Positions 1 through 64,000 of a stretch of 64,000 nt of DNA are shown here, in pieces. The stretch comes from Planctomycetota bacterium. GTDB taxonomy: Bacteria > Planctomycetota > UBA8742 > JACQVU01 > JANLHZ01. The stretch covers positions 595-64,594 of the forward strand of contig JANLHZ010000250.1 of assembly GCA_024653775.1 (NCBI GenBank). Reading direction: 5' to 3'. The position numbers and the translations under genes are program-made. Positions within the stretch are counted from its first letter, which is position 1, and each line of letters starts with the position of its first letter. The notes beneath the pieces were generated by a model. It made no database searches. It saw only the letters and a list, made by a program, of their open reading frames with translations, and had not been told where the DNA came from.

Positions 1-1
1 A

Positions 2-412
2 CTTTACCTTTCTCCAGCGACCGCGGAAGACATCGTCCGAGTTCTGAACGAGCGCGACAATCAGTCGGAAGACCTCTGGTCCGAATACTACGCGAGCGAT
101 GGACTTTCTTCGTCCTACTACGGCGGCGGGATGTCTTTGATCGATACCACTGAGACTGACCCGGAAGAAGCGCAGAAACTTCAGGCGGAGATTCAGAAGA
201 AGACGGAAACGCTGTACTCGGAAAGCGAGGAGCGCCTGAACCAGATGCTGACTCCGGAACAGAGAATGACTCTCGACCAATTCGTCGGCGAGGCATGGTC
301 CACCGAGTGGGGCGGCTACGGCATCGAATATCCGAGCGAAGGGATAGCGATCGAGATCGAGGAATCCTTGCCGCGAAGCGAAGACGACTCGGGCGAAATG
401 ACGAGCGAATAG
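2..412 (+). CDS. hypothetical acidic protein, C-terminal fragment (5-prime end outside window)
   Basis: The frame of listed ORF 131..412 stays open back to the window edge (LYLSPATAEDIVRVLNERDNQSEDLWSEYY...). Helical LTPEQ-type motif and acidic tail. No domain recognised. Confidence 0.45.
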   Translation, partial: LYLSPATAEDIVRVLNERDNQSEDLWSEYYASDGLSSSYYGGGMSLIDTTETDPEEAQKLQAEIQKKTETLYSESEERLNQMLTPEQRMTLDQFVGEAWSTEWGGYGIEYPSEGIAIEIEESLPRSEDDSGEMTSE

Positions 413-433
413 TCCGCGCGTGTTTTCACGGAC

Positions 434-483
434 GGTGGCATCGGCGTCTCGCCGATGTATCACGGGCAAGATGCCCGTGCCAC
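434..483. repeat. REP-like double-hairpin element, copy A (core only)
   Basis: GGTGGCATCGGCGTCTCGCCGATGTATCACGGGCAAGATGCCCGTGCCAC contains two perfect 8-bp hairpins (CATCGGCG/CGCCGATG and CACGGGCA/TGCCCGTG). It lies between convergent genes and is related to 58987-59085 and 61400-61497. Confidence 0.6.
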
Positions 484-514
484 TCCCAATCACCATAGTC
501 GAAACGATCGCTTT

Positions 515-3500
515 TCAGTACCCGAAAAGCTGGGTCCAGTAGCGGTTTTTGTCTTTCTCCGCCGCGACGCCGATGTAGTTGTAGTCCGCTATGAGAAGGT
601 TTCGATGGTGGCCGGGAGAGTGTTGCCAGCCGTCGAGCGCGCCTTGAGCGTCGAAGCCGTTCGGGTGCCAGGCGAGGTTCTCGCCGACTCTCCTTGTGTA
701 TCCCGCGCGCCTCGCCCTTTGAAGCGGATCGCGGCCAAATGGATGGCCGTCGATCTCGTGGTCGATGCGCCCGATTTCGCCCATATAGTCGGAGTGCCAC
801 CGCGACGCCTGCACGAGCTGTTCGCTGATCGCGACCGCGCCGACGCCTAGCATGAGCCTGTAGTCGTTGGTCAGTTCGACGAGTTTGTATTCTTCCGCGG
901 ACAGAAGTTCGCCCTCTTTATATGCCTCGTTCGCCTCGATAATCTGGTACGAGGTCTGAAGCCTCCGCCCGTCGCTCGAATTCAGCGGCTCCTTGTGCAC
1001 GCTGAAAATCACCTTGTCCGGAAACTCGGTCATCGAAAGCGAGCCGTATTCAGCCTTGTTCCAGTGTTCGCCCTGCGGGTCCGCCTCCTGAAGAATGGCT
1101 CGGATGTCCCCAAGCGACGTCGTCACGCTTCTGACGAACTCGGCGCGCTGTGGCTGAAGCTCCTCGACGACCTCTGACGGACGCTCCCAAATCTTGCGTA
1201 CGTCCTTCAGCGCGTCGTCGATCTTTCGCTGGTGCGCGATGAATCCCGCGTCGTTCTTGTCGTAGTCGGTCGGGTAGTTGGTTTCGTCGTTGATCAGCTC
1301 AATCGCTGTGTTCGCGTAGGCCTGATGCTGCCTGCGGAGCGTGCGGATCAGCTCCGGATCGCTGGCGTTCCGAAGGTTTCTGAGCTGCCTTTCGAACTTC
1401 TCGCTGACGAACTCCGCGATCTCCTTCGCGATGTTCGCGTCCCGCTGGCAGTAACGCGCGAGGGAGTTCCATGCCGCCTTCGAGGCTTCCTTTTCCCGCG
1501 AACCCTCCGCCTCGTCGAATCCGCTCTTGAAGGTTCGAATCCACTCCGGGACGCGCTCCGTATCGCGGAATTCCACAGCCTCGTCGCGGGTCATATACCT
1601 CGAAGCGGCGTCGTACCAGACGACCTCCGTCCCCTCGGGGAGATTTCGGCCCCTGCGGTACATTTCCGCGCTCCAATCCCGGTGCGCCGCGGAATCGAGC
1701 GTCCTAAGCTGCACGAGCGCTTCCATCCCGGCTTCGTCGTCACCCGCGCGGTAGCTGAACACCGCCATCCCGCGGAGTTCGTCCGCATCGAGCCCCCGTT
1801 TGCCGTCTTTCGCGATCGCCAGCGTAAACGTCGGCTGGAAGTCTTTCCACTTGAACGAGCTTCGCGTTCCGCCGCCGCCCATATTGACGGTGATCGATTC
1901 CTCGTCCGCTTCCATCGCGCGCATCGAATCGCGTGGGCCGAACCTCGCGCGGCTCGCGTCGCCTGCGTTCACCACGCGGATGATTCCGCGGATGAAAGCC
2001 GCACCGTAGCGGATGTCGCTCGCCTTCGTCTCCTCGCGAGAGCCGGAGCGAAACGTCACGCCTTCGAGCTTCGCAGCCGCACCGAGCCAGTTGTTCGCGG
2101 CCAGCAGCACTTCCGCGTCGGTCAGCGCCGCGCTTGGATCTATCGCGACCGGTGGCGGACTGATTCCGCTACCGCCGTTCGTTACAGAGGGCGGCTGCGA
2201 GACTACGCGCTCGGAAGGTCTCTCGAATCGACCTTCCTTGATGACGATTTCGATCCTGCCTTCGTTCTCGAAGCCGGGGAGCTTATGGAGCATCGTCTGT
2301 AAGAATCCGTCGTTAGACTGCCTTTCCGCGCCCTCGGTGAGATTCAGGTAAAGCTGGGCGAGCGCCCATTCCGCGGCTGGAAGCGCGTTATGCTCCATCA
2401 TGATAAAGACCATCGCGCGAAAGCGATCCGGGAGGCGCGTCCTGTCTTCGAGCGTAAACCGGAGCCATTCGCCGATCTGCATCGGATCGACGCGGCTCCA
2501 GCGCTCAGTCTGCTGTCGGGACATGTTCTGCACCTCGACTTCCTCGTCGCTGGCGCGCAGAGGAATCATCCGGGAGTTTTCTTCGGCAAACTTCGCCCGG
2601 AACGACGCGAATTCGCCGTGGTTGATGGACTGGATCATCGAGTCGAAAACGATTTTCATAAGACGGAGCTGATCGAGTCTTCTCGCAGCGTCCGGGTCCG
2701 GCTCCGTCCTGAGTCCCGCGGCTTCGTCGTACCTCGCGACCGCGTCGGTGAACCGATACGCCTGGGCGAACGTGTCTCCGGTGCTTATGAGGAGCGCGAT
2801 GGTTTCCTCGCTACTCATCACAGGGCCTCCGCCCTCTTCCGCGCTCATCGAGGAGCTTGTGAGGTCTACTTCCTGACCCGCGCGGTAATCCTCGGTGACG
2901 GTGCGGAGCGCTTCAAGCTCCCTCGCGACCCGTCTTTCATGCACAGTGCGCGCGACGTCCTCGAAAAGATCGAGGAGGACGATGCTTGCGAGTTCGAAAT
3001 TCGGGTTGTCCTTGATCCTTACTACGCCGCGCTCGTCGTAAAGCGGCTGCCCCGCTCCGTCGCGGCCTTCGATCCAGCAGTCCTGGCTCTGTTTCACCTT
3101 GCCCGAGTAATGCTGCGAAAGCCTGCCTGTAAGCTCGGTTTCCTTCGTGCGAAGGGTTTCGTCGAGATCGATACCGACCCGCGCCAGTTCGAGCTTGCGT
3201 TTCGAATTCAGCGCGATGAAGTCGTCGAGCACGGTCCGTGCCCTTGCGAAACTAAGCTTCGCGAGGTGCCCGTCGATGTCGCGACCCAGCGCGGAGATAT
3301 CCTCCTCGAATTCGCGGCGGATTTCGTCCTCGATTATCCTTATCTGGAGTTTCGCGTCGCCCGAGTATTCGCTTTCCGGATATTCCTGCATGAACCGTCT
3401 GTACGCTTCGATCTTGTCGACCCGGCTCACCAGCGCCGAAATCTTCTGGTACGCGATCTTCTCTTCGCTGATCGTGACTTCCTCTGTGACGCCAGTGAGA

Positions 3501-4627
3501 CTTGCGAGAACGCCCGCGACGTACTCCTGCGCGAAAATCAGAACGCCGACCGCTACGAAGATCAGCGCCGCGACTGGGACGTAGACCTTCGGTGAATTCA
3601 GCTTCCGCCAGCGCTGCCTTACCTTCACTTCGTCGTCGCGATGAGTCCGCGCGTACTCCTTGTCGCCGAAGGTTATCCGGCTGTCGCCTATCTCGATGAC
3701 GTCCAGATACCTTAGCGGGCGTTCGTTGATTTCCTCCCCTGCGATCCTCGTCCCGTTCGAGCTTTTGAGATCCAGAATGCGCCAGGTGCCGTCTATCTTC
3801 CTCACCTGCGCGTGATACCGCGAGCACTTGATCTCGTCCGGGATGCAGATGTCGTTGTCTTCCTCGACCCGACCGATTCGCACACAGTCGGCGCCGTCCG
3901 GGATTTCATACGTGAACGCCGCGCCCACGCTTTCGACATAGAGGACCAGCGTCTTTCCGTCGCCCTTCGTGCGGTGCGCGATACTCTTTCCGGGATGTTT
4001 GTCGTGCTTCTCGTGCTTTTCTTTTTCGGGCTTTTCGTTCCGGTCGTTTTTGCCCTCATCCTCATCTCTATTTCGATGGCGTTTCCGTTCGCGCTTCTCT
4101 TCCTCGAAAAGCTCCTCCTGATCTTCCGGAGCGTCCGCGGGCTTCTCCTCCTCCGGCTCTGCAACCTCCGCCTTCGCCTTCAGGGTTTTCGAATTTTCCT
4201 TTTCATCCTTCTTTTTCTTCGCGGGTTCGTCCTTCGCTTTTTTCGAAGTCTTTTCCGAGGGCTTTTCAGGCGGCTCGTACCCTGGCCTCGGCCCGCGCTT
4301 TTTCGGACTGCCGTTACACTCGAAAATCCCGTCGTCCTTGGTTTTCCCGTCGTTGATTCTGACGTGGAGCGAGACGAGCTTTTCCTTGGTTTTCTTGAAA
4401 GTGACCGTCAGCCCTTCGACGTCCGAAGCCTCGAGTCCGCGCATCGCGACGTTCCTCAGAAACTGCTCCTCGAGAAGCGAAATCTTTCCTTCCGCAAGAA
4501 GCTGCGTCGAAAACGAGTGCCCCGGCGCCTCGGATTGCCAGCGTTCGAAACTCTCCTCGATCTCACTTTGCTTCACAAGTCCGGTACGAACCGCGAGCAT
4601 TGCGACTATGAGGTTTGGATTCGCCAT
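515..4627 (-). CDS. large FHA-domain membrane protein with C-terminal CAP/SCP (YkwD-like) domain
   Basis: 1370 aa. FHA signature (VRIGR..DICIPD..SRYHAQV..DLKSSNGT), then one TM helix (VYVPVAALIFVAVGVLIFA), then ~900 aa extracytoplasmic. The C-terminus matches the CAP/PR-1 pattern (GENLAW...GWQHSPGHHRNLL...IGVA...YWTQLFG). A Lys/Glu-rich low-complexity region lies near the N-terminus. Confidence 0.9.
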   Translation of the reverse strand: MANPNLIVAMLAVRTGLVKQSEIEESFERWQSEAPGHSFSTQLLAEGKISLLEEQFLRNVAMRGLEASDVEGLTVTFKKTKEKLVSLHVRINDGKTKDDGIFECNGSPKKRGPRPGYEPPEKPSEKTSKKAKDEPAKKKKDEKENSKTLKAKAEVAEPEEEKPADAPEDQEELFEEEKRERKRHRNRDEDEGKNDRNEKPEKEKHEKHDKHPGKSIAHRTKGDGKTLVLYVESVGAAFTYEIPDGADCVRIGRVEEDNDICIPDEIKCSRYHAQVRKIDGTWRILDLKSSNGTRIAGEEINERPLRYLDVIEIGDSRITFGDKEYARTHRDDEVKVRQRWRKLNSPKVYVPVAALIFVAVGVLIFAQEYVAGVLASLTGVTEEVTISEEKIAYQKISALVSRVDKIEAYRRFMQEYPESEYSGDAKLQIRIIEDEIRREFEEDISALGRDIDGHLAKLSFARARTVLDDFIALNSKRKLELARVGIDLDETLRTKETELTGRLSQHYSGKVKQSQDCWIEGRDGAGQPLYDERGVVRIKDNPNFELASIVLLDLFEDVARTVHERRVARELEALRTVTEDYRAGQEVDLTSSSMSAEEGGGPVMSSEETIALLISTGDTFAQAYRFTDAVARYDEAAGLRTEPDPDAARRLDQLRLMKIVFDSMIQSINHGEFASFRAKFAEENSRMIPLRASDEEVEVQNMSRQQTERWSRVDPMQIGEWLRFTLEDRTRLPDRFRAMVFIMMEHNALPAAEWALAQLYLNLTEGAERQSNDGFLQTMLHKLPGFENEGRIEIVIKEGRFERPSERVVSQPPSVTNGGSGISPPPVAIDPSAALTDAEVLLAANNWLGAAAKLEGVTFRSGSREETKASDIRYGAAFIRGIIRVVNAGDASRARFGPRDSMRAMEADEESITVNMGGGGTRSSFKWKDFQPTFTLAIAKDGKRGLDADELRGMAVFSYRAGDDEAGMEALVQLRTLDSAAHRDWSAEMYRRGRNLPEGTEVVWYDAASRYMTRDEAVEFRDTERVPEWIRTFKSGFDEAEGSREKEASKAAWNSLARYCQRDANIAKEIAEFVSEKFERQLRNLRNASDPELIRTLRRQHQAYANTAIELINDETNYPTDYDKNDAGFIAHQRKIDDALKDVRKIWERPSEVVEELQPQRAEFVRSVTTSLGDIRAILQEADPQGEHWNKAEYGSLSMTEFPDKVIFSVHKEPLNSSDGRRLQTSYQIIEANEAYKEGELLSAEEYKLVELTNDYRLMLGVGAVAISEQLVQASRWHSDYMGEIGRIDHEIDGHPFGRDPLQRARRAGYTRRVGENLAWHPNGFDAQGALDGWQHSPGHHRNLLIADYNYIGVAAEKDKNRYWTQLFGY

Positions 4628-4647
4628 ATTTCACACACACGGATTTT

Positions 4648-4829
4648 AGGCCTCGGAACAAAATAAACTACCGTTTCTGCATCACATCTTCACACCGTAT
4701 TCATTCCGCGCTCGGTTGCCAAATCCTCATCGGAACTTTGGCTACGACTCCGGTTTGGCTCTCTCGCGCAAAATGAATCTCGCGTAAATCTGAGCGCATA
4801 AATCGATACCTTATTTTGTTCCGAGGCCT
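4648..4829 (+). repeat. ~180-nt covarying hairpin element, copy 1
   Basis: Terminal helix AGGCCTCGGAACAAAATAA / TTATTTTGTTCCGAGGCCT encloses a ~120-nt core shared with 5672-5851 (inverted) and 32544-32729. Confidence 0.75.
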
Positions 4830-4863
4830 TACTATCTGGGGCGTTCGATATCTTCCGTCTCGA

Positions 4864-5634
4864 TCAGCCGAAGTCGAAATCCTGATCCGGGCCGAAGGTG
4901 AGCTTGAAATCGACCTTGCCTTCGTCGAGATTGAAACTAGTAGGAATGCACTCCTCGTCCTCCGCGGTTTTCTTGTTGCCGACGATGATTTTGGTCTTGC
5001 CGATGGTGATCTCGTCGCCCCAGTTGAGCGCCTGCTGGGAGACCCTTTCGCCGTTGACGCAGGTTCCGTTGGTGCTTTTCAGGTCGACGAGAACGAATTC
5101 GTCTCCCATCTTTTCGAGTTTGCAGTGGTTCCTCGACGATTTGACCTCGTCGATCTGGATGTCGTTACCTTCGCCTCGTCCGACGGTGATGACTTTGGTC
5201 GCGTCGTCAATCGAAATGAATCGATCGCGAATACCGTCCAGCACCTCGACGAAAAGGTCTTCCCTCCGCGCGAGCTTCCCGCCGCGCATTTTCGGCATCG
5301 GAGTTCCCGGAGGGGAAGCTTTCTGTACTCCAGGCGGCGCGGAAACCGCGTCTTCGAAAATCAGTCTCGTCGCGCCTATCGTGAAAACCATTCCGTGCTT
5401 GAGCTTGACCTCGGCGATCTTTTCGCCGCCGATCTTGGTGCCGTTGCTGCTTCCGAGATCCTTTAGCACCCAGTCGCTGCCGCTACGAACGAGCGCGCAA
5501 TGTTTTCGGCTCGCCTTTCCCTCCGCGAGCTGAAGGTCGTTGCCTTCCTCCCTGCCGATGCTGAACGCGGTCGCCAGCGTCGGAATGTTGACTGCTCTTT
5601 CCTGGCCGCCGGAATGAATTTTGAGTGTTGCCAC
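4864..5634 (-). CDS. tandem FHA-domain protein
   Basis: 256 aa with two FHA signatures (FSIGREEGNDLQL..SRKHCALV..LKDLGSSNGT and ITVGRGEGNDIQI..SRNHCKLE..LVDLKSTNGT). Confidence 0.9.
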   Translation of the reverse strand: MATLKIHSGGQERAVNIPTLATAFSIGREEGNDLQLAEGKASRKHCALVRSGSDWVLKDLGSSNGTKIGGEKIAEVKLKHGMVFTIGATRLIFEDAVSAPPGVQKASPPGTPMPKMRGGKLARREDLFVEVLDGIRDRFISIDDATKVITVGRGEGNDIQIDEVKSSRNHCKLEKMGDEFVLVDLKSTNGTCVNGERVSQQALNWGDEITIGKTKIIVGNKKTAEDEECIPTSFNLDEGKVDFKLTFGPDQDFDFG

Positions 5635-5671
5635 CGATTACCTCTGGTTCGAATAACTGGAACTGGAATAA

Positions 5672-5851
5672 GGAGTCGTGTCAAAATAAGTTTACGAATT
5701 TCACGCTCAGATTTGCATCAGGTTCGTTTTGCGCGAGGAAGCCCAACCGGAGGCGTAGCTGTAGTTCCGGTGAGGATTGGGCGACCGAGCGCGGAACGAA
5801 GATGATGTGAAGATGTGATGTGAAAACGGCAACTTATTTTGTCACGACTCC
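5672..5851 (-). repeat. ~180-nt covarying hairpin element, copy 2 (inverted relative to copy 1)
   Basis: Terminal helix GGAGTCGTGTCAAAATAAG / CTTATTTTGTCACGACTCC. The core aligns to the reverse complement of copy 1 over ~120 nt. Confidence 0.75.
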
Positions 5852-6024
5852 TAAGGCTTGTAAAATGATGTCACAGGACCTGAATTTGTCAATGATATTT
5901 GGTTCAGAAAAGCATTACAAGCGCAAAAGCGGCCCCGTGGGTATCGCGAGGCAAGACTGCTTTGCGGGACTTCAGGCAGGCCGCGGCCAAGGCGGGATTC
6001 GGAATCGAAGTCGCGCGTTCGATT

Positions 6025-8898
6025 TTATGACGGTTTCGCGAACCTTCCCGACAGCTTTCTCCCGAGTTTCACGATCTTCCGGAAGGTGTCGTCCTTCTCG
6101 GACAAACCCGCCACGAAATCCTCGAGGCTCTCCTCCGCCGCGGCTTTCTTGTGCTCCCGGCGGAATTCGGCGATGGAAATCTGTTTCGCCCGCTTGATCG
6201 CCTTCAACGCCTGGTCGATGTTCCCGAGTTTATAAAGGAACAGCGCGACCTGAAGCGCGACGTCTCTTCGTGGCACGACGACGTCCATTGCGGGATAACG
6301 CAGAATCCGCATCAGGCGCTTAAGTCCTTCCGCGTAGTTGCTGCTCTTGATGCAGAGGTTCGCGCTCATCACGAAGTACTTCGCCGCGATGTCGTAGAAC
6401 CCGAGTCCCTCGAAATCCGCCGCGGCTTCTTCGAGGACGCTTTCCGCGGCGCTCTGCTGGTTCATCCATTCCCGGAGTTCCGCGAGTTCCACGCTGAAGT
6501 CGATCACGGTTACGGGCGCGGAGAGTCGATCTATCTCGCGGATCGAATCGTTAAAGTAGCCTAGTCTTGCGCTAACGACGATCATCGCGCTCCCGTACAC
6601 CACCTCGTAGACGAAATCGTCCGCGTGCCCGAGAAAGGATCGCGCGCCGCTCAGGTAGGTCCGCGCGAGCCTCAGTCCGACGTTGTCGGGCAGAATCGAT
6701 TTGAACCGCTTGAATCCCTGCGCGATCTTCTCGAGCGGCGTGTTCGCGTCCATGGGCTTATTCGCGAGCAGCTCGGGCGAGTTCATCGCGGAGACGAGGT
6801 AGTAAAGGCCGACGCTCGCGTACATCCGGAAGCGAAGGGCCGGGTCTTCCGCGAACATGTTCCTTTGAAGAAACCTGCGCGACTCCTCGAGAATCTGCAC
6901 GAAGCACTTCTCGCTCGCCGACACCAGCGGCAGCGTCTTCTTGACGAGTTCCAGCGGGCTTTCGATGTTCGCCAGTAGCGGCTGCTCCTTGAAAAGCAGC
7001 AGCGCCGCGATGAAGCTCGAAAGGAACATCGTCCGTGAAACGATCTCGTCTCCGGAAAGCTGGCTTTCGATCACGCTTTCGTGGATCTTCTCCGCGATGG
7101 CGTAGTAAGGCGAGCGCTTCGTCACGGTCGACCACATTCTCTGAATCTTCGAGAACTCGGTCATATAGTCGCTCTGGATCGCTTTCGCGCTCTTCGTCAG
7201 CGTTCGATTCCATTTTTTCGATTCCTCGCCATCGAGCAGTGGGAACTCACGGACCCTCCCGTACGCGAGAGCGACGTACGCGTATGCGAGATTCTTCACA
7301 TGGGGCGATTCCTCCCCGCACCACCCGTCGATTATCTTCGAGCGAAACCCCTCTCTGGTCGAAGTCACGTTCGACGTCAGCTTAGTGAGCGACGAGAAGT
7401 CGAGGTGACTCTCGACGATGTTCTCGATCTCGATGCCCGCCCGGGTGAAAACCTTCTGCGAATCGTGGGCCTGATCTTCCGATTCGAACCGCGCGATGAA
7501 AATCCGTCCGCCCGGAAGCGTCGCGGCGATCGTGTTCACGATCTGTTCCGACAGCGGGTTCTCCTCGCTGAGAAAGAGCGCGGTCTTCCTTCCTCGGACG
7601 AGGTTCTCCACAAGCCGTCCGGCGGACCGCGAAAGAAACGATCTGTGGAACGGGCCGTGAATCTCGCTTATCTCGGAGCTGGAAGCGTCGACGAAACTCT
7701 CCGGCTTGTCCGCGGAGCCGTAGACCTTGAGCAGAGTCACCTCGTCGCGCACGGCTTCGTTCGCGAGCTCGTTCTCGATTTCCTCGTGAGTCGAGATAGT
7801 GCGGTACGAAACCCCCTCGGCGTCGAACGCGCGTTCGATAGCGGTGTCGATGCGTGTAGTCACGATCCGCCTCAGCCTGCCCTCTTTCACGACCTTGCAG
7901 AGCATATCTTCGAAGGACGAAGGCCCGAGCGCGCCGAGTTTTCCGATAAGCTCGCGGGTCGCGCTTTCTGAAACGTTCGAAACGAGGTGCAGAAGAAACG
8001 GACTCGCCGCGACGTCGCTCACGTCGAGGGTCAGCCCGTTCGTCTGGGAGAACGCCGGGTCCTTCGAAAGCGCGTCCGCGATCTCCTTCGTCACGGCGGT
8101 AAGCGTGACGTCCTGCGCGTCCGCGCGCAGGTGCGACGTGAAAACCAGCGTCTCGATCTCGCGGAGAAGGTCGATTTCCTCGCTTTCCTCGCTGTAACTG
8201 CTGAGCGCGCTCGAAATAAAGTCGTCGTCGTAGAACATCGTGTCGCCAAGGGCGCCTTCGCCCAGCAGTTCCGCGTCGAGAATCTGCTCCATCCCCGGAA
8301 TCGAAAGCGCCTCGCCGCTGTCCTCCGCGCTCAGATCCGCAAGATCAGCCCTGGACAACTCCTCCTCCGGCTGCGGCATGTCCGCGAACGGCTCCTCGAA
8401 TTCGATCCCGTCATCCGCGGCTTCCGCAATCTGAGGAGCCTTCGACACGGGGAATTCATCTAGTTCCGGCGGTTCGTCGAACTCGGCGTGGGAAAACTTA
8501 GAAACTATCTGAGGCTCAGGGAGTGCAGACGCCTCGTCTGCGCCAAAGCCTTCAGACGTCTCGTTCGAAGGCTCCGAAAAGTCGGAAACTTCTGCTTGAG
8601 ATAGTTTCTTGGAGGGTTCTTCCGGAATTTCGGTCTGCGCGGACGCGACGGCTGCTTTCTTCGCCGGCGCGGTTTCCGCAGCGGGAACCGCGTCTTCGGT
8701 TTCGCGGGTCAAAACTGTCGCCGCCGCCTTTTTCGGCGCTAGGGTTGCGGTGGGAATCGCTCCGTCTTCGAATTCGCTCATGGCGGGGATTCTGCACCTC
8801 GCCATGCAGGTCTTGCACACGAACGGTTTCCCGGCGTACTCTTCCTTCGCTCGCGATGCTTTACCGCACGATGGGCATAAAAAACGAAGCGTGGTCAT
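6025..8898 (-). CDS. zinc-ribbon / acidic linker / degenerate SIR2-like / TPR-like protein (function unknown)
   Basis: N-terminal CPSCG..CKTC zinc ribbon, ~230-aa acidic linker, a central region with SIR2_2-like motif order but altered catalytic residues (VTTRID, KVYGS), and a helical-repeat C-terminus. The start at 8898 is preferred over 8940 because of the AGGGGA RBS. Confidence 0.8.
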   Translation of the reverse strand: MTTLRFLCPSCGKASRAKEEYAGKPFVCKTCMARCRIPAMSEFEDGAIPTATLAPKKAAATVLTRETEDAVPAAETAPAKKAAVASAQTEIPEEPSKKLSQAEVSDFSEPSNETSEGFGADEASALPEPQIVSKFSHAEFDEPPELDEFPVSKAPQIAEAADDGIEFEEPFADMPQPEEELSRADLADLSAEDSGEALSIPGMEQILDAELLGEGALGDTMFYDDDFISSALSSYSEESEEIDLLREIETLVFTSHLRADAQDVTLTAVTKEIADALSKDPAFSQTNGLTLDVSDVAASPFLLHLVSNVSESATRELIGKLGALGPSSFEDMLCKVVKEGRLRRIVTTRIDTAIERAFDAEGVSYRTISTHEEIENELANEAVRDEVTLLKVYGSADKPESFVDASSSEISEIHGPFHRSFLSRSAGRLVENLVRGRKTALFLSEENPLSEQIVNTIAATLPGGRIFIARFESEDQAHDSQKVFTRAGIEIENIVESHLDFSSLTKLTSNVTSTREGFRSKIIDGWCGEESPHVKNLAYAYVALAYGRVREFPLLDGEESKKWNRTLTKSAKAIQSDYMTEFSKIQRMWSTVTKRSPYYAIAEKIHESVIESQLSGDEIVSRTMFLSSFIAALLLFKEQPLLANIESPLELVKKTLPLVSASEKCFVQILEESRRFLQRNMFAEDPALRFRMYASVGLYYLVSAMNSPELLANKPMDANTPLEKIAQGFKRFKSILPDNVGLRLARTYLSGARSFLGHADDFVYEVVYGSAMIVVSARLGYFNDSIREIDRLSAPVTVIDFSVELAELREWMNQQSAAESVLEEAAADFEGLGFYDIAAKYFVMSANLCIKSSNYAEGLKRLMRILRYPAMDVVVPRRDVALQVALFLYKLGNIDQALKAIKRAKQISIAEFRREHKKAAAEESLEDFVAGLSEKDDTFRKIVKLGRKLSGRFAKPS

Positions 8899-9033
8899 CG
8901 ATTCCCCTGTGAGACGGTTAGTGTCCCACACGCTGATCATATTGTCAAGGTAAGGAAGACACCGCCGAGGTCGCAGGTGAGCGTACGCCGCATGTCAGAA
9001 GTTCGTCGCGGTCTTTGCCTGGATGAATCCGCT

Positions 9034-9477
9034 TCAACGGGGCGCGGGCAGCGGGATGTACTCCGGCACCGGATCGTGAGACCAGACCCGCACCCACCTG
9101 CCGGGAATCCAGACCTGCGTCGTCACAGTGTGCGGCACGAGTCTGCGGACGAGCCTGATTTCGTACACCGGAACTCGCTCCAGGCGAATGACCTCGCGTC
9201 TGCCCGATGGGGCGTAGGTGTCGGTCGCGGGATCGTAGCGTTCTGGCCCGCCGGAGGAGGTCTGGATCACGATTTCGCGCCATTCCCACCCGATGACGAT
9301 CTGCTCGCGGACCCATTCCTCGCGGTATTCGGTTCTTGTTCTTGTCTCGTAGTGCCCCGGTTGCCAGACCCATTCCCAGCCTCCCGGGTGGCGACCTCCC
9401 GTCCAGTCGGTTTCATCCTGCGCTGAAGCGACAGTTGCAAAGGAAAGAACGATTATCGCTGCCAAAACGTACTTCAT
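9034..9477 (-). CDS. secreted Trp-rich repeat protein
   Basis: Signal peptide MKYVLAAIIVLSFATVASA; repeated W.PGHW / WEW motifs; GGAG RBS. Confidence 0.75.
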   Translation of the reverse strand: MKYVLAAIIVLSFATVASAQDETDWTGGRHPGGWEWVWQPGHYETRTRTEYREEWVREQIVIGWEWREIVIQTSSGGPERYDPATDTYAPSGRREVIRLERVPVYEIRLVRRLVPHTVTTQVWIPGRWVRVWSHDPVPEYIPLPAPR

Positions 9478-9548
9478 TGGAATCTCCGCTAACCAGAAAA
9501 CTCAGGTCCCATCAAGTTTGACGGTCGATCCGCGGATAAAGTTCCCGA

Positions 9549-11165
9549 TTACTTTTTAAGAGCCTCGAGCGTTTTGACGTAATCGGTGCGTTTGCGCATT
9601 CCGGTCATGGCGTGCTCGCGAGACTTCTTTATGGAGTGCGTGTTGTGTACGCAATCGTAGCCGAAGATTTCGAACAGAGGTTTGTATCCGCCGGAGCCGT
9701 CGCAGATTTCGACGTCGTGCATGGTGAACTCCGTCGGGTGGTCGTAACCCGCAGCGTGGGTAAGCGCGAGGACTTCCTTCTTCCAGCTTTCCATATATTT
9801 AAAGAGTCGCTGGGACTGGAACTTCGGATTCACGCCGCCTTCCAGCCATTTGTTCTGAGTCGCGATCCCCGCGGGGCAGTGACCTGTGTGGCATCTTTGA
9901 GCCTGTATGCACCCGATGCTGAGCATCGCTTCCCGAGCGACATTGATTATATCTACTCCAAGGCTGAATGCGAACACCGCCTTGTCCGGGAATCCCAGTT
10001 TCGCGGAACCGACCCAGACGATCTTGTCAGAGATTCCCTTATCGAGGAATATTTTATAAACCCTCGAAAAACCGGTGACGAACGGAAGCGACACGTGGTC
10101 CGAGAAAGTGAGCGGAGCGCTGCCTGTCCCGCCCTCGCCGCCGTCGATGGTGATGTGGTCCGGGCCAATATCCGGGTGTTTCGACATATACTCCGCAAGC
10201 TCGTGCCAGAACTCGAGCTTGCCGACTGCGCTTTTGATCCCGACGGGCCTTCCAGTGACCTTGGCGATCTTCTCTATAACTTCGCACATTTCGGGAACCG
10301 ACGTGAACACCGAGTGACTGTTCGGACTGATGCAGTGTTCCCAGGGCTTCACGCCGCGGATTTTCGCGATCGTCGGCGTAACCTTCGGCGCTGGAAGAAC
10401 GCCGCCCTTGCCGGGTTTGGCGCCCTGCGAAAGTTTCAGCTCGAACGCGCGGATAAGCGGATGCTCGTCGCACTGCTTCGCGAGTTTCTCGTAGCTCAGT
10501 TTGCCGTCGTCGTCCCGGCAGCCGAAGTACCCGGTTCCGATTTGGAAGACCACGTCCGCACCGAGTTTGTGATAGGGTGAAAGTCCGCCCTCGCCGGTGT
10601 TGTGGTACGCGTTCGAGAGTTTGCAGCCGAGGTTCAGCGCGGAATGGGCGTTTCCGCCAAGAGCGCCGTAACTCATCGCGCTGACGTTGATGATGGAGCC
10701 GGGGCGGAACGTGAGTTCGCGTTTGTGCCATTCTCCGAGCACTTTCCAGGAAGGCAGGTCGAAGTGGTGCTCCTTGACGGAATGAGCGAAGCTGCCTTCG
10801 CCTTTCGGGAACGAACTGTGCTTGATGATGAAGTAACCTTCCGATTCCAGATCGTCGTCCGTTCCGAATCCGAAGAAGTTGTTCTCTCCCGCGGCGCTAC
10901 GATAAATCCAGTCGCGCTGGCTGCGGTTGAACGGTTTTTCTTCGCGGTTATGCGCAACGATGTACTGGCGAAGCTCCGGACCCACTGCAATCAGAAGGTA
11001 ACGCAGGTGTCCGACGAGCGGAAAGTTCCGGACTATCGATCTTCGAGAAAACAGCCGGTCAGCGAGCGCGACTCCGATGACGACAATCGCGATACCGAGC
11101 AGAATCTGCCAGACGAGTCCGATAGATATGAACCAGTCGAGAACCTTGTTACCAAGAAACACCAT
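9549..11165 (-). CDS. FMN-binding glutamate synthase family protein (GltB domain-2-like) with N-terminal TM segment
   Basis: Motifs NVSAMSYGALG, HNTGEGG, KLSQGAKPGKGGVLP, ITIDGGEGGTG. Confidence 0.9.
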   Translation of the reverse strand: MVFLGNKVLDWFISIGLVWQILLGIAIVVIGVALADRLFSRRSIVRNFPLVGHLRYLLIAVGPELRQYIVAHNREEKPFNRSQRDWIYRSAAGENNFFGFGTDDDLESEGYFIIKHSSFPKGEGSFAHSVKEHHFDLPSWKVLGEWHKRELTFRPGSIINVSAMSYGALGGNAHSALNLGCKLSNAYHNTGEGGLSPYHKLGADVVFQIGTGYFGCRDDDGKLSYEKLAKQCDEHPLIRAFELKLSQGAKPGKGGVLPAPKVTPTIAKIRGVKPWEHCISPNSHSVFTSVPEMCEVIEKIAKVTGRPVGIKSAVGKLEFWHELAEYMSKHPDIGPDHITIDGGEGGTGSAPLTFSDHVSLPFVTGFSRVYKIFLDKGISDKIVWVGSAKLGFPDKAVFAFSLGVDIINVAREAMLSIGCIQAQRCHTGHCPAGIATQNKWLEGGVNPKFQSQRLFKYMESWKKEVLALTHAAGYDHPTEFTMHDVEICDGSGGYKPLFEIFGYDCVHNTHSIKKSREHAMTGMRKRTDYVKTLEALKK

Positions 11166-11167
11166 AA

Positions 11168-11545
11168 CTATTTTTCTCCCTCTGATGCTTCGAAGCGGAA
11201 GCCTGTATTGCGGCGATGGATGTCTGAGCTTTCCTGAAACGCGGAATCAGCATAACTTGTGGTTGCCGTTTTGTACAAGCCTTGAACTTCGCACGTTTCG
11301 GCAAGCGAATTTGTACCGGAGACTTGTTCACGAGGTATTAGCGCACGTAGCAAAGCCATCTGGAGTTCAGGAAAATCCGGAGGATGAAGCTTGATGCTCC
11401 GCAAGCGCGCCCCGTTTTTTTTGTCACAAGTACATGAAATCCATTCTGCATGATTGAAAACTTTCCTCCAGTTCGATAAGTCTCTGGAAGTCATTCGGGC
11501 CAAGTTTTCTGGAGCGATTTCGACTACGTCTGGAAGGTTCGTCAC
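11168..11545 (-). CDS. questionable hypothetical ORF
   Basis: 125-codon ORF ending 2 nt before the start of the downstream gene. GTG start without RBS; no domain recognised. Confidence 0.3.
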   Translation of the reverse strand: MTNLPDVVEIAPENLARMTSRDLSNWRKVFNHAEWISCTCDKKNGARLRSIKLHPPDFPELQMALLRALIPREQVSGTNSLAETCEVQGLYKTATTSYADSAFQESSDIHRRNTGFRFEASEGEK

Positions 11546-11613
11546 TTCAAAGGAAGTTAATTTAATCCTCGCATAACAATTTAGTCTCTCCTAAATTGAT
11601 CCAAACTTGTATT

Positions 11614-11648
11614 AAATTTAGACTTAGACTTAGTCGTAATCTTTTAAG
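11614..11648. repeat. conserved 35-nt block inside an AT-rich intergenic island, copy 1
   Basis: AAATTTAGACTTAGACTTAGTCGTAATCTTTTAAG is identical at 34/35 positions to 48808-48842. It contains tandem TAGNCT hexamers. Confidence 0.6.
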
Positions 11649-11735
11649 CCTATAAAAGAATATTATTAGCAATATATTGCTAATTTAAATATATTTATTA
11701 CGGTGATTTTATACTTGAGCTGCAAGGAGGGAAAA

Positions 11736-12122
11736 ATGAACGTCAGTACCGTCACAGAAGGCAAGGATAAACCAGAAATCGTCAGGATATTGGCAGAAAT
11801 TGCCGAGATGCTCGAAAAGATCGGAGAGACCAACACTCAGTACAGAATGGCGCGGCTGTTGTCCGTCACACAGGTCTCAGTCTGGCGCTGGCGCGAACAG
11901 GTGCATTTGCCCCACAAGATGCACGTTGAACGTATTAACCTTCTTCACAACATACTAACTGGTGTTCATAATGGAAATCGGGATGCCTGCTATATTTTTA
12001 CAGAAATTAGCAAGAAGGATGCTCCCAAATGGCTTGCGCTTGGGATCGAGGGAATGCTTTGCGCTTCCGGGATTCGCTGGGCGATCCAGCCTGGCAAATC
12101 CAAAGGTCAGGAATCCGCTTAG
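11736..12122 (+). CDS. small helix-turn-helix protein
   Basis: The ATG at 11736 is preceded by AGGAGG. HTH-like segment QYRMARLLSVTQVSVWRWRE. Confidence 0.6.
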   Translation: MNVSTVTEGKDKPEIVRILAEIAEMLEKIGETNTQYRMARLLSVTQVSVWRWREQVHLPHKMHVERINLLHNILTGVHNGNRDACYIFTEISKKDAPKWLALGIEGMLCASGIRWAIQPGKSKGQESA

Positions 12123-12205
12123 CTCATATCGATTGATATGTTAATTTCTACTGTCGTCTACTCGGCGCTTTCATCGACCGCAAAGCCGTGGCACTCCGGT
12201 TGTGA

Positions 12206-14518
12206 GTGGTGGTGGTGAGAATCAGGAATTCTGCATTTTCTGACCTCCCGATAGACCCTGAAGGAATGGTGCGGATGTTCGGAACGATTTCATTTCGTAT
12301 GGGCTTCGCGCTGATGGTCTCTGCCTTCGTTCTTTCAAGGCTGACGGCGCTATCGTGGTCGCCTTACGCGTTCTCCCTCGATGAGTGGAGCGTGGCGGGA
12401 GTCGCGGAGAAAGTCGCGTCGGGCGGAGACTACGACGCGAAGGTTCTTCCGGAGGATCGTCCCGCCGCGTCGCAGATCGTCTCGTGGATCGCGGCGATTC
12501 TGATTCCGCTTGGATTCACATCTCTCAGCGCCGCGAAATTTGCATCGCTGCTGTTTGCGATATGCGCGTTCGTGGCGATTGGCCTCGGCGTCCGTGCGAC
12601 ATCGGGCGAAACCGCGGCGTACCTCGCGATGCTTTTCTATCTCGGCGCTTCCCCCGGCATCGTTGTCCGGAACCTCGATTCGACCGGATTCGCCGTCATC
12701 GACGCGCTCGCCTTCGCCGCGTTCTTTCTGTTCCTGCATTTTCACCGAACCGGCGCGAATCCGCGAATGTTCGCGATTCCCGGCGTTCTCTGCGGGATCG
12801 GACTCGCGAGCCATCTCATCTTTATCTGCGGGGTTCTGGTTTTCGCCATCTCGATATGGATCGCGAGACGGAAACAAACTGCGCTCATCGGAGCCGCCGA
12901 GGTCAAGTTCTTCTTTCCTGGAATGATAGCGGGCGCGATTCCGTTCGTTCTGCGCGGACAGTTCGCGGGAGTCTATTCCGCGGGACCAGCGGTCGAAAGC
13001 GCCGGGCTGGACTACGTTCTCGACGTCATCCTCGGCATTCTGAATTTCGTCGCGAGCGATTTTCCCGCCTGGCTGATTTTCCCGGATTCAGTCGTACCAG
13101 CCGAACTCGGCGCTTATCTTGTTTACGCGATGATCGTCGGGGCCGTCGTTTTCGGAGTGTTCCGGAAGTTCGGATCGACGGACCCACAGCCGGGTGCTTC
13201 CGCCGCGTGGGTACTTCTCGCGGTAGCTTCCCTGGCGACGCTTCTCATTTTCGTTCTCGGGCCGTGGGAAACGACTTTCAATTCGTCCTTCGGCGCGTTC
13301 GATTTCGCGTCCGGACCCCGCGGACTCGCGCTGATTCCGCTTTTCATGGTCGCGTCCGCGATGTCGCTTGCGGGGTTGTCGGCCCGTCCGGGAGCGCTAC
13401 GGGCCGCGATTCTCCTGATCGTAGTCATCGGCACCATCGGCTTCGCGAACCTTTTTCATTCCGACGAGAACCTCCGCGTCGTTCAGAACCAGCCGGGACT
13501 CTGGACGAAGCTCTTCAATCTCGAGGAGATCGCGAACATCGATCCGACGCGGCAGCGGCTCGACCTGCGACTAAAAGACGAAACGCCGGACGACAGGCTG
13601 CTCGCGTATTTCCGCATCGGACGGAACGTCGCACGAAGCCTCGGGGAATCGCTCCGTCAAGGCCACGCGGAATGCTCCGCGGTTCTTGCCAGCCGACGGC
13701 TGAAGCCGCGGGAACGGGAGCTTTTCGCCATCGGCGTCGGATTCGAACTTTTGAGCGAATACCGACAGGACCCGATGCGCGCGGCGAACGGTTTCTTCTT
13801 CCTCGATCTGAGGCCCGCGGACGCCTCCGCGTTCGTTTTCGGCCTGGAGACCGCGGCTAAGCTCGAAGGCGTCGAAAACGTGCTTTCGGGCGACTTCGGG
13901 AAGATTTTCGCGCCTATTATGATCGAGGGGACTGTGGACGACGAGGTACGGAGAATCGTTTCCGACGCGCTCCGCGATCTCGGGCCGGGGATGGCGAAAC
14001 TGCTCCTTCGGCCTGCTAACGTTCTGAGGCCGCTCGAACGGGGCATTCCGAGGCTGCGCGAGCTTTCGCTCGAAAAAGTCGAATTTGCTTCGGAGATCAT
14101 GCTCGGCGCGGACGATCTTCCGCACTTCCAGCCGCTGAGCTATTCCGGAGACTTCCGGCTGGAAATGCGGGTCAGCGCTCCGTCGGCGGAATCTCTGACG
14201 GTGATTTTTGGAAGCTCGGTCCAGCATGACGGCCACGCGCGGGTCTTGTTCATCGATTTCAGGAACAAGGTCGCGGGACTCAGGAGAAGGGAAGCCTGGC
14301 AGGACGATTTTGTGAACGTAAAACAGCTCGGTCACGGGCTGGAATATAATGCCGCGGACTTTCGTCTCGATATCGTGTACGAAAACGAAGAACTCTGGGT
14401 CTACATCGACGGAACCAGGATTTTCTGGGACGTCCAGAGGCCGCATTGGTATGGCGAGATTGGATTTGCGTCCCGAGGAAACCTCGTTCTGCGCGGCACG
14501 ACGCTTACAAAATCTTAA
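12206..14518 (+). CDS. polytopic GT-C/ArnT-like membrane protein with C-terminal beta-sandwich (DUF1080/LamG-like) domain
   Basis: More than 10 predicted TM helices in the N-terminal 400 aa. The C-terminus (WVYIDGTRIFWDV...GEIGFASRGNLVLRG) resembles DUF1080-type lectin folds. The exact start is uncertain (GTG 12206 or ATG 12266). Confidence 0.8.
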   Translation: MVVVRIRNSAFSDLPIDPEGMVRMFGTISFRMGFALMVSAFVLSRLTALSWSPYAFSLDEWSVAGVAEKVASGGDYDAKVLPEDRPAASQIVSWIAAILIPLGFTSLSAAKFASLLFAICAFVAIGLGVRATSGETAAYLAMLFYLGASPGIVVRNLDSTGFAVIDALAFAAFFLFLHFHRTGANPRMFAIPGVLCGIGLASHLIFICGVLVFAISIWIARRKQTALIGAAEVKFFFPGMIAGAIPFVLRGQFAGVYSAGPAVESAGLDYVLDVILGILNFVASDFPAWLIFPDSVVPAELGAYLVYAMIVGAVVFGVFRKFGSTDPQPGASAAWVLLAVASLATLLIFVLGPWETTFNSSFGAFDFASGPRGLALIPLFMVASAMSLAGLSARPGALRAAILLIVVIGTIGFANLFHSDENLRVVQNQPGLWTKLFNLEEIANIDPTRQRLDLRLKDETPDDRLLAYFRIGRNVARSLGESLRQGHAECSAVLASRRLKPRERELFAIGVGFELLSEYRQDPMRAANGFFFLDLRPADASAFVFGLETAAKLEGVENVLSGDFGKIFAPIMIEGTVDDEVRRIVSDALRDLGPGMAKLLLRPANVLRPLERGIPRLRELSLEKVEFASEIMLGADDLPHFQPLSYSGDFRLEMRVSAPSAESLTVIFGSSVQHDGHARVLFIDFRNKVAGLRRREAWQDDFVNVKQLGHGLEYNAADFRLDIVYENEELWVYIDGTRIFWDVQRPHWYGEIGFASRGNLVLRGTTLTKS

Positions 14519-14564
14519 AAATCTCCAAAAAGGCTAAAGTTCCTTCCGAAGATTCGTGCAGAAA

Positions 14565-14595
14565 CGCGAAAATCGAATTTTCGCGATATTTTTTG
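14565..14595 (+). terminator. intrinsic terminator after 12206..14518
   Basis: CGCGAAAAT-CGA-ATTTTCGCG stem-loop followed by ATATTTTTTG. Confidence 0.7.
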
Positions 14596-15312
14596 CGCAC
14601 AAAAACTGGCTATAAATCGTTGGTGTACGGCGTGTTATGGAATTGTAGCCGAGAAAACTTTAAAACACGCTCAAGATTGAATAGAAAAGGTCCGAAATAA
14701 GGGATGTCCTTTTACTCTTGCTTGTAATCGGACTGACCGGCGAAAAAGATTCAGGGACGAACTCGAACTCGCCGGTTTTGATCGAAATCTTCCTTGATCC
14801 GTCTGCATGTGGGATGCAATTGCAGTCTGGATCGAAGTGTAATTTATTACGCTTCTGACTCTGCTCTGGGAACACTCTTACAACCAAATTCCGTCTCTTC
14901 AAAAAGACCTAGGTACATTCCAAAGTCCATACGGAGACGCTGTTTTTAGTTTTTTGTGAGTTTTCCACGGCGCGTCAGGAATATCCCGCGCGAGGTGGAC
15001 GTCGTGCGCGCCCGGATTCCGGGTTTCGCGTTCTGCGGAGAAGGTCTGTCCGAACATCGGAGATTGATGAAGAAAAAACAACCATGACTAGTGCGCGTTC
15101 TCCGGGGTGCCGCCGGTAGAACGCGTCCGTGGTATCGAATTCAAACGTGTGGATTATCTGGGAACCGCCGGGCTTTGTGCTCAGCGCGGTCAGGAGGAAT
15201 ATATTCAAAAAATCTGGGATAGAGTGAAACGAAAGGAGTGCGTATAGAGACAAAACGTTCAGTTCAATTTTAACCAAAAAATTAAAGCGATCCATGCGGG
15301 TCGTACAAATTC

Positions 15313-15350
15313 ATCGGGAATGGAATCCCGATTCAACTTTCACGGAGGAA
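15313..15350 (+). promoter_or_regulatory. flagellin leader with two CsrA-type GGA sites
   Basis: Hairpin ATCGGGA-ATGGAA-TCCCGAT (15313-15332) presents GGA in its loop. A second GGA lies inside the SD ACGGAGGA (15342-15349). Confidence 0.5.
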
Positions 15351-15357
15351 AATTAAT

Positions 15358-17058
15358 ATGGGTTTAAGAGTTAGAACCAACATCGCTGCGATGGAAGCTC
15401 TCAGGAATCTGACGCGAGTCGATCGCAATCAGACACAGAACCTGGAGCGTCTTTCGACGGGACTTCGGATCAACCGCGCGTCGGACGATCCGAGTGGACT
15501 CGTTATCAGCGAGCAACTGCGCGCTCAGACGGCTTCTATGAAGCAAGCCGTCCAGAACACGCAGACAGCGAAAAACCTCATCGATACGACGGAAGCCGCT
15601 CTGAACGAAGTGAACACCCTTCTCATCGGGATAAGGGAATCGATCATCTTCGCGATGAACACGGCTAACGATACGAACGCGATCGAGGCCAAACAGCGTT
15701 CGGTCGACCAGGCGATTTCCGCCATCGATCGTATCGCAGTCACGACACGTTTCGGCAACCGCGACCTCCTGAACGGCGCGTCGGACTTCCAGGTTCGCAG
15801 CAAGTCGAGCTACATCGACGATCTGACGGTCCGGAGCGTTCGTTTCGCGAACAATCAGAGCAGCGTCGTATTCACGGTTAAGGTGAATCGTCTCGCTTCG
15901 CGCGCTCTAATCAAGATCGCAAGCGGCGGATCGCCTACGGACGTGAAGGGTCAGGCCGGACGCGTTTCGTCGGGAACCGTCATCGTCAGCAACGCGGCAG
16001 CCGGGACTCTCAGCTCCGGTCAGAGCGTCACGCTGCGGATTACGGGTAGCCTCGGGTCGGAGGATATCAAGCTCGCGAGCGGCGCTACAATTCGGGACCT
16101 GATCACAGCCGTCAACGGCGTGAGCAACTCGACGGGCGTTTTCGCAAGCTCCGCGTCAGTCGGATCTACTCCGGGTGGCATCGCGGCAGGGACCGCGGGA
16201 TTCAGTTTCGCTCTGTACTCGACGGACTTCGGCTCGAAGCACACGATCTCGGTTGAGAATCTGACGACTTCGGGTTCGAATGTCGCACTGGTTCGCGCGT
16301 TCCAGACAAGCAACGCGGGATTCCACGGCAGCAGCGAGATCGTTTCCCAGGGATTCTATTTCGCAGATTCGGGAAGGGACCTGGACGCGCGCGTCGATGG
16401 GGCTATCGTCGTTTCCGACGGTTACAACGTTCGCGTTACAAGTAACTTCCTAGATGCGGACCTCGACATCAGCCAACGCGTTTACAACATCGCGTCGAAC
16501 TCCGATACGCAGGGCATTCAGGCAAGCACGATCACCTCGAACGGTGTCTACTTCCGCGTGCTCAACAATTCGAGTTCGGGTCTCAAGTTCCAGCTCAACG
16601 CTCAGAGCACATCGGTCGACAGAATCCAGATCGGAATCCAGTCGATCCGCAGCAGCGAGCTCGGAAAAGAGATCGAAGTCGAGAGTCAGAACGCTTCCGA
16701 CGCGTCGAATCTCGCTTCGAAGACGGGAGGATTCCTCGCTTCGCTCCGTAGCGGCGCGGGTAACGACCTCATCGAAAATCCGGACAACGCGCTCACGATC
16801 GTCGACGCGGCCCTTGACGAAATCAACCAGCTCAGGAGCTTCCTCGGCTCGATTTCCAAGGACACTCTCGATCCAGCGCTTTCGAGTCTCAACGTCGCGA
16901 TCAGCAATATCACCGCGACCGAAAGCTCGATCCGCGATCTCGACTTCGCAGCCGAGACCACGGAGTTCACTAAGAACCAGATCCTGTTCCAGGCGGCCAC
17001 CTCGGTGCTCGCTTCTGCGAACCTGATCCCGCAGTCCGTGCTTTCCCTCCTCGGATAA
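15358..17058 (+). CDS. fliC: flagellin
   Basis: N-terminus (RVRTNIAAMEALRNL...LSTGLRINRASDDPSGL) and C-terminus (ATESSIRDLDFAAETTEFTKNQILFQAATSVLASAN) match the conserved flagellin D0/D1 helices. Strong RBS. Confidence 0.95.
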   Translation: MGLRVRTNIAAMEALRNLTRVDRNQTQNLERLSTGLRINRASDDPSGLVISEQLRAQTASMKQAVQNTQTAKNLIDTTEAALNEVNTLLIGIRESIIFAMNTANDTNAIEAKQRSVDQAISAIDRIAVTTRFGNRDLLNGASDFQVRSKSSYIDDLTVRSVRFANNQSSVVFTVKVNRLASRALIKIASGGSPTDVKGQAGRVSSGTVIVSNAAAGTLSSGQSVTLRITGSLGSEDIKLASGATIRDLITAVNGVSNSTGVFASSASVGSTPGGIAAGTAGFSFALYSTDFGSKHTISVENLTTSGSNVALVRAFQTSNAGFHGSSEIVSQGFYFADSGRDLDARVDGAIVVSDGYNVRVTSNFLDADLDISQRVYNIASNSDTQGIQASTITSNGVYFRVLNNSSSGLKFQLNAQSTSVDRIQIGIQSIRSSELGKEIEVESQNASDASNLASKTGGFLASLRSGAGNDLIENPDNALTIVDAALDEINQLRSFLGSISKDTLDPALSSLNVAISNITATESSIRDLDFAAETTEFTKNQILFQAATSVLASANLIPQSVLSLLG

Positions 17059-17177
17059 GCTAAGGCTGATCACGGATGGATGACGGTCCCACGTCACGAT
17101 TCCGGAAGGCGGTGAACTTTCCCGGTTCGTAAGCCGCCGAGAGATGCTCGGATGAGCACAACATTTCTAAGTCCAGA

Positions 17178-17214
17178 CAGGCCCGGTGAGTCCCAACCTC
17201 CGGGCCTGTTTTTT
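17178..17214 (+). terminator. intrinsic terminator after flagellin
   Basis: CAGGCCCGG-13 nt-CCGGGCCTG followed by TTTTTT. Confidence 0.8.
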
Positions 17215-17220
17215 ATTTGT

Positions 17221-17248
17221 AGGATTCAGGATCGAGGATTCAGGATTA
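17221..17248 (+). repeat. 4 x 7-nt AGGATNN tandem repeat
   Basis: AGGATTC AGGATCG AGGATTC AGGATTA lies immediately after the flagellin terminator. Confidence 0.5.
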
Positions 17249-17463
17249 AGAGACTAACTTAAGCACCTGGGACCGCGGTCGTCTATGTCCGCAAAAGCCG
17301 TCAAACGTCTCGTCCGGAGGCTCCGAAATCTCAAATTATTCTTCTTAAGATAGTTGCCAAGTCGTGGCGTGAAGAGTCGCGCGGTGGGCATTTTCAACTT
17401 GGATTGTCGGTGAGCCGAGATTGCGATAAACTTGTCGTATTCCATAAACACTAGGAGACGACG

Positions 17464-18807
17464 ATGAAAACGATGTCCTCGATTTTTCTTGCGAACTTAC
17501 TTCTCGTTTGCGTTGCCACTGCGCGCGGCGAACAGAAAACGCTGCTCGAACCAGTCGTCGGCCATGTCGCGCAGGATCACGCGCTGATCTGGATTCGCGC
17601 GAGCGAAGCCTGCGACTATGAGGTTTTCGTCGGGGACCACGAGCCGCGCAAAATCCATTTCGAGCCGGGTATAGAGGGCTGCGGCGTGCTGAAGATCGAT
17701 CATCTGAACGCTGGGTCGCAGTACCTTGTGAACGTTCGAGCGCCAGACGACGCTCAGCCTTTCGCGCTAGCGTTCCGCACTCCGCCCGAAGAGAGGGAGT
17801 GGGGGAGCGCGAAGATCGGCGTCGGCTCCTGCGCGTTTCCACGCGGACGTTTCCAGCCCGCGTTCGACCACATGCGCGAGGCGGGGTTCGACGCGTTCCT
17901 CTGGCTCGGAGACAACATGTACTACGAACCCCGCGAGGACGGCGGCCTCGACTGGCACCGCCGCGAGTGGATGTTCGAAAGGCAGTTCACGATGCGCTCG
18001 CATGAGCACACCGAGAATCTGAAGCCGTTCCTGAGATCGACCGCGAACTACTCGATCTGGGACGACCACGACTTCGGGCCGAACAACACGGACAGTCGCT
18101 TCGAAAACAAGGTCGCGAGCCGCGAGGTCCATATGTCGATGTGGGCGAATCCTTCCTATGGAGAGGACGGCGAAGGGATTTACTTTTCGTTCCGGCGCGG
18201 GCCGGTGGAGTTTTTCATGCTCGACGATCGCTGGTTCAAGCTGACACTCCAGATACCGGAGGAGGAGCGAATCTACTACGGCGAAAAGCAGCTCGCGTGG
18301 CTCCGCGCAAGACTTCTCGCGAGCGCCGCGACGATCAAGATCATCGGCGGAGGCGGGCAGCATCTCGCGGACAACTACACCTTCCACGAAGGCTGGAAGG
18401 AAGCGCCACTCGAACGCGCGGAGTTCTTCGAATGGCTCGTAGCGAACCAGATCGACGGAGTGATCTTCGTCAGCGGCGATATTCACATGTCCGAGCTTCG
18501 TTCCCGCGAAAATGCTGGTGGCGCGCGGCTCTTCGAGATGACTTCCAGCGGGATTACGAATACGCTTGCGCTGAATCGGATGTTCGAACGACGCGAGGAG
18601 CAGGGCAGGGAATGGCTGTATCTGACGCCAAATTTCTGCTCGATAGAAGTCCTGGTTCCGGAGGATGAATCCCGAAGGCGGGATGACGGCACCGTCATTT
18701 TCAAATGTCACGATTCCGAAACCGGCGAAATCGTCCGCGAAACGACTGTTTCGCTTGGTGAGTTGCTGCTCGAAAAGGCGGAGACGGAATATAATGAGGA
18801 TTTCTAG
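17464..18807 (+). CDS. phoD: PhoD-like alkaline phosphatase / metallophosphoesterase
   Basis: Signal peptide; motifs WLGDNMYY, IWDDHDFGPNN, FVSGDIHMSEL. Confidence 0.9.
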   Translation: MKTMSSIFLANLLLVCVATARGEQKTLLEPVVGHVAQDHALIWIRASEACDYEVFVGDHEPRKIHFEPGIEGCGVLKIDHLNAGSQYLVNVRAPDDAQPFALAFRTPPEEREWGSAKIGVGSCAFPRGRFQPAFDHMREAGFDAFLWLGDNMYYEPREDGGLDWHRREWMFERQFTMRSHEHTENLKPFLRSTANYSIWDDHDFGPNNTDSRFENKVASREVHMSMWANPSYGEDGEGIYFSFRRGPVEFFMLDDRWFKLTLQIPEEERIYYGEKQLAWLRARLLASAATIKIIGGGGQHLADNYTFHEGWKEAPLERAEFFEWLVANQIDGVIFVSGDIHMSELRSRENAGGARLFEMTSSGITNTLALNRMFERREEQGREWLYLTPNFCSIEVLVPEDESRRRDDGTVIFKCHDSETGEIVRETTVSLGELLLEKAETEYNEDF

Positions 18808-18985
18808 TGTTCGAAGTTCATCCCGCAAAAACTCGTGTTTCCGATGCGTGTTGACGCCGCGTTATTGGCGACGTCGCTTCGAATTGTGAAAAAAGACAAT
18901 ATGAAGATTTCCCGCGGCGTTGCATTATTTCGCGAGATAGAATTACTGAAGAGAGCGAAAAATCGAACTGCCAGGAGGGTGATCC

Positions 18986-20116
18986 ATGCGACATGTGGAA
19001 CAGTCGTTGATAGAACAGGCCAGGATCACAGAGTTCGAACTCGAAATACGTAAACAATTGGTCGGTCTGACCGGCAAAGACGCGAAGGTTCTTTTGACCG
19101 GCAGGCCATTTATCGAAAAGGAGGCCGAGCAGATCGTCGACGATCTGTACGCTACGTTGATCGGCATTCCCACAGTCGTGCTTCTCATAAGCGACTCGGA
19201 GACAATGTCGAGGCTGAAGAGTACGCAGCGCGATTATATAATCGATCTGTTCAGCGGCGTTTACGACCTCGAATACGTCAATAACAGGCTTCGCATCGGA
19301 CTCGTACACAAACGAATCGGCGTCCAGCCGAGGTTTTTCCTCGCCGCGATGTACAAGCTAAGGTCGCTCATCGTGGCAGTTATCGAAAAGCGGGCCGGCG
19401 TTACGCATTTCCGCAGGATGATGATCGACGCGCTTGAAAAGCTTATGTACTTCGACGCGTCGTTAATTTTTGAAAGTTACATCGGCAGTCTTATCAGCGA
19501 GATTCAAATCGCGAAGGACAAGTCGGACGAATACGCCCTGACTCTCGAGAGCGTCGTAAGGGAGCGTACAAGGCAGCTCGAGGAGCTTTCGCGCAGGGAT
19601 CCGCTGACCGGAGTTTTCAACAGGCGGTATCTTGCCGAGGATCTCGAAACCGCGATCAAAGCCGCGCAGAGGAGGTCCGAACCTATTTCGTTCGTTTATC
19701 TCGACATTAACGACTTCAAGGCGCTGAACGACAAACTCGGACACCAGCATGGCGACAGCGTCCTTCGCACCGTTGGAGGCGTGCTGAGCGAGATTTGCAG
19801 GCCAGAAGACGGTTGCTATCGCTACGGCGGCGATGAGTTCTGTATAATTCTGAAGAACTGTCCGGAATCCAGCGCGAGGGAACATTTCTGCGCAAGGCTG
19901 ACGAAAGAAGTCGCTTCGAAGCTCGGTGGCGTGACGCTAAGTTACGGCATCTATACAACGGGGCCGCGAGTGTTCGACGACGTAAACACCATCGTTACCG
20001 CTGCTGATAAAAGGATGTACGAGGCGAAGGAGGCGCAGAAGCATCGTGCTGCTGCGAAGAAAGATACCAAGATCACTCACAGGAAAATGCTAAGAAGCGA
20101 ATATGGAGCCGTTTGA
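18986..20116 (+). CDS. globin-coupled sensor diguanylate cyclase
   Basis: N-terminal protoglobin/sensor-globin pattern (RLRIGLVHKRIGVQPRFFLAAMYKL) followed by GGDEF (RDPLTGVFNRRY...YRYGGDEFCIIL). Confidence 0.9.
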   Translation: MRHVEQSLIEQARITEFELEIRKQLVGLTGKDAKVLLTGRPFIEKEAEQIVDDLYATLIGIPTVVLLISDSETMSRLKSTQRDYIIDLFSGVYDLEYVNNRLRIGLVHKRIGVQPRFFLAAMYKLRSLIVAVIEKRAGVTHFRRMMIDALEKLMYFDASLIFESYIGSLISEIQIAKDKSDEYALTLESVVRERTRQLEELSRRDPLTGVFNRRYLAEDLETAIKAAQRRSEPISFVYLDINDFKALNDKLGHQHGDSVLRTVGGVLSEICRPEDGCYRYGGDEFCIILKNCPESSAREHFCARLTKEVASKLGGVTLSYGIYTTGPRVFDDVNTIVTAADKRMYEAKEAQKHRAAAKKDTKITHRKMLRSEYGAV

Positions 20117-20171
20117 ATCCCGTCTCCCATTCCTGCGGTAATGATATTGGAATATTGTTCCGGGAGCGGGT

Positions 20172-21917
20172 ATGATCGCGACGGACGTTCATTGTTCCGG
20201 CCGGCGACTCGTTCTTCACGCAGAGCTTCCACCGCTGATGAATAAAATATTCCGCGCACTAACCCGTATTTATAATAATCCGAGGCTTCCGTGGATAGTT
20301 ATCGGCATTGGCGCGGCTCTTCGCATCGCTCATTATATTATGAATAGATCCGTGTGGCTCGACGAGGCCGCGCTTGCGCTCAATATTGTCAAAAGATCGT
20401 ATGCTGAACTTATAGAGCCGCTCGATCATTCCCAGGGTGCTCCGATATTTTTTTTGATGGTGGAACGATTCTTCGTGCAAGTATTCGGAAATGGCGAGTA
20501 CGCACTGAGACTATTCCCGCTCATTGCGGGAATAGTCTCTCTATTTCTTTTCTATAGCGTTGCAAAACAATATCTGCGTCCAAAAGTAGTATTGATAGCG
20601 CTCGGACTATTTGCCGTTTCGGATACGCTGATTTACTATGCCTCGGAAACAAAACAATATTCGAGCGACGTTGCTATCGCGCTGCTGATATTTTTTGCAA
20701 GCTATCGAGTTCACGCCGCAAAACTATCGATTTCGGTCGCGTCAGCCTACGCGCTTCTCGGAGCCGTGGCGATATGGTTTTCGCATCCTTCCGTGTTCGT
20801 TCTAGCCGGCGCAGGCGCTAGCCTTTTGTTATCGAGTACGATTAATACCGATCTGACTTGCCATACAGGCCTTGCTGGTTACTGCACGCGCGTCATGCGA
20901 ATCGCCGCTGCATCGCCATATCCACCAATATTCCTGCTTCGCGGCAATCCGCCTGACGCGCGTTCGCTACACCCTCAAAACATGCCTGACAAGTCAGATC
21001 GGTATAAAATGGACTGGCGGCGGGCATTAGGTCTTATAGTCGTTTACGGAATCTGGGTGTCGAGTTTTATCGCGTCATACTATTTATCCCTGAACAGTTT
21101 AGCGAGCAACGCGAAACTGTCCGGATACTGGAGCGAGAATTTTATCCGTTTTCCGCCGACGTCTCTTACGGACCTGAAATTGTTTCTGGGAACGCTGATC
21201 GATATATTCGACGTCCCGGTTGGAGTTTATCGAACGGGAGCATCTATCGCTGCTATAGCATTCCTTTTCGGCTGCGCGTCGATGCTTCGGAAAAACCGTG
21301 GTAGCTTTGTTATTTTGATGTCCCCGATTTTTTTTACGCTGCTCGCATCCGCGCTACAGAAATATCCGTTCAGCGGACGGCTATTACTATTCATCGCGCC
21401 GAGTCTGATACTATTGATTGCGGAAGGTATTGCGGAAATAATCGACCTTACTAAATCGAAGGCGCCGATCGTCGGGCTGGCGTTCTCAGCGGCGCTGATT
21501 TTCTTTTTTCTGCTTCCGACCGGGTATCATTTAATAGTAAAGCCGCGAAACGCGGAGGAAATAAAGCCTGTGATGAATTACCTTAAAGAAAATCGACGGG
21601 AAGGCGACGTGATATATCTCTATTATGCGTCGGAGCTTGCTTTCGAATATTATTCAGGCAGATACGGTTTCGATCCGGAGGATTGCATCGCCGGGGTATC
21701 TTCAAGAAACGACGCGGATAAATACCTGAGCGACGTCGACGAGCTTCGAGGAAACGAAAGAGTGTGGCTGGTTTTTTCGCACTTGAACGTCGGCAAGGGT
21801 GGAGTCGAGGAGAATCTTATTCTGTCCCATCTCGAAACCTACGGAACCAGGCTCGACGCTTTTCAAAGAGTCGGCGCGTCAGTTTATCTCTTCGATCTGA
21901 GCGACTCGCCCGAGTAA
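20172..21917 (+). CDS. GT39/ArnT-like polytopic membrane protein
   Basis: Multiple TM helices, WLDEAALALNI motif. Visibly AT-richer than its neighbours. The alternative start is ATG 20238. It carries an in-frame insertion (20846-21004), and its stop codon lies inside a MITE end. Confidence 0.8.
   Translation: MIATDVHCSGRRLVLHAELPPLMNKIFRALTRIYNNPRLPWIVIGIGAALRIAHYIMNRSVWLDEAALALNIVKRSYAELIEPLDHSQGAPIFFLMVERFFVQVFGNGEYALRLFPLIAGIVSLFLFYSVAKQYLRPKVVLIALGLFAVSDTLIYYASETKQYSSDVAIALLIFFASYRVHAAKLSISVASAYALLGAVAIWFSHPSVFVLAGAGASLLLSSTINTDLTCHTGLAGYCTRVMRIAAASPYPPIFLLRGNPPDARSLHPQNMPDKSDRYKMDWRRALGLIVVYGIWVSSFIASYYLSLNSLASNAKLSGYWSENFIRFPPTSLTDLKLFLGTLIDIFDVPVGVYRTGASIAAIAFLFGCASMLRKNRGSFVILMSPIFFTLLASALQKYPFSGRLLLFIAPSLILLIAEGIAEIIDLTKSKAPIVGLAFSAALIFFFLLPTGYHLIVKPRNAEEIKPVMNYLKENRREGDVIYLYYASELAFEYYSGRYGFDPEDCIAGVSSRNDADKYLSDVDELRGNERVWLVFSHLNVGKGGVEENLILSHLETYGTRLDAFQRVGASVYLFDLSDSPE
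20846..21004. mobile_element. 159-bp TIR element inserted in frame, flanked by TAA direct repeats
   Basis: Perfect 15-bp TIR TACCGATCTGACTTG / CAAGTCAGATCGGTA. TAA at 20843-20845 and at 21005-21007. Confidence 0.6.
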
Positions 21918-22040
21918 TTGTTCGCGGTCTATAGCGGGATTCTGTAGTAGTAGCCTGTAAGGGCATATTTTTCAAGATGTGGTGGATCAAAAGAAACGCC
22001 TTAGGAGGCTACGAACGCGAACCGCCCCCTGAACAGTTAC
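21914..22040 (-). mobile_element. MITE family GTAACTGTTCACGGGGTA, degenerate copy
   Basis: It aligns in reverse orientation to 48932-49080 and 54853-54993. One end is shortened (GTAATTGTTCGCGG). No target duplication is visible. Confidence 0.6.
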
Positions 22041-22171
22041 AGTCAGCCCAGTTTCGCGGGATGAAATTTAACATCTTTTTTGTGCGGGAAGGCGTTGTTC
22101 GAATCCGCGGTTCAGTTTAGATTCATGACTCGTTTTTATATGACCATTCCAACCTGACCGATATTCACCGG

Positions 22172-23755
22172 ATGATTGTTTCCCGCAATTCCGCGAAGTT
22201 TCAGATCGCGGCCCTCGCGATAATTATTCTGCTGGGCGCGGCGCTCCGCGCTGTCAGACTCGATTCCCCTTTTCGCGGCGTGCACGATTCCGACAACACG
22301 ATTTTCGGTTCCGTGTTGCAGGCACAGCTAAAATGGGGACCACTAAAAACCCATTTCGAGCCGATCAGGTACGCGGGCAGCGTGCCTTACGAGAATCTGT
22401 ACAAACACCCGTCGCACTGGCCGGCGCCGATCGCGGTGTGCTGGGCGATTGCGACGATCGCAGGGGCGCAGTATGACGCGCTATGCGAGTGGCAGGTCCG
22501 GCTAGGGCCGTTCATATTCTCGATAGTCGGCATGATCGCGTTCTACTTCCTGCTCGCGAGGCTGCTCGACGAAGCCTTTGCCTTGCTGGCGACTCTGTTT
22601 CTTGCGACGTCGCCTTTTTTCGTGTGTTTCGACATCCACGCGGGGAGCTTTCTGTCTTTCGAATTGATGTGCGCGTTTCTCGGACTGAATTTTCTGCTTC
22701 GATACCTTGAAAATCGCGGCGGGCGCGGAAGTCTCATCGCGTCGCTCGTCCTGCTTTCGATTACATGTTTTTCGACGTGGTCCGGGAGCATCGGGTTCGT
22801 TGTCGCTTTCGCGATGGCGGTCTGGATTCCGTCGGGCAAGGAAAAACGCGCGGCAATCGCGTTGATAATCGCGGGGATCGTCAGCGCGGGTTTGCTTCTC
22901 GCATACATTCATCACGTGGGTCTTCTCGAAGGATTCGGGCAGAGATTTTCGAAGCGGACGTCGGGCGAAGGAACCGTCGGAATCGCTGAGTTCGCCATGC
23001 TTGGCGGCAAGCGCACGGCGTTTGCGGTTTCACCCGTGCTGCTGATCCTCGCGGCGGGATGGTTCTTCGCGTTTTTCGCAAGTCGCGGCTGGAAGAACCG
23101 CGACGGACTCGGCGCGCTGATACTCGGAATCTTTGTGTGGTGCGCGCTCGCGCTGGTCGTTTTCCGTAACGCGCTCGTCGCGCACGAATACTACTGGCAC
23201 GGATTCTCCCTCGGTTGCATCGTCGCGGGCGCCCACATGCTAAGGCTCGCGTACGAACGATTTCGTCACAGGCCGAGGATCGCAAACGGAATGGTCGTCG
23301 CCATTACGCTCCTGACTCTCGGCTGGTTCGCGTGGGGAAACGAGCGCAGGTTCAGCCAGACGCACGGATACCCGCTCGAATATCCTCTCGCAGCGGAGAT
23401 CCGCGAGATTGCAAAACCAGATGAAGAGGTTATGACGAATCTCGCGGCGCTCGATTATTACGCGAACTACTACTCAGGGCGGTATATACTAGCGAACGTG
23501 AAGAGCGCAGGCGCGATCTCGGAGGCGAGGAAGGATTCGCCTTCCATCAGTTTTAGGACGTTCGTGACGATGACTCTCAGCGGCGCAAGGAGCATTCCCG
23601 AGTTTCGCGATCTCAGCTCGGCGGAACTCGATCGATTCGGGATAATCCCGGACGACGATCCGCTGATCGCGTCTCTGAACCAGATTTGCGGCGAACCCGA
23701 GGAATCCGGCGGTTTCCTGTTCTACAAACTTCCCGCGGAGGAGCGCGGCAACTGA
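22172..23755 (+). CDS. GT39/ArnT-like polytopic membrane protein
   Basis: 527 aa with more than 10 TM helices, and a soluble C-terminal domain like the 20172..21917 product. Confidence 0.8.
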   Translation: MIVSRNSAKFQIAALAIIILLGAALRAVRLDSPFRGVHDSDNTIFGSVLQAQLKWGPLKTHFEPIRYAGSVPYENLYKHPSHWPAPIAVCWAIATIAGAQYDALCEWQVRLGPFIFSIVGMIAFYFLLARLLDEAFALLATLFLATSPFFVCFDIHAGSFLSFELMCAFLGLNFLLRYLENRGGRGSLIASLVLLSITCFSTWSGSIGFVVAFAMAVWIPSGKEKRAAIALIIAGIVSAGLLLAYIHHVGLLEGFGQRFSKRTSGEGTVGIAEFAMLGGKRTAFAVSPVLLILAAGWFFAFFASRGWKNRDGLGALILGIFVWCALALVVFRNALVAHEYYWHGFSLGCIVAGAHMLRLAYERFRHRPRIANGMVVAITLLTLGWFAWGNERRFSQTHGYPLEYPLAAEIREIAKPDEEVMTNLAALDYYANYYSGRYILANVKSAGAISEARKDSPSISFRTFVTMTLSGARSIPEFRDLSSAELDRFGIIPDDDPLIASLNQICGEPEESGGFLFYKLPAEERGN

Positions 23756-24351
23756 TGCAAAGTCCACTGTTTCGCCATCCGATCTGGTACGACACGATTA
23801 TGAAGGTCCTTTATCAGGGGCATCTGATCGATCGGTATCGCAAGCTCGACCGCATCATTCCGAACGGCGTCAAAGTCGTCGAGCACTGCTGCGGCTCCGC
23901 GCAGTTCTACCGCTGGCTGCTCTCGAAGCGCGACGTCGATTACCTGGGCCACGACGTGAATCCGGTGTTTCTGCGCTGGGCATCCACAATGGGAATTCCG
24001 GTCGATTCCTGCGACATCGTAAGCGGCGAGCTCCCGCAGGGAGACTGGGTGCTGCTTCAGGGGAGTCTTTACCAGTTCGCGCCGGCGTGCAGGGAGTTGC
24101 TTGTTCGATTGCAGCATTCGGCGTCGACCGCGGTGGTAGTGTCGGAGGCGGTCTTCAACGTAGGAAGCCACCCGAGCGCGGTCGTGCGAAAAATCGCGCA
24201 CCTCGCGACTGCGCTCAACGGCAGGAAGGTCTCGTTTCGGTTCGATCGCCAAAAGTTCCGCGAACTCGCGGAAAGCTTCGAAGACGAACTTCTGCTTTAC
24301 ATCACAGGCAAGCGCGAGGACATAATCGTGCTTAAGGGTCTTCGCGTTTAG
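23755..24351 (+). CDS. class I SAM-dependent methyltransferase
   Basis: The start ATG overlaps the upstream TGA (TGATG). Motif VVEHCCGSAQF. The listed ORF start at 23686 overlaps the upstream gene. Confidence 0.8.
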   Translation: MQSPLFRHPIWYDTIMKVLYQGHLIDRYRKLDRIIPNGVKVVEHCCGSAQFYRWLLSKRDVDYLGHDVNPVFLRWASTMGIPVDSCDIVSGELPQGDWVLLQGSLYQFAPACRELLVRLQHSASTAVVVSEAVFNVGSHPSAVVRKIAHLATALNGRKVSFRFDRQKFRELAESFEDELLLYITGKREDIIVLKGLRV

Positions 24352-24376
24352 TAGCGCGGCCTATTGAACAGGGAAC

Positions 24377-25135
24377 GTGGGAATGCAGCGGGAAGGTTAT
24401 CAGGTAACGTCGGACTACGAAGCCACGCACTGGTGGTACCTTTCGCGAAGGGACCTCGTGCTTTCGCAGGTCGAGATCGCCTCGACCGAAATCGGCTTTC
24501 CATCGAAGGAGCTTAGCCTTCTCGACTACGGCTGCGGTACGGGGTTCTTCTTGCAGTTTCTTGCGAAGTTCGGAAACGCTTCGGGCGCGGACGTTGCGGA
24601 GGAAAGCCTCGTCGAGTTCCAGAAGAGCGCCGGGTTTCCGCTTTACGATCTGAGCAGGGAGGCCGAGGCGCTTTACGGGAGGTTCGACGTTGTAACGGCG
24701 CTCGACGTTCTCGAGCATATCGAGGATGACGTCTCCGGGCTGATCAGGATGAAGCGCTGCCTTGCGCCGGGCGGACGGCTGATTCTGACGGTTCCCGCGT
24801 ATGAATGGCTCTGGAGCGGCGAGGACGTCATCAGCGGGCACGTTCGCAGGTACACGATCTCCGGGATGAAACGCGTATTCCGGAAAGCGGGAATGACTTG
24901 CGAATTCATCAGCTACTTCAATATGTCGGTGCTGCCAGCGATCGCGGCGGTGGTCTACGCGAAGCGGATTTTCTCTCCCGAGAAGGCGCAGCACAGCAAT
25001 CTGAAGCACGAGCCGAGGTGGCTTAACAGCCTGCTCTACAAAATCACGTCGGCGGAGGCGAGGCGCATCGGCGCCGGCAGGCTGCGCATGCCAGCGGGCG
25101 CGAGCATCGTCGCTAGACTCCGCGCGAAAGTCTGA
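24377..25135 (+). CDS. class I SAM-dependent methyltransferase (type 11/12)
   Basis: LLDYGCGTGFF, FDVVTALDVLEHI, LAPGGRLILTVP. Confidence 0.9.
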   Translation: MGMQREGYQVTSDYEATHWWYLSRRDLVLSQVEIASTEIGFPSKELSLLDYGCGTGFFLQFLAKFGNASGADVAEESLVEFQKSAGFPLYDLSREAEALYGRFDVVTALDVLEHIEDDVSGLIRMKRCLAPGGRLILTVPAYEWLWSGEDVISGHVRRYTISGMKRVFRKAGMTCEFISYFNMSVLPAIAAVVYAKRIFSPEKAQHSNLKHEPRWLNSLLYKITSAEARRIGAGRLRMPAGASIVARLRAKV

Positions 25136-25140
25136 CGAGG

Positions 25141-25650
25141 TCAACTTGCGACCTTGTCTCCTTCGATAAATGGCGCGCCAGTGAATCCGGATATAGATTC
25201 CGCGATCGAAGCGAGTTCAGCCCGCCTGGAATCCATGAGCTGGCTGACGGGCACGGTGTAGACGTTTTCACCGCAGTCGACGACGACCCGCCATCGCACT
25301 GGCTCGCCGGATACAATCCCGGTCGCGTCGACTCGAACGCAGCGGATTTCCGTAAACTTCACTTCCGTAGCCCGAGACCTGAATACGCTCGCGGTAGTGT
25401 ACGTAAACGTGCCACTACTTTTGTCGAAGATGACCGAGTTTCTGGCCAGAAGGATCGCAAGCCCGGGGAATACCACCACCGCGCCGAGGAATACGCCCGT
25501 GCCAACAGACTTCGCGTCCGAGTAGAGCAGGAAACTCGCCACGCCGAGAAGGGCGCCGAGGAAGATGAACGCGTACCCCATCATCCGCTCCATGATGAAC
25601 TCGCCGCCCCAGCCGATTTTGTATTCCAGAGTATCGTTGCCTGGCGTCAT
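25141..25650 (-). CDS. hypothetical membrane protein
   Basis: Two hydrophobic helices (GYAFIFLGALLGVASFLLY, VFLGAVVVFPGLAILL). No domain recognised. The start could be an internal Met. Confidence 0.6.
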   Translation of the reverse strand: MTPGNDTLEYKIGWGGEFIMERMMGYAFIFLGALLGVASFLLYSDAKSVGTGVFLGAVVVFPGLAILLARNSVIFDKSSGTFTYTTASVFRSRATEVKFTEIRCVRVDATGIVSGEPVRWRVVVDCGENVYTVPVSQLMDSRRAELASIAESISGFTGAPFIEGDKVAS

Positions 25651-25782
25651 TCACGAATTATAACGTCCGGGCGCGCGAGAGTCAGACGCGCATTCGAATG
25701 AATTTATATTTGGACAAGATGATCGTCTTGAACTAATATTTGAGTCCGCTCGATTATAAACGATTCACATCCGGAGAAACTG

Positions 25783-26133
25783 ATGAGAAAAGTCGCAACA
25801 CTTGCCCTCGGTCTATTTGTCCTCGCGCTCGGATTTTCGGGATGTTCGTCCATCGATCCGGAATACTCGACGTTCGAACTCACGAAGCGCTACTCTGGCT
25901 GGTCGATGGAACGCTACGATTCGACCCAGCCTGCCGCGGAAGAAGAGGTCGAAAACGTGCTCGTCAGCGCAACAGAAGAAACCGAACCCGCGGGAACTCT
26001 CGAACTCGCGCTGCTCCCCTTCGGCTTCCTTTTCTCCGTCGCCGCGGACATCATCATCCTGCCCGCGACGTTTACGGCGGACGTTTTCTACACGTTCGAT
26101 TCCTGGGTCTACTCCGGCGGCTATCAGCCGTAA
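25783..26133 (+). CDS. small lipoprotein (YceK/YidQ-like)
   Basis: Lipobox LGFSGC after the signal peptide. C-terminal hydrophobic DIIILP motif. Confidence 0.7.
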   Translation: MRKVATLALGLFVLALGFSGCSSIDPEYSTFELTKRYSGWSMERYDSTQPAAEEEVENVLVSATEETEPAGTLELALLPFGFLFSVAADIIILPATFTADVFYTFDSWVYSGGYQP

Positions 26134-26268
26134 AGATTTCAGCCACGCGCCCGATAGGGCGCCAGGATTATCGAGGTCGAGATTTCAGGCTTCAGAACGG
26201 TTCGTGTTCACTGGGGTTCCCTCGCCATCCAGGAGTCGCGGCGCGTTCATTCGTAATTCGTAATTGAA

Positions 26269-29196
26269 CTACGGCACTGTCACCGAGAGTTCCGTCGTGT
26301 TCGAATCCTCGTTGCCCGCTGCATCGACTGCGCGAACCGCGTAGTAGTGAACGACGTTTCCGCCTGTCGTGAGGTTAGTGTCGGTGAAAGTGAGCGTCCC
26401 GTTCGTCACTGTGGCGTAGGGCGTCGAGTAATTCATCGACGGCATCACGAAGTACATTACCCGTGGGTCGTTTGTGTACCTGTAAATGTTGTAGGTGATC
26501 CCAGTCGCGGCTGTGACGTTATCGCTCGCCGCGCTCCAGGTGAGCTGGACGCCGTTCGCTCCGGTCGTGACTGTCGTTAGAGTCGCGGACGAGAGGCCGT
26601 TAAAGCTCGGCGGAATCGTATCCGCAGCGTTCGCGCCGACGCTGAAAGGCGTTGTCGCGTTCGACGCGGGCTGATAGCCGACAAGCCACGCGCTCGCGCT
26701 GTAAGTCCCGTTCGATCCCGCCGAGTAGGTCGAAGTGAAAGTCTGCGTCTGGAACGCGGCGACGGTGAAATTCGTAAACGCCTGCGTGAAGAACATCGTC
26801 GAGCTCATCAGCCAGACCTGCACGCCGTTTGCGTTCGTGACCGCGAAATCGTACTGATGGCCGCTCGAGAAGTTGTACGTCACCGCGGCGTTCGTTCCGT
26901 TCGTGATAGTGTATTCGAGCGTGATCGTCGCGCCGGAGCTAAACGTGCTCTGGACCGCGCCAGCGGAGTCCTTCAGAACGAGCGAGTACGTAACTCCCGT
27001 GCTGCTTCCCGCAGAGACCGTGAACGGATACGCGGGAATCGTCCCGACCGTTGTGGTCGAAGTCCCGTTGTGCGGGACGCTTCCGTGGCCTTCGTAGCTG
27101 CCCGCGGGGAGCGCCGCGCCACTGTTGTCGACAACGTTCCACTGGGTGCTGAACGTGTGCGTCGCGCCTGCTGCGATGGTGAGCGTGGTCGTCGCCTGCG
27201 TGAACGATTTTCCATTCGACCAGTGCCAGAAAAGCTGGATCGGCATTCCAGACCCCGGTGGCGGAGTGGGGGACGTCACGTTGAAGTCGTACTGCTGACC
27301 GGTGGCGAAACTGAGCGTAACGCTCGAACTCCCGGTGTTCGTCAGAACCATCTGCCAGGTATAGCTGCTACCAGCGCTGACGGTTGTTACCGCGGTGCCT
27401 GTGTTGTCGAGCAGGGTCAGAGAGCCGGTGATCTGCGCGTTCGTGCCGCCGCCGGAGGAGACGAGGGTGAACGTCGGCGACGTGAAAGCCGGGATCTGCG
27501 TAGGCGCGCAGTTTCCGAGTATGCTTCCGGACGCGGTGTACGTCCCCGCCGCTTGCGTGCTCGCCGGGAACCACGCGCCCTGGTACGTGAGGCTCTGACC
27601 GGGCGCCATCGTCTCCGGAGGAGCGACGGGAGCGGGCGCGCCCGGCGGCGGCGCCGCGCAGCTCGGAAGCGGCGAAAGCCAGCTAAACGTTCCGTTCGAG
27701 TCGACGATGCTCCAGGTGGATCGCTGGTAGCAGCCGCCGGTGTACGTTACCGTCTGATTCTGCGAGGTGCCGTTGAAAAGGGTGATTCTGAAATGCACGG
27801 AGTTTCCGACGGTGAACGTGCTGGTCGGATTTCCGTTCGCGTCCTCGGTGATCATGGTCGCGGTCAGCGCGCCGCCCCCGGTGTTTCCGCTTGTAATCGC
27901 GAGCGTTACGGGCGCGAACGTCCCGAATGCGTCGGGAGCGCTCGTCCCCGTGATCGTTCCCGTAACCGTGTAAGTTCCCGCGGGGAGAGCGTTTCCGCTG
28001 TTATCGGTGAGGCTCCAGTTGACCGTGGGATTCAGAGTCTGCCCCGGATTTACGCTCGTCGTAACGAAAGCCTGAGTGAAGAATATTCCCGCGGCGGTGC
28101 TCCAGCGGTAGAGTTCGTTTCCGTTCGCGTCGGACGCCGTGAATTCGTAGGTCTGCGAGGACGGATACGTCACGGTCTGGATCTTTCCCGTGCCGTTCGT
28201 CGCGGTGAGGCGGAGCTTCACGGACGAATTCTGCGGAACCGTCGAAACCGCGACTCCGTTCGAATCCGTGACGGCGAAAGAGGTGGTCCAGCCGTTGTTC
28301 GTCGGGGGAGTGGCGGACGAGTTATCGACGTGCATCATCGCCGTGTAGCCTGCGACGCTGTTCGTGGTGCCGTCGTTGCAGGCGATGCTGATGACGTAAT
28401 CCGAGGAGTTCTGCCCCGGCTCATCGATGTGGCTCTCCCAGGTGATCCAGTAGGTTCCAGCGCTGAGGCCCGTTGTCTGGCCCGTAACGGTTGCGTTTCT
28501 GAAACTCGAACCGGCGCTTCCTCCGCGGTACTGCACCGAGATGGTGAGCGCGTCCGGGTCCGGATCGGTGAGGATGAAGTTGATCGCGATATTCCCGGAG
28601 AGCTGTCCTGAAGGAGTGTTCACCGCGACGGACGTCGGCGTGTTGTTCGAAGCGCTGACGACCTGGAAGAAACTGAAATGCAGCGCCTGACCCGTGATCG
28701 TGTTCGCGCCGGTGTTGCGGTTCTTTATGCTGAGGAACGTGAAGTTCGATAGCGTTCCCGACCACGTCACGATCTGGAGTTTCGATTCGTCCGTGACTCC
28801 CGCCGCTAAGAGCTGCGCGTCCGTGTAGTGCAGCGCCACGTCGACCGGCTGGACGAAGTTCACTCCGGACGGCCCAAGCTCGACCGGCGTGCTTACTCCG
28901 GAGTAGCCGGAGGGAAGCGCCGCCTTCGGAGAGGTCGTCGCGTCCGCGATCGTGAAGTTCGTATTCTGCACCACCGCGGCGGTGGGAACGGTTATCGCCG
29001 TGCCCGCAAGCGGCGAGGCCGCATCGGTAACCTGCACCGTCCCGCCCGTGGGGCCGATGCTCGAAGACTGCACGACGGTGCTTCCGTTCTGAGTGGAATC
29101 GCCTGCAACAAGCGCCGGGCCGGACGAGGCTCCGCAGCCGATAAGCCACGCCGTGGCGAAGGCGAACGACATAAGTTTCAAGTTACGGTATTTCAT
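26269..29196 (-). CDS. large lipoprotein with multiple BsuPI-like (proteinase-inhibitor fold) domains and a C-terminal FN3 domain
   Basis: Lipobox LIGC. Repeated pattern N.T...VT..F.SGQ.YDF.V....G...W.WS....FTQA. FN3-like end (LTWSAASDN...YNIYR...YYAVRAVDAAGNE). The start at 29196 has a GAGGA RBS. Confidence 0.85.
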   Translation of the reverse strand: MKYRNLKLMSFAFATAWLIGCGASSGPALVAGDSTQNGSTVVQSSSIGPTGGTVQVTDAASPLAGTAITVPTAAVVQNTNFTIADATTSPKAALPSGYSGVSTPVELGPSGVNFVQPVDVALHYTDAQLLAAGVTDESKLQIVTWSGTLSNFTFLSIKNRNTGANTITGQALHFSFFQVVSASNNTPTSVAVNTPSGQLSGNIAINFILTDPDPDALTISVQYRGGSAGSSFRNATVTGQTTGLSAGTYWITWESHIDEPGQNSSDYVISIACNDGTTNSVAGYTAMMHVDNSSATPPTNNGWTTSFAVTDSNGVAVSTVPQNSSVKLRLTATNGTGKIQTVTYPSSQTYEFTASDANGNELYRWSTAAGIFFTQAFVTTSVNPGQTLNPTVNWSLTDNSGNALPAGTYTVTGTITGTSAPDAFGTFAPVTLAITSGNTGGGALTATMITEDANGNPTSTFTVGNSVHFRITLFNGTSQNQTVTYTGGCYQRSTWSIVDSNGTFSWLSPLPSCAAPPPGAPAPVAPPETMAPGQSLTYQGAWFPASTQAAGTYTASGSILGNCAPTQIPAFTSPTFTLVSSGGGTNAQITGSLTLLDNTGTAVTTVSAGSSYTWQMVLTNTGSSSVTLSFATGQQYDFNVTSPTPPPGSGMPIQLFWHWSNGKSFTQATTTLTIAAGATHTFSTQWNVVDNSGAALPAGSYEGHGSVPHNGTSTTTVGTIPAYPFTVSAGSSTGVTYSLVLKDSAGAVQSTFSSGATITLEYTITNGTNAAVTYNFSSGHQYDFAVTNANGVQVWLMSSTMFFTQAFTNFTVAAFQTQTFTSTYSAGSNGTYSASAWLVGYQPASNATTPFSVGANAADTIPPSFNGLSSATLTTVTTGANGVQLTWSAASDNVTAATGITYNIYRYTNDPRVMYFVMPSMNYSTPYATVTNGTLTFTDTNLTTGGNVVHYYAVRAVDAAGNEDSNTTELSVTVP

Positions 29197-29427
29197 TGCA
29201 TCCTCACGATATGAAAAATTGTTCGAGTCCAAGATATAGCTTCTCCGAGCAATTCAAAAGCAAAAATGAAACCAATCGCTCTAAAAACAATCGGCGTTTC
29301 TCGTCAGGAACACCGTTCCCGGACGGTAACGCTGGTTATTGACATAAAGTCGAGAAACGCGAAACTCCGGGGAACCGCGAATGAATATCGAAGGTGATAA
29401 CCTTGTTGCCGCATGAAAGGACAATCG

Positions 29428-30102
29428 CTATGGGCCTATGGCATTTAAGTAAGACGCTGCCCGTCGTCCAACTAACGTGACTAAATAAACTGCCTCTGAA
29501 CGACTAAAGATGTTTATCCGAGCGATTGTGTTGAACGAAACTAGCACATCCAATTCTTCGTCAAGCAACAAGGTTCCTTCCCAAAATGGCGGAGACGATT
29601 CTAGGCTATTCTTAATATCACTGAACCATATTCCTTCCACAGTATGGAGCAAACCACCGTTATTTGTTGATTGGCTCCGAACCTGTGTTTTGGAAATTAC
29701 AGAAAGAAGCCGGATTTGGATACTTGACAGGCGGGCCAAATGTTCGATAACAGAGCGCTTATTGCGATCATTAACATTCTTAGGCGTCGAGCAAACACCA
29801 ACCACCCGTGACAACAAATCAATTTTAGGTTTATCCGGTTCATGCACTATCTTTTCGAACAATAGCTTAAAAGTAGCAATAGCTTCCTCCGACTCGAACC
29901 AATCTTTATTGATACGATCCTCACCGATCTTTCGAATTTCTTCGGACAGAGAGGTTAATGACGCGTTTATATTTCTTGATGCAATCTCATCTGCTTTATC
30001 GAAAAATAAATGGTCCAAAGCTCCTCCCACGCCAGGTACCATCGAAACAGCGGCTCTTACCGTCGATCTTAAAGAGGGAATGGCATCTCTTGTAATTTCC
30101 AT
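29428..30102 (-). CDS. hypothetical protein in an AT-richer islet (possible effector of the RHH module)
   Basis: 224-aa all-helical-looking ORF with no domain recognised. Its composition differs visibly from the flanks. Confidence 0.6.
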   Translation of the reverse strand: MEITRDAIPSLRSTVRAAVSMVPGVGGALDHLFFDKADEIASRNINASLTSLSEEIRKIGEDRINKDWFESEEAIATFKLLFEKIVHEPDKPKIDLLSRVVGVCSTPKNVNDRNKRSVIEHLARLSSIQIRLLSVISKTQVRSQSTNNGGLLHTVEGIWFSDIKNSLESSPPFWEGTLLLDEELDVLVSFNTIARINIFSRSEAVYLVTLVGRRAASYLNAIGP

Positions 30103-30161
30103 TAGCTTTTTTTCAGTTCAATATCTAATAAATAAGCTTCCTGGTGGTCATAGAGATTATC

Positions 30162-30282
30162 CACGAAGGACACGAAGATGCACGAAGAATTCTTCGTGTT
30201 CTTTCGGTATCGAAACGTCCCAGGCACTTCGAAAGAGCCGCGCACGAAGTAAGTGGGTTGGAAGATCAGCGCTTACTTCGTG
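30162..30282. promoter_or_regulatory. array of six CACGAAG heptamers (candidate RHH operator)
   Basis: Direct copies at 30162, 30171, 30181 and 30243. Inverted copies at 30192-30198 and 30276-30282. 30181-30198 is the perfect palindrome CACGAAGAATTCTTCGTG. Confidence 0.45.
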
Positions 30283-30446
30283 CGCGTCTCCTCGTCGTCT
30301 CTGAATTTCTTATCGTGTTTTTTCACGGCTTCGGTAAGGAGGAATTCGATCTGGCCGTTGATGGAACGAAACTCGTCGTCCGCCCACTTTTTGAGCGCGT
30401 TCCAGAGTTTGTCCTCGATTCGAAGCAGAAGTTGCTTTTTGGCCAC
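30273..30446 (-). CDS. Arc/MetJ-type ribbon-helix-helix protein (not in the ORF track; GTG start)
   Basis: Own translation: VAKKQLLLRIEDKLWNALKKWADDEFRSINGQIEFLLTEAVKKHDKKFRDDEETRTK. GGGAG lies 7 nt upstream of the GTG. Classic beta-strand plus two-helix RHH pattern. Confidence 0.7.
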   Translation of the reverse strand: MAKKQLLLRIEDKLWNALKKWADDEFRSINGQIEFLLTEAVKKHDKKFRDDEETRTK

Positions 30447-30536
30447 TGTTTCGCTCCCTCGTTCCGCTGGCTCGTTTCGCCCTCACCCGCCCATCGGGCA
30501 CCCTCCCCGGAGGGAGAGGGGAAAGCTCCCTACTCC

Positions 30537-31472
30537 CTACCTGTGAAGCGTGCCCGTGTTGATGACGGGCTGCGCCTCGGTTTCGCCGCAGAGGACCACG
30601 AGCAGGTTCGAGACCATCGCGGCTTTCGCCTCCGGGTCGAAATCGATGACTTTCTTCTCTGAAAGCTGAGTCAGCGCCATATCGACCATGGTTACCGCGC
30701 CGTGGACGATCTTCTTCCTCGCGGCGATGATCGCCTCGGCCTGCTGTCTGCGGAGCATTGCGCTCGCGATTTCCTGCGCGTACGCGAGATGGTTCAGCCG
30801 GACCTCCTCGACCTCCACACCGGCCTTCGAAAGCCTCTCCTGGACCTCCTTCTGCAGCGCCTCGTTGACCGCGGAACTGTCCGCGCGAAGCGTGATCACG
30901 GTCTCGTCGTCCTCCTCCATATGATCGTATGGATACTGGGTCGCGATGTTCCTGAGCGCCGACTCGCTCTGGACTTTCACGAAGTTCTGGTAGTCGTCGA
31001 CGTCGAAAAGCGCCCGCGCGGTGTCGACGACCTTCCAGACGACGACCGCGCTGATGTCCACGGGGTTTCCGCGCTTGTCGTTGACCTTCAGTCGTTCGCC
31101 GTCGAAGTTGCGCGTGCGCAGCGAGATCAGGATTTTCGAATAGAACGGATTCGTCCAGAAGAAGCCGCTTTCGCGGACGGTGCCCTTGTACGCGCCGAAG
31201 AGGAGCAGCACCCGCGCCGCGTTAGGCTGGAGCATGAAATGTCCGCAGAGAAGAATGATCGCGCTTACCACTGCGAGGCCGCCCGCGCCCATTCCCCAGC
31301 CCCAGTTCTCGACGTGGGTTCTGTCGAGCTGGACCGCGCTGTAGATAAAGCAGACGACGCCGCCAATACCGAGCATCAGATTGACGAACAGCATTCCGAA
31401 GCCGTTCTTGACGTTTATGACTTTTTCCTGAGACTGGTGCATGTTTTCCTCCGGTTTGAGAACAGATACCAC
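30537..31472 (-). CDS. SPFH/band-7 domain protein
   Basis: N-terminal TM helices followed by the SPFH pattern (LLLFGAYKGTVRESGFFWTNPF...VDISAVVVWKVVD...ALRNIA). Confidence 0.9.
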   Translation of the reverse strand: MVSVLKPEENMHQSQEKVINVKNGFGMLFVNLMLGIGGVVCFIYSAVQLDRTHVENWGWGMGAGGLAVVSAIILLCGHFMLQPNAARVLLLFGAYKGTVRESGFFWTNPFYSKILISLRTRNFDGERLKVNDKRGNPVDISAVVVWKVVDTARALFDVDDYQNFVKVQSESALRNIATQYPYDHMEEDDETVITLRADSSAVNEALQKEVQERLSKAGVEVEEVRLNHLAYAQEIASAMLRRQQAEAIIAARKKIVHGAVTMVDMALTQLSEKKVIDFDPEAKAAMVSNLLVVLCGETEAQPVINTGTLHR

Positions 31473-31625
31473 ACTGATATCATAATAATATCATACGCGC
31501 CACTGCCCGGCGAAGTTCGAAGGCGAAAAATAAATTTTCGCGTTCTGTTCGAACAATGTGGCGGTTTGTCGGCGCAGGTAAGACGATTGCGCACAGGGCA
31601 ATCGCATTTAGAATACCACATTTTA

Positions 31626-31702
31626 TTCGTACCGTCTACGAATTATTTGTACTGTTATTGTCGGCGGACAAAATAATACATTAAATTCGTAGACGGTACG
31701 AA
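31626..31702. repeat. TTCGTA-N5-TACGAA palindromic element, paired copy (locus a)
   Basis: TTCGTACCGTCTACGAA (31626-31642) and its complement TTCGTAGACGGTACGAA (31686-31702) flank an inner TTATTGTC/GACAAAATAA hairpin. Confidence 0.65.
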
Positions 31703-31719
31703 TTTAATGTTGTATTGCG

Positions 31720-32559
31720 CTACCGCAGCCAGCCGCGGAGTTTGTCGATGGACTCGGTTATCCGCGTCGGCGCGTCGTGAGTGTTTCGCGATAGCTCGAC
31801 GCTGATCAGATTCCCGTATCCGAGGTCTTCCAGAGTTTTCAGGACCGACGGAAAGTCGATCTCGCCTTCGCCGAGCGGGAGGTGCTCGTGCACGGGGCGG
31901 ACCATGTCTTCGATGTGAATCTGCCGGAGGTCCGCGATGTTCTCGCGAATCGCGTCCGGGATCGTCTTCGACTCGTCAAGATGCGCGTGGCCGACGTCGA
32001 GCGTCAGCCACAGCCGACCGCGATCCGCGAGCGCGTCTTTCAGCCGGTGCCACTCGCTGACGGTCTCGATGAACATACCCGGCTCCGGCTCGAAGCTTAC
32101 GTCGATCCCTCGATTCCCTGCGTATTCTATAATCGCGGGCAGCCGCTTCGCGAGCATCTCGAACGCTTCGTCGTCGCTCGTCCCAGGCTCTTTCACACCC
32201 GACCAGAGACTTACGCACCCGGCGCCAAGGCGCTCGGCGACGTCGATCGTGCGCTTTAAATATTCGAGCCGCGAAAGCCACGCGTCGCCTTTCGTCACGA
32301 GCGTAGGAAAGTGTTTTCGCTTCGAATCGAGCAGAAACCTCGCGCCGGTTTCCATCGCGATTTCAAGGCCCAGCTCTTCAACGACGAGTTCGATCGCGCG
32401 AACGTCGAGCACGCCCGACGTCAGCGGGTTCAGATGGTGCGTATCGAGGGTTATCGACGCGCCCGCGTATCCCGCGTCCGCAATCATCCGTAGCGCGTCT
32501 TCCAGACGGTGCTGCAGACAACCCGATGTGTGGTACGCGAACTTTAGGACGTGTAACAT
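31720..32559 (-). CDS. sugar phosphate isomerase/epimerase (xylose-isomerase-like TIM barrel)
   Basis: LDVGHAHLDE, IHIEDM, HLPLGEGEIDF, ISVELSR motifs. The start codon lies inside the arm of repeat copy 3. Confidence 0.85.
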   Translation of the reverse strand: MLHVLKFAYHTSGCLQHRLEDALRMIADAGYAGASITLDTHHLNPLTSGVLDVRAIELVVEELGLEIAMETGARFLLDSKRKHFPTLVTKGDAWLSRLEYLKRTIDVAERLGAGCVSLWSGVKEPGTSDDEAFEMLAKRLPAIIEYAGNRGIDVSFEPEPGMFIETVSEWHRLKDALADRGRLWLTLDVGHAHLDESKTIPDAIRENIADLRQIHIEDMVRPVHEHLPLGEGEIDFPSVLKTLEDLGYGNLISVELSRNTHDAPTRITESIDKLRGWLR

Positions 32560-32729
32560 AATAACCTTTCAACCTTGCATCACATATTCACACCATCTTC
32601 AATCCGCACTCAATCGTCAAATCCTCGACGGAATTACGGCTACGACTGCGGTTTGACTCAATCGTGCGAATCGAACCTGATGCAAATCTGAGCGCAATTT
32701 TTGAATGTTTATTACGTTACGCGTCCTAA
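32544..32729 (+). repeat. ~180-nt covarying hairpin element, copy 3
   Basis: Terminal helix TTAGGACGTGTAACATAATAA / TTTATTACGTTACGCGTCCTAA. The core aligns to copies 1 and 2. Confidence 0.7.
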
Positions 32730-32738
32730 GGAGTCCCA

Positions 32739-33572
32739 TCATCCGCCCTTCAGGAACTCGCGGAGGAGGTTGTAGAACTCGTCCGGACAATCCTTATGCA
32801 CGCTGTGCCCCGCATTCTCGAAGATCACGAGCCTCGAGTTCGGGATCAGCCCGGCGATCTCCTCCGAATACCGCGGCGGGGTGATCCAGTCCGTCCTTCC
32901 CGCGATGATCAGCGTCTTCGCCCGGATTTTCGGAAGCAACTTCCGGATGTCGTATTTCCGGAACTCGATTCCGAACATCTTGTTGTGGGTTTTGTAATGC
33001 CACTTGCGGTTTGCGTTCGCCTTGATGAGGTCTTCACGGGCCGGCTTCTTTTTCGTGTAGAGCGGGCTGATGGCGAGGAAGATTTCCTTGAAATGCTCGT
33101 CGTCGCGGAGCTTGCCGTCGAAGAGATAACGAAGCTCTTCCTCGGTGGCTTCCGCGCCTCTTGCCATCGCTTCGTTCAGCGCCTCGTCCTTCGGTCCGCA
33201 CCAGGCCGCGGTGCCACGCAGTATCAGATGGGACACGGAGTCCGGATACTTCGCGGCGTATTCCATCCCGAGGAATCCGCCGTAGGAGCCTCCGAAAACG
33301 ACGCACTTCCCGAATCCGACATGCTTGCGAAGCGCTTCCGCGTCTTCGACCATCTGCGCGTGGTTCAGCGTCTCCGCAGCGGGATCGCCTGAGCCTCCGG
33401 AGCCGCGATGATCGTAAAAGAGCGTCTCGTGCTCGTCCACGAGCGGTCCGACCCACGTCACCGGCTCGCTCAGGTCCGACAGTCCGGGTCCGCCGTGCAT
33501 AGTCATTATTTTCGGGGAACCTTTGCCCCGGAGTTCGTAGTTGATATTGCAGCCGTTGATAGTCGCGTACAT
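32739..33572 (-). CDS. alpha/beta hydrolase (proline iminopeptidase-like)
   Basis: HGGPGLSD, YDHRGSGGS, nucleophile elbow GGSYGG. The start at 33572 (AAGGA RBS) is preferred over the listed 33671. Confidence 0.85.
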   Translation of the reverse strand: MYATINGCNINYELRGKGSPKIMTMHGGPGLSDLSEPVTWVGPLVDEHETLFYDHRGSGGSGDPAAETLNHAQMVEDAEALRKHVGFGKCVVFGGSYGGFLGMEYAAKYPDSVSHLILRGTAAWCGPKDEALNEAMARGAEATEEELRYLFDGKLRDDEHFKEIFLAISPLYTKKKPAREDLIKANANRKWHYKTHNKMFGIEFRKYDIRKLLPKIRAKTLIIAGRTDWITPPRYSEEIAGLIPNSRLVIFENAGHSVHKDCPDEFYNLLREFLKGG

Positions 33573-33680
33573 AGATTCCTTCTGAAAGTGAAGACGGCAT
33601 TGTATCGTTAAACCCAGCAATGTTTCAATCTGCGTCGCGAAAGCAGTTGCGGTGAGATCCGGCAAAAACATTACATTATA

Positions 33681-33757
33681 TTCGTGCCGTCTACGAATTT
33701 ACTGTAATATTCAGATTGTCTGGCAGAATAGTACGAAAAATTCGTAGACGGCACGAA
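33681..33757. repeat. TTCGTA-N5-TACGAA palindromic element, paired copy (locus b)
   Basis: TTCGTGCCGTCTACGAA and TTCGTAGACGGCACGAA. The A-to-G change relative to locus a is mirrored by T-to-C in the partner arm. Confidence 0.65.
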
Positions 33758-33765
33758 TAAAGTGT

Positions 33766-34683
33766 TCAGATTCCTGCGCCGGACTCGAACCCTTCGATTC
33801 GCGGGACGCCCTGCAAAATCTTACTCTTCGGCGGGACGGATTCCGTCACCCAGACGTTACCGCCTATGACGGAGTCGCTTCCGATAGTGATGCGTCCGAG
33901 GATCGTCGCGCCCGCGTAGATGATGACGCGGTCGCCGATTATCGGGTGGCGCATGATTCCCTTGACGAGACTTCGGTCCTCGTTTGCCTTGAAGCTTTTC
34001 GATCCGAGCGTGACGCCCTGATAAATCCGCACGTCGTCGCCTATGATCGAGGTTTCGCCTATGACTACACCCGTACCGTGGTCGATGAAGAATCGATCTC
34101 CGATCTGCGCGCCGGGGTGGATGTCGATGCCGGTGATGCTGTGCGCGTATTCGGTGATGATCCGCGGAAGCAGCGGCACGCCCAGTCTGTAGAACTCGTG
34201 GGCGATGCGATAGAAGATCGTCGCCTGAATCCCGGGGTAGCAGATGAGCGCCTCGTCGGGATACTTCGCCGCGGGATCGCCGAGAAACGCCGCCGTGACG
34301 TCTTCGGCGACCTTATGTTGAATTTTCGTGAGGCTTCCGAGAAACGACTCGAGCAGGGATTCGACCTGGGCACCGAACTGCTCGGTGGAGGTTGCGACGT
34401 CGCTACGGAAACAGAGCGCCCGCGCGATCTGCTCGCTGAGCGCGGGGACGACTTCCGTCAGCGTCTGGCGGATGAACGGGATTTCGTCCCCGCCAATGAA
34501 GTTGTGCGGTCCGAAATACGCAGGGTACAGAATCGCTTCGATTTTGCGAACGATGGCGCCGAGTTCATGTCTCGACGGCCTCGTGCCGCAGGACTTCGAT
34601 CCCGCAGTCGCCCAGTCAATACTGTGAAACCCCTGCGAGAGGTCTTTCGCAAGATTATCCAAAGTAACCATAACTCTACTCAC
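33766..34683 (-). CDS. cysE: serine O-acetyltransferase
   Basis: Hexapeptide-repeat region GIDIHPGAQIGDRFFIDHGTGVVIGETSIIGDDVRIYQGVTLG. Located next to cysK. Confidence 0.9.
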   Translation of the reverse strand: MSRVMVTLDNLAKDLSQGFHSIDWATAGSKSCGTRPSRHELGAIVRKIEAILYPAYFGPHNFIGGDEIPFIRQTLTEVVPALSEQIARALCFRSDVATSTEQFGAQVESLLESFLGSLTKIQHKVAEDVTAAFLGDPAAKYPDEALICYPGIQATIFYRIAHEFYRLGVPLLPRIITEYAHSITGIDIHPGAQIGDRFFIDHGTGVVIGETSIIGDDVRIYQGVTLGSKSFKANEDRSLVKGIMRHPIIGDRVIIYAGATILGRITIGSDSVIGGNVWVTESVPPKSKILQGVPRIEGFESGAGI

Positions 34684-34689
34684 AGAACG

Positions 34690-35625
34690 TCAGTTCATGA
34701 ATGGCTCGAAAAGCCACGTGCTGAGGTATCTTTCGCCGGTGTCGGGGAGGACGCAGACGATGCTCTTCCCGCGGTTCTGATCCCTCTTTGCAAGTTCGAG
34801 CGCGGCGTATGCGACGGCGCCCGCGGAGATTCCGACGAGAATGCCTTCCTCCCTCGCGAGCCTCCTCGCGATTACGCCCGCATCCTCGTGGGAGACCTGG
34901 ACGATCTCGGTGACGAGGTCCGTTCGAAGAATCTTCGGGACGAACCCGGCGCCGATACCCTGAATCTTGTGAGGTCCGGGTTTGCCCCCTGAAAGGACCG
35001 GAGAACCCGTCGGCTCGACCGCGACGAACTGCATTCCGGCCTTGCGGTTCTTCAGAACCTCCGCGACTCCAGTGATGGTGCCTCCGGTGCCGACGCCCGC
35101 GACGACGATATCGACCTGTCCGTCGGTATCGTTCCATATCTCTTCCGCGGTGGTCTTGCGGTGTACCTCGACGTTCGCGGGATTTTCGAACTGCTGGAGC
35201 ATCAGATAGTTCGGGTTTTGGCTGACGAGTTCCTGCGCCTTCGCGATCGCGCCGGGCATTCCTTTGTCGCCTGGAGTGAGGATCAACTCCGCGCCGAAGA
35301 TTTTCAGCAGCGCGCGCCGCTCGACGCTCATCGTTTCCGGCATGGTCAGGATGAGTTTGTATCCCTTCGCGGCCGCGACGAACGCGAGCGCGATTCCCGT
35401 GTTTCCGCTGGTCGGTTCCACGAGAACCGTTTCCTTTTTCAGAACGCCGCGCTTTTCGGCGTCTTCGATCATGGAGAGTCCGATGCGGTCTTTCACGCTC
35501 GAACAGGGGTTGAAGCTCTCCAGCTTGGCGATGACTGTCGTTCCCAGTCCCTGTGAAAGCTTCTTCAGCCTTACGAGTGGGGTGTTTCCAATCAGATCGA
35601 TTACGCTGTCAGCTATTCTAGCCAC
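34690..35625 (-). CDS. cysK: cysteine synthase A (O-acetylserine sulfhydrylase)
   Basis: [18 protein letters not shown] (PLP lysine), [20 protein letters not shown]. Confidence 0.95.
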
Positions 35626-35835
35626 CTTAAAAACTCCATTTCTAAAAACCCGGGCGCTCCGATACGATCCGGATCGTCCTAACCTGAGAAATCGACAAGG
35701 AGAGTACCCTGACCCTCCGCGAAAGAAACTCTAAACCGAATAAACTTTCTCCTTGGCGCTTCGGACTTCTGCCCGAAGTTGTAATATGCTAACGATTTGG
35801 ATTCGCCAATTTATTCCAAAGTTTGAAAGCATAAA

Positions 35836-36522
35836 ATGGACCACCACGAAATTGCAGACATTCTCGCGGACACGACGGTATTTGGCGCGCTGTCCGACGA
35901 ACAGCGAATGAAAATCGCGGAGCAGGGAACCATTCGCAAAATATCGAAAGACTCGATACTTTTTAGCGAAGGCGAAATCTGCGATCGATTCTACGTCGTC
36001 CTGAAAGGAAGGGCGCACGTTTTCAAGCGCAACAATCACGGCCGGGAACAGATTCTGAAGTTCTTCGGTCCGGCAGACATGTTCGCGTCCGGACCGTTCT
36101 TCGCGGGGAAACCGTACCCGGTGTCCGCGCTTGCGCGGTCAGACTCGGTCCTTTTCGAAATAGGGCGCTGCTCCGCGATCGATGACGTCTTTTCTAACGC
36201 CGCCGCGCTTCGCAAGCTGCTCGAATACACAGTCGAGCGCAACCGCGAACTCGTCGATCTCGTCGCGACGCTCTCCCTGGAGGACGTTTCCCATCGTCTT
36301 GCGCATTATCTTCTCCACGAGGCGGAGGCGCACCCGGAAAACCCGAACGGAGGAATCGTTCTTTCGCGAAGCAAGGCGGAAATCGCGAAAGCTCTCGGAA
36401 CCGTGCGCGAAGTCAATTCCCGCGCGTTCACCAAGCTTCAGAAACTCGGCTTTATACGCACCAGCGGCCGGCAGGTGGAAATCATCGACCCCGACGGCCT
36501 CCGGAAGTTCGGGGAAGATTAG
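35836..36522 (+). CDS. Crp/Fnr family transcriptional regulator
   Basis: cNMP-binding beta-roll (LFSEGEICDRFYVVLKGRAHVF) plus a C-terminal HTH (SKAEIAKALGTVREVNSRAFTKL). Confidence 0.9.
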   Translation: MDHHEIADILADTTVFGALSDEQRMKIAEQGTIRKISKDSILFSEGEICDRFYVVLKGRAHVFKRNNHGREQILKFFGPADMFASGPFFAGKPYPVSALARSDSVLFEIGRCSAIDDVFSNAAALRKLLEYTVERNRELVDLVATLSLEDVSHRLAHYLLHEAEAHPENPNGGIVLSRSKAEIAKALGTVREVNSRAFTKLQKLGFIRTSGRQVEIIDPDGLRKFGED

Positions 36523-36637
36523 AAGGAATTAGGAATAGTAGCCCGAAAAACGCAGAAGTCAGAATGCGTCATTGTTGTCGGCGGCTGTGGTGTGTGGTCA
36601 GTCGTTAGTTCATTCCTAATTCGTAATTCCCGCCGGG

Positions 36638-37162
36638 CTAGCTGTCGACTATTTCGAACGTTGCCTCGATCGGAAGTCCCATCCGGACCTTCACGCCGCC
36701 GATGCGGACTTTCGAACCCTTCGACGCGAGGATGTCGTTGATCGCGGCTTTCTTTTCCGAAAGCTCGTTCACGTACCACGCGAGAAGATCGTCCGAAAGC
36801 GAACTGAGGTCCGAATGCCTGTGCTCGGACGAGGCAACGAGCTTCGGCGGCGCGAGGTTCGTAGCGGCCACTTTCGGCGCCGGTTCCGGGGTGACGTCCT
36901 TCTCCGCGGCGGCGGGTTTCGAAGGCGCTGGGATATCATCGTCGTCGTCCGCGATTTCGAATTTCTCCTCGTCCTTTTTCTTTGCCACCGGCGCAGGAAT
37001 GTCCTCGATCTCCGGAGCCGCGGGCGCCTCAGGCTCGTCATCCGCGGGCTTTTCGAGCTTGAAAGTGTGGTCGCACTTCGGGCACTTGATTTTCTTGCCG
37101 AAGTTTTCGGAGGAGACCTTCAGTTTCTTGTTGCAGGATGGGCAACGGATTTTTTCTTCCAT
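36638..37162 (-). CDS. zinc-ribbon protein with acidic/Pro-rich linker
   Basis: CPSCNKK...CPKCDH zinc ribbon followed by a D/E/P/A-rich linker. The Met at 37162 is chosen over the listed 37267. Confidence 0.65.
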   Translation of the reverse strand: MEEKIRCPSCNKKLKVSSENFGKKIKCPKCDHTFKLEKPADDEPEAPAAPEIEDIPAPVAKKKDEEKFEIADDDDDIPAPSKPAAAEKDVTPEPAPKVAATNLAPPKLVASSEHRHSDLSSLSDDLLAWYVNELSEKKAAINDILASKGSKVRIGGVKVRMGLPIEATFEIVDS

Positions 37163-37711
37163 GTGTTTCTCTACAATATGGTGGGAGGCTGGGGAATCGA
37201 TAAATGTAACGACTAATTTATGGCTGTGTGCGCGAATGTCAATGATAAAGGCAAACGGTACGGTCACGAGTTGATCGAGTGCGAACGTCCCGTACGCAAG
37301 TAGCGCAGTCGTCCCGGCTGCAAACTGGAAGTGCCGGTCACTTTGGGAGTGCCCGGCACATGGCGATTTACTCCTCCATTTCCCGGAGGAAAAAGGAAAC
37401 CGCGCGTCCTAAATACTGCGCAGGCGAGACGCCTGCGCCCCCGGAATGCGCAGCCAAGATGTACCGGGTGCCTCGTAAGACCTCGTCCGCTCACAAGTTA
37501 GTAGCGGCGACGCCAGGCGTTTATATGTCCTCACGGGCACACCTGCAAACCTCGTAGGAGCGCGAACGCCGTCGTCCGGGCAATTTTCCTTCCGATAGAA
37601 AACATGGGACATTATAATACAAATAATTCGTAGATGGCACGAATAAAGAAGCCCATCGATTTATGCAACAAAGCCGATCTCATCGCGAGATACGCAGGGC
37701 CGTTGGCGCGG

Positions 37712-38707
37712 TCAAAACTTCAGTTCGACAAGTTCAAGGTAGCTAAGAAGAAAAATCGTCCCGAGCACGATTATCGAAATCACGAGTGTGGCAACCACAG
37801 CTACGAGAGCGGCGCGCGTTCGTCCTGCGAGAGCAAGAATCGCGGCTATGAGCAATCCGACCAGCGTAAATATGACGACGCCAAGTATAATGAGACCAAT
37901 AACATCTTGGTCCGGTGGCGGAATTGGAGTTGGCGTAGCGTATTCCAGCCGTGCATTTGCCTTGTCGTTGTTCGGAAAATCGGGCGAACCTTGATCCCAG
38001 ATCGCTCCAAATCCGAATGACTGACCAGGAAGAATTTGTGCGCCTGAAAAACGTACCGAGCCCCAGGACGTTTCTGCTATCGGGAAAGGTCCGCCGTAAA
38101 CGCTACCCGGGTCTAGTATCGCTCCCCCCGGCACGAAAAGCGTTACTGCTTCAACTATCCGGTCGGTCTGATTAACGAACAGCGTTTCCAAGCTGAAACC
38201 ACCGGACGGAATAGACAACTCGTAATTTACCTGATTCGAGTCAGTCAAGTTAATTGCCGAAAGCAAAATCCTTCTATTAATTGTTGCGGAAAGCTCCAGT
38301 GTATAGTCGCCAGCAGGCACCATTATATCAAAATCAAGTACTAAATGAAACGTCTTGCCATTTTCTATTTTTATATTATTCGCGAGGACCACTTGAACCG
38401 ATGGGGCGGTGGCGCCAACCGCTGAGGATGTAAGCCCGTCACCGTCGGCATCCTGAAAAAAGCCATTGGTGATGTTGACAACTTGCTGTGGCGGCACTAC
38501 CTGCGGGTCATAGTCGATTGTCGCTGTCACGTCCGTAATGTCGGACCCGGTCGCGTTGCTCAGTAAAACGTCCACTCCCATGCCGCCACCGGGCAGGTTC
38601 ATTCGAACTCCGCCGCGGGGAAGCGGGGTCTGCGCACTTGCGATTTGTCCGGTTCCAAAGACTAGTACCGCAAAAGATAATCCAAAGATTAACGCTTTCT
38701 TTTTCAT
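37712..38707 (-). CDS. secreted protein with C-terminal TM anchor helices (unknown function)
   Basis: Signal peptide MKKKALIFGLSFAVLVFGTGQIASA and two or three C-terminal TM helices. The ATG overlaps the upstream TGA (ATGA). Confidence 0.7.
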   Translation of the reverse strand: MKKKALIFGLSFAVLVFGTGQIASAQTPLPRGGVRMNLPGGGMGVDVLLSNATGSDITDVTATIDYDPQVVPPQQVVNITNGFFQDADGDGLTSSAVGATAPSVQVVLANNIKIENGKTFHLVLDFDIMVPAGDYTLELSATINRRILLSAINLTDSNQVNYELSIPSGGFSLETLFVNQTDRIVEAVTLFVPGGAILDPGSVYGGPFPIAETSWGSVRFSGAQILPGQSFGFGAIWDQGSPDFPNNDKANARLEYATPTPIPPPDQDVIGLIILGVVIFTLVGLLIAAILALAGRTRAALVAVVATLVISIIVLGTIFLLSYLELVELKF

Positions 38708-39096
38708 TTCCGATCCCCGTAAAAAGTAGAAATTCGTTGAAGACGGAGAGCAAAAATAACACACACACACACACACATACAAGTAAATTTTGAAATAAAG
38801 CCGTATCCGAGCGGGATTTCGTAACCGTGTACGGGGTTAATAAGTCGGACGTCGCTTCCTTGAAATCCGCCGAGCGTTCCCCCGCGATGCGCGTTCACGC
38901 CTTCGCCATCGAACCTGAAGTACACCGGCGAATTCGCGGACGCGACGCTCACCGAACTTTCCTGCGCCTGCGCGCTGCCGCCCGCCTTCGGAAGCGGGGA
39001 CGAAATTCCCGAACTTTCGCACGCTGCGATCCCCGCCGTGGCGAGCGCAATCAGAGCCATTGTCATCCATTTCCTTCTCATTGTCTTTCCTTTCAA
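38704..39096 (-). CDS. small lipoprotein whose 3-prime end reads through a (GT)9 tract
   Basis: Lipobox GIAAC. Tail ...KFTCMCVCVCVIFALRLQRISTFYGDRK. The stop overlaps the next start codon. Confidence 0.6.
   Translation of the reverse strand: MKGKTMRRKWMTMALIALATAGIAACESSGISSPLPKAGGSAQAQESSVSVASANSPVYFRFDGEGVNAHRGGTLGGFQGSDVRLINPVHGYEIPLGYGFISKFTCMCVCVCVIFALRLQRISTFYGDRK
38759..38776. repeat. (AC)9 dinucleotide microsatellite
   Basis: Eighteen nt of perfect AC repeat, which is (GT)9 on the coding strand. Confidence 0.9.
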
Positions 39097-39115
39097 ATGT
39101 GACGTGTACCCATGG

Positions 39116-41137
39116 TTAGAATTCGTATGAAAGTCCGCCGTAGACCTCCCGCGGCGATGACGGGCGCAGGTCGGTCGCTACCTTTGGATCGCGGGTCAGA
39201 TTCGCGATGTTTTCCGCGCCTAAAAAAAGCTCGAATCCCTTGGCGATTTCGAACGACGCGCGGAAATCGACTATGGCATAACCCCTGCTCCGCGACTGTT
39301 CCGACGAATCGACGAACGCGCTGCTTTTCGCGCGCGCCGCGCTCGTCAGTTCGATACCCGCGCCCGGTATCCGATACGTCACGCGCGCGGTCCCTTTATG
39401 CGCCGGGCGCGCGGCGAGAGCGTTTCCGGTGGAGCGGTTCTTCGCGATGAGATAATCGTAGGAGAGCGAAAAGGTCAGCTCCGGTATCGGTTCGAAGGTG
39501 GCTTGAAACTCCGCGCCTTCGGTGTACAGACTTTCGATGTTCTGGTACGAGAAAATCTGCAAACCCGACGCCGCGGACTCAGCGGGGTCGAGCTGGCTAT
39601 CGATCAAATCCGAGAGATTGTTTCGATAGAAGTTCACCGACAGCGCGATCTCATCTTGCGGCTCGAACTCGAAACCGACGTTTACGCCTAGCGTTCGCTC
39701 CGGATCGAGATTCGCGTTCCCGCGGACCCGGTAGCCGAGGAAGCTGTGGTCGAAATCGAAATAACGCTCCTTCAGATCTGGCGATCGAAAACCCGTCGCA
39801 ACCGACGCGCGCATCCTGAAATTCGAATATGGACTGAAGAGTGCGCTTACGCTCTCCGTGACGTGAAGTCCGAAGGCCGTATCGTGTTCCATCCGCGCGC
39901 CAACCGAGGTTTTGAAGTCGTCCGAGAATTCGATTTCGTCGTGCATGAACACCGCCCAGAGAGCGAAGCCGCGCCCTGGGATTTCGCGGGCCTTCGTTAG
40001 CGCGCCGACGACGCTCGTTTTGAGCACATCCTGCGAAAGCGTTTCGCGACGCCACTCGCCGCCGGCGGTAACGGTGTGAGTGCAGCCAGCAAGTTCGAAG
40101 CCCTGATCGACCTGCAATTCCGCGGCTCGGATGCCCGCGATCGAGTTGCGCTCGTCGTTCGTCGGCGCGCCGCGAAGAGCCTTTGCGGTGTCGCGCGAAA
40201 ACGAACTCGAATAGACCCGGGCGCGCAGCCGCGTGTCCTCCGCGAGATCGAAATCGCCGGAAAACGAGCCGTCGATTCGCCGGGTGTCCTTGGGCGTATC
40301 GAAAAGAAACGTCGTCCCGAGGTTAGTCTGCGACGCGATGCCTTTCGACGACTCCTCGAACCATCCGCCCTCGATTTCGACGCGCGCGTTATCCGACGGC
40401 GTCCACGCGAAGCCCGCGCTACCGTTCCGCTGATATATCTCGTCGCCGTTCGTGTCGGGGTCGCTCCGGTCGAGATCGAACTTGTCGCGATGAAAATATC
40501 CCGCGCTCGCGCTATACTCGAAAACGCCTTCAAGCCCAGAGACCCGCGCCGCGCCTCGATACGCTTCGTTTTCCCGGTAGTCCGCCTCCACGCGGCCTTC
40601 GATTTCATTCCGCGGCCTGCGGGTGATTATGTTGACTACTCCGCCGAGCGCGTCGCTTCCGTAGAGCACCGACGACGGACCGCGGACGATTTCGATCCGT
40701 TCGACAGAATAAAGAGGGATCTCCGCGAGATTCGTCACGCCCGCGCGATCTCCTATGATGCGCATTCCGTCTACCAGGATCAGCACCCGCGACGCGTCGA
40801 TTCCCTGGATCGACACTCCCGTCGGCGATCCGACCGAACTGAACTCTTCGGCGGAGACATCCATCCCCGCAGTTTCCTCGATGACTTCGCCTATGGTATA
40901 CGCGCCGCTCTGATCGATGCGTTCGCGGTCAACAACCTGCACCGCCGCGGGCGATTCGCGTATTGCCGATTCCGTGCGCGTCGCGGTGACGACGGTATCC
41001 GGCAGTTCGTGAGATTCCCGCGGCCATGCAACTTCGGCGGATGATATTTCCGACGATAAAAGCGCGATAAAAAACGCAATGCCGGTTATCGGATTTGGAT
41101 CGCGCTTTTTATTCGAACGGGTACTGCGGGAAAACAT
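39116..41137 (-). CDS. TonB-dependent outer-membrane receptor
   Basis: TonB box/plug (DTVVTATRTE..., IEIVRGPSSVLYGSDALGGVVNIITRRP) and a terminal aromatic residue (GGLSYEF). Confidence 0.9.
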   Translation of the reverse strand: MFSRSTRSNKKRDPNPITGIAFFIALLSSEISSAEVAWPRESHELPDTVVTATRTESAIRESPAAVQVVDRERIDQSGAYTIGEVIEETAGMDVSAEEFSSVGSPTGVSIQGIDASRVLILVDGMRIIGDRAGVTNLAEIPLYSVERIEIVRGPSSVLYGSDALGGVVNIITRRPRNEIEGRVEADYRENEAYRGAARVSGLEGVFEYSASAGYFHRDKFDLDRSDPDTNGDEIYQRNGSAGFAWTPSDNARVEIEGGWFEESSKGIASQTNLGTTFLFDTPKDTRRIDGSFSGDFDLAEDTRLRARVYSSSFSRDTAKALRGAPTNDERNSIAGIRAAELQVDQGFELAGCTHTVTAGGEWRRETLSQDVLKTSVVGALTKAREIPGRGFALWAVFMHDEIEFSDDFKTSVGARMEHDTAFGLHVTESVSALFSPYSNFRMRASVATGFRSPDLKERYFDFDHSFLGYRVRGNANLDPERTLGVNVGFEFEPQDEIALSVNFYRNNLSDLIDSQLDPAESAASGLQIFSYQNIESLYTEGAEFQATFEPIPELTFSLSYDYLIAKNRSTGNALAARPAHKGTARVTYRIPGAGIELTSAARAKSSAFVDSSEQSRSRGYAIVDFRASFEIAKGFELFLGAENIANLTRDPKVATDLRPSSPREVYGGLSYEF

Positions 41138-41172
41138 GGATTCCTCCGTTTTAGTACCCGCGTTATATGCAA

Positions 41173-41195
41173 TTGCAAATCATTATCATTTGCAA
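41173..41195. promoter_or_regulatory. Fur-box-like palindrome upstream of the TonB receptor
   Basis: TTGCAAATCATTATCATTTGCAA has 8-bp inverted arms. The central 19-mer matches about 13/19 positions of GATAATGATAATCATTATC. It lies 36-58 nt upstream of the ATG. Confidence 0.45.
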
Positions 41196-41389
41196 GAGAA
41201 AAGATAATAAATTATGGCTTCGACATCGCGTCCTCAAGTCGCGAGTAGGAGGCTCCCGTCTATACACTCATATTCGAGGTCGGACGGGTTTTACGTCTTC
41301 GGGTGAACGAAGCGGCTGCCGCGAAGTAGCGCGTCCATCTCGGCGGCGACGGGGAAGTGCCCGGCACATGAAGATTAGGATGCGCGTCC

Positions 41390-42514
41390 TTACGCCTTCG
41401 GGTCCATAGGAAGCGAAACCGCGACTGTGGTGCCCCTGCCTGGCTCGCTTTTCATTTCGACTTTGCCTTTGTGAGCCTGCGCGACGTACCTGACGAGCGT
41501 CAGCCCGAGACCCGGCCCGACGGAACCCGTGACCATCGTCTTCCCCAGCTTCACGAAGCTGTCGAACACGACAACCTGCTTGTCCTCCGGAATTCCAGGA
41601 CCGTTGTCGCTGACGATGAACTTCACGCGGTTCCCGTCGTCCTCGACTTCGATCCGGACCGTGGAACCGCACTCGGAAAACTTCACTGCGTTGTCGAGAA
41701 GGTGATAAAGCGCGAGTTCCAGAAGTTCGCGGTCCCCCTTAGGCGCGGCGCCGGAATCCTGCACCTGATTTTCGATGCGAATCCCGCGTTTCGCGGCTTC
41801 GGGAGCGATCCTCGATTTGACCGACTCAGCGATCTGCGAAGGCACGTAGGGGGAGTTCTGGACGTAAACGCTCGCCTGGCTGAAGTGCGACACGAAGAAG
41901 ATCGTCTCTACAACGTGCCTCAAACGCCTGAGGCTGTCTTCCGCGACGTCGATCATTTCCGACGCGTCGTCGCCGACCTCGTCCTTCATCGCCTTCAGAA
42001 CGTCGAGTGAGCCGACGAGACTCGTCAGCGGCGTGCGAAGCTCGTGGGAGAAGAGCGAGATGAATTCGTCCTTCGCGGTGTTCAGATTGCGGAGCATCGC
42101 AAGCTCTGCGGCGTCGCTTCTGCGCTTCATCGCGCGGCTTATCGATTCTGCGACCACCGCCGGCGACGAGAACGGCTTCGGGATCAGATCGTCCGCGCCT
42201 TCGTGCAGCGCTTCGAGCGCGGCTTCGATGTCCGCAAACGCGGAAATTAGAATCACGCAGACGTCGGGCGCGATGCGTTTCAGCTTCGCAAGCAGCTCGA
42301 GACCTGTAAGCTTCGGCATCTTGATGTCGGATATGACGACTTCGGGCTTCGACCTACGATACACTTCGAGCGCGGCCTCGCCGTCCTCGGCTTCGCTGAC
42401 CTCGAAACCTTCATCCTCCATAATCCTGCGGATGAGCGTGCGAACGACGCGATCGTCGTCGACCACGAGCACTTTCACCCTCCCCTGCATTCTGATTACG
42501 TCGGTGATGGACAT
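41390..42514 (-). CDS. hybrid response-regulator receiver / histidine kinase
   Basis: REC domain (VLVVDDD...ISDIKMPKLTG...KPF), then the HisKA H-box (FSHELRTPLTS) and HATPase_c (DNGPGIP...GPGLGL). Confidence 0.9.
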   Translation of the reverse strand: MSITDVIRMQGRVKVLVVDDDRVVRTLIRRIMEDEGFEVSEAEDGEAALEVYRRSKPEVVISDIKMPKLTGLELLAKLKRIAPDVCVILISAFADIEAALEALHEGADDLIPKPFSSPAVVAESISRAMKRRSDAAELAMLRNLNTAKDEFISLFSHELRTPLTSLVGSLDVLKAMKDEVGDDASEMIDVAEDSLRRLRHVVETIFFVSHFSQASVYVQNSPYVPSQIAESVKSRIAPEAAKRGIRIENQVQDSGAAPKGDRELLELALYHLLDNAVKFSECGSTVRIEVEDDGNRVKFIVSDNGPGIPEDKQVVVFDSFVKLGKTMVTGSVGPGLGLTLVRYVAQAHKGKVEMKSEPGRGTTVAVSLPMDPKA

Positions 42515-43272
42515 CAGCCTTCTCCAGTTATGCGTGAAAGAATCCGCGGAAGCATCTCGCCCGCTTTTCCGAGCACTTTCGCGTCGACGAACCCCGCATT
42601 CGGAGTCTCTTCGACGTTGATTTCGATAACCCGCGCGCCCGATCGCTTCGCGATAACGATGAACTCCGCCGCGGGATAGACGTACCCGGAAGTCCCGACG
42701 ATCAGCAGCGCGTCGCAGCTTTCAAGAGCCTTGTTCGCCCGGTAGAGCAGATCGAAATCGAGCGTCTCACCGAACCAGACGACCGCGGGACGAATCCACG
42801 CGCCCTCGCCGCAGGTTTTGCAGTACGGACGGGCGGGAAGAGGATTCGTCCGCTCTTCGTACTCGATGTTGCAGCAGGTGCACCGGACCCGCCAGATATT
42901 GCCGTGGATTTCGAGAATCCGCTCCGACCCGGCTTCGCGGTGGAGGTTATCGACGTTCTGCGTTATAAGCGTGAAGTTGTCCCCGAAACGTTTTTCGAGC
43001 TGCGCGATCGCGATATGCGCCGGATTGGGACGACAGCTCGCGCCGTTCACCCTTCGATCGTTATAGAAGCTCCAGACGAACTCCGGATCGCGGCTGAATG
43101 CCTCGTACGTCGCTACGTCCTCGGGATCGATAGTGTTCCATTTTCCACCCGCGCCTCGAAACGTCGGCACCCCGCTTTCCGCGGACACGCCCGCGCCCGT
43201 CGAGACGCAGAGATACCGCGAATTTCCGATGATCTCTGCGGCGCAAAGAATGCTAGTTTCGTTGTCAGACAT
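42514..43272 (-). CDS. cobB: NAD-dependent protein deacylase (Sir2 family)
   Basis: GAGVSAESGVPTFRG, QNVDNLH, HGN, a Zn-binding Cys quartet (CTCC...CKTC), VGTSG. Confidence 0.95.
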   Translation of the reverse strand: MSDNETSILCAAEIIGNSRYLCVSTGAGVSAESGVPTFRGAGGKWNTIDPEDVATYEAFSRDPEFVWSFYNDRRVNGASCRPNPAHIAIAQLEKRFGDNFTLITQNVDNLHREAGSERILEIHGNIWRVRCTCCNIEYEERTNPLPARPYCKTCGEGAWIRPAVVWFGETLDFDLLYRANKALESCDALLIVGTSGYVYPAAEFIVIAKRSGARVIEINVEETPNAGFVDAKVLGKAGEMLPRILSRITGEG

Positions 43273-43928
43273 CTCGCTCCTGGCTGCAAGACTTTCGAAC
43301 TGCTTATTTATTGGGAAACCGGAATGTGTGTGAATTCCTCAACTAAAAAATTATACCTGAGATATTCCGTGCCGACGCAGTTTTCCCGGGAGTTGGATTT
43401 TTTCACACGGGCGCCCCAATAGTGTTCGGCACGCCTCCCGCGGTGAATTTTGTCCTTTGTGTTTTTGTTCAGGATTGACAGGCAATCCTGACATGATGAC
43501 ATCTTAGGACGCGCGTCCTAAACGCCATCATGATATGTCCCTAATGTAATGCCACCTGACATATAGGAAGTTCACCGTGACCAGGCCTGAAAGAAGTTGA
43601 CGGAAAGATGATTGCATTCAGGCGATATTCTTGTTACCCTGTAGGCAATGAAAGTAATAGACAAAAAATGCATATTATAGATAGATACGTAATTCTATTC
43701 AGATTTTATTAATACAATTAATTATGAATTGTATTAATAGTGCTTTAAATACAGTACATATAGATTCGTTCATACAAATGCCAATGTTCCAATTTTGGCG
43801 TTAGCGTTAAGTGAAACCAGTTGCCTGGTTTTCCGGGACGACCCAATAGTGTTTAGCGCCGATCGTGACGAACACTAATGCGGGCGCCATTAGAAACTAT
43901 CTCAAGCAATCGACATCGATAATTCGGA

Positions 43929-43957
43929 GCCGTCAAACGAGACGTTTGACGGCTTTT
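43929..43957 (+). terminator. orphan plus-strand intrinsic terminator
   Basis: GCCGTCAAACG-AGA-CGTTTGACGGC followed by TTTT. No plus-strand ORF ends here. Confidence 0.65.
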
Positions 43958-44000
43958 GCGGACGATGACGTCCGCGGTCCCGGGTGCCTACGATAGTTTC

Positions 44001-44627
44001 TTAGTCCTCGAATTCGCAGACGTCGCTGTGCAGAACGACGTGCTGGGCGCCGTCCGACCGGATCAGCCGCGTTTCGATTATGAAATGCTCGCGGAACTTA
44101 AGCTCCGGACCTTCAGGCGAGAACGCAAGGGCGTAACACCGGGTGGAGACTACAAGCGCGCAGTTCTGTCCGTTTTCCCTCTCGACCTCGTTTTTCGCGA
44201 GTCCGGGAATACCTTCGACCGCGGACTCTATTTTCGACTCGATCGCGCGAACGAGCGCTTCGATCCGAGACTTTCTGCGAGATTCAAGCTCGAACTTGAC
44301 GACCTCGGATCGCGCCTGCTCAGAGTCGATTTCGTGTACCAGAGGCTGCGCGAGGGCGACCGTGATCCGCCCGATTTTTCTATCGCGGACCAGGGTTACA
44401 ATCGCGTTCCGGAGATCGCCTTCGATGAATTCCGTCACTTCCGCCGGAAGCTCCGGCTCCACGTTTTGCCGTGGGGACGTTGGCGCTTCCGAGGCCATCG
44501 GATTCCGCTCGGCGACCACCTCGATCCGCGGCGGCAGTGTCGCGGGTTCGTTCGTTACAGCGCAGGCGGAAAGCCTCAGCCAGAAAAAAAAGAAAGCCAA
44601 AGTCACTATTCCGCGCTTTTGAAGCAA
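44001..44627 (-). CDS. lipoprotein (unknown function)
   Basis: Signal peptide with lipobox LSAC. TTG start (or GTG six codons downstream). Confidence 0.7.
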   Translation of the reverse strand: MLQKRGIVTLAFFFFWLRLSACAVTNEPATLPPRIEVVAERNPMASEAPTSPRQNVEPELPAEVTEFIEGDLRNAIVTLVRDRKIGRITVALAQPLVHEIDSEQARSEVVKFELESRRKSRIEALVRAIESKIESAVEGIPGLAKNEVERENGQNCALVVSTRCYALAFSPEGPELKFREHFIIETRLIRSDGAQHVVLHSDVCEFED

Positions 44628-44640
44628 ATTTCCGATCCCC

Positions 44641-44808
44641 TACTCCCTACTCCCTACTCCCTGTTCCCTACTCCCTGTTCCCTGCTCCCTACTCCCTTCT
44701 CCCTACTCCCTGCTCCCTTCTCCCTACTCCCTGCTCCCTACTCCCTGCTCCCTACTCCCTTCTCCCTTCTCCCTACTCCCTTCTCCCTACTCCCTTCTCC
44801 CTACTCCC
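44641..44808. repeat. 24 x 7-bp tandem repeat TNYTCCC (GGGARNA on the coding strand)
   Basis: Counted units are TACTCCC, TGTTCCC, TGCTCCC and TTCTCCC. The array fills the spacer between the stop at 44812 and the start at 44627. Confidence 0.95.
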
Positions 44809-44811
44809 TTC

Positions 44812-46317
44812 TTATTTGCCACCGTCGACGTAAGTCCCGCCTGACATTTCAGCGAGCCCCTGCAGAAGAATCTTGTCGTGGTCGGCGCCGATGCCCACGG
44901 TGTTGACGATCAGATGGCGGGAGAGGTTGAAATCGTAGAACGCGTTCAGATGCTCTTCCGCGGTGGCGTACTTGCTCAGCATCGGGACGCCGTCGGTGAG
45001 GAAGTAGATCGTGTCCGGGCTGTTCTGATAGTGGTAGGGATGGTCGATGTTCGCGCGTACCTCCTGGACGTCCGTGGTCCGCGCGGCTTCGACGAGCGCG
45101 TCCCAAATGTTCGTCGCGCCCATCGGCCCGAGCTTTTTCATGTAGTCGATCGCTTCCTGGCGGTTCGCGGGAGTCGCGAAAACGAGCTTGTCTTTCCAGC
45201 GCGAAACTCCGCTCGAATACACGACGAGATTGAACCGCGTTCTCTCCGGAAGGAACCACGCGGCGCGGGTGAATTCCGCGACCGCGAGATCGAACTTGCT
45301 GAAAATCCTCGCCGGCTCTATCGGCGGCGGGCCGGTGACGTCGGGACGGAGCGGGTCCGCTGTGAATTGCCCGCGGAATCTGTCGCGAACGCTCGTGTCC
45401 ACAGGATCGGACATACTCCCGGAAATGTCGATTACGAAACAGATGCGATCGCTCGAAATCTTCATTCCGTAGTACGTCGGCGGCTGGGGCTGTGCGTAGT
45501 CGCCACCGCCGGGGACGAACGCGTTCCCCGCGGCGCGGTTTCGAAGGACGCTGCGCCACCAGCTTTCCCACGCGTCGGGGTCGGGACCGAGATTTCCGCT
45601 GGTGATCCGCTTCAGCGCGTCCACGAGAATTTCGCTCACGAGTTTGCTGCTAGATTTCCGCAGCGCTGAGCAGAGCTGGAATACGTGCTCCTCCTTCGCG
45701 GTTTTCGATAGCGCCCGCGCGCAGCCGTGCTGAAGCGCCCACATATCGTGATCGATCAGCTCGAAGAGTTTGTCTACGTAGAAGTCGTCTTCGGAAAATG
45801 CGACCGCGTCGACCGCCGCGATGAGGAGCTGATGGTCCTCGGAATCGAGGAACTTCGTCAGAGTCTCGCGGACCTTGTCGCTGCCTTTGATATGCCCGAT
45901 CGCGAGAAGAAGCTGCGCCCCGAGTTCGTACGTCAGGCCGCGGCGCGAAAGGTACTCGCAGAGGTCCTCTATAGATTCCTGAAGAGTCGTCTCGCCGAGC
46001 GCGGATACGCAGTCTCTCCGAACTTTGTAGCTCTTGTCACGGGCGAGAATGTCGAGGAGCAGGTTGGTTGCTTCCGCCTTCTCGATTCCAGAGAGCATTC
46101 TCACAGCGTCGATTCGGAGCTGTTCGAGCCGCGCGTATTCGACGCTGTACTGCGGAGTCCCCGTGGGCGCGAGTTCCACGGACCCCGCCTCGTACATCTG
46201 GGCGACCTGCCTTCGAAGTTGCTGCCATTCCCTGCGGTCCATTTCTTCCGCGAGCGCAATGGGCGCGAAGTTCGCGAGTCCAATGGCTATGAACAAAATA
46301 ATTCTGAGGTTTGGCAT
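44812..46317 (-). CDS. HEAT-repeat / von Willebrand factor A domain protein
   Basis: Signal peptide, HEAT-like repeats (VRRDCVSALGE), and the VWA MIDAS motif (ICFVIDISGSMSD). Confidence 0.85.
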   Translation of the reverse strand: MPNLRIILFIAIGLANFAPIALAEEMDRREWQQLRRQVAQMYEAGSVELAPTGTPQYSVEYARLEQLRIDAVRMLSGIEKAEATNLLLDILARDKSYKVRRDCVSALGETTLQESIEDLCEYLSRRGLTYELGAQLLLAIGHIKGSDKVRETLTKFLDSEDHQLLIAAVDAVAFSEDDFYVDKLFELIDHDMWALQHGCARALSKTAKEEHVFQLCSALRKSSSKLVSEILVDALKRITSGNLGPDPDAWESWWRSVLRNRAAGNAFVPGGGDYAQPQPPTYYGMKISSDRICFVIDISGSMSDPVDTSVRDRFRGQFTADPLRPDVTGPPPIEPARIFSKFDLAVAEFTRAAWFLPERTRFNLVVYSSGVSRWKDKLVFATPANRQEAIDYMKKLGPMGATNIWDALVEAARTTDVQEVRANIDHPYHYQNSPDTIYFLTDGVPMLSKYATAEEHLNAFYDFNLSRHLIVNTVGIGADHDKILLQGLAEMSGGTYVDGGK

Positions 46318-46511
46318 CGAGCGTCCCCAAGTATGTATCTGGGCGTGCCCACAAATTACCCCGCGGCGCTCCTACGTGCAAATGATAACTCCCGCCGTCG
46401 TTGATTTAACATTATATTCGTACCGTCTACGAATTTATTGTAATATTACCAGTATCTCCAGAAGAGATGGCGCATACTATCGAAGGTCGAAGCCCTGAAA
46501 ACCAAGCCGCG

Positions 46512-48590
46512 TCAATAAAGTTCCCGCAGCATGTTTCCGTTCACGCGGAAGTGCTGGTTTCTAGCGGTGAGACTTCGCGCTGAGCAGCCGAACTTGCTCG
46601 CAATTTCCGAAATGCCGCGAACGATGTTCAGACGGACCGGGTAATCGGTTTCGAGAGCGAATCTCTCCAAAAGCACGTTCGCTGAGGATTTGCATCTCGC
46701 GATCCCGAACCCCTGCGCCGCCGCAGCGCGGATGGTCGCATCGGATGAGTCGAGAGTCGATAACCTGACTTCGTCCGGAATCTCCGCGCTGTTCTGAAGT
46801 ATCGCGAGTCCGAGCGACGCCGCTTCCGCGACGTCCGCGTTCCCTCCCGCGAGCTGCACTCTGAAAAACTCGAAATCCTCCGCGCGCCACGGGAACGCGG
46901 TATTTCGATGCGCGATCGCCATCGCTGTCAGGCAGCTTCTCCGAACGTCCGCGGCCTCGGCTCGATACTGCGCCCTCGCTTTCAGGATATCCCGGACAGC
47001 GCTGAAAGTCGCTTCCCCTCTGTTTGGAGCAATCATTCCGAGGGAGATCGCACACGCAGAGAGAACCGACGCCTCGACTTCGTTTCCGCCTGTGAGTTTC
47101 CTCGAAAGCTTTTGAACGAATCTCTCGACGAGCTGCGCCGGCATCGTGCGGTTCTGCGACATTATCGCCATCGAAATCGCCGCGTAACCACGATCTTCGG
47201 TTTCGCCTTGCTCGACATAGTATTCGAGCGCGTCCGCGATTCCTGCCGCGAGCCTGGGAGCAGCGCCAATCGACCGCGCAAGCGCAACCATCATCATCTG
47301 CCGCGTGAAGGCGTCCTTCTCGCTGTCCGCCGAGACTGGATAAATCTTCACGAGCGTTCTTTCCGCGGATATGCGTGAGGGATAGTCCGCCGCGAGCGCG
47401 CCGAGTGCGATCGCGATCGCTTGCCTCGACGACGTTCGTAGAAGCTGATCTTCGAACTTCGAAGAAAGGAAGTCCGCGTTGTTCGCGCCGCCGATCTTTC
47501 CGAGCGCGCAGAACGCGTGGGCGGAGACGTCGTAGGAGTAGTGGGAAGTCAGCGCGCGGATGCTTTCGGACGCGGAAAGGTCTTTCGATATCTCCGCCGC
47601 GCTCATCGCCGCGATCAGAATCTCCGGCCTCGCGGAAGAGTCTTCCAAAGCCCTTCGAATGACGCGAAGAATCTCCTCTGGACTGACGCCGCGCTGCTTT
47701 TCCCGTTCCGCTAGGAAACCGAGTCCGACGAGTCCGTAGCATCTGACGATGAGGTCTTCGGACGAATCGAGAATTCGCGCTTCGATCTGAGTGGCCGCTT
47801 CGATTTCGCCGAGCATTCCGAGCGCGAGATTCGCCGACGCGCGCACCTTTGTCGATTCGTCCGCGAGAAGATTTTCGAGCATAGTTCTCGATTCGCTTCC
47901 TCCCCATTGTCCGATCCCGGTCGCCGCGGCAGCGCGGATTTCCGCGTCCGCGTCCTGCTTTGCGATCTCGAAAAACCCGCGGTAATCGCCGTCCTCCGAA
48001 GGCTCTCCGAACGCGACGAACTGCTCGCGATTTCCTGAATTCCACCATCCCCGCCACGTGCTACGGACGTCAGAGATGGAATCGACTGTCGAAGGCATGC
48101 TCGAAACGTCGAACGGCCTCGCTGGCGACGCCGGTAGCGTCGTCGCGCGAGGAGCAGCCGAACTTATTTCCGGCGCTTGACTCCGCGTCGGCGAACTCGT
48201 TTGAGACGAATCCTGCGAGCTTGGCGTCGTCTGCGCGAACGTCTCGCTGGGAAGTGGCTCTCCGGAGGTCGTCGTGACAGCCTCGTGGCTCGAATCCTGC
48301 GCGACCGGGGTCGATTCCGCAGTTCCGGAAACTACAGGTGACCTCACGGCTTCCGGAGCGGGTGGAAGTCCGTAGACCTCCCGCGGCGGTGGGACGTGCA
48401 CCACCTCCGGCGCTCCCGCTGGCGAAGGCTGGGGATTCTGGCGCACCTCCGGTCTCGGCGGTCTTTGATTCTCCGGCCTCGGCGGCCGGGGCGTCCAATC
48501 CCGGAAATTTTCGCCGTGGCCGTGCGCGGAATCGCAGAGCAGACCCGTCAGAACGAACAGAATAGTTATTGTCGAAATGCGATAAATCAC
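46512..48590 (-). CDS. HEAT-repeat protein with Pro-rich N-terminal region
   Basis: Signal peptide, PRPPRPE repeats and multiple HEAT-like units (EIRAAAATGIGQWG, KVRASANLALGMLG). GTG start with an AGGAG RBS. Confidence 0.8.
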   Translation of the reverse strand: MIYRISTITILFVLTGLLCDSAHGHGENFRDWTPRPPRPENQRPPRPEVRQNPQPSPAGAPEVVHVPPPREVYGLPPAPEAVRSPVVSGTAESTPVAQDSSHEAVTTTSGEPLPSETFAQTTPSSQDSSQTSSPTRSQAPEISSAAPRATTLPASPARPFDVSSMPSTVDSISDVRSTWRGWWNSGNREQFVAFGEPSEDGDYRGFFEIAKQDADAEIRAAAATGIGQWGGSESRTMLENLLADESTKVRASANLALGMLGEIEAATQIEARILDSSEDLIVRCYGLVGLGFLAEREKQRGVSPEEILRVIRRALEDSSARPEILIAAMSAAEISKDLSASESIRALTSHYSYDVSAHAFCALGKIGGANNADFLSSKFEDQLLRTSSRQAIAIALGALAADYPSRISAERTLVKIYPVSADSEKDAFTRQMMMVALARSIGAAPRLAAGIADALEYYVEQGETEDRGYAAISMAIMSQNRTMPAQLVERFVQKLSRKLTGGNEVEASVLSACAISLGMIAPNRGEATFSAVRDILKARAQYRAEAADVRRSCLTAMAIAHRNTAFPWRAEDFEFFRVQLAGGNADVAEAASLGLAILQNSAEIPDEVRLSTLDSSDATIRAAAAQGFGIARCKSSANVLLERFALETDYPVRLNIVRGISEIASKFGCSARSLTARNQHFRVNGNMLRELY

Positions 48591-48807
48591 GGGAACTCCT
48601 TTTTCAGGAGTCCAAACCCTCCGCGGTACTTAAAGCAAACGCGGTGCCCGTTTTGCGAAACTCTGTGAACCAGTGGGCATTCGCCGAACCACGTAGCCCG
48701 GCGGCTCGGGCATCTTACCCGTGTCCGGAACAGTAACGTTGAAGTTGTCGTGTTAAACCGACGCCGCTCGGAAGAAGGATGGTTTTTGCCGGCTGAATTG
48801 TAGACTA

Positions 48808-48842
48808 AAATTTAGACTTAGCCTTAGTCGTAATCTTTTAAG
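48808..48842. repeat. conserved 35-nt block inside an AT-rich intergenic island, copy 2
   Basis: AAATTTAGACTTAGCCTTAGTCGTAATCTTTTAAG matches 11614-11648 at 34/35 positions. Confidence 0.6.
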
Positions 48843-48931
48843 GCATTAATTTCCTATCTATTATCAGTTAATCAACTAATTATTCTTATTATAATACTTA
48901 TAAAGCATGATAGTATCCGTGCATATATTTT

Positions 48932-49080
48932 GTAACTGTTCACCTGTTCACGGGGTAGTTCGCGTTCGTAGTGGCGCCGTAAGGCGTTTCTTTGATCCAC
49001 CACACCACGAAAATATGCTCTCACGAGCACACTACTACAGAATCCCGCTATAGACTGCGATCTACCCCGTGAACAGTTAC
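48932..49080 (+). mobile_element. MITE, 18-bp TIR GTAACTGTTCACGGGGTA, 8-bp TSD TATATTTT
   Basis: Terminal inverted repeats at both ends. TATATTTT directly flanks both ends. There is an internal CTGTTCAC duplication in the left end. Confidence 0.75.
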
Positions 49081-49345
49081 TATATTTTATTGTTGTGCCA
49101 ATTCAGTGATTCACAGCACGTCTGCTGGAACTTTTCAGCCCTCAAAGACGGACCTTTGAAATAGAAGTGAATTTTCCAGACGGCGTGAATGCCTGGGAAG
49201 TGTTTCACCGAACGAAATCCCAAATCGCATTTCCGTGCGCCACGCCGCGGTTATCGAACCGTCAATCGTTACCAACCGCGGAATTCGTTACGAATTCGTT
49301 ACAGACTACTGTATGAATCCCCACACGCCCTCCTGGCGTAGTTCC

Positions 49346-49373
49346 TCAAGTTCCAGGCCAAAAACGCCGATAA
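49346..49373 (+). promoter_or_regulatory. sigma-28 (FliA)-type promoter
   Basis: TCAA-N16-GCCGATAA compared with consensus TAAA-N15-GCCGATAA. It lies 100 nt upstream of the ATG at 49473. Confidence 0.6.
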
Positions 49374-49445
49374 ATGTTATACTTATGTTGTGACGGGCGT
49401 TTTCCAGGAATCGAGCCTTGTCAGAATCGATAGTTCCATCAGGCG

Positions 49446-49465
49446 CCGATTCCCAGGATCATCGG
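49446..49465 (+). promoter_or_regulatory. leader hairpin with GGA in the loop
   Basis: CCGAT-TCCCAGGATC-ATCGG, 8 nt upstream of the ATG. Confidence 0.35.
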
Positions 49466-49472
49466 GCAAAAT

Positions 49473-50879
49473 ATGTTTAATCCGATAACTACAAGCCAGG
49501 CGGGGATTTCACTCCTCCAGAACGCGGTCCAGATCGCGAGGGCAAGGCACGCTCCTGAGCCGACGAAGCACATGCTCGAAGTCACGCAGCTCGTCTTTGG
49601 CAAGTCGCCGGAACTGTACGGAGTGTACGCGGATTTCCAGAGCGGCAAGTTCGACGTTTTCAAAAACAGCATTCCCGCCACCGACACCATCCTGAATAAA
49701 GCCACAACGGGCATCGGGCAGATCGTCGACATACTCGCGGAACTCCAGAACCTCGCGATCGAGGTCGATTCCGTCGGCGAGCTTTCCGACAGCCAGAAGG
49801 AAACCGTCAATCGAATCACGGACCTCGCGTTCTCCCGGATAGGTCAGATCGTCAATTCGACCACTTATTCCGGTCGGAACCTCATCGGAGATTACAGCGA
49901 AGACAACGTTAAGGACGTCAGCAGCGGAATCGCAGACCTGAACGTCACGAGCGTCGACATAACCGGGTCGAGCAAAACTATTGCGATCAGTGTGCAGTCT
50001 CCCGCGAGTGCCGCGGAAATCGAAGCCGCGTTCGGGGATCAGGATTCCGCGTCGACCATCCGCATTTCCGGCGTTGAAGGCGTTGCGACGGTCGAGATCC
50101 CCGCGGGCGCGATGGCGAAGGAAGTCGTCGCGAGGATCAATATCGCAGCCGCGCAGACGGGAGTGATCGCGGAGCTTGAAGGCGCCACCGCGAAATTCGT
50201 GTCTACATCGGGAGTCGGGACGGAATCGTTCGCCAAGTTCGAACTCCTCGAAGGAAACTTCACCGATTCCGCGGGCAACACCCTTGCGGACCAGACCGCG
50301 TACGGCGCGGACGCGATCGCGTTCGTCAACGGGCAGCAGGTCGTGTCCGCCGGAAACACGCTCTACATCGACACCGGCGGCGTGCAGGCGAACCTCAGGA
50401 TCGACGACTCGGTTACGGGTTCGACTTCGCTACGCTTCACCGTCTTCGGAAATTCGGCTTCGAATACGAATGGTCCGGACCCGATCGCGAACAACAAGGC
50501 GCTCGCAGATCTAATCGAGGAACTCGACGCTTCCCCGGAGGCGCTCGGTCTTGGCGATCTTAAACAGGGCGAACTCGCGGAACTTGCTTCGAATCCCCGC
50601 GCCGCGGTGGAGATCATCGGCGTCGCGCTCGACAAACTCTCCGAGCACATCGACGCGATCGACAGATTCATGCAGGGCGAGGGCTACGTCTCTCCGGAGA
50701 CCGCGTCCTTCCAGAGGCTCGCGACCGCGGGGCTGACCTCGCTAAATGGCGAAGCGCCGTCATACACCTACGGCAGCGCGGAATCCACCGCGTTCCTGAT
50801 GAACAACGCGATGAGCCTCGGAATCTATCACGATATGCTCCCCGGACCGCTTTCGAAGATGTTCCAGTTCTTCTTCTGA
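49473..50879 (+). CDS. divergent flagellin/FlgL-family protein
   Basis: The N-terminus MFNPITTSQ resembles FlgL. The segment IVDILAELQNLAIEVDS...SQKETVNRITDLAFSRIGQIVNSTTYSGRNLIGD matches the flagellin N-domain helix pair. The conserved flagellin C-terminal helix is not evident. Confidence 0.7.
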   Translation: MFNPITTSQAGISLLQNAVQIARARHAPEPTKHMLEVTQLVFGKSPELYGVYADFQSGKFDVFKNSIPATDTILNKATTGIGQIVDILAELQNLAIEVDSVGELSDSQKETVNRITDLAFSRIGQIVNSTTYSGRNLIGDYSEDNVKDVSSGIADLNVTSVDITGSSKTIAISVQSPASAAEIEAAFGDQDSASTIRISGVEGVATVEIPAGAMAKEVVARINIAAAQTGVIAELEGATAKFVSTSGVGTESFAKFELLEGNFTDSAGNTLADQTAYGADAIAFVNGQQVVSAGNTLYIDTGGVQANLRIDDSVTGSTSLRFTVFGNSASNTNGPDPIANNKALADLIEELDASPEALGLGDLKQGELAELASNPRAAVEIIGVALDKLSEHIDAIDRFMQGEGYVSPETASFQRLATAGLTSLNGEAPSYTYGSAESTAFLMNNAMSLGIYHDMLPGPLSKMFQFFF

Positions 50880-50909
50880 TCTGGCGAACACGCGAATGGG
50901 ATGGCGTTT

Positions 50910-53249
50910 TCACTTGTGGCCGAGCCATACGAGCCAGTTGTCGGGATTGCGGTTCTCAGCCAGCGATCCGAACGTGTGCCCGGAATTCAGGATCGTCGCA
51001 AGCGCTATCGTATCGCGATATGAAGCCGTGGGGTCGATCGTCTGAAAATTCGCAAGCTCCGCCACCAAGTCCACGTCCGGCTTGATAAAACCGAGCGCAA
51101 GCCCCGCGTTGATCCGCGTCTCGTTCGAAAGAGCGCTGTCGAAAACGATTTTCCGGAGCGAAGCCGCGCAGGGAACGCTTCTTCGCTTTACAGCGATTGC
51201 GATCGCCGCGTCGAATATCGTCGGCTCGTCGAAATAGACCGCGCCCGTCCGAAGTGGCGACGAGTAAAAATCGATCTGAATCGCCCTGCTCGACTCGAGA
51301 GCGCCGCTGCCGAAAATCTCGACAAGTCGATCGTCCATTTTGGAATCACCTGTAAGGTACGCGGCCATCAGTCTGTGCAGGGTTCCGAAGCGCTGGATGT
51401 TCTCGCCGAACGTTTCCCAGAGGCTCGCGCCGATCATCGTGTCCGTGAACTGATAGCCGAACTGGAACAGTTCCAGCGGCGAAAGTTCATATCCGCCGCC
51501 GGTCGGGTCGTTCGAGAAGTTGAAGTTCGGTTTCGGGATCTTCTCCTGCTCCAGGTCGATGGTCAGCGCGCGAAAATTTCTGCCGAGCAAATTCCGCGTC
51601 GCAGTCATGTGCACGCCGATCAGATTTCCCGCCGGCGGTAGCTTGCGCTCATCCGCGGCGGTTTCCTGGAGCAGATTCTGCCACAGCTCCGGGTCGGCGT
51701 TCGTTTCGTCGTCTCCAAGCGACCAGCCAAGAGTCTTCACTATGCACCGCGCGACGAATTTTCGCGCTTCCAGGACGGTATCGATCGACCGCCGGTTATT
51801 CGTTACAACCGCTCTCGATTCGAGGAAGGCCAGAAAATCGATCATCGCCGGCGCGTAACGCGGATCCTCGCGTTTGCTAAGCTCGAAGATGATCTTCAGT
51901 TGAACATCGTAACTTTCGTACGCGGGTTGATCGATTTTCACTTCCTCGATGAAATCCTCCGTGCGAAGCAGCGCCAGGGTCGCAAAATTCCGGACGTCGT
52001 CCGAAATGCTTCCTTCGAACTCGCGCAGAATCTCGGCTGCCCTCGGGTCCGCAAGATCGATCAGAATTTTGATAAGCCCAAGCAGTCTCGCTTCGGCGTT
52101 CAAGTCTCGTAAAGCTATCATCCTCGCGTCGCCGTTCGCATTCGACCTGAATCCCTCGAAATCCCTGTCGATTCTGATAGCATCGACTACGCTTGGCGTA
52201 ATGTAGCGATCGAACATCAGGATAGACATGCGCGGTGGCGCACGACGAGTCGGCGTCCTCGAAATCGTTATAATTTCGTTTCTGATTGCCTGCTCGATGG
52301 TCGCGGAAGCTATCCAGCTCGAAACTTGATTCGCCTGGACGAGAATGTCCGGATAAATCTTCTCCGGCCGGAACGCCCTTCGAAGTTCTTCAGCGGTCAG
52401 AGGCGAAACGAACGCCATCCGAGTGTCCGCTTCGAGCGGCGGCGCGTACGCCACCGGTGCACGAGGGGGTTCCGGGAAGTCTGTGATACGTCCGATGAGC
52501 GATCCCACCGACTCTTCAGCGGGAAAGCTGTCCAGAATCCGTCTCGATGTCATTCTCGCCGCCTGACCGGTGGCTCCGCTGACGAAAACCGGGTCGCGAT
52601 AATCGTAGCTCGGGTTAGGCTTCAGAACGATGCGCGGAACATCCCGCGCGATCGCGTCCGGAAGGTAGTTGCTTGTGAACTCCGGGCTGATTGTCGACTC
52701 GATGACTTCGAATCGCATCCTTAGTTGTAGCAGCCTTGCATTGTTCACGGAGGGTGTCTCGACGAATCTGATCTCCGGCGCTCTCGCGTTCATTGCCTGC
52801 GACGTCTCCAGGTCGAGGTCGAACTGCCTTTGAAGCTCCCGTTCCTCCCACGGGGACAACGATTCGCTTTCAAAAGCCGCGATTTCACCTACGGAGTCTC
52901 GCGCGTTCGTGTCGATGACGCCGAAAACGACGAAGAGCAGCGCCCCGAATGCGATCATCGCAAACGCGATTGTGAGAATCAGCTTTTTCTGGTCCGCTTC
53001 GTTTATGGATGCGAGCGTGTCGGAGACGTTTGCGCCAAGTTCGCGCACTTCCGCCAGCACGCCGTCGGATTTTCGCGATTTTGTAGTCAGATCCTGAAAC
53101 GAAGTCACGACGCCGTTCACACGGTCTGGTTCCGCGCGGGTGGATCTTTTTTCGGGCATTGCAGTGAGGATCGGGGCGCCTTTGACAATTAAAGAATACC
53201 ACATTCCGTTCTGCCCTGCAAGGCCTGAAATAATGTGAAACTTCTCCAT
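50910..53249 (-). CDS. large hypothetical protein with a single N-terminal TM helix
   Basis: 779-aa ORF. TM helix LILTIAFAMIAFGALLFVVFGVI. No domain recognised. The start may be the internal Met at MPEKRST. Confidence 0.7.
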   Translation of the reverse strand: MEKFHIISGLAGQNGMWYSLIVKGAPILTAMPEKRSTRAEPDRVNGVVTSFQDLTTKSRKSDGVLAEVRELGANVSDTLASINEADQKKLILTIAFAMIAFGALLFVVFGVIDTNARDSVGEIAAFESESLSPWEERELQRQFDLDLETSQAMNARAPEIRFVETPSVNNARLLQLRMRFEVIESTISPEFTSNYLPDAIARDVPRIVLKPNPSYDYRDPVFVSGATGQAARMTSRRILDSFPAEESVGSLIGRITDFPEPPRAPVAYAPPLEADTRMAFVSPLTAEELRRAFRPEKIYPDILVQANQVSSWIASATIEQAIRNEIITISRTPTRRAPPRMSILMFDRYITPSVVDAIRIDRDFEGFRSNANGDARMIALRDLNAEARLLGLIKILIDLADPRAAEILREFEGSISDDVRNFATLALLRTEDFIEEVKIDQPAYESYDVQLKIIFELSKREDPRYAPAMIDFLAFLESRAVVTNNRRSIDTVLEARKFVARCIVKTLGWSLGDDETNADPELWQNLLQETAADERKLPPAGNLIGVHMTATRNLLGRNFRALTIDLEQEKIPKPNFNFSNDPTGGGYELSPLELFQFGYQFTDTMIGASLWETFGENIQRFGTLHRLMAAYLTGDSKMDDRLVEIFGSGALESSRAIQIDFYSSPLRTGAVYFDEPTIFDAAIAIAVKRRSVPCAASLRKIVFDSALSNETRINAGLALGFIKPDVDLVAELANFQTIDPTASYRDTIALATILNSGHTFGSLAENRNPDNWLVWLGHK

Positions 53250-53477
53250 TTCGTCCGTGAATCGAATTATCTGAGGTTATAAGATTTTCTGTGACCGTTC
53301 GCGGGGTTGCCTGGGAGTGTAGACGTCCTCGTCTGCGCAATTTCTATTTCACCACTAGTGTTTGCGGTTACACGAGGCTTTGTTTATCCATCAAGCGAGG
53401 ACGGTTGATGGATTTCGCGGACGGGACGTCCGCGTTCCCATTACGTAAACAGTTACAGATTTTCTTAAAAGGAAAAC

Positions 53478-54587
53478 ATGTCTCACGCCACAGGAAGATT
53501 CGCGTTGATAGCAAGTCTGATTTTGCTTGCCGTTTCACTGGCGCTAGATTCCTGTTCGAGGGAAAACCCGCAGCCGGCGGACGAAGTAAGATTCAATCCT
53601 GACGATCCCGCGCCTGAGCGTCTGTCCGCATTCAATCTATTCGACGGTTCTCCTCACAAACCCCGAAAGAACGTGCTGTACTATGATCTCGCCACTCCGC
53701 TGTTTTCAGACTACGCGGTAAAATATCGCCATGTGTGGATGCCGGAGGGAAAGAGCGCGAAATATATGCCGGAACTGCCTTTCGATTTTCCGGTCGGAAC
53801 TATAATCGCAAAAACGTTTGCGTTTCCACTCGATTTCCGCAATCCATCGAAAGGCGAAAGAATTATCGAAACGAGGCTTCTGATTCTTCGGCCCGGCGGC
53901 TGGGACGTTCTGCCTTATATCTGGAATGAAGCGCAAACCGACGCCACATTGAAAAAAACCGGACTTATAACAAATGTCAGCTTTATTGACGCGAACGGCG
54001 AAACAAATAATATCAATTATATTGTCCCTAATACTAATCAATGCAAAGCCTGTCACGATGCTCACGGGAAATTCGGACCTATAGGTCCCGTAGCCCGGCA
54101 ATTAAATAATACTATTAAATATCCGGACGGCGCGGAAGCTAACCAACTATCAAAGTGGATCGATAGTGGAATACTATCGGATGTACCGGAAATTGCGACT
54201 ATAGATAGTATTCCCGCATGGGACGATGAAAATTCAGGAACTATAGCGGAGCGCGCGCGGGCATATCTCGAAATCAATTGCGCCCATTGCCATAACCCCG
54301 CCGGGCCGGGTCGCACGGCGGGTCTCGACCTGCGCTATTCACAGGTTGATCCATATAAGTTCGGCGTCCGAAGAAATTCGGTTTCCGCCGGACCTGCAAC
54401 CGGGGGATTCCTGCACGATATCGAGCCTGGAAATCCAGCGGAGTCAATTATAGTTCACAGGATGAGTTCCACCGAGCTTGGAACTATGATGCCGGAACTT
54501 GGCAGGACCACGGTTCACAAAGAAGCAGTCGAGCTTGTCAGTAGCTGGATCGCGGAAATGAATCCGTCCGGTACTGGCGGAGATTAG
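53478..54587 (+). CDS. dihaem c-type cytochrome-like lipoprotein
   Basis: Lipobox LALDSC. Two CxxCH motifs (CKACH, CAHCH). Confidence 0.8.
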   Translation: MSHATGRFALIASLILLAVSLALDSCSRENPQPADEVRFNPDDPAPERLSAFNLFDGSPHKPRKNVLYYDLATPLFSDYAVKYRHVWMPEGKSAKYMPELPFDFPVGTIIAKTFAFPLDFRNPSKGERIIETRLLILRPGGWDVLPYIWNEAQTDATLKKTGLITNVSFIDANGETNNINYIVPNTNQCKACHDAHGKFGPIGPVARQLNNTIKYPDGAEANQLSKWIDSGILSDVPEIATIDSIPAWDDENSGTIAERARAYLEINCAHCHNPAGPGRTAGLDLRYSQVDPYKFGVRRNSVSAGPATGGFLHDIEPGNPAESIIVHRMSSTELGTMMPELGRTTVHKEAVELVSSWIAEMNPSGTGGD

Positions 54588-54835
54588 ACTGTGGTTCCAG
54601 CCATCTGTTTGCGATGAGATTCCTCATCCGACCCAGTGGTTGATTTTTCGCCATCGAGTCCGGCCTTTTTCAGAATCCACATCATCGGACACCAGTTCGT
54701 GAATCCGGACTGAAACAGGTTCAGACCGACGAAGCCGGTAAAAATAAGCCAGTACGGACTATGCCAGTATGCAAGAGCCGCGCTAGACGCGACAAAAAAT
54801 CCGGCGATTAGTCTGAGTGCGCGTTCTATAGTCAT
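54584..54835 (-). CDS. DUF2892 (YgaP-like) small membrane protein
   Basis: RALRLIAGFFV...GLNLFQSGFTNWCPMMWILKK. AAGGAG RBS. The listed N-terminal extension to 54916 reads into the MITE. Confidence 0.75.
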   Translation of the reverse strand: MTIERALRLIAGFFVASSAALAYWHSPYWLIFTGFVGLNLFQSGFTNWCPMMWILKKAGLDGEKSTTGSDEESHRKQMAGTTV

Positions 54836-54852
54836 TTTCAAGCTCCTTATTG

Positions 54853-54993
54853 GTAACTGTTCACGGGGTAGTTCGCGTTCGTAGTGGCGCCGTAAGGCGC
54901 TTCTTTGATTCACCACATTGCGAAAAGGTGCTCTTACAGGCTACTACGAACAGATTCCCGCTATAGACTGCGAATTACCCCGTGAACAGTTAC
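54853..54993 (+). mobile_element. MITE, same family, 7-bp TSD CTTATTG
   Basis: TIRs GTAACTGTTCACGGGGTA / TACCCCGTGAACAGTTAC. CTTATTG lies on both flanks. It sits in a divergent promoter region. Confidence 0.75.
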
Positions 54994-55071
54994 CTTATTG
55001 TTTTCCATGCCGCCAAAGATATTGAATTCCTCCAATATCAATTGTACCATCCAGAAAATAAAAAGGCGGAT

Positions 55072-55842
55072 ATGAACGCAGTCGTTTCAGAGGAAAGAAA
55101 GCCGGGTCCGATTCTTCGCGCGCTACGCGAAGGCGTCGAAGTGATTCTGGAACTTTTCTTCCCCGCGCACTGCATTAATTGCGAGGACGCGCTGTTTCCT
55201 GGGGAAGTGGCAATCTGCGACTCGTGCGCCAAGCAGATCGTGCTCATAAAGGACGACGTCTGCATCCGTTGCGGAATGAAGCTCAGCTACGGTTTCGGGC
55301 CGAAAATAACGTGCGCGGACTGCATCCGCGATTCCGGTTTCGAGATGACCTGCGCGGTGGCAATGTACAGCGGTCCGTGGCAGACGCTCGTTCAGAGGTG
55401 GAAGTTCGGGAGATGCCAGGGTTCTACGCGGCAGCTCGCGAGCATGATAGTTCACCGCATCAAAGCGCTCGGTCTCGAAGATGAATTCGACGTCATCACC
55501 CACGTACCGATGATCGGGTTCTCCTGGTTTTTCAGGGGATTCGACCACACTCAGACCCTCGCGAAACACATCGCTTTCGAAATGCTGAAACCTCACGAAA
55601 GGCTTCTTGCGAAAGTCAGAAAGACGAAGAAGCAGAGCAGCCTGAACAAGGCGAACCGGCTCAAAAACCTGAAGGGAGCCTTTCGAGCGGCGGGAGAAGT
55701 GAAGGGAAAGCGTGTACTTCTGATCGACGACATCGTAACGACTTGCGCGACCGCGAAGGAATGCTCGAACACGCTCCTGAAGGCTGGAGCGCGTCAGGTT
55801 GTCGTTGCGGCGCTCGCTCGCGCGGCGCTCGACAAAAACTGA
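55072..55842 (+). CDS. comF: ComF family protein (phosphoribosyltransferase-like)
   Basis: N-terminal Cys-rich zinc finger (CINCED..CDSC..CIRCG..CADC) and PRTase motif VLLIDDIVTTCAT. Confidence 0.85.
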   Translation: MNAVVSEERKPGPILRALREGVEVILELFFPAHCINCEDALFPGEVAICDSCAKQIVLIKDDVCIRCGMKLSYGFGPKITCADCIRDSGFEMTCAVAMYSGPWQTLVQRWKFGRCQGSTRQLASMIVHRIKALGLEDEFDVITHVPMIGFSWFFRGFDHTQTLAKHIAFEMLKPHERLLAKVRKTKKQSSLNKANRLKNLKGAFRAAGEVKGKRVLLIDDIVTTCATAKECSNTLLKAGARQVVVAALARAALDKN

Positions 55843-55966
55843 GAATATTTCAAACAAATGGTGCGGGCGCTCGAAATTAAGTTACCGCCGAGGAAGATTC
55901 GGCATTGAGTTCGCAAAAATCCGGGATAGAATTACAAAACTATAAATAACGCAGCGGGAGAATACC

Positions 55967-57148
55967 ATGCGCCTCAGTATCACCGAAATTTTCATGCTCA
56001 TCGTTGTCGCAGGGCTTTCTAGCGGAACCGTTCTCGCGTACAAGACGCTTTCCGCGGAAGAAAACTCGAGCGACTCGCAGGTAAAGATCGCGAACATCAA
56101 GGACGAGGTGATAGAGGCGACGGAGGGCATAGGCGACATCGCAAGATCGCACAAGGAGGACACGAATTTCATCCGCCAGCACGATCAGGTGATCCAGCCG
56201 CTGACGACGGTTCGGGACGACATACGCGATTCGCTCTCCGCGCGCGAGTTTTCAGAGTTTTCGGCTGACGAGCAGGCGGAACTCGCGGGGATGGTTTCGA
56301 CCATGCGCGCAGAGCTTGCGGAGGACCAGCAGAAGTATGAAGCTGAAATGCAGCGCGCGGCGGAGTTCGCGTCCCAGCGCACTATCGAGGAAGCACTTAC
56401 CCAGTACCGCGAAGATCAACAGCGCGCGCTTCAGCAACAGCAGGATCAGTTCCGCGCGCAAATCGAGAATCGCGTGCAGGAAGGAATCTCCGGCGCTCTA
56501 GGCGTGGAGCGAAGTCAGCTTCAGAATATGCGGACCTCCATGGAAAGCGTGCAGACGAGGCAGAACAAGATCGATGAGGACCTCGCAAACGGACTCATTA
56601 CCGAGGAGGAGCATCAGCGCCTCAGCGATGAACTTCAGCAGGAGCAGTATTCAGCGGTGCGCGAAGTGCTCACGCCGGAGAGGATGCAGGGGTTCCGGCA
56701 GGGATTCCAGGACCTTCTGAACAACGCGCTCGGCCAGCAGAATGCGCCGCAGGTGCCGGACTTCCAACTTCCGGAGAACGTGCAGGATCTCCAGCCACCG
56801 GCGGGGATGGATCCGAACGCACTACAGAACGGCGGCGGACCGGGAGCGGGCGGCGATCCGATGCAGCAGCTTCAGGAAATGTTCGGAGGCGGAGGCCAGC
56901 AGAACGGAACCGGTCAGCAGATGGGGGGCGGCCAGACCCTTCCGGACGGCACTCAGATTCCGTCGGAAATTCCCGCCGACGCGCAACAGCAGCTTGAAGG
57001 CGCGCAGCAGCAGTTCACTCCCGAGCAGATACAGGCGATCCGCGATCGTCTCGCGCAGGGCAGGAATGGCCAACAGAACCAGAACGAACAGAATCAGAAC
57101 GAACAGCAGGACCAGCAGCAGGACAACCCCTTCGGCGACGATTTCTGA
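55967..57148 (+). CDS. membrane-anchored Gln-rich coiled-coil protein
   Basis: N-terminal TM helix, long Q/E-rich helical region, low-complexity Q/N tail. Confidence 0.7.
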   Translation: MRLSITEIFMLIVVAGLSSGTVLAYKTLSAEENSSDSQVKIANIKDEVIEATEGIGDIARSHKEDTNFIRQHDQVIQPLTTVRDDIRDSLSAREFSEFSADEQAELAGMVSTMRAELAEDQQKYEAEMQRAAEFASQRTIEEALTQYREDQQRALQQQQDQFRAQIENRVQEGISGALGVERSQLQNMRTSMESVQTRQNKIDEDLANGLITEEEHQRLSDELQQEQYSAVREVLTPERMQGFRQGFQDLLNNALGQQNAPQVPDFQLPENVQDLQPPAGMDPNALQNGGGPGAGGDPMQQLQEMFGGGGQQNGTGQQMGGGQTLPDGTQIPSEIPADAQQQLEGAQQQFTPEQIQAIRDRLAQGRNGQQNQNEQNQNEQQDQQQDNPFGDDF

Positions 57149-57246
57149 TAAATGGGAGTGCGGACATCCCCGTCCGCGCATGGATAAAAACAGTGGATTT
57201 TAAAACAGGACTTCCTCGACAGTGAAGCGATGCGGGAAGGAAAACG

Positions 57247-57660
57247 ATGGATGCCTCGGATAAGATTGTCGAAACCGTCTCGATGATGCATCCGTCGGTG
57301 CAGGCGATTTATCTTTACGGGTCTTTCGAGACGAAGTACGAGCGCGCGGATAGCGACGTCGATATAGCGGTGCTGCTCCCCCACGATGAGGCGAAAGCGG
57401 CAGGCTCCCTCAGGTTCGGGGAGCTTCAATTCGGACTGGAAAAATTGCTGGGCCGAAGTGTGGACCTTGTCAACCTGAGACTCGCGTCCACTGTTCTTCA
57501 GAAGGAAGTCGCTTATAACGGCAGGAGAATTTTCAGTGGCGATAAGTACGCAGTTGACCTGTTTGAAATGCTTGTGCTCTCGTACTATCAAAAGCTGAAC
57601 GAAGAACGGAAAGAATTGGTGGATGAATTCGAGAGGACCGGAAGAGTGTTTCATAGATGA
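57247..57660 (+). CDS. mntA: MntA nucleotidyltransferase antitoxin (type VII TA)
   Basis: Minimal nucleotidyltransferase motif LYGSFETKYERADSDVDIAVLL. It overlaps the downstream gene by 4 nt. Confidence 0.9.
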   Translation: MDASDKIVETVSMMHPSVQAIYLYGSFETKYERADSDVDIAVLLPHDEAKAAGSLRFGELQFGLEKLLGRSVDLVNLRLASTVLQKEVAYNGRRIFSGDKYAVDLFEMLVLSYYQKLNEERKELVDEFERTGRVFHR

Positions 57661-58070
57661 ACGACATCGTCATCGACAAAATCCAGAGCATCGAACGATG
57701 CGTTGGTAGAGCGCGTGAAGAGCATTCCGCCGCGGGAGAGAATTTCGCGAGCGATCATACGAGACAGGACGCGGCCGTTCTGAATGTTACAAGAGCGTGC
57801 GAGCAATCGATCGACCTTACCAATCATCTAGTCAAGATTCTGTCGCTCGGAATCCCCTCCAGCAGCGCGGAAAGTTTTGCCTTGATCGAGCAGGCGGGAG
57901 TTATCGATGCGGAGCTTGCGGAGAAGCTGAAAAGGATGGCTTCGTTTCGAAATATCGCGATTCACGCATATCACAAACTCGATGTCGAGATACTTGAGAA
58001 AGTGATCGTGACGTACCTCGACGATCTCCTTGAGTTCACTATGAACGTCGCAAAGTTCTTACAGAAGTGA
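57657..58070 (+). CDS. hepT: HepT (DUF86 HEPN) toxin
   Basis: HEPN Rx4H motif (FRNIAIHAY) in a DUF86-length protein. ATGA overlap with mntA. Confidence 0.9.
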   Translation: MNDIVIDKIQSIERCVGRAREEHSAAGENFASDHTRQDAAVLNVTRACEQSIDLTNHLVKILSLGIPSSSAESFALIEQAGVIDAELAEKLKRMASFRNIAIHAYHKLDVEILEKVIVTYLDDLLEFTMNVAKFLQK

Positions 58071-58085
58071 CGCAGAGGCTGTCCG

Positions 58086-58958
58086 TTATCCCTTGTAAAC
58101 GCTGACCAGCGCGTCGCCGATGTCGGCGGCGGTCCGGGCGCAGGGGACGCCGATGCGTTCAAACGCAGCGATCTTGTCGCTAGCGGTGCCCTTGCCACCC
58201 GCGATTATCGCGCCCGCGTGGCCCATGCGCTTTCCCGGAGGCGCGGTCTGACCCGCGATGAATACCGCCATAGGCTTCCTTTTCGGATGGCTCTGAACGA
58301 ACTCCGCGGCCTGCTCTTCCGAGCTTCCGCCGATCTCGCCTATCATCACCACCGCTTCGGTTTCGCCATCTTCGAAGAACATTTCGAGCACGTCGATGAA
58401 GTCGGTGCCCTTCACCGGATCGCCGCCAATTCCGACGCAGGAGCTTTGCCCGAAGCCCTTGTTCCCGACCTGCCACACCGCCTCGTAGGTGAGCGTCCCG
58501 CTGCGGCTGAGCACGCCGACGTGTCCTTTTTTATGGATGTGCCCTGGCATGATCCCGATTTTGCATTCATCGGGAGTGATGACTCCGGGGCAGTTCGGAC
58601 CGATGAGTCTTGTCTTCGAGCCTTCGATATAGCGCATCACGTCGACCATATCGAGCGTGGGCACGCCTTCGGTGATCGCGATGACGAGATCGAGTTCCGC
58701 GTCGACCGCCTCGATGATCGCGCCTTTCGTTCCCCCCGGCGGGACGTAGATGACGCTCACGTTCGCGCCCGTCGCGGCTTTCGCGTCGGCTACGGTGTTA
58801 TACATCGGCATCCCTTCGATTTCGGTCCCCGCGGACCCGGGTTTTACTCCGGCGACCATTTGCGTTCCGTATTCCTTGCACATCTTTGCGTGAAGCTGGC
58901 CTGTTTTGCCCATTCCCTGCGTGATTACCTTGGTGTTCTTATCGACGAGTATGCTCAT
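58086..58958 (-). CDS. sucD: succinate--CoA ligase subunit alpha
   Basis: [15 protein letters not shown]..., SRSGTLTYE, and a phosphohistidine loop (MGHAGAII). The start at 58958 is chosen over 59069. No sucC is adjacent. Confidence 0.95.
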
Positions 58959-58986
58959 TTCGTTCTCCGATTCGGTTCCCTTCGCA

Positions 58987-59085
58987 CGTGGCATCGGCGT
59001 CCTATGATGAACCACGGACAGGATGCCCGTGCCACGCAATAATGATAATCCCCGCGTGCGCGCCCGCAAAGATCAACTTTTTTTG
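58987..59085. repeat. ~98-bp direct repeat, copy B (contains the double-hairpin core)
   Basis: It aligns with 61400-61497 at roughly five-sixths of positions by eye. It lies between the GmrSD stop and the sucD start. Confidence 0.7.
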
Positions 59086-59100
59086 TTTGGCGCAACCCGA

Positions 59101-61371
59101 TCAACGTTTGAAATGGTGCTGTATGAACTCAGCGGTCTGACTCGCAGCAAGCTCAACAGTAGAAGGACCTGTGCGGATATAGAACCGCTCTACTTTTTCG
59201 TCCTTCACGTAAACCGGCGTCGGCGATTTATCGCACTTTATCACCATAACTCTACAGTCATCCTTGTCTTCAAATCGAGGGTGCAGAACCGTCATTGGCT
59301 GACCACCCAACATTCGCGATTTCACGATATTGACGAGATGAAGGCTCATCTTGTCTTCCGTTCCAAAACCGTCAACATCAATTCCGACAGACGTGCCGTC
59401 GTCCGACACCCCGACAACGAGGGTTCCGCCATTTGTGTTAAGAAAAGCGGCAAGCGTCTTCAGAACGGATAACTCCATCCGCGGGTCTGGCTGCCCCGTG
59501 TGCAGATTCATTCTAAGGGTGGACTTGAACTCGATTGCGTCCGATTCGCCAATTTTTAGCAACTCAGCGAGGCCGAGTTCGGTTGTTTTTTCTTCACTCG
59601 GAACGTCAAATCCTGTGAGTTTCTTGTAACCATCCTCGATGACCTTCGCCATAAGCTCGCGACGAGCCACCAAGAATTCCTTATATTCCATGTTCTCCCA
59701 ATTTTCGGGGAGAGCGTGCAAACGGCACATCGATTCAAGCTGGGCTTTTGAAAACCCTTCTTTTATTTTAGGCAAATAGTCCGCTGGCGCCTGGTCGGAT
59801 ATTTTCAAGTTGTCGCTCCACTCCACAAGCGCGATGTCCGCGATTTGATTTGTGTCGCGGATCGACGTGAAACCACGAGATTTCAGGTAGTTCAATGGAA
59901 ACAGGTGATGCTTTTCAACCGCCGACTTATTGGCGTTTATCGACGGATCGAGCAGGTCGGACAGCCTTGATTTCGAAAAAAGAGCGGTCGCGTCGAGAAG
60001 CACAAGCGAAGCGTGATACGCGTATAGCGAAGGACTCTGGGAAGAGGAAGTCGCAAGATCGCTCGGCAGGGTGACGCTCCAAAAGTCGTTCGTCAACCTG
60101 ATCTCGCAAAGCTGAATGAGCAATTCAACGAATCTCTCCTTCGAATTCACATCTCGAAGCCGTGCAAGATCGGATTCCAGCACGGATTCCGGCGAATTCG
60201 TGTACCGACCAGTAATTGCAGCCATGAAAAACCAACGAGCGATAATCGGTCGAAGTTCGCTATCCGCAATCTTGAATTCTGTTCTTCCAATCAAATAAAG
60301 AAGATAAGAGAACAGCAAATTGTTCCTTGAACTGATCATGCCGGCGCTTCGAAATCCGGCCAGCCTGACACACTTCAGGAAATCATGCCAGTATTGGCGA
60401 TTGAGCGTCCTGCTCTGAGCATCCTTTAAGAGCGCGAATTGATGCTCTCTCATCTCGTCGCTGAATTTTTCTGTTTGCAAGTCCTTGCCGCGCAGAATCG
60501 AATAGATGTATTTGAGCCTCGCGCGCTTGAATGCCAAACCAACTGCAACTTTAAGCAATTGATCCGGTGATGGTTCGATAAAGTAATTGAAGGACGACGC
60601 AGTTCCTTTCGAAGGGGTTCGAGCTTCACGGCAGAATTCCTCGAGATCGGTTCGCCCCTCGTCCCAAAACACCGACATCAGAGTCAGAATAAAATCGCTC
60701 TGCTTGAGCGGCGTTCCCTTGCTGTTGATCCTGACGAAGACATCCGCGACAGCTTCTTCCTCTCCCTCAGCGATCCCAGGAGCGAGTTCTAGAGCAGTAA
60801 ACGGAAAACCTGTCAGTCCCTTCAGCATTTCGATAGAACTCTCGATCTTCCTTTCTTCGATTTCGGAAACTTCCCTCGATTCTTTCAACTTCGAAGTGTA
60901 ATCGCGTATAACCTGAGAAAGTCTCGTTTTCTCGTTCCACAATTTCGAAATGCTTGGAAGGTATGAACTGTCGCGCCCGATAGCGGCGTCGTAGACTTCG
61001 AATTTTTCTTCAAGTGGGTTGAAAGCAATCTGTATTTTTTCCTTTTTAAAATTTGATCGCCAAACCTCGATGCCTTTTAGCACAGCGTACAAGGAGGTCA
61101 GTCTTTGTTGGCCGTCCACTATCAACAAGCGCGGCGTCTTTTGCTTATTTTCGACACCGATTTGTTTTTGTGCGGCATTCAAACCGCTTTGCCAGAATAG
61201 AAAATAACCTACAGGATAACCTTTGTACATGGAATCGAACAGGTCACGCACTTTAGCGTTTTTCCAGACAAACGGACGCTGAATATCGGGTAGTCCAATC
61301 TCGCCGAGGCTGATGTATTTCACCAGCGTTCCGAGGTCGTAATCTACCTTGGTAAATACTGTCTTGCTCAT
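59101..61371 (-). CDS. GmrSD-type (DUF262 + DUF1524) type IV restriction enzyme fused to a C-terminal AlbA_2/Schlafen-like domain
   Basis: DUF262 motifs (IQRPFVW, DGQQRLTSL), DUF1524/HNH-like (VEKHHLFP...VEWSDN), and a C-terminal ESDAIEFKSTL...LNTNGGTLVVGVSDDG. GGAG RBS at 61371. Visibly AT-richer. Confidence 0.9.
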   Translation of the reverse strand: MSKTVFTKVDYDLGTLVKYISLGEIGLPDIQRPFVWKNAKVRDLFDSMYKGYPVGYFLFWQSGLNAAQKQIGVENKQKTPRLLIVDGQQRLTSLYAVLKGIEVWRSNFKKEKIQIAFNPLEEKFEVYDAAIGRDSSYLPSISKLWNEKTRLSQVIRDYTSKLKESREVSEIEERKIESSIEMLKGLTGFPFTALELAPGIAEGEEEAVADVFVRINSKGTPLKQSDFILTLMSVFWDEGRTDLEEFCREARTPSKGTASSFNYFIEPSPDQLLKVAVGLAFKRARLKYIYSILRGKDLQTEKFSDEMREHQFALLKDAQSRTLNRQYWHDFLKCVRLAGFRSAGMISSRNNLLFSYLLYLIGRTEFKIADSELRPIIARWFFMAAITGRYTNSPESVLESDLARLRDVNSKERFVELLIQLCEIRLTNDFWSVTLPSDLATSSSQSPSLYAYHASLVLLDATALFSKSRLSDLLDPSINANKSAVEKHHLFPLNYLKSRGFTSIRDTNQIADIALVEWSDNLKISDQAPADYLPKIKEGFSKAQLESMCRLHALPENWENMEYKEFLVARRELMAKVIEDGYKKLTGFDVPSEEKTTELGLAELLKIGESDAIEFKSTLRMNLHTGQPDPRMELSVLKTLAAFLNTNGGTLVVGVSDDGTSVGIDVDGFGTEDKMSLHLVNIVKSRMLGGQPMTVLHPRFEDKDDCRVMVIKCDKSPTPVYVKDEKVERFYIRTGPSTVELAASQTAEFIQHHFKR

Positions 61372-61399
61372 AAAATACTCCGTGATTTCCCACTCCGCT

Positions 61400-61497
61400 C
61401 GTGGCATCGTCGTCCCGCCGATGAACCACGGGCAGGATGCCCTTGCCACACGCAAATGATAATCCCGCCACTCGCGCTCGCAAAGAGCAACTTTTTT
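61400..61497. repeat. ~98-bp direct repeat, copy C
   Basis: See 58987-59085. It lies between the protease gene stop and the GmrSD start. Confidence 0.7.
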
Positions 61498-61513
61498 ACA
61501 TGCCGAGGCCTGT

Positions 61514-61900
61514 CTACTTGAGATCCATATATTTCACGGGCACGAGGCGGTGACCGAGCATGTCCACTGCTGCCTGGCATGATTCCAGGACTATATATCC
61601 GATCAGAGGCTCGTAATGTCCGTCCGCAGGATTCATGTCGACGAAGCAGACCTCGCCAAAAACCGGACGAAATCCTTCCACTTGAATTTTCACCGGACCG
61701 CAGATCGATCCCTTAACAATTTCCTGAGTAGCCGTCAAGACGTCGACGGCTTCGATCTCCTGGAGATCACCGAGACGATCTTTCCATGCGGCTGGCAGAA
61801 CCATCTGGGATGCTCCTGTATCGACAAGGGCATCGCAGCGGATTTTCATTTCCAAATCTGCAATGTTCTGGATCGTAACTGAACTGATAATGCGTCCCAT
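61514..61900 (-). CDS. retropepsin-like (clan AA) aspartic protease
   Basis: 128 aa with the catalytic LVDTGAS motif, as in small bacterial retropepsin-like proteins. Confidence 0.85.
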   Translation of the reverse strand: MGRIISSVTIQNIADLEMKIRCDALVDTGASQMVLPAAWKDRLGDLQEIEAVDVLTATQEIVKGSICGPVKIQVEGFRPVFGEVCFVDMNPADGHYEPLIGYIVLESCQAAVDMLGHRLVPVKYMDLK

Positions 61901-61930
61901 GATTACTCCATCCGAAGTATACTATAATGA

Positions 61931-62443
61931 CTACCCTCCCGAGATCTTTACGAGGAGAGCGCCTTTCTCGACGCTTTCGTTTGCGCTGACGAGGACCTCG
62001 GTGACGGTACCCGCGCTCGGCGAGGCGATGGAGTTCTCGAGTTTCATTGCGTGGAGCACCACGAGCGGATCGTTCTTTTTCACGGTCTGGCCGGGTTTTA
62101 CGTGCACTTTCAGGATCATCCCCGGCATCGGCGCACGGACGGAAACGTCGCGCGTACCGCCGGAGATTTCCGCCCGCGCCTTTGCAAATCGCGCGAGGAT
62201 TTCGTCCTCGATCTCGACCTCGGTCGTCACGCCGCCCAAGGTTATTTCGTATGTCTTCGAAGACGTTTTCTTGTGCGCGAAGGACACTCGTTTCTGGTCG
62301 ATTATCGCATTCCTGACGCCGCGTTTGCCGGCGTCGAGCGTGACTTTCAGAGTTTCGCCTCCGACGCTGACTACGGTTTCGCCGGGTTTGATTTCGACGT
62401 CGACAAGGTACTCCCTGTCATTCGCTCTTACGATGTAAGGCAT
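61931..62443 (-). CDS. biotin/lipoyl attachment domain protein (biotin carboxyl carrier-like)
   Basis: C-terminal VRAPMPGMILKVHVKPGQTV...LVVLHAMKLENSIASPSAGTV biotinyl-lysine motif. Confidence 0.8.
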   Translation of the reverse strand: MPYIVRANDREYLVDVEIKPGETVVSVGGETLKVTLDAGKRGVRNAIIDQKRVSFAHKKTSSKTYEITLGGVTTEVEIEDEILARFAKARAEISGGTRDVSVRAPMPGMILKVHVKPGQTVKKNDPLVVLHAMKLENSIASPSAGTVTEVLVSANESVEKGALLVKISGG

Positions 62444-62459
62444 TCAAATCGGTCCACAG

Positions 62460-62813
62460 TTACGCGGAAGGTTTCGCCGTGATCCTTGCGACCTCGGCCC
62501 GAAGAAGAGCGACCATAATAGGATTCTTGACGTGTGCTCTGAACAGGTCCTTCAAATTATTGATTTTCTCGTCGATCTCCTTCGTATCCGTCGGCGAAAC
62601 ATATTCCTCCTGCGCTTCTTCAGGTTCGTTCTTGTTCCTGAGAACGACCTTGGTCGTTTCATGCATCCGCTTCAGCATCTTGACGGTTTTCTCGTCCATC
62701 GGGACGCCCGCCTTGAGGAGTACGCGGCCCTTGTCGTCGATGACGGGTTCCGCTGTTACCATCTCCTCGTTGAGACTGAGTTCTTTCGTCGTTGTTTTGT
62801 GAAGTTTCGACAT
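62460..62813 (-). CDS. hypothetical protein
   Basis: 117-aa ORF with typical coding composition. The motif GRVLLKAGVPMDEKTVKMLK is reminiscent of DUF3391-type N-termini. No firm call. Confidence 0.6.
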   Translation of the reverse strand: MSKLHKTTTKELSLNEEMVTAEPVIDDKGRVLLKAGVPMDEKTVKMLKRMHETTKVVLRNKNEPEEAQEEYVSPTDTKEIDEKINNLKDLFRAHVKNPIMVALLRAEVARITAKPSA

Positions 62814-63029
62814 AGTGCGCTCCAGTTTTTCCTCTCTCCAAATTTATGATATATCAAGCCGGGACCAAGGGCATACAATTTTCTTCCGGGCCGGACAACT
62901 TTGTGGCGGTCCGGAAGGCAACGTACTGCTAGCATTTCACTTTTTCGTTTCCGGCAAAGATTTTTGAAATTTCCTACAAACATTCCACCCCTGACGGGGT
63001 TAATTTTATCGATGTAGCGATTGTGAAAA

Positions 63030-63096
63030 AATCTGTGTCAATCGGTGTTAATCTGTGGACAAAAAAATGAATCTGCGAAATTCGCGTAATCTGCGG
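63030..63096. promoter_or_regulatory. five phased AATCKGYG octamers in a divergent intergenic region
   Basis: Copies start at 63030, 63040, 63050 (10-bp phasing), 63070 and 63089. Confidence 0.35.
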
Positions 63097-63135
63097 ATAG
63101 TTTTTGGTTCAGGCTTCGTTTGGCTGTGAGGTTCT

Positions 63136-64000
63136 GTGAGCGACGTGAAGAATAAGTCCGGGCATCGCGCCGAACTTGCGGATTTCGTGTCCATGCTTCA
63201 GGCGGAAGCCGGACTCGGAAAGCTGACGGTTTCGGCGTACAAAAGCGACGTCGAGCGGTTCCTCGGATTTTTCGAAAAGGCGGGCATAGGCTTAAAGGAC
63301 GCAGCGCAGGACAACGTGCTCGATTTTCTCGCGCACCTGAAATCCAGTGGGATTTCGAACGTTTCCCGCGCGAGGATGCTCGTCAGCGTGCGTTCGTTTT
63401 TCAAGTTTCTGCGCCGGGAGAAATACATCGAAACCGATCCGTCGTATCTCGCGAAGTCGCCGAAGCTGCCGGAGCGGATTCCTGACGCGCTCGATCTCGC
63501 GGAGGTGGAGCGAATGCTGTCGGTGATCCACGATCCGTCCGCGCTCGGACTTCGCAACAAGGCGCTGCTCGAGACGCTTTACGCCACCGGCGCGCGCGCA
63601 AGCGAGGTCTGCGGACTGATAGCGGCAAACCTTCATCTGGACCACAAATTCTTCCAGGTCTTCGGCAAGGGAAACAAGGAGCGCATCGTATTCATAGGCG
63701 ACAAGGCGCGGGACGCGATCGCGGAGTACCTGGAGCACGGCCGGACGAAGCTCGCCGGGAAATTCCCGCGACCGGAGCTGTTTCTCTCGACCCGCGGCAA
63801 CCCTCTCGTCAGGCAGGACGTCTGGCGCATCGTGAAGGATGTCGCGGAAAAAGCCGGAATCAAAAAGCGCGTGTACCCGCACCTGCTTCGCCACTCCTTT
63901 GCTACCCACATGCTCAAAAATGGCGCGGATATCAGAACCTTGCAAACTCTCCTTGGTCATGAGACGATAGCAACCACTCAGGTTTATACGAAAGTGGATG
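63136..64000 (+). CDS. xerD: tyrosine recombinase XerD/XerC, 3-prime end outside the window (not in the ORF track)
   Basis: Own translation: VSDVKNKSGHRAELADFVSMLQAE...LLETLYATGARASEV...FGKGNKERIV...HLLRHSFATHMLKNGADIRTLQTLLGHETIATTQVYTKV. GTG start after GAGG. Confidence 0.9.
   Translation, partial: MSDVKNKSGHRAELADFVSMLQAEAGLGKLTVSAYKSDVERFLGFFEKAGIGLKDAAQDNVLDFLAHLKSSGISNVSRARMLVSVRSFFKFLRREKYIETDPSYLAKSPKLPERIPDALDLAEVERMLSVIHDPSALGLRNKALLETLYATGARASEVCGLIAANLHLDHKFFQVFGKGNKERIVFIGDKARDAIAEYLEHGRTKLAGKFPRPELFLSTRGNPLVRQDVWRIVKDVAEKAGIKKRVYPHLLRHSFATHMLKNGADIRTLQTLLGHETIATTQVYTKVD

Follow-up and report, generated by a model that had tools for sequence, protein, structure and literature searches.

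A lineage-restricted planctomycete locus encoding a predicted SIR2-like pseudoenzyme beside two FHA-domain proteins, one of them with a CAP domain

Comparable systems and layout of the locus

Actinobacterial FHA readers, some of them anchored in the membrane, dock on phosphothreonines lying in disordered stretches of envelope proteins, and their genes lie adjacent to kinase and phosphatase genes (pknA/B-pstP). The locus described here, from an uncultured bacterium of groundwater type, has three genes, A, B and C, and the FHA domains of B and C have their best NCBIfam and PDB matches among these actinobacterial scaffolds (FhaA, FhaB/FipA, Rv1747 and GarA/OdhI), reaching 107 and 36 bits against the FhaB/FipA model, with all matches below the equivalog cut-offs; however, no kinase or phosphatase gene accompanies them within 64 kb, and the actinobacterial scaffolds lack both a CAP ectodomain and a SIR2 partner. 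A second resemblance is to the defence-type SIR2_2 (PF13289) NADases, such as DSR2 and the SIR2_2-TPR proteins P0002, P0003 and P0011, in which a Rossmann core is followed by a helical TPR or solenoid region, as is predicted for A. Unlike these enzymes, A has replacements at GAGxS, the catalytic Asn, the catalytic His and GFSGxD, carries an additional N-terminal Zn ribbon and an acidic linker of ~200 aa, and is the only one of the SIR2_2 relatives examined to adjoin FHA genes. DSR2 consists of an N-terminal SIR2 domain, a MID region and an alpha-solenoid CTD; A has no sequence similarity to it outside the SIR2 core and is likened to it by Foldseek at TM-scores of 0.15-0.2.

Two further groups resemble C. 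The bacterial CAP/SCP proteins include the YkwD family and DalA of Rhodobacter sphaeroides, a peptidoglycan-binding CAP lipoprotein of the outer membrane found in association with the divisome (PMC10470522). The C-terminal 130 aa of C form a standard CAP domain of this kind, with GENLAW, SPGHHRN and RYWTQLF motifs, but DalA and YkwD are small and either secreted or lipid-anchored, whereas in C the domain forms the tip of a bitopic protein of 1370 aa whose FHA domain is cytoplasmic. YscD/CdsD, TagH and GltG, like C, have one TM helix between a cytoplasmic FHA domain and a large periplasmic part; only their FHA domains match C, and the genes for their partner machines are absent from the 64 kb.

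The features of the locus are as follows, with positions given in the whole 64-kb stretch of DNA that was analysed (the window).

6025..8940, minus strand: gene A, protein with Zn ribbon, acidic linker, predicted dead SIR2_2 domain and helical repeats (ORF and translation)
8785..8898, minus strand: CPSC...CKTC zinc-ribbon-like motif at the N-terminus of A, aa 15-52 (CxxC-16-CxxC read directly)
8167..8784, minus strand: acidic linker of A, probably disordered, aa ~53-258 (composition; 9 Thr, 22 Ser)
7471..8166, minus strand: SIR2_2-type Rossmann domain of A, without the catalytic residues (profile, alignment, AF2, Foldseek)
6028..7470, minus strand: C-terminal region of A, all-helical and TPR/solenoid-like, aa ~491-971 (AF2 secondary structure; weak TPR/ARM_TT21 matches)
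5669..5854, minus strand: hairpin repeat r1, copy between A and B, in the orientation opposite to that of the copy between B and C
4864..5634, minus strand: gene B, soluble tandem-FHA protein with an acidic/aromatic tail (Pfam FHA E 1.3e-38, two stretches)
4637..4835, plus strand: copy of r1 that takes up the greater part of the B-C gap, 28 nt past the B stop and 17 nt ahead of the C start
515..4627, minus strand: gene C, bitopic membrane protein of 1370 aa (ORF, Pfam, hydrophobicity and composition)
3662..3955, minus strand: cytoplasmic FHA domain of C, GR / SRYH / NGT intact (Pfam 2.3e-12)
518..907, minus strand: C-terminal CAP/SCP domain of C, YkwD-type, predicted periplasmic (Pfam CAP 1.1e-15)

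A reading made from the sequence alone had described three co-directional minus-strand genes, and these were found where it placed them, together with nearly all of the domains it named (ORFs, translations, Pfam). Protein A comprises 971 aa when counted from the first ATG (8940) and 957 aa from the start at 8898, which has a Shine-Dalgarno-like AGGGGA 5 nt upstream and is the likelier one. The A-B gap measures 390 nt and the B-C gap 236 nt, and without its r1 repeat the latter shrinks to ~45 nt, a spacing typical of genes inside an operon. A scan of the gap sequences gave no intrinsic-terminator-like site on the minus strand of either gap, and a sigma70-like site (TTGACA-16-CATCAT, 5892-5865) was found in the A-B gap just upstream of the r1 copy there. 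On this layout the A-B-C operon of the sequence-only reading is a possible one, with co-transcription likely for B and C. A is tied to B-C by position only, and may be an independent gene since the gap between A and B is long and holds both the promoter-like site and a repeat. The sequencing runs in which the locus sequence occurs are DNA runs only. B and C are the only FHA genes within the window and the only two of the three genes to have a common domain type.

The sequence-only reading had seen no kinase or phosphatase partner, and this was borne out for Hanks kinases and PP2C phosphatases throughout the window: Pfam showed neither a Pkinase nor a PP2C domain in any scanned ORF of at least 200 aa, and no kinase or PPM motif occurred in stop-to-stop frames of at least 60 aa. 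The window includes a gene for a TonB-dependent receptor, so the organism is taken to be diderm. The claim that the cluster corresponds to no named system also held, with PADLOC giving a weak match to the SIR2 segment of A only (candidate PDC-S65) and none to B or C, PHROGs a match to the CAP domain only, and NCBIfam generic domain matches only. Orthologues of A, B or C were absent from every collection searched (1.8-5.8 billion proteins for A beyond its SIR2 core and for the C ectodomain), and the genes around distant B-like and A-like proteins bore no relation to this cluster.

Domains of the three proteins

The central part of A was matched by the Pfam SIR2_2 profile over aa 358-457 at 22.3 bits (E 1.5e-4), which does not reach the gathering threshold of 24.5. 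A word-indexed search with full-length A gave no match, the acidic linker having probably swamped the candidate list, and it was replaced by an exhaustive phmmer search with aa 255-971. This returned 19 relatives, all covering aa ~300-440 of A; SIR2_2 was present in each of the 10 that were scanned (E 1e-8 to 1e-17), and the detectable relatives are SIR2_2 or SIR2_2+TPR proteins. The region falls among SIR2_2 proteins and not in an unrelated family. Two conserved blocks can be aligned, RRIVTTRIDTAIERAF with RAIVTTNFDxLIERAF and LLKVYGSADKPES with LLKIHGSADxPxT of the relatives. At the catalytic positions A has TSH (aa 268-270) for GAG, so that the GAGIS loop of the relatives becomes TSHLR, Arg363 for the Asn of TTN, and Tyr407 for the His of HG, with SRSAGR at the position of the GFSGxD motif. 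When A was aligned with the 19 relatives it was the sole deviant row at the GAGxS, TTN and HG columns, in agreement with the sequence-only proposal of a SIR2_2-like region with substituted catalytic positions. Tyr407 aligns with H146 of KomC, the residue mutated in PDB 9xvc 'KomC(H146N)'.

The AF2 model of A is of low overall confidence (mean pLDDT 54), and in it aa 255-480 form alternating strands and helices in beta-alpha-beta order with a core pLDDT of 72-92. Foldseek with this model recovered the SIR2 domains of KomC, ThsA and DSR2 at probability 1.0, the top matches being DSR2 chains (E 8e-6) at the TM-scores given above; by profile and fold together the closest solved relatives are KomC, DSR2, ThsA and FAM118B. 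The SIR2-like domain of A is real and, judged from its sequence, almost certainly inactive, and with the catalytic His absent, NADase activity of the DSR2 kind, triggered by phage tail-tube protein, is not expected. One detail of the earlier assignment failed: LLHLVSNVS (aa 316-324), taken as the GAGxS equivalent, sits in a helical insert, and both alignments and model place the counterpart of beta-1 and the GAGxS loop at LVFTSHLRA (aa 265-273). SAMD9 was considered as a precedent for an inactive Sir2 domain and dropped, as its paper makes no such statement.

Outside this core, the proposed N-terminal zinc ribbon is present as a CxxC..CxxC pattern, with Pfam ribbon matches below threshold only. 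Composition likewise upheld the acidic linker, at ~200 aa, with 10-13 D/E against 0-2 K/R per 40 residues. The TPR-like helices at the C-terminus are all helices in the AF2 model, with weak TPR/ARM-like Pfam matches at aa 815-933, and this helical part has a pLDDT of 70-79 only at aa ~815-885 and mostly below 50 elsewhere. An exhaustive search of 1.84e9 representatives found no homologue of A beyond the SIR2 core, phmmer with the C-terminal 717 aa found no match among PDB sequences, and a JGI metagenome scan with A gave no match.

Protein B (256 aa, GTG start with AGAGGT upstream) consists of the two FHA domains that had been predicted for it, FHA1 at aa 4-95 and FHA2 at aa 125-218, which score 131.6 bits over both domains against PF00498 (cut-off 20.7). 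Its translation retains the phosphothreonine-contacting residues in both (GR / SRKH / NGT and GR / SRNH / NGT), and its nearest non-self homologue is 31% identical. Looking up the exact B and C products returned no record.

Protein C begins with a helical region (aa 1-75) and a K/E-rich stretch (aa 76-222), followed by an FHA domain (aa 225-322), a TM helix (aa 346-378), a helical ectodomain of ~860 aa (aa 379-1240) and the CAP domain (aa 1241-1370). The Lys/Glu-rich tract (aa ~100-220 by composition), FHA domain, TM helix, large periplasmic region and CAP/SCP domain of the sequence-only reading were all recovered by Pfam, composition and hydrophobicity. The Pfam FHA match spans aa 249-314 (47.6 bits, cut-off 20.7), the domain matches the Rv1747 FHA domain in PDB at 4.7e-9, and it is 39-40% identical to each FHA domain of B. 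The GR, SxxH and NG residues by which characterised FHA domains bind phosphothreonine are intact in the sequences of all three FHA domains. The single hydrophobic span (aa ~346-378) is preceded by RQRWRKLNSPK, which implies a predicted N-in topology. At the other end, the CAP match (PF00188, aa 1251-1368) scores 58.9 bits against a cut-off of 21.1 and covers profile positions 2-117 of 117, with further matches to TIGR02909 YkwD (1.6e-13) and to the SCP structure PDB 4ifa. The NCBIfam DalA model matches aa 1217-1367 weakly (22 bits, cut-off 200), and the likeness of C to DalA is generic CAP similarity.

The N-terminal likeness to the c-di-GMP-binding T2SSE_N/MshEN domain once suggested for C found no support, as aa 1-90 gave no match even at E<=10. 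The T2SSE_N/MshEN motif is a tandem of RLGxx(L/V/I)(L/V/I)xxG(L/V/I)(L/V/I)xxxxLxxxLxxQ with the copies ~5 residues apart; the two L..G.I....E stretches seen by eye in C are without the Arg and Gln and lie ~25 residues apart. An exhaustive protein search with the C ectodomain found nothing except C itself, and a GTDB scan with C gave no match; a GTDB scan with the SucD-like protein reached 66% identity at best, with matches in many phyla. The single-sequence AF2 model of the C ectodomain (mean pLDDT 35) was unusable and was left out of the fold search. An apparent duplication inside C, pairing aa ~660-715 with ~880-935, is not significant: shuffled sequences reached its score in 28 of 300 cases, and BLAST gave no self-hits.

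A possible phosphothreonine-docked scaffold and its alternatives

Our main reading, to which we give a probability of about 0.35, is that A, B and C form a lineage-specific, phosphothreonine-dependent scaffold spanning the inner membrane. C would be anchored N-in, with its FHA domain toward the cytoplasm and a helical ectodomain of ~1000 aa, including the terminal YkwD-type CAP domain, extending into the periplasm; B would be a soluble adaptor with two FHA heads, and A a cytoplasmic platform which, because its sirtuin fold could not use NAD+, would act by binding, through the pseudo-SIR2 domain and the TPR-like solenoid. Thr residues in the disordered tracts (9 in the A linker, 6 in the charged tract of C) might be phosphorylated by a Hanks-type kinase whose gene lies elsewhere; the three FHA domains could dock on them, and B, by bridging two phosphosites, would link A with C. 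The CAP domain may contact an envelope ligand, perhaps peptidoglycan, to which the CAP lipoprotein DalA binds. We infer the contacts between the three proteins, the kinase and the CAP ligand. A bolder version, in which a defence-type SIR2-solenoid protein without NAD+ chemistry has been re-wired as a phosphothreonine-docked scaffold and linked by a tandem-FHA adaptor to an FHA/CAP membrane protein, giving a new envelope-to-cytoplasm signalling or immunity module, appears distinctly unlikely.

That the large ORFs are chance frames or pseudogenes of a GC-rich genome is scarcely credible, even with ~1,350 aa lacking homologues. Frames stay open over 971 and 1370 codons and have bona fide FHA, CAP and SIR2_2 cores embedded in them, and base composition is that of housekeeping genes (GC3 0.72-0.77 across the cluster; for A and C GC3 0.76-0.77 and GC2 0.41-0.42), A at 0.77 being like other genes of the window. 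When A and C were compared with related low-depth metagenome contigs, 26 of the 33 differences fell at codon position 3 (P about 1e-7) and 25 were synonymous (7/8 in A, 18/25 in C). As these differences are mostly synonymous third-position changes, A and C are real, native genes under purifying selection. The same data bear on a more serious contender, doubtful in our view, by which the locus holds two unrelated units: only B and C would cooperate, and A would derive from a stand-alone SIR2_2-TPR conflict protein of anti-phage type, having decayed or been co-opted, and would lie upstream by chance. It draws on the SIR2_2 or SIR2_2+TPR nature of all A relatives, on the defence NADases KomC, DSR2 and ThsA (plus FAM118B) as the nearest solved ones, on the weak PDC-S65 match, on the 390-nt gap with its promoter-like site and on the gene surroundings of the five relatives inspected for them, all standalone and none (0/5) with an FHA neighbour; two of the five lie beside TIR_2 genes, and the island that contains one of the five also has CHAT, a toxin-antitoxin pair and a fragment of an integrase. 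A is not decaying, however, judging by its open frame, synonymous differences and native codon composition; its ribbon and long Thr/Ser-bearing acidic linker are absent from the relatives and would suit FHA docking, and no mobile-element or defence genes were found in its flanks.

Those flanks also count against an active abortive-infection or conflict system, an improbable explanation in which the A solenoid would sense an invader protein as DSR2 does, FHA-phosphothreonine signalling would replace NAD+ depletion and C would be an envelope-directed effector. The predicted order of SIR2 domain then helical solenoid in A is DSR2-like (PMC11850899), and FHA and S/T kinase domains are counted among the effector and adaptor domains of bacterial conflict systems (PMC8195603); yet SIR2 effector chemistry is gone from A, the Foldseek TM-scores are just 0.15-0.2 from a model of mean pLDDT 54, no defence island flanks the cluster, B and C have no PADLOC match, and CAP domains are not known as bacterial toxins. 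A very improbable role for C is as the FHA-bearing inner-membrane part of a trans-envelope machine (YscD/CdsD of T3SS, TagH/Fha of T6SS or GltG of gliding), with A and B as accessories. C shares with such components the FHA-TM-large periplasmic region arrangement, and the FHA domains match Yop-YscD_cpl and, below cut-off, the GltG and TagH models, but the matches are confined to the FHA domains (GltG 72.5 and 25.1 bits against 650, TagH 63.4 against 120), and the 64 kb hold no secretion (T3SS, T6SS) or gliding (Glt) genes, only genes for flagellins, which are not known to work with FHA partners.

If A, B and C do assemble into the proposed scaffold, a sirtuin-fold pseudoenzyme would have been recruited into bacterial Ser/Thr-phosphorylation signalling, and a membrane protein coupled through FHA would present a CAP domain at its outward-facing end; we know of no earlier example of either. 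It would, if true, also show how defence-type SIR2-TPR proteins can be recycled after loss of catalysis. At present this is a single lineage-restricted locus, of value mainly as a well-documented orphan.

Repeats within and between the genes

A covarying element had been noted in both gaps in opposite orientations, and this proved correct: r1 is a multi-copy repeat of ~190 nt, with a third copy in the window at 32535-32727, and compensatory changes were found in 18 of its 59 predicted pairs. Its depth was ~50x, as against ~3x for the genes, in run X1. Rfam gave no matches in the window or the gaps, and a JGI metagenome scan with the r1 core pattern gave none. A second dispersed repeat, r2, has intergenic copies at 17242-17360 and 43890-44008 that were aligned to an in-frame copy of ~90 nt inside the A linker (8541-8630), and the locus is a case of repeats shaping intergenic and coding sequence alike.

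Gene starts, composition and coding status

The leftmost 11 kb of the window contained five minus-strand ORFs running in one direction, including the three genes under study (A, B and C), listed here with the dispersed repeats r1 (a hairpin of about 190 nt) and r2 (a second family).

515..4627, minus strand: gene C, 1370 aa
4864..5634, minus strand: gene B, 256 aa, GTG start with AGAGGT upstream
6025..8940, minus strand: gene A, 971 codons from the first ATG (8940)
9034..9477, minus strand: small secreted Trp/Arg-rich protein, 147 aa, directly upstream of gene A
9549..11165, minus strand: glutamate-synthase-domain protein
4637-4835 and 5669-5854: r1 copies in the B-C and A-B gaps, in opposite orientations
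32535-32727: third r1 copy
17242-17360 and 43890-44008: related copies of r2

Within gene A, an ATG at 8898 has AGGGGA 5 nt upstream and opens a product that begins directly with a CPSC...CKTC ribbon; because of these two features, the 957-aa product proposed by the sequence-only reading appears likelier than the 971-aa one. The zinc ribbon of that reading was retained as a CxxC-16-CxxC pattern, with profile matches that were sub-threshold only. The upstream 9034..9477 gene, whose product carries the signal peptide MKYVLAAIIVLSFATVASA and gave no family match, may perhaps form one transcription unit with gene A. Codon-position GC in A, B and C (GC3 0.72-0.77, GC2 about 0.41) equalled that of the window's flagellin, TonB-receptor, cysteine-synthase-like and SucD-like genes, so that all three are native by composition.

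One groundwater metagenome run contained low-depth contigs that match parts of the locus at 90-99% identity. Of the 33 differences listed within A and C, 26 fell at third codon positions (binomial P about 1e-7 vs equal position use) and 25 were synonymous. Because of this bias, both large ORFs encode proteins, and purifying selection acts on them in two or more related populations, which contradicts the explanation that they are not genes at all.

The SIR2_2 domain of gene A

Exhaustive phmmer searching of 1.84 billion cluster representatives with aa 255-971 of gene A gave only 19 matches (best E 3.9e-6, none below 1e-10), all spanning aa ~300-440, and found none for the ~480-aa helical C-terminus beyond the SIR2 core. 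All ten relatives scanned were SIR2_2 proteins (1e-8 to 1e-17), several with TPR repeats behind the domain, and gene A itself scored 22.3 bits against Pfam SIR2_2, just below the 24.5 cut-off; the central region was thereby placed nearest to SIR2_2 and in no unrelated family. The flanking blocks RRIVTTRIDTAIERAF and LLKVYGSADKPES are strikingly conserved, aligning with the relatives' RAIVTTNFDxLIERAF and LLKIHGSADxPxT respectively, and gene A is the sole deviant row of the alignment at each functionally critical column.

SIR2_2 motifs and the aligned residues of gene A
GAGIS: TSHLR
PNAxH: PSSFE
Asn of TTN: Arg363
His of HG: Tyr407
GFSGxDL: LSRSAGRL

A profile of the region matched KomC, FAM118B, DSR2, ThsA and classical sirtuins in the PDB, and the Tyr407 column aligned to KomC H146, the residue altered in the deposited inactive mutant KomC(H146N). 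From these alignments, gene A carries a genuine SIR2_2 domain that is predicted to be catalytically dead, in agreement with the substituted catalytic positions noted earlier. The AF2 model, built from a 20-sequence alignment, was poor overall (mean pLDDT 54) with a confident SIR2 core (pLDDT 72-92) of alternating Rossmann strands and helices. It placed LVFT as strand beta-1 and LVFTSHLRA (aa 265-273) as the GAGxS equivalent, displacing the LLHLVSNVS (aa 316-324) previously put in that role. Foldseek ranked DSR2, KomC and ThsA top at TM-scores of just 0.15-0.2, and the order of SIR2 then solenoid that the model of gene A would share with DSR2 is a lead, not a demonstrated relationship. PADLOC returned a weak match of the SIR2 segment to the candidate PDC-S65 and no other match.

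Part of the acidic linker of gene A seems to derive from an in-frame insertion of r2, because the ~90 nt at 8541-8630 (aa ~104-134) are 75-80% identical to this otherwise intergenic family; metagenome contigs of other contexts also match 8555-8608. The genome also encodes a normal sirtuin that has no relation to gene A, since a canonical, intact SIR2 gene (PF02146, 3e-47) sits next to a hybrid response-regulator/histidine kinase gene at 41390-43272; base 42514 belongs both to the stop of one gene and to the start of the other.

Genes B and C and the search for partners

The two FHA domains of gene B (Pfam, E 1.3e-38) and the single FHA (aa 249-314, 2.3e-12) and full-length CAP (aa 1251-1368, 1.1e-15) of gene C were recovered as the sequence-only reading had them. 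NCBIfam and PDB searches gave generic relatives only, below equivalog cut-offs (FhaB/FipA, OdhI/GarA, Rv1747 and EmbR for FHA; YkwD-type for CAP), and the CAP domain was the sole PHROGs match. Each of the three FHA domains retains the GR, SxxH and NG(T) residues through which characterised FHA domains contact phosphothreonine, and that of C is 39-40% identical to either domain of B. Neither a further FHA gene nor a paralogue of A or C was present in the window.

Gene C has one hydrophobic span (aa ~346-378), as expected of its single TM helix; because basic RQRWRKLNSPK precedes it and an acidic stretch follows, an N-in topology is predicted, which implies a cytoplasmic FHA domain and about 1000 aa in the periplasm. 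The organism has an outer membrane, since the window encodes a TonB-dependent receptor. The single-sequence AF2 model of the ectodomain was unusable (pLDDT 35; 'mostly helical' at most), and a suspected internal duplication in C was dropped as not significant. The T2SSE_N/MshEN likeness once suggested for the N-terminus was abandoned: T2SSE_N did not match the first 90 aa even at E<=10, and the L..G.I....E pair misfits the MshEN motif and spacing.

No Pkinase or PP2C domain was found among 45 window ORFs scanned with Pfam, which covered every ORF of at least 200 aa judged likely to be a real gene, and HRDxKxxN, DFG...APE and PP2C motifs were absent from all window stop-to-stop frames of at least 60 aa, so that no kinase or phosphatase partner is in view, as had been remarked. 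The sole PPM-type regex match, DGIFE inside C, was by chance.

Among 5.8 billion clusters, the C ectodomain (aa 380-1245) matched only its own singleton, carried by one 74-kb contig. The best match to gene B other than itself was 31% identical, C had no match in GTDB species genomes, and A had none in JGI metagenome contigs. The SucD-like housekeeping protein reached 57-66% identity at best, in genomes across Bacillota, Alphaproteobacteria, Planctomycetota and others, and the lineage is therefore unsampled.

Transcription, proposed function and neighbouring features

The three r1 copies fold as a single long, imperfect hairpin whose terminal inverted repeats covary, with compensatory changes at 18 of 59 pairs, confirming the oppositely oriented covarying element described in the gaps. 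No Rfam family matched r1, and its depth of ~50x in the groundwater run, against ~3x for neighbouring genes (about 15-fold), makes it a multi-copy dispersed repeat, which appears to be MITE/REP-like or a structured RNA; it is present in both orientations. In the 236-nt B-C gap it leaves 28 nt after the B stop and 17 nt before the C start, about 45 nt in all and typical of operons, and no minus-strand terminator-like site lies within either gap. Of the three-gene operon originally claimed, B-C co-transcription is thus likely; A is only a candidate member, as the 390-nt A-B gap is still about 200 nt long without r1 and has a TTGACA-16-CATCAT site immediately upstream of it.

The best-supported reading, held tentatively at a probability of about 0.35, is that A, B and C form a scaffold that spans the inner membrane, depends on phosphothreonine and is specific to the lineage. 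Gene C would connect its cytoplasmic FHA domain with a periplasmic ectodomain that ends in CAP, B would act as a bivalent FHA adaptor, and A would provide a non-catalytic SIR2/solenoid platform whose Thr/Ser-bearing acidic linker is suited to FHA docking, with the kinase coming from another locus. By analogy with the peptidoglycan-binding CAP lipoprotein DalA (PMC10470522), the CAP domain may have a polymer of the envelope as its ligand.

The main rival, possible and itself rather doubtful, holds that only B and C are partners and that A, transcribed on its own, descends from a stand-alone SIR2_2-TPR conflict protein and has been co-opted. Five distant SIR2_2(-TPR) relatives of A stand alone without FHA neighbours. 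Two of them adjoin TIR_2 genes, and one of these two lies within an island that also holds a toxin-antitoxin pair, an integrase fragment, a kinase and CHAT; two distant tandem-FHA proteins have unrelated gene neighbourhoods. Two further readings are considered improbable: an active defence system with a non-NADase output and, slightly less likely again, a part in secretion or gliding machinery. Every single domain of the proposed scaffold is already known; the combinations in A (ribbon, acidic linker, dead SIR2_2, solenoid) and C (FHA, TM, giant ectodomain, CAP) matched no described system, in line with the earlier remark that no named system corresponds. The nearest known kinds are FHA-based signalling and SIR2_2-TPR proteins, and A-B-C is a single locus in a single unsampled lineage.

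Elsewhere in the window, a protoglobin-GGDEF diguanylate cyclase lies at 18986-20116 and a fusion of GmrSD_N with Schlafen AlbA_2, apparently defence-related, at 59101-61455. Two pairs of direct repeats, 78-150 nt long and 83-90% identical, are positioned at the 5' ends of unrelated genes or a short way before them and may represent common leader or promoter sequences: 59006-59083/61420-61497 (SucD-like and GmrSD/AlbA_2) and 48944-49091/54857-55004 (flagellin-like and ComF-like). Paired palindromic boxes of 40-45 nt (ACATTATATTCGTACCGTCTACGAATTT...) in three intergenic regions (31612-31716, 33673-33766 and 46408-46447) resemble operators or a further small family of repeats. A tandem array at 44610-44833, of about 30 units of the 7-nt CCCTACT/CCCTGCT/CCCTTCT, is located at the 3' end of the unassigned ORF 43956..44906, and the terminal part of a HEAT-VWA gene on the opposite strand overlaps it.

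Follow-up and report, generated by a model that had tools for sequence, protein, structure and literature searches.

A previously undescribed family of MITEs from Planctomycetota, with covarying fold-back arms and the target C|TNA|G

Hairpin elements between the FHA genes

The window analysed here is a 64-kb stretch of DNA from a Planctomycetota contig, in which a SIR2-like gene, a gene encoding a 2xFHA protein and a gene encoding a larger FHA+CAP protein follow one another on the minus strand. The two spacers of this gene group each contain a hairpin element, here named W1 and W2, and a third copy, W3, is found farther along the window (Table 1). All three elements are intergenic, and each lies between co-directional minus-strand genes. 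The first-pass annotation of this DNA had described three copies of about 180 nt, one of them reversed, and they are located where it placed them, with the exact limits listed in the table; the sequences of the terminal helices and of an inner 6-bp helix are also as it gave them.

The left duplication of W1 reaches to 18 nt upstream of the 1370-aa gene's start codon, and with the insertions subtracted the spacers measure ~53 nt (W1) and ~207 nt (W2). Sigma-70-like hexamers, which are consensus matches only, are present just upstream of W2 and lie partly inside its arm. When the protein collection was searched for close homologues of the 2xFHA protein (E <= 1e-30), the sole match was the protein of the window itself.

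Table 1. Positions of the three element copies in the window, with their flanking triplets and neighbouring genes
Feature	Position	Strand	Description
W1	4649-4828	+	180 nt; arms GGCCTCGGAACAAAATAA (4649-4666) and TTATTTTGTTCCGAGGCC (4811-4828); covariance-model score 179.4 bits
W1 left target-site duplication	4646-4648		TTA
W1 right target-site duplication	4829-4831		TTA
W1 neighbouring genes	4864; 4627	-	stop of the 256-aa 2xFHA gene (4864), start of the 1370-aa FHA+CAP gene (4627); W1 antisense to both
W2	5672-5851	-	180 nt; arms (element strand) GGAGTCGTGACAAAATAA and TTATTTTGACACGACTCC; covariance-model score 193.2 bits
W2 target-site duplication, one side	5669-5671		TAA on the + strand
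W2 target-site duplication, other side	5852-5854		TAA on the + strand
W2 neighbouring genes	6025; 5634	-	stop of the SIR2-like gene (6025), start of the 2xFHA gene (5634); W2 sense to both
W3	32547-32726	+	180 nt, most diverged copy; arms GGACGTGTAACATAATAA (32547-32564) and TTATTACGTTACGCGTCC (32709-32726), 2 mismatches; covariance-model score 179.9 bits
W3 left flank	32544-32546		TTA
W3 right flank	32727-32729		TAA
W3 neighbouring genes		-	xylose-isomerase-like TIM-barrel gene and alpha/beta-hydrolase gene; W3 antisense

The copies W1-W3 are 70-77% identical in pairwise comparison, and the 15-mer CATCACATMTTCACA occurs three times in the window, against a chance expectation of 0.06. Every copy forms one long hairpin when folded, with an energy of -63.2 kcal/mol for W1 (z = -7.1), -75.6 kcal/mol for W2 (z = -8.8) and -58.3 kcal/mol for W3 (z = -5.9), and none of 200 shuffled sequences folded as well as W1, W2 or W3. 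The terminal inverted repeat (TIR) arms are 18-21 bp long in every copy, and beyond them the rest of the element is largely self-complementary, with either strand giving one long hairpin.

The arms are built of three parts: an invariant GG, seven variable nucleotides (the 7-mer) and a conserved A-rich box, which reads ACAAAATAA in W1 and W2, ACATAATAA in W3 and ACAAAATAA or CAAGAATAA across the family. The 7-mers of the three window copies (CCTCGGA, AGTCGTG and ACGTGTA) are all different, and each pairs within its own copy. The inner helix of the window copies is formed by GCCAAA/TTTGGC, GCCCAA/TTGGGC and GTCAAA/TTTGAC. The first reading of this DNA held that the outer arms are unrelated between copies; this is true of the seven nucleotides between the GG and the A-rich box, but not of the arms as a whole, since GG opens and CC closes every copy, and T(T/A)A lies on either side.

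The element measures 179-180 nt and carries no transposase ORF. Its sole open frame, of ~45 codons, lacks a start codon and is interrupted in the related subfamilies S1 and S4 described below, which rules out a small protein gene. Neither an nhmmer profile nor a covariance model run with filters off recovered a fourth family member in the 64-kb window. The covariance-model match at 20839-21011 (31.8 bits) is an unrelated hairpin, without the GG and A-box ends, and it is lost under default filters.

Relatives and subfamilies

Relatives were sought by an apex-motif scan of one genome per species, which gave at least 59 stretches among the matches listed. Among these, 51 belong to one metagenome-assembled genome (MAG) of Planctomycetota, JBFWWP01, and one to the Planctomycetota MAG JACQVV01; for the listed matches from other phyla, similarity is confined to the motif itself. 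The largest subfamily, S1, comprises at least 52 full-length copies in JBFWWP01, 47 of them exactly 179 nt long, and the TIR GGAGTCGCCCAAGAATAAC is common to all. The same MAG contains one diverged copy of subfamily S2 (TIR GGGTCCGCGCAAGAATGAC). Subfamily S3 is represented by one partial copy in JACQVV01 (TIR GGGCCCGCGCAAGAATAAG) and subfamily S4 by six copies on six JGI metagenome contigs (TIR GGGCCCGCGCCAAAATAAA).

The S1 copies are dispersed over ~30 contigs of JBFWWP01 and are >90% identical, with ~2% of sites off consensus. In S4, one TIR type is found in all six copies, the same 5' arm in five and an identical 7-mer in four, and the core resembles that of the window copies. Identical outer arms in many copies, which the first-pass annotation had itself named as a finding that would speak against its reading, are thus what the 52 JBFWWP01 copies, with their one TIR, and S4, with its one TIR type, display. 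In the genome that offers many copies, the family acts like an ordinary repeat whose TIR is fixed. From the window's own genome three copies are seen, and these are diverged.

An asymmetric apex, AAATCCTC..GCTACGCCTCCGGTT, is moderately conserved and common to subfamilies that are only 50-65% identical overall, and other unpaired or internal blocks are likewise common to all subfamilies. The subfamilies therefore descend from one ancestral MITE (miniature inverted-repeat transposable element), and the same shared apex and internal blocks rule out that the subfamilies arose separately, each from its own IS. The 7-mer types are discordant with the core phylogeny: W2 and S1 are 71% identical in the 7-mer and 57% in the core, and S4 and S2 are 86% identical in the 7-mer versus 65% in the core. 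This discordance suggests that only a limited number of end types are permitted, which is what one would expect were the ends required to suit particular transposases.

Two motif scans of IMG/VR viral contigs gave no matches, and PLSDB plasmids gave none in blastn 'distant' mode with W1 and the S1 consensus as queries. Concatenated stop-free translations of W1-W3 (659 aa) were also compared with a collection of 5.8 billion proteins, in which no further copies were found as miscalled ORFs at E <= 1e-3.

Target-site duplication and insertion behaviour

In the window, W1 and W2 are each bounded by two identical triplets, and the mismatch between the TTA and TAA that flank W3 is a duplication decayed by one base. 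In S1 the two triplets beside the element agree in 33 of 50 copies, where their frequencies predict 30% (p = 1.4e-7); of the 43 copies with TNA at both ends, 31 have the same free middle base left and right (p = 7e-7). Position -4 is occupied by C in 43 of 51 S1 copies and position +4 by G in 40 of 51. The target is therefore C|TNA|G, of which TNA is duplicated. A 5-bp CTNAG duplication is ruled out, because in W1 and in the related locus L008 the -4 base is not C, yet the element-terminal C is unchanged. The 7-mer is also ruled out as a guide to target choice, as the 52 S1 copies carry one 7-mer and their unrelated flanks are alike only in C|TNA|G.

W1 and W2 are two independent insertions, because the duplication is matched within each copy and the outermost flanks of the pair are not alike (TTA versus TAA); a composite transposon consisting of W1, the FHA gene and W2 is ruled out on the same grounds.

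Only one S1 copy lies within a called ORF. When S1 copies with a neighbour within ~550 nt are considered, 28 abut the 3' ends of genes versus 14 at 5' ends, and in seven S1 copies the duplicated TNA is the stop codon of the neighbouring gene, as for ORF 1919-3445 of locus L001. Moreover, 8 of the 52 S1 copies abut a short fragment of the end of another copy across a common triplet. Such end-to-end junctions are expected, because an element end together with its duplication recreates C|TNA|G; tandem copies sharing one TNA also occur.

A search for an autonomous partner covered the 64-kb window and ~0.5 Mb of related loci, and took in paired TIRs separated by 500-3000 bp, TIRs standing alone and long repeats between loci; it yielded no autonomous element whose TIRs match. 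The sole candidate, at 3446-4707 of L001, is a host gene for a membrane protein with an HEFGH metalloprotease-type motif, with a full element copy on one side and a 45-nt 3' fragment on the other.

Covariation between the arms

An alignment of seven subfamily representatives, 50-86% identical, gives a consensus hairpin of 55 pairs, with pairing in 89.3% of cells. Both sides have changed in 29 of the pairs, against 16.4 +/- 2.4 in column shuffles, and this value was reached in none of 500 shuffles; with the partners slid by 1-3 columns, doubly changed pairs number 3-7. Compensation is present in every helix, and not in the terminal helix alone. The covariation of the stems that had been proposed from the three window copies is thus borne out once the relatives are added.

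This covariation is seen between subfamilies only. Among 47 young S1 copies, 105 single stem changes were counted together with 4 doubles, against 3.1 expected, and 1 of the doubles is compensated. Since the doubles are close to chance and only one is compensated, inserted copies decay without being repaired in place. Across the representatives, column identity is 63% for paired versus 61% for unpaired columns. The pairing includes 16 G.U cells, seven of them from one invariant pair, versus 17 A.C cells. As A.C on one strand is G.U on the other, and G.U does not exceed A.C, neither strand is favoured. The arm covariation is real, yet what it characterises is a lineage of fold-back transposons.

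Comparison with known systems

The element has several of the features by which MITEs are defined: it is shorter than ~600 bp and without a transposase ORF, has TIRs and a target-site duplication, and in JBFWWP01 it is present as many near-identical dispersed copies. Its 3-bp TNA/TWA duplication in a C|TNA|G-type target is in turn characteristic of the IS5/PHIS elements. Published work gives C|TNA|G as the target of NuwaII, a group within the PHIS superfamily (PMC4482050). Tourist-like MITEs and PHIS elements such as NuwaII resemble the present family in the 3-bp TNA duplication within C|TNA|G, in being short, TIR-bounded, non-coding and of high copy number, and in their fold-back potential. 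NuwaII and Tourist are, however, eukaryotic, while the family described here belongs to Planctomycetota, and the relationship is drawn from the target signature only.

In bacteria, the IS5-family element IS1237 and the IS1031 group are reported to produce a 3-nt TTA/TAA duplication, and the G-rich starts of the ends (GAG/GG) in the IS1031 group and IS1237/ISLxx6 are a further likeness (PMC2516522). These IS elements are autonomous, measure 0.8-0.9 kb and carry a transposase gene, whereas the Planctomycetota element is 180 nt long, non-coding and self-complementary throughout, and its TIR sequence is unrelated to the printed TIR of IS1237.

Bacterial MITEs of the long-hairpin class include Correia, ERIC and RUP, whose duplication is TA. 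The class also includes the Coxiella element QMITE2 and others (PMC10969869). MITEs of this class resemble the present family in size, in having TIRs and direct repeats, in their intergenic location, in forming a stable stem-loop when co-transcribed and in occurring in either orientation. The QMITE2 duplication is 7-9 bp long, as against TNA here, and no sequence similarity was seen between the bacterial MITEs compared and the Planctomycetota element. Unlike those MITEs, the latter has a subfamily-specific 7-nt TIR segment between the conserved end bases and the box.

Palindromic elements derived from IS200/IS605 have no TIRs and no duplication, possess subterminal hairpins and insert 3' of a fixed tetra- or pentanucleotide; the present family has TIRs and also duplicates its target, with a middle base that varies. 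REPINs are not known to make a target-site duplication, and neither are HUH-type single-strand transposons. REPINs are REP doublets that form hairpins and are mobilised by RAYT, a single-copy HUH/Y1 transposase (PMC3116915). The conserved REP heads are of the GTAG/CGTC type (PMC3733652), while the Planctomycetota family has GG..CC ends and a TNA duplication.

Mobilisation in trans and the origin of the paired changes

The element represents a MITE family of Planctomycetota that had not been described before and whose target is C|TNA|G. The findings are probably explained by a non-coding MITE that is moved by a transposase acting in trans, putatively a DDE enzyme of the IS5/PHIS kind, with the covariation resulting from selection on the copies that transpose. 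The assignment of the transposase to the DDE enzymes of the IS5 / PIF-Harbinger type (PHIS superfamily) is suggested by the target signature. Such an enzyme, supplied in trans, would insert element copies by making staggered cuts at C|TNA|G, whereby TNA would become duplicated, and W1 and W2 would have been inserted separately into the two spacers flanking the 2xFHA gene. Only copies with two matching ends, that is, with the same transposase site and an intact fold-back, would go on being copied; surviving lineages would in this way acquire paired changes, and individual inserted copies would decay. We infer that selection on such master copies is the cause of the covariation. Transposase binding accounts for the matched TIRs, and alone it does not account for the covariation of the inner helices.

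The complementarity of the same MITE could instead be kept by template switching in replication, in which the nascent strand turns back on the quasi-palindrome so that one arm is copied from the other, turning a change in one arm into a compensated pair in a hairpin that needs no function. This process is unlikely to be the source of the paired changes, although several observations agree with it: the covariation extends along the whole hairpin, beyond the part that a transposase would bind, paired and unpaired columns diverge equally, as under a neutral process, and a 3'-arm change in the S4 copy L065 is found on both arms in another copy, L061, so that the two look like an intermediate and its compensated product. 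Against it stands the shortage of compensated changes in S1, where doubles are near their expected number beside more than a hundred singles, a comparison that has low power at ~2% divergence.

It is also distinctly unlikely, though conceivable, that the mobilising machinery needs the fold-back itself, beyond the end sequence, for example because what is recognised or processed is the element in the form of a folded single strand or a folded transcript. The 7-bp segment would then be a 'structure only' spacer, free to change while pairing holds. If this were true, the family would be a DDE-type MITE lineage and at the same time a structure-selected replicator persisting across Planctomycetota, as REPINs do with RAYTs.

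A structured non-coding RNA needed by the host, or a cis-acting RNA hairpin (a processing site, a stabiliser or a terminator) needed by several operons, is a very improbable account of these repeats. The strong covariation, the very stable folds, the asymmetric apex retained between subfamilies of 50-65% overall identity and the intergenic positions inside apparent operons would all suit an RNA. Nevertheless, the elements occur in both orientations relative to genes (two antisense and one sense in the window, and 15 same versus 27 opposite in S1), and the G.U cells, which do not exceed the A.C cells, favour no strand. In addition, 52 near-identical copies with target-site duplications lie beside unrelated genes, paired columns are no more conserved than unpaired ones, and no U-tract terminator follows the stems. 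Hairpins of co-transcribed MITEs are, moreover, a known by-product (PMC10969869). The element had been said to match no named RNA family, and this agrees with the Rfam searches, which gave no match at gathering score in the whole window, none on the window copies even at E <= 10 and none on S1, S2 and S4 at E <= 1. Of the two possibilities offered by the first-pass annotation, a structured RNA or a mobile element, the second stands, and the mixed orientation and the balance of G.U and A.C cells tell against the first.

The form of mobile element that had been proposed, a hairpin-recognising ssDNA transposon (IS200/IS605, or RAYT/REPIN-like) whose core enters pre-existing palindromes that supply the outer arms, is extremely improbable and already contradicted: the outer 7-mers do differ among the three window copies yet pair within each, and REPINs are an earlier case of hairpin-forming mobile DNA in which changes are compensated (PMC3116915), but invariant GG/CC ends and the 3-bp TNA duplication surround the variable 7-mer, one 7-mer is common to the 52 JBFWWP01 copies and another is identical in 4 of 6 S4 copies, no empty GGAGTCGCC..GGCGACTCC palindromes were found in JBFWWP01 versus 8 end-to-end junctions, the ends are without the GTAG/CGTC heads of REPs in the form given by PMC3733652, and the duplication of the variable middle base of TNA, unlike HUH elements, points to staggered DDE cuts.

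Significance

With the preferred explanation, a MITE mobilised in trans, a repeat that could otherwise be mistaken for a new structured RNA gains a name and a mechanism. The finding also carries a caution, as fold-back transposons can give highly significant covariation without being RNA genes. Because they covary significantly, screens for RNA discovery should check for TIRs and target-site duplications. Repeats of this kind additionally break short-read assemblies. What is new is a family of MITEs from uncultivated Planctomycetota whose target, C|TNA|G, is otherwise described for eukaryotic PHIS transposons. Its insertions put hairpins of 180 nt into operons, in this case one to either side of a 2xFHA gene, where they may affect transcript processing.

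Target sites of the S1 subfamily

In JBFWWP01, the Planctomycetota MAG whose S1 subfamily of the MITE family comprises at least 52 full-length copies, the stop codon of an adjacent gene (TAA or TGA) coincides with the TNA duplicated by the element at the extracted locus L001 and at six other loci, the candidates besides L001 being listed below. In this genome of 65% G+C, a large share of the targets appears to be provided by stop codons in a C-TNA-G context. Eight of 52 S1 copies adjoin a 9-45 nt piece of another copy's end through a shared TNA, or are arranged in tandem. These abutting ends suggest self-targeting, in which the C-TNA-G site that each element end recreates is used for a new insertion and a deletion follows.

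Features of JBFWWP01 loci and of the window
Feature	Location	Details
Stop codon as duplicated TNA	L001 3443-3445	JBFWWP01
Candidate stop-codon TNA loci	L003, L007, L011, L028, L034, L050, L057	JBFWWP01
S1 copy-end fragments or tandems	L001 4663-4890; L017 494-526; flanks of L020, L023, L051, L009, L025, L050	JBFWWP01
FHA+CAP gene	515-4627	window, minus strand
2xFHA gene	4864-5634	window, minus strand
Promoter-like match	within 5836-5920	TTGACA-16-CATCAT, gene strand; consensus match only
Promoter-like match	within 5836-5920	TTGTCA inside W2 TIR, TAAAAT in flank, outward-facing; consensus match only
Hairpin, 173 nt	20839-21011	perfect 15-bp arms TACCGATCTGACTTG / CAAGTCAGATCGGTA, ~110 nt apart
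Second intergenic repeat family	31618-31716, 33673-33766, 37611-37648, 46408-46447	unit ACATTATATTCGTACCGTCTACGAATTTATTGTAATATT
Third repeat family, ~150 nt	48944-49091, 54857-55004; inverted 21922-22040	D7/D13, I14, I15, I19
Short dispersed repeat family	454-483, 59006-59083, 61420-61497	
Short dispersed repeat family	8541-8609, 17242-17360, 43890-44008	
Short dispersed repeat family	11614-11655, 48808-48849	
Tandem heptamer array, ~27 units	44630-44815	CCCTACT / CCCTGCT / CCCTTCT; family D1

The FHA genes and the surroundings of W2

The 2xFHA gene lies between the MITE copies W1 and W2. In a collection of 5.8 billion proteins, its product matched only itself at E <= 1e-30. The gene downstream of it encodes a 1370-aa protein that carries an FHA domain and, at the C-terminus, a domain of the CAP type (cysteine-rich secretory protein). 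Four sigma-70-like promoter matches, against 0.6 expected and as consensus matches only, are positioned immediately upstream of the W2 arm and overlapping it.

Other hairpins and repeats in the window

The covariance model of the MITE family also detects, as hairpins, the palindromic repeats of a second intergenic family, whose AT-rich unit of ~40 nt is frequently paired, two units standing inverted with a gap of 13-15 nt; such pairs are located in spacers on both sides of the genes neighbouring W3, the third MITE copy. The 173-nt hairpin scored 31.8 bits with the same model, as a generic hairpin only, and was rejected as a family member, having neither the GG/A-box ends nor sequence similarity to the family. 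The copies of the third repeat family are 87-97% identical to one another, and this family is probably another small mobile element. The window also contains three further families of short dispersed repeats. Small intergenic repeats appear to be unusually abundant in the genome from which the window derives.

Follow-up and report, generated by a model that had tools for sequence, protein, structure and literature searches.

The DNA analyzed here is a 64,000-nucleotide stretch of a Planctomycetota contig (hereafter, the window). At the locus of interest, a gene for a 224-aa protein is separated by an array of CACGAAG heptamers and a strong hairpin from a small ribbon-helix-helix (RHH) gene, which is in turn preceded by a gene for an SPFH/Band-7 membrane protein and, upstream of that, by a palindromic box (Table 1). 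The order of RHH gene, repeats, and putative effector gene, all on one strand, invites comparison with type II toxin-antitoxin (TA) modules that use RHH antitoxins (the ParD, CcdA, and RelB types), in which a small RHH gene likewise lies upstream of a larger gene with repeats nearby. A preliminary description of the locus had drawn this comparison, proposing that the RHH protein is an antitoxin or repressor, that the array is its operator, and that the 224-aa protein is a toxin or abortive-infection (Abi) effector, the whole having been acquired as one two-gene module.

Table 1. Features of the locus (positions are counted from the first nucleotide of the window)
Feature	Position	Strand	Basis
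AT-rich segment of supported foreign origin (224-aa gene and upstream motif region)	29412..30234	.	GC drop, divergence of related-strain contig
Gene for the 224-aa protein, intact; rare family, remotely Abi-alpha-related	29428..30102	-	ORF, profile search, model
Phage-type motif TTATC-CACGAAG-GA-CACGAAG-ATG-CACGAAG	30157..30187	+	Same pattern in IMG/VR contigs
Inverted array partner: one perfect CTTCGTG and a degenerate CTTTCGG	30192..30207	-	Sequence
Hairpin with 19-bp arms, one CACGAAG per arm, over the last codons and stop of the RHH gene	30235..30290	-	RNA fold
Arc-family RHH gene, 57 aa, native, SPFH partner	30273..30446	-	RHH_5 and PHROG matches, synteny
SPFH/Band-7 membrane protein gene, first of the SPFH-RHH pair	30537..31442	-	Band_7, E 1.4e-30
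TATGATAT-N3-TATGATATCA (11-bp phasing) and GGTATC upstream of SPFH	31465..31495	-	Candidate cognate RHH operator

GC content is 0.37-0.47 over approximately 29200-30230 and about 0.60-0.67 in both flanks. The AT-richer segment noted in the preliminary description is real over this interval, but it does not extend to the RHH gene, which has a GC content of about 0.50, lies outside the foreign segment, and is native. On the left side, the sole related-strain contig (201 nt at low depth, from the groundwater run X1) aligns at 95% with 29252-29411 and, beyond 29411/29412, continues into sequence that is absent from the window. The right boundary is approximate and may lie at about 30292 if the hairpin is included in the insert. 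Related-strain coverage is sparse in run X1, and its reads are not decisive for an empty site. An Rfam scan of 28800-31800 returned no family.

The product of the 224-aa gene had been described as having no recognizable domain, and we agree: searches of the protein against Pfam, NCBIfam, PADLOC, and PHROG gave no match at meaningful E-values. Its AF2 model is confident (pLDDT 95.8, pTM 0.87) and predicts two domains: the N-terminal one is helical and carries IPxVGGxLDHLxFD as an invariant motif, and the C-terminal one is a winged helix; a first model built from 4 sequences had reached a pLDDT of 62 and was discarded. The C-terminal part matches winged helices of the MarR/HxlR/PadR/ArsR kind, and a sequence-profile search of solved structures yielded weak PadR/BlaI winged-helix matches only. 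In a Foldseek search of the model against the PDB there was no whole-chain match, and ORC subunits (TM < 0.31) were set aside as noise at the level of architecture. In the winged-helix domain, the putative recognition helix is conserved and acidic (ELEILES), which would be unfavorable for contact with DNA.

The family to which this protein belongs is small and scattered. Only 3 close homologues are found among 5.8 billion protein clusters, and an exhaustive profile search recovered 358 relatives in 1.84 billion representatives. IMG/VR contigs hold two homologues, and tblastn of the family against GenBank phages and PLSDB plasmids gave no match. None of 47 family loci has this RHH gene or the SPFH gene, and there is no other conserved neighbor. 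Sites of the attC type flank the homologues in loci L001 (132-254 and 932-1054) and L003 (717-776), two of the three closest homologues have such flanks, and an attC-like site is present at the homologue in L094/L095. These sites come from a fold-based scan, which replaced a first, ungapped scanner whose stringency made it overlook established sites; as the overall rate of fold-based attC calls was similar to that in controls, the count was restricted to those immediately beside the gene. The same scan found no attC site in the window, and no integrase or tRNA lies near the copy there.

Other homologues keep company with defense genes. The homologue in L092 lies among type I restriction-modification (RM), Shedu SduA_C, and PDDEXK genes, and that in L090 adjoins a SIR2-like gene. 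A Pfam census of 138 neighbors, made without a formal background control, counted N6_Mtase, AAA_21, and P2 tail genes three times each; Methylase_S, HsdM_N, and SIR2_2 twice each; and AbiH, RVT_1, Cas1, and SNF2 once each. A survey of defense-island context, which the preliminary description had called for, places relatives in defense islands (such as the RM/Shedu island of L092) and also in integron cassettes and prophages. The family travels as single-gene cargo in all of these settings, with RM, Shedu, SIR2, AbiH, and other defense genes as its companions in the islands. Together with the low GC content and the divergence of the strain contig at 29411/29412, these placements support the view, already taken in the preliminary description, that the segment is foreign and was acquired horizontally. 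Because its fold is confidently predicted and its behavior is mobile and defense-island-like, the family is a reasonable candidate for a new single-gene antiphage system.

A resemblance to Abi-alpha/DUF4393-type proteins had also been tentatively suggested, and it does have a foundation, though a weak one, in remote members of the family, which fall just below the Abi_alpha gathering score. The window protein itself has no match to PF14337 (Abi_alpha; gathering score 29 bits) at E <= 1, and individual Pfam scans of 20 other family members for Abi_alpha gave no matches. Of 60 family members, 6 give matches at E <= 0.01, with 26.0 bits as the highest score; these matches are confined to one distant subgroup (16-26 bits), whose members match PF14337 over about 100-145 profile positions. 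Aligned by hhalign, the core family and this subgroup are full-length homologues (99.9%, E 2.9e-33). Through this link, which is transitive and below the Pfam threshold, the family appears to be a distant sister of Abi-alpha. In Pfam, PF14337 was formerly DUF4393.

Abi-alpha (EF2833) is a single-gene abortive-infection protein of prophage 6 in Enterococcus faecalis V583, where it causes premature lysis and loss of plaquing (PMC6356687). Like the family described here, it is encoded by a single gene of about 220-270 aa, is largely helical, and is without a known catalytic domain; it is carried by prophages and resistance islands (PMC6356687), elements on which the 224-aa family is also found as a stand-alone gene. 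The hosts of the 224-aa family, on the other hand, are environmental Gram-negative or unknown bacteria rather than Firmicutes, and the premature-lysis phenotype is described for EF2833. A further likeness is to the single-gene defense cassettes that sedentary chromosomal integrons carry. Small defense systems abound among integron cassettes; one of them is Belisama (DUF2806), for which Abi-alpha-like homology has been reported (bioRxiv 10.1101/2024.07.02.601686). Both groups are small, single-gene, and mobile, and they share the attC-type flanks seen at two of the three closest homologues; the window copy differs in lying outside an integron, with no attC site.

The RHH gene has an entirely separate set of associations. 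The preliminary description had pointed to an unlisted, GTG-initiated ORF of 57 codons, which is indeed present, with AGGGAG 7 nt upstream of its start. Against RHH_5 it scores 24.4 bits (E 2.4e-5), slightly short of the gathering score of 26; it also matches PHROG Arc-like repressors at E 4e-5, and several of its 217 database relatives are named ‘Arc family DNA-binding protein’. The family match and the conserved N-terminal beta-strand (KKQLLLR, invariant across phyla) identify it as a member of the Arc/MetJ RHH group. The RHH homologue lies directly downstream of an SPFH gene in 79 of 80 loci drawn from Planctomycetota, Limisphaerales, and Bacteroidota, and spirochaete loci show this arrangement too; none of the 80 contains a 224-aa homologue. 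The RHH gene belongs with SPFH and not with the islet.

In the window, the SPFH gene probably begins with the ATG at 31442, which follows GGAGG; the ORF as called mechanically starts at 31472. Upstream of SPFH, GATATC(A) is enriched 4.3-7.5-fold across 79 loci, and the palindrome (T/A)(A/G)TGATATCA(T/C)(A/T) occurs in spirochaete, planctomycete, Limisphaerales, and Bacteroidota loci. A conserved palindrome (TATGATATCATA) that differs from the CACGAAG array thus marks the region upstream of SPFH, the TGATATCA palindrome is present there in the window as well, and CACGAAG shows no enrichment near SPFH/RHH in other genomes. On the strength of this conservation, the box upstream of the SPFH gene is likely to be the cognate operator of the RHH protein. 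Arc/MetJ-type RHH repressors with palindromic heptad-like boxes, such as the omega repressor with its WATCACW heptads, offer a parallel: the SPFH-linked RHH protein has the Arc-family pattern, and its presumed box (TGTGATATCACA / TATGATATCATA) looks like ATCAC heptads in inverted orientation. This resemblance applies to the putative site in the SPFH promoter region and not to the CACGAAG array.

It is on these neighborhoods that the TA module reading fails, as the RHH gene and the 224-aa gene are not conserved as neighbors in any of the 47 family loci or the 80 SPFH-RHH loci. Tight coupling is typical of toxin-antitoxin pairs, whereas here the genes are uncoupled, with a 170-nt spacer and a strong hairpin (-37.2 kcal/mol, z -3.4) at the RHH stop codon between them. 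Nor does the 57-aa RHH protein carry a C-terminal toxin-binding extension; its tail has the length and character of those in its SPFH-following orthologues. The fetched phage stretches that bear the array (see below) encode no such RHH protein, and the palindrome conserved alongside its invariant DNA-reading strand is another one. RHH proteins do typically bind phased short repeats, and a GATATT that resembles half of the SPFH-side box (30125..30120, minus strand) lies 14 nt before the ATG of the 224-aa gene, but it is single and at chance level. With the RHH gene belonging to another operon, we regard a two-gene TA or Abi-like module as highly improbable.

The heptamer array is present much as it had been described. 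CACGAAG sites start at 30162, 30171, 30181, and 30243 on the plus strand and at 30192 and 30276 on the minus strand, so that 6 of the window's 20 copies fall within 121 bp, the second-densest cluster in the window; of 40 Markov-simulated windows, 1 had as many as six copies, against a usual maximum of four. Three copies are phased, and 30181-30198 form a perfect 18-bp palindrome, CACGAAGAATTCTTCGTG. The last two heptamers, however, lie one in each arm of an inverted repeat of their own, with 19-nt arms (30235-30253 / 30272-30290). Since this repeat straddles the RHH stop codon, the copy at 30276-30282 is inside the RHH coding sequence, and not between the genes as the preliminary description had it. 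At the corresponding place, another hairpin is present in the nearest RHH relative. In run X1, one contig has the hairpin arms in permuted order, and near-exact 33-34-nt copies of the array occur with unrelated flanks.

Seen from the 224-aa gene, 53 nt upstream of its ATG, the array reads as three copies of CTTCGTG and then GATAAT. We considered whether it might be an ECF-sigma or sigma-70 promoter and rejected this, as by eye the spacing to -10-like elements does not fit. A promoter scan and inspection of the sequence found no sigma-70-like promoter or Shine-Dalgarno sequence for the 224-aa gene. This finding would suit a decaying prophage or cassette remnant of no current function, with repeats that are residual intergenic sequence of a phage and a gene that is being lost, as would the degenerate inverted partner of the array, the absence of a recombination site or integrase, and the failure to find the islet in any public run. 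The state of the sequence argues otherwise: the ORF is full length, all residues that are invariant in the 16-member core alignment are retained, and the three forward heptamers and their flank are perfect. We consider a decaying remnant unlikely.

Beyond the window, the pattern TTATC-CACGAAG-N2-CACGAAG-N3-CACGAAG has 57 unique sites on 34 IMG/VR contigs of uncultivated tailed phages, which encode terminase and portal proteins. The consensus of the phage sites is tTTaAC-CACGAAG-rr-CACGAAG-rrr-CACGAAG, with fixed spacing and a conserved flank. There are up to 7 copies in 8.3 kb, they are intergenic in AT-rich contigs, and inverted pairs 15-45 nt apart are common. A divergent gene start lies within 60 nt at 26 of 55 arrays, versus 24% at random positions; relative to co-oriented downstream starts, the position of the array is not different from random. 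No cultured phage carries the array, and Virus Rctr41k has none. The 44 array-bearing phage stretches that were fetched, which are partial, encode no homologue of the RHH protein or of the 224-aa family, and in the partial stretches of the 34 array contigs no protein family is common to more than 5.

The CACGAAG array is a dispersed motif of uncultivated phages. Its many copies in a phage genome sit in short spacers between genes, and the array probably serves as a set of binding sites for a regulator of the phage or the host, comparable to phage operators or stoperators. The stoperators of cluster A mycobacteriophages, the many dispersed sites of phage repressors (PMC9283540), are similarly short conserved motifs that recur at many places in a phage genome, in short gaps beside genes. 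The motif here differs in being a triple heptamer with 9-10-bp phasing, often in an inverted pair, and in being common to phages of GC 0.44 to 0.69; its occurrences are candidate binding sites.

The existence of such repressors, the C-terminal winged helix of PadR/MarR/BlaI type, and the 18-bp perfect palindrome upstream of its own gene would fit a reading in which the 224-aa protein is a transcription factor, for example phage-derived and immunity- or repressor-like, that binds the heptamer array through its winged helix and autoregulates, rather than a defense effector. Yet none of the 44 array-bearing phage stretches contains a member of the family, no double CACGAAG heptamer is found in other family loci, and there is no comparable or shared repeat array upstream of the four homologues examined; the acidic recognition-position helix would also speak against this reading. 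We find it quite unlikely.

The explanation we favor, and hold to be reasonably probable, is that the islet is a foreign, Abi-like single-gene cargo, together with a phage-derived motif, inserted beside an unrelated SPFH-RHH operon. About 0.85-0.9 kb of foreign AT-rich DNA would have entered between the native SPFH-RHH operon and a lipoprotein gene. We infer that the 224-aa gene most likely acts as a single-gene, abortive-infection-type phage defense, in which the winged-helix domain would sense a phage component and the N-terminal domain would be the effector. To judge from its adjacency, the CACGAAG array presumably arrived with the insert, as a copy of the 32-nt motif found repeatedly, in short spacers by gene starts, in the genomes of many uncultivated tailed phages, and it may tie expression of the 224-aa gene to array-bearing phages. 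The RHH protein would regulate its own SPFH operon via the different palindrome, its adjacency to the islet being an accident of insertion. There is a slim chance that the islet is, more specifically, a phage-sensing defense cassette, in which an Abi-alpha-like gene product would combine a helical effector domain with an acidic winged-helix sensor, with the triple-heptamer motif that dozens of uncultivated phages have beside their own genes as its promoter region and the regulator of an incoming phage switching on or releasing the gene. If so, environmental phages would share a new and widespread regulatory element in the CACGAAG triple heptamer.

The three parts of this locus all differ in their evolutionary partners. 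For annotation, the lesson is that a small RHH gene, repeats, and an unknown gene can mimic a TA pair, and a tempting false positive is removed here. Two testable cis-elements come out of the analysis: the palindrome upstream of SPFH-RHH operons, conserved across phyla, and the 32-nt triple-heptamer motif, which recurs in numerous genomes of uncultivated phages. The roughly 358 relatives of the 224-aa protein, for which there is no Pfam model, constitute an uncharacterized protein family and a candidate antiphage system related to Abi-alpha.

The RHH ORF matches RHH_5 at 24.4 bits (E 2.4e-5; gathering threshold 26) as well as PHROG Arc-like repressors. It has 217 database relatives, several labelled "Arc family DNA-binding protein"; the DNA-reading beta-strand KKQLLLR is invariant among relatives of different phyla, and the C-terminal tail is of ordinary length compared with theirs. 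The same-strand ORF upstream encodes an SPFH/Band-7 protein (E 1.4e-30), and Band_7 genes adjoin RHH relatives in the three contexts inspected first. In 80 loci carrying the window's SPFH protein (Planctomycetota, Limisphaerales and many Bacteroidota), an RHH homologue lies directly 3' of SPFH in 79 (tblastn), at a spacing of usually 10-200 nt, and relatives of the 224-aa protein occur in none. Among 47 loci of the 224-aa family, searched by tblastn and with an HMM derived from 120 RHH relatives, none has an RHH or SPFH relative. The preliminary description had joined the RHH gene, a CACGAAG operator and the 224-aa effector into one toxin-antitoxin or abortive-infection module; these counts speak against it, and the RHH gene, judged by conserved gene order, belongs with the SPFH gene upstream. 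The order SPFH/Band-7 then small Arc-family RHH is kept across Spirochaetes, Planctomycetota, Verrucomicrobiota and Bacteroidota (loci L005-L088), ABC-transporter genes come next in some loci, and we found no description of the unit in the literature searched.

A k-mer comparison of SPFH upstream regions with the remainder of the same loci points to a candidate regulatory site. GATATC occurs in 30 of 79 upstream regions versus 196 of 2243 background pieces, and GATATCA is enriched 7.5-fold (79 loci). In full, the site spans 12 bp as a palindrome of the type TATGATATCATA / TGTGATATCACA. It occurs in loci of spirochaetes, planctomycetes, Limisphaerales and Bacteroidota, and we infer that it is a putative RHH operator; CACGAAG shows no enrichment around SPFH or RHH at the remaining loci. 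Between a xylose-isomerase-like gene and SPFH, the window also has a hairpin of ~100 nt, to which Rfam microRNA-precursor matches are spurious.

Coordinates of the features discussed (window positions unless a locus is named)
Feature	Position	Remark
987-aa ORF	26269-29232 (-)	three BsuPI (proteinase-inhibitor) domains
Palindrome within heptamer array	30181-30198	perfect
19-nt inverted repeat, outer heptamers as arms	30235-30253 / 30272-30290	spans RHH stop codon
RHH ORF, 57 codons	30273..30446 (-)	GTG start, AGGGAG 5' of start
SPFH/Band-7 then RHH	30273-31500 (-)	
Heptamer copies in SPFH-RHH spacer	30528-30543	two copies of CCCTACT heptamer
Window copy of SPFH-upstream palindrome	31475-31495	TATGATAT-N3-TATGATATCA
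Hairpin of ~100 nt	31611-31716	two 20-33-nt palindromes, ACATTAAATTCGTACCGTCTACGAATTTAATGT and inverted copy
CCCTACT tandem heptanucleotide repeat	44638-44809	x 24.6, 86% matches
attC-type sites in L001	132-254, 932-1054; another from about 1532 onward	
attC-type site 3' of family gene in L003	717-776	60 nt, same kind as L001
~203-aa gene 3' of distant-subgroup family gene	L090 8718-9329; L092 8671-9282	no Pfam match

The sequence features described earlier are largely real. The islet is AT-rich (GC 0.37-0.47 over ~29200-30230 versus ~0.60-0.67 outside), and both ORFs stand; the 224-aa one, 29428..30102 on the minus strand, matches nothing in the Pfam, NCBIfam, PADLOC and PHROG collections. 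The count of six CACGAAG heptamers and their palindrome were also correct, but the outer two copies are arms of a separate inverted repeat at the RHH stop, which has a strong RNA fold (-37.2 kcal/mol, z -3.4). All six lie within 30162-30282, of 20 exact copies in the entire 64-kb window; when the window was simulated 40 times by a Markov model, the densest cluster usually had 4 copies and reached six once.

The array recurs in phages. In a groundwater metagenome run, three or four different short contigs each repeat 30155-30189 almost exactly over 33-34 nt, between flanks unrelated to the window. Exact matches to the pattern CACGAAGNNCACGAAGNNNCACGAAG were found in IMG/VR in 44 stretches on 34 contigs, with up to seven copies in 8.3 kb; by a rough estimate, its 21 fixed bases would be expected by chance far less than once. 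The array-bearing contigs (GC 0.44 to 0.69) have genes for terminase and for portal or head-morphogenesis proteins and are therefore tailed phages. At their 57 unique sites the 5' flank is conserved and the spacers are rich in purines (consensus tTTaAC-CACGAAG-rr-CACGAAG-rrr-CACGAAG; window TTATC-CACGAAG-GA-CACGAAG-ATG-CACGAAG). Sites are intergenic in AT-rich phage contigs, often with an inverted partner at a distance of 15-45 nt, and a divergent gene starts within 60 nt of the array flank at 26 of 55 sites versus 24% at random positions. The window shares this geometry, with CTTCGTG three times, GATAAT and then 53 nt to the ATG of the 224-aa gene. None of the 44 stretches encodes RHH, SPFH or the 224-aa family, the double heptamer is absent from all SPFH loci and all other 224-aa family loci, and the motif was found in no cultured phage. 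Some of the IMG/VR stretches (L140, L163, L168, L164, L177) carry triple arrays of related heptamers (CACGGAT, CACGGAG, CACAGAG) beside CACGAAG arrays, at the same 9-10-bp phasing, which suggests a family of related putative binding sites. The nearest analogy would be repressor sites scattered over a genome, such as the stoperators of mycobacteriophages (PMC9283540).

The 224-aa protein belongs to a sparse family. A word-indexed search of 5.8 billion protein clusters gave only three homologues (44-49% identity); an exhaustive profile search reached 358 relatives with E <= 0.001, of which 37 had E <= 1e-30, and almost all are 215-250 aa long. Pfam Abi_alpha was matched by 6 of 60 members at E <= 0.01. 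Individual scans confined the matches to one distant subgroup (P0185, P0186, P0190, P0194, P0195), where they cover profile positions 3-148 with 16-26 bits and always fall short of the gathering score of 29. Full-length homology joins that subgroup to the window's core family (hhalign 99.9%, E 2.9e-33, 201 columns). The tentative Abi-alpha resemblance proposed earlier survives below threshold in this subgroup; 20 other members scanned individually had no match. From the sub-threshold matches together with the full-length homology, the most fitting label for the family would be a sister of Abi_alpha outside the current Pfam model. Abi-alpha itself, the 272-aa protein EF2833 from prophage 6 of E. 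faecalis, acts as a single gene in abortive infection and triggers premature lysis by an unknown mechanism (PMC6356687).

Structure prediction, proposed as a check on the 224-aa protein, gave a confident AlphaFold2 model (60-sequence alignment; pLDDT 95.8, pTM 0.87). Foldseek gave no whole-chain match to the PDB. Residues 1-125 form a helical domain holding the family's most conserved motif, IPxVGGxLDHLxFD; D30, H31, N44, E73, E88, K93, D112 and K115 are the invariant polar residues. Residues 125-224 form a winged helix, with many Foldseek matches to MarR/HxlR/PadR/ArsR proteins (probability 0.96-0.99, target TM 0.5-0.6) and weak PadR and BlaI matches in sequence profiles. Among viral models, an unnamed 229-aa protein matches best (E 1.4e-3, TM 0.48). 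Because the helix at the recognition-helix position is conserved and acidic (ELEILES), classical DNA binding seems doubtful.

Where family members occur, they travel as single genes: all-against-all clustering of the 47 loci gave no conserved neighbour beyond near-duplicate contigs. In L001 the family gene lies between two 123-nt repeats (5' [G/C]TCTAAC, 3' GTTAGAC) that fold as imperfect palindromes, and in both L001 and L003 its TAA stop forms part of the R'' box (CTCTAAC) belonging to the attC site that comes next. By these attC-type flanks, both copies are integron cassettes; L094/L095 have an attC-like site immediately upstream of the family gene. Many Vibrio integron cassettes are reported to be small defence systems, among them Belisama, with Abi-alpha-like homology (bioRxiv 10.1101/2024.07.02.601686). 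IMG/VR contigs carry two family homologues. Type I restriction-modification genes surround the L092 gene, together with those for a Shedu SduA_C protein, a lipase and a PDDEXK nuclease, and in L090 a SIR2-like protein follows. Pfam domains of the 138 proteins encoded no more than three genes away from a family member were counted (raw counts), which gave N6_Mtase 3, Methylase_S 2, HsdM_N 2, AAA_21 3, SIR2_2 2, AbiH 1, RVT_1 1, Cas1 1, SNF2 1 and P2 tail proteins 3; the remainder are ordinary metabolic genes. These raw counts suggest an association with defence islands and mobile elements. L090 and L092 share a conserved ~203-aa gene 3' of the distant-subgroup gene; the two together may be a two-gene form of the system.

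From a related strain, a 201-nt contig aligns with 29252-29411 at 95% and then runs on into sequence absent from the window, which places the left insert boundary 16 nt past the 224-aa stop codon. This divergence and the low GC mark the 224-aa gene as foreign, bearing out horizontal acquisition of the islet. The right boundary lies somewhere between 30234 and 30292. The RHH-stop hairpin may be part of the insert, since in the closest RHH relative the stop codon is followed by a different terminator-like hairpin and, in groundwater run X1, a 151-nt contig corresponding to 30230-30292 has the arms and outer flanks permuted (right arm, 9 nt, left arm), as if it came from a tandem repeat of the hairpin unit at another place. 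No attC site or tRNA gene was found in the window. The 987-aa ORF most likely starts at ATG 29196 rather than TTG 29232; from that start its first residues, MKYRNLKLMSFAFATAWLIGC, are a lipoprotein signal peptide with lipobox.

That the RHH gene, the repeats and the 224-aa gene stand side by side is a coincidence of insertion. The anatomy is well supported: a native SPFH-RHH operon with its own putative operator, a foreign Abi-alpha-related single-gene cargo and a phage-type motif upstream of it. Relatives, contexts and literature suggest that the 224-aa protein would serve in phage defence of the abortive-infection kind, regulated through the motif.
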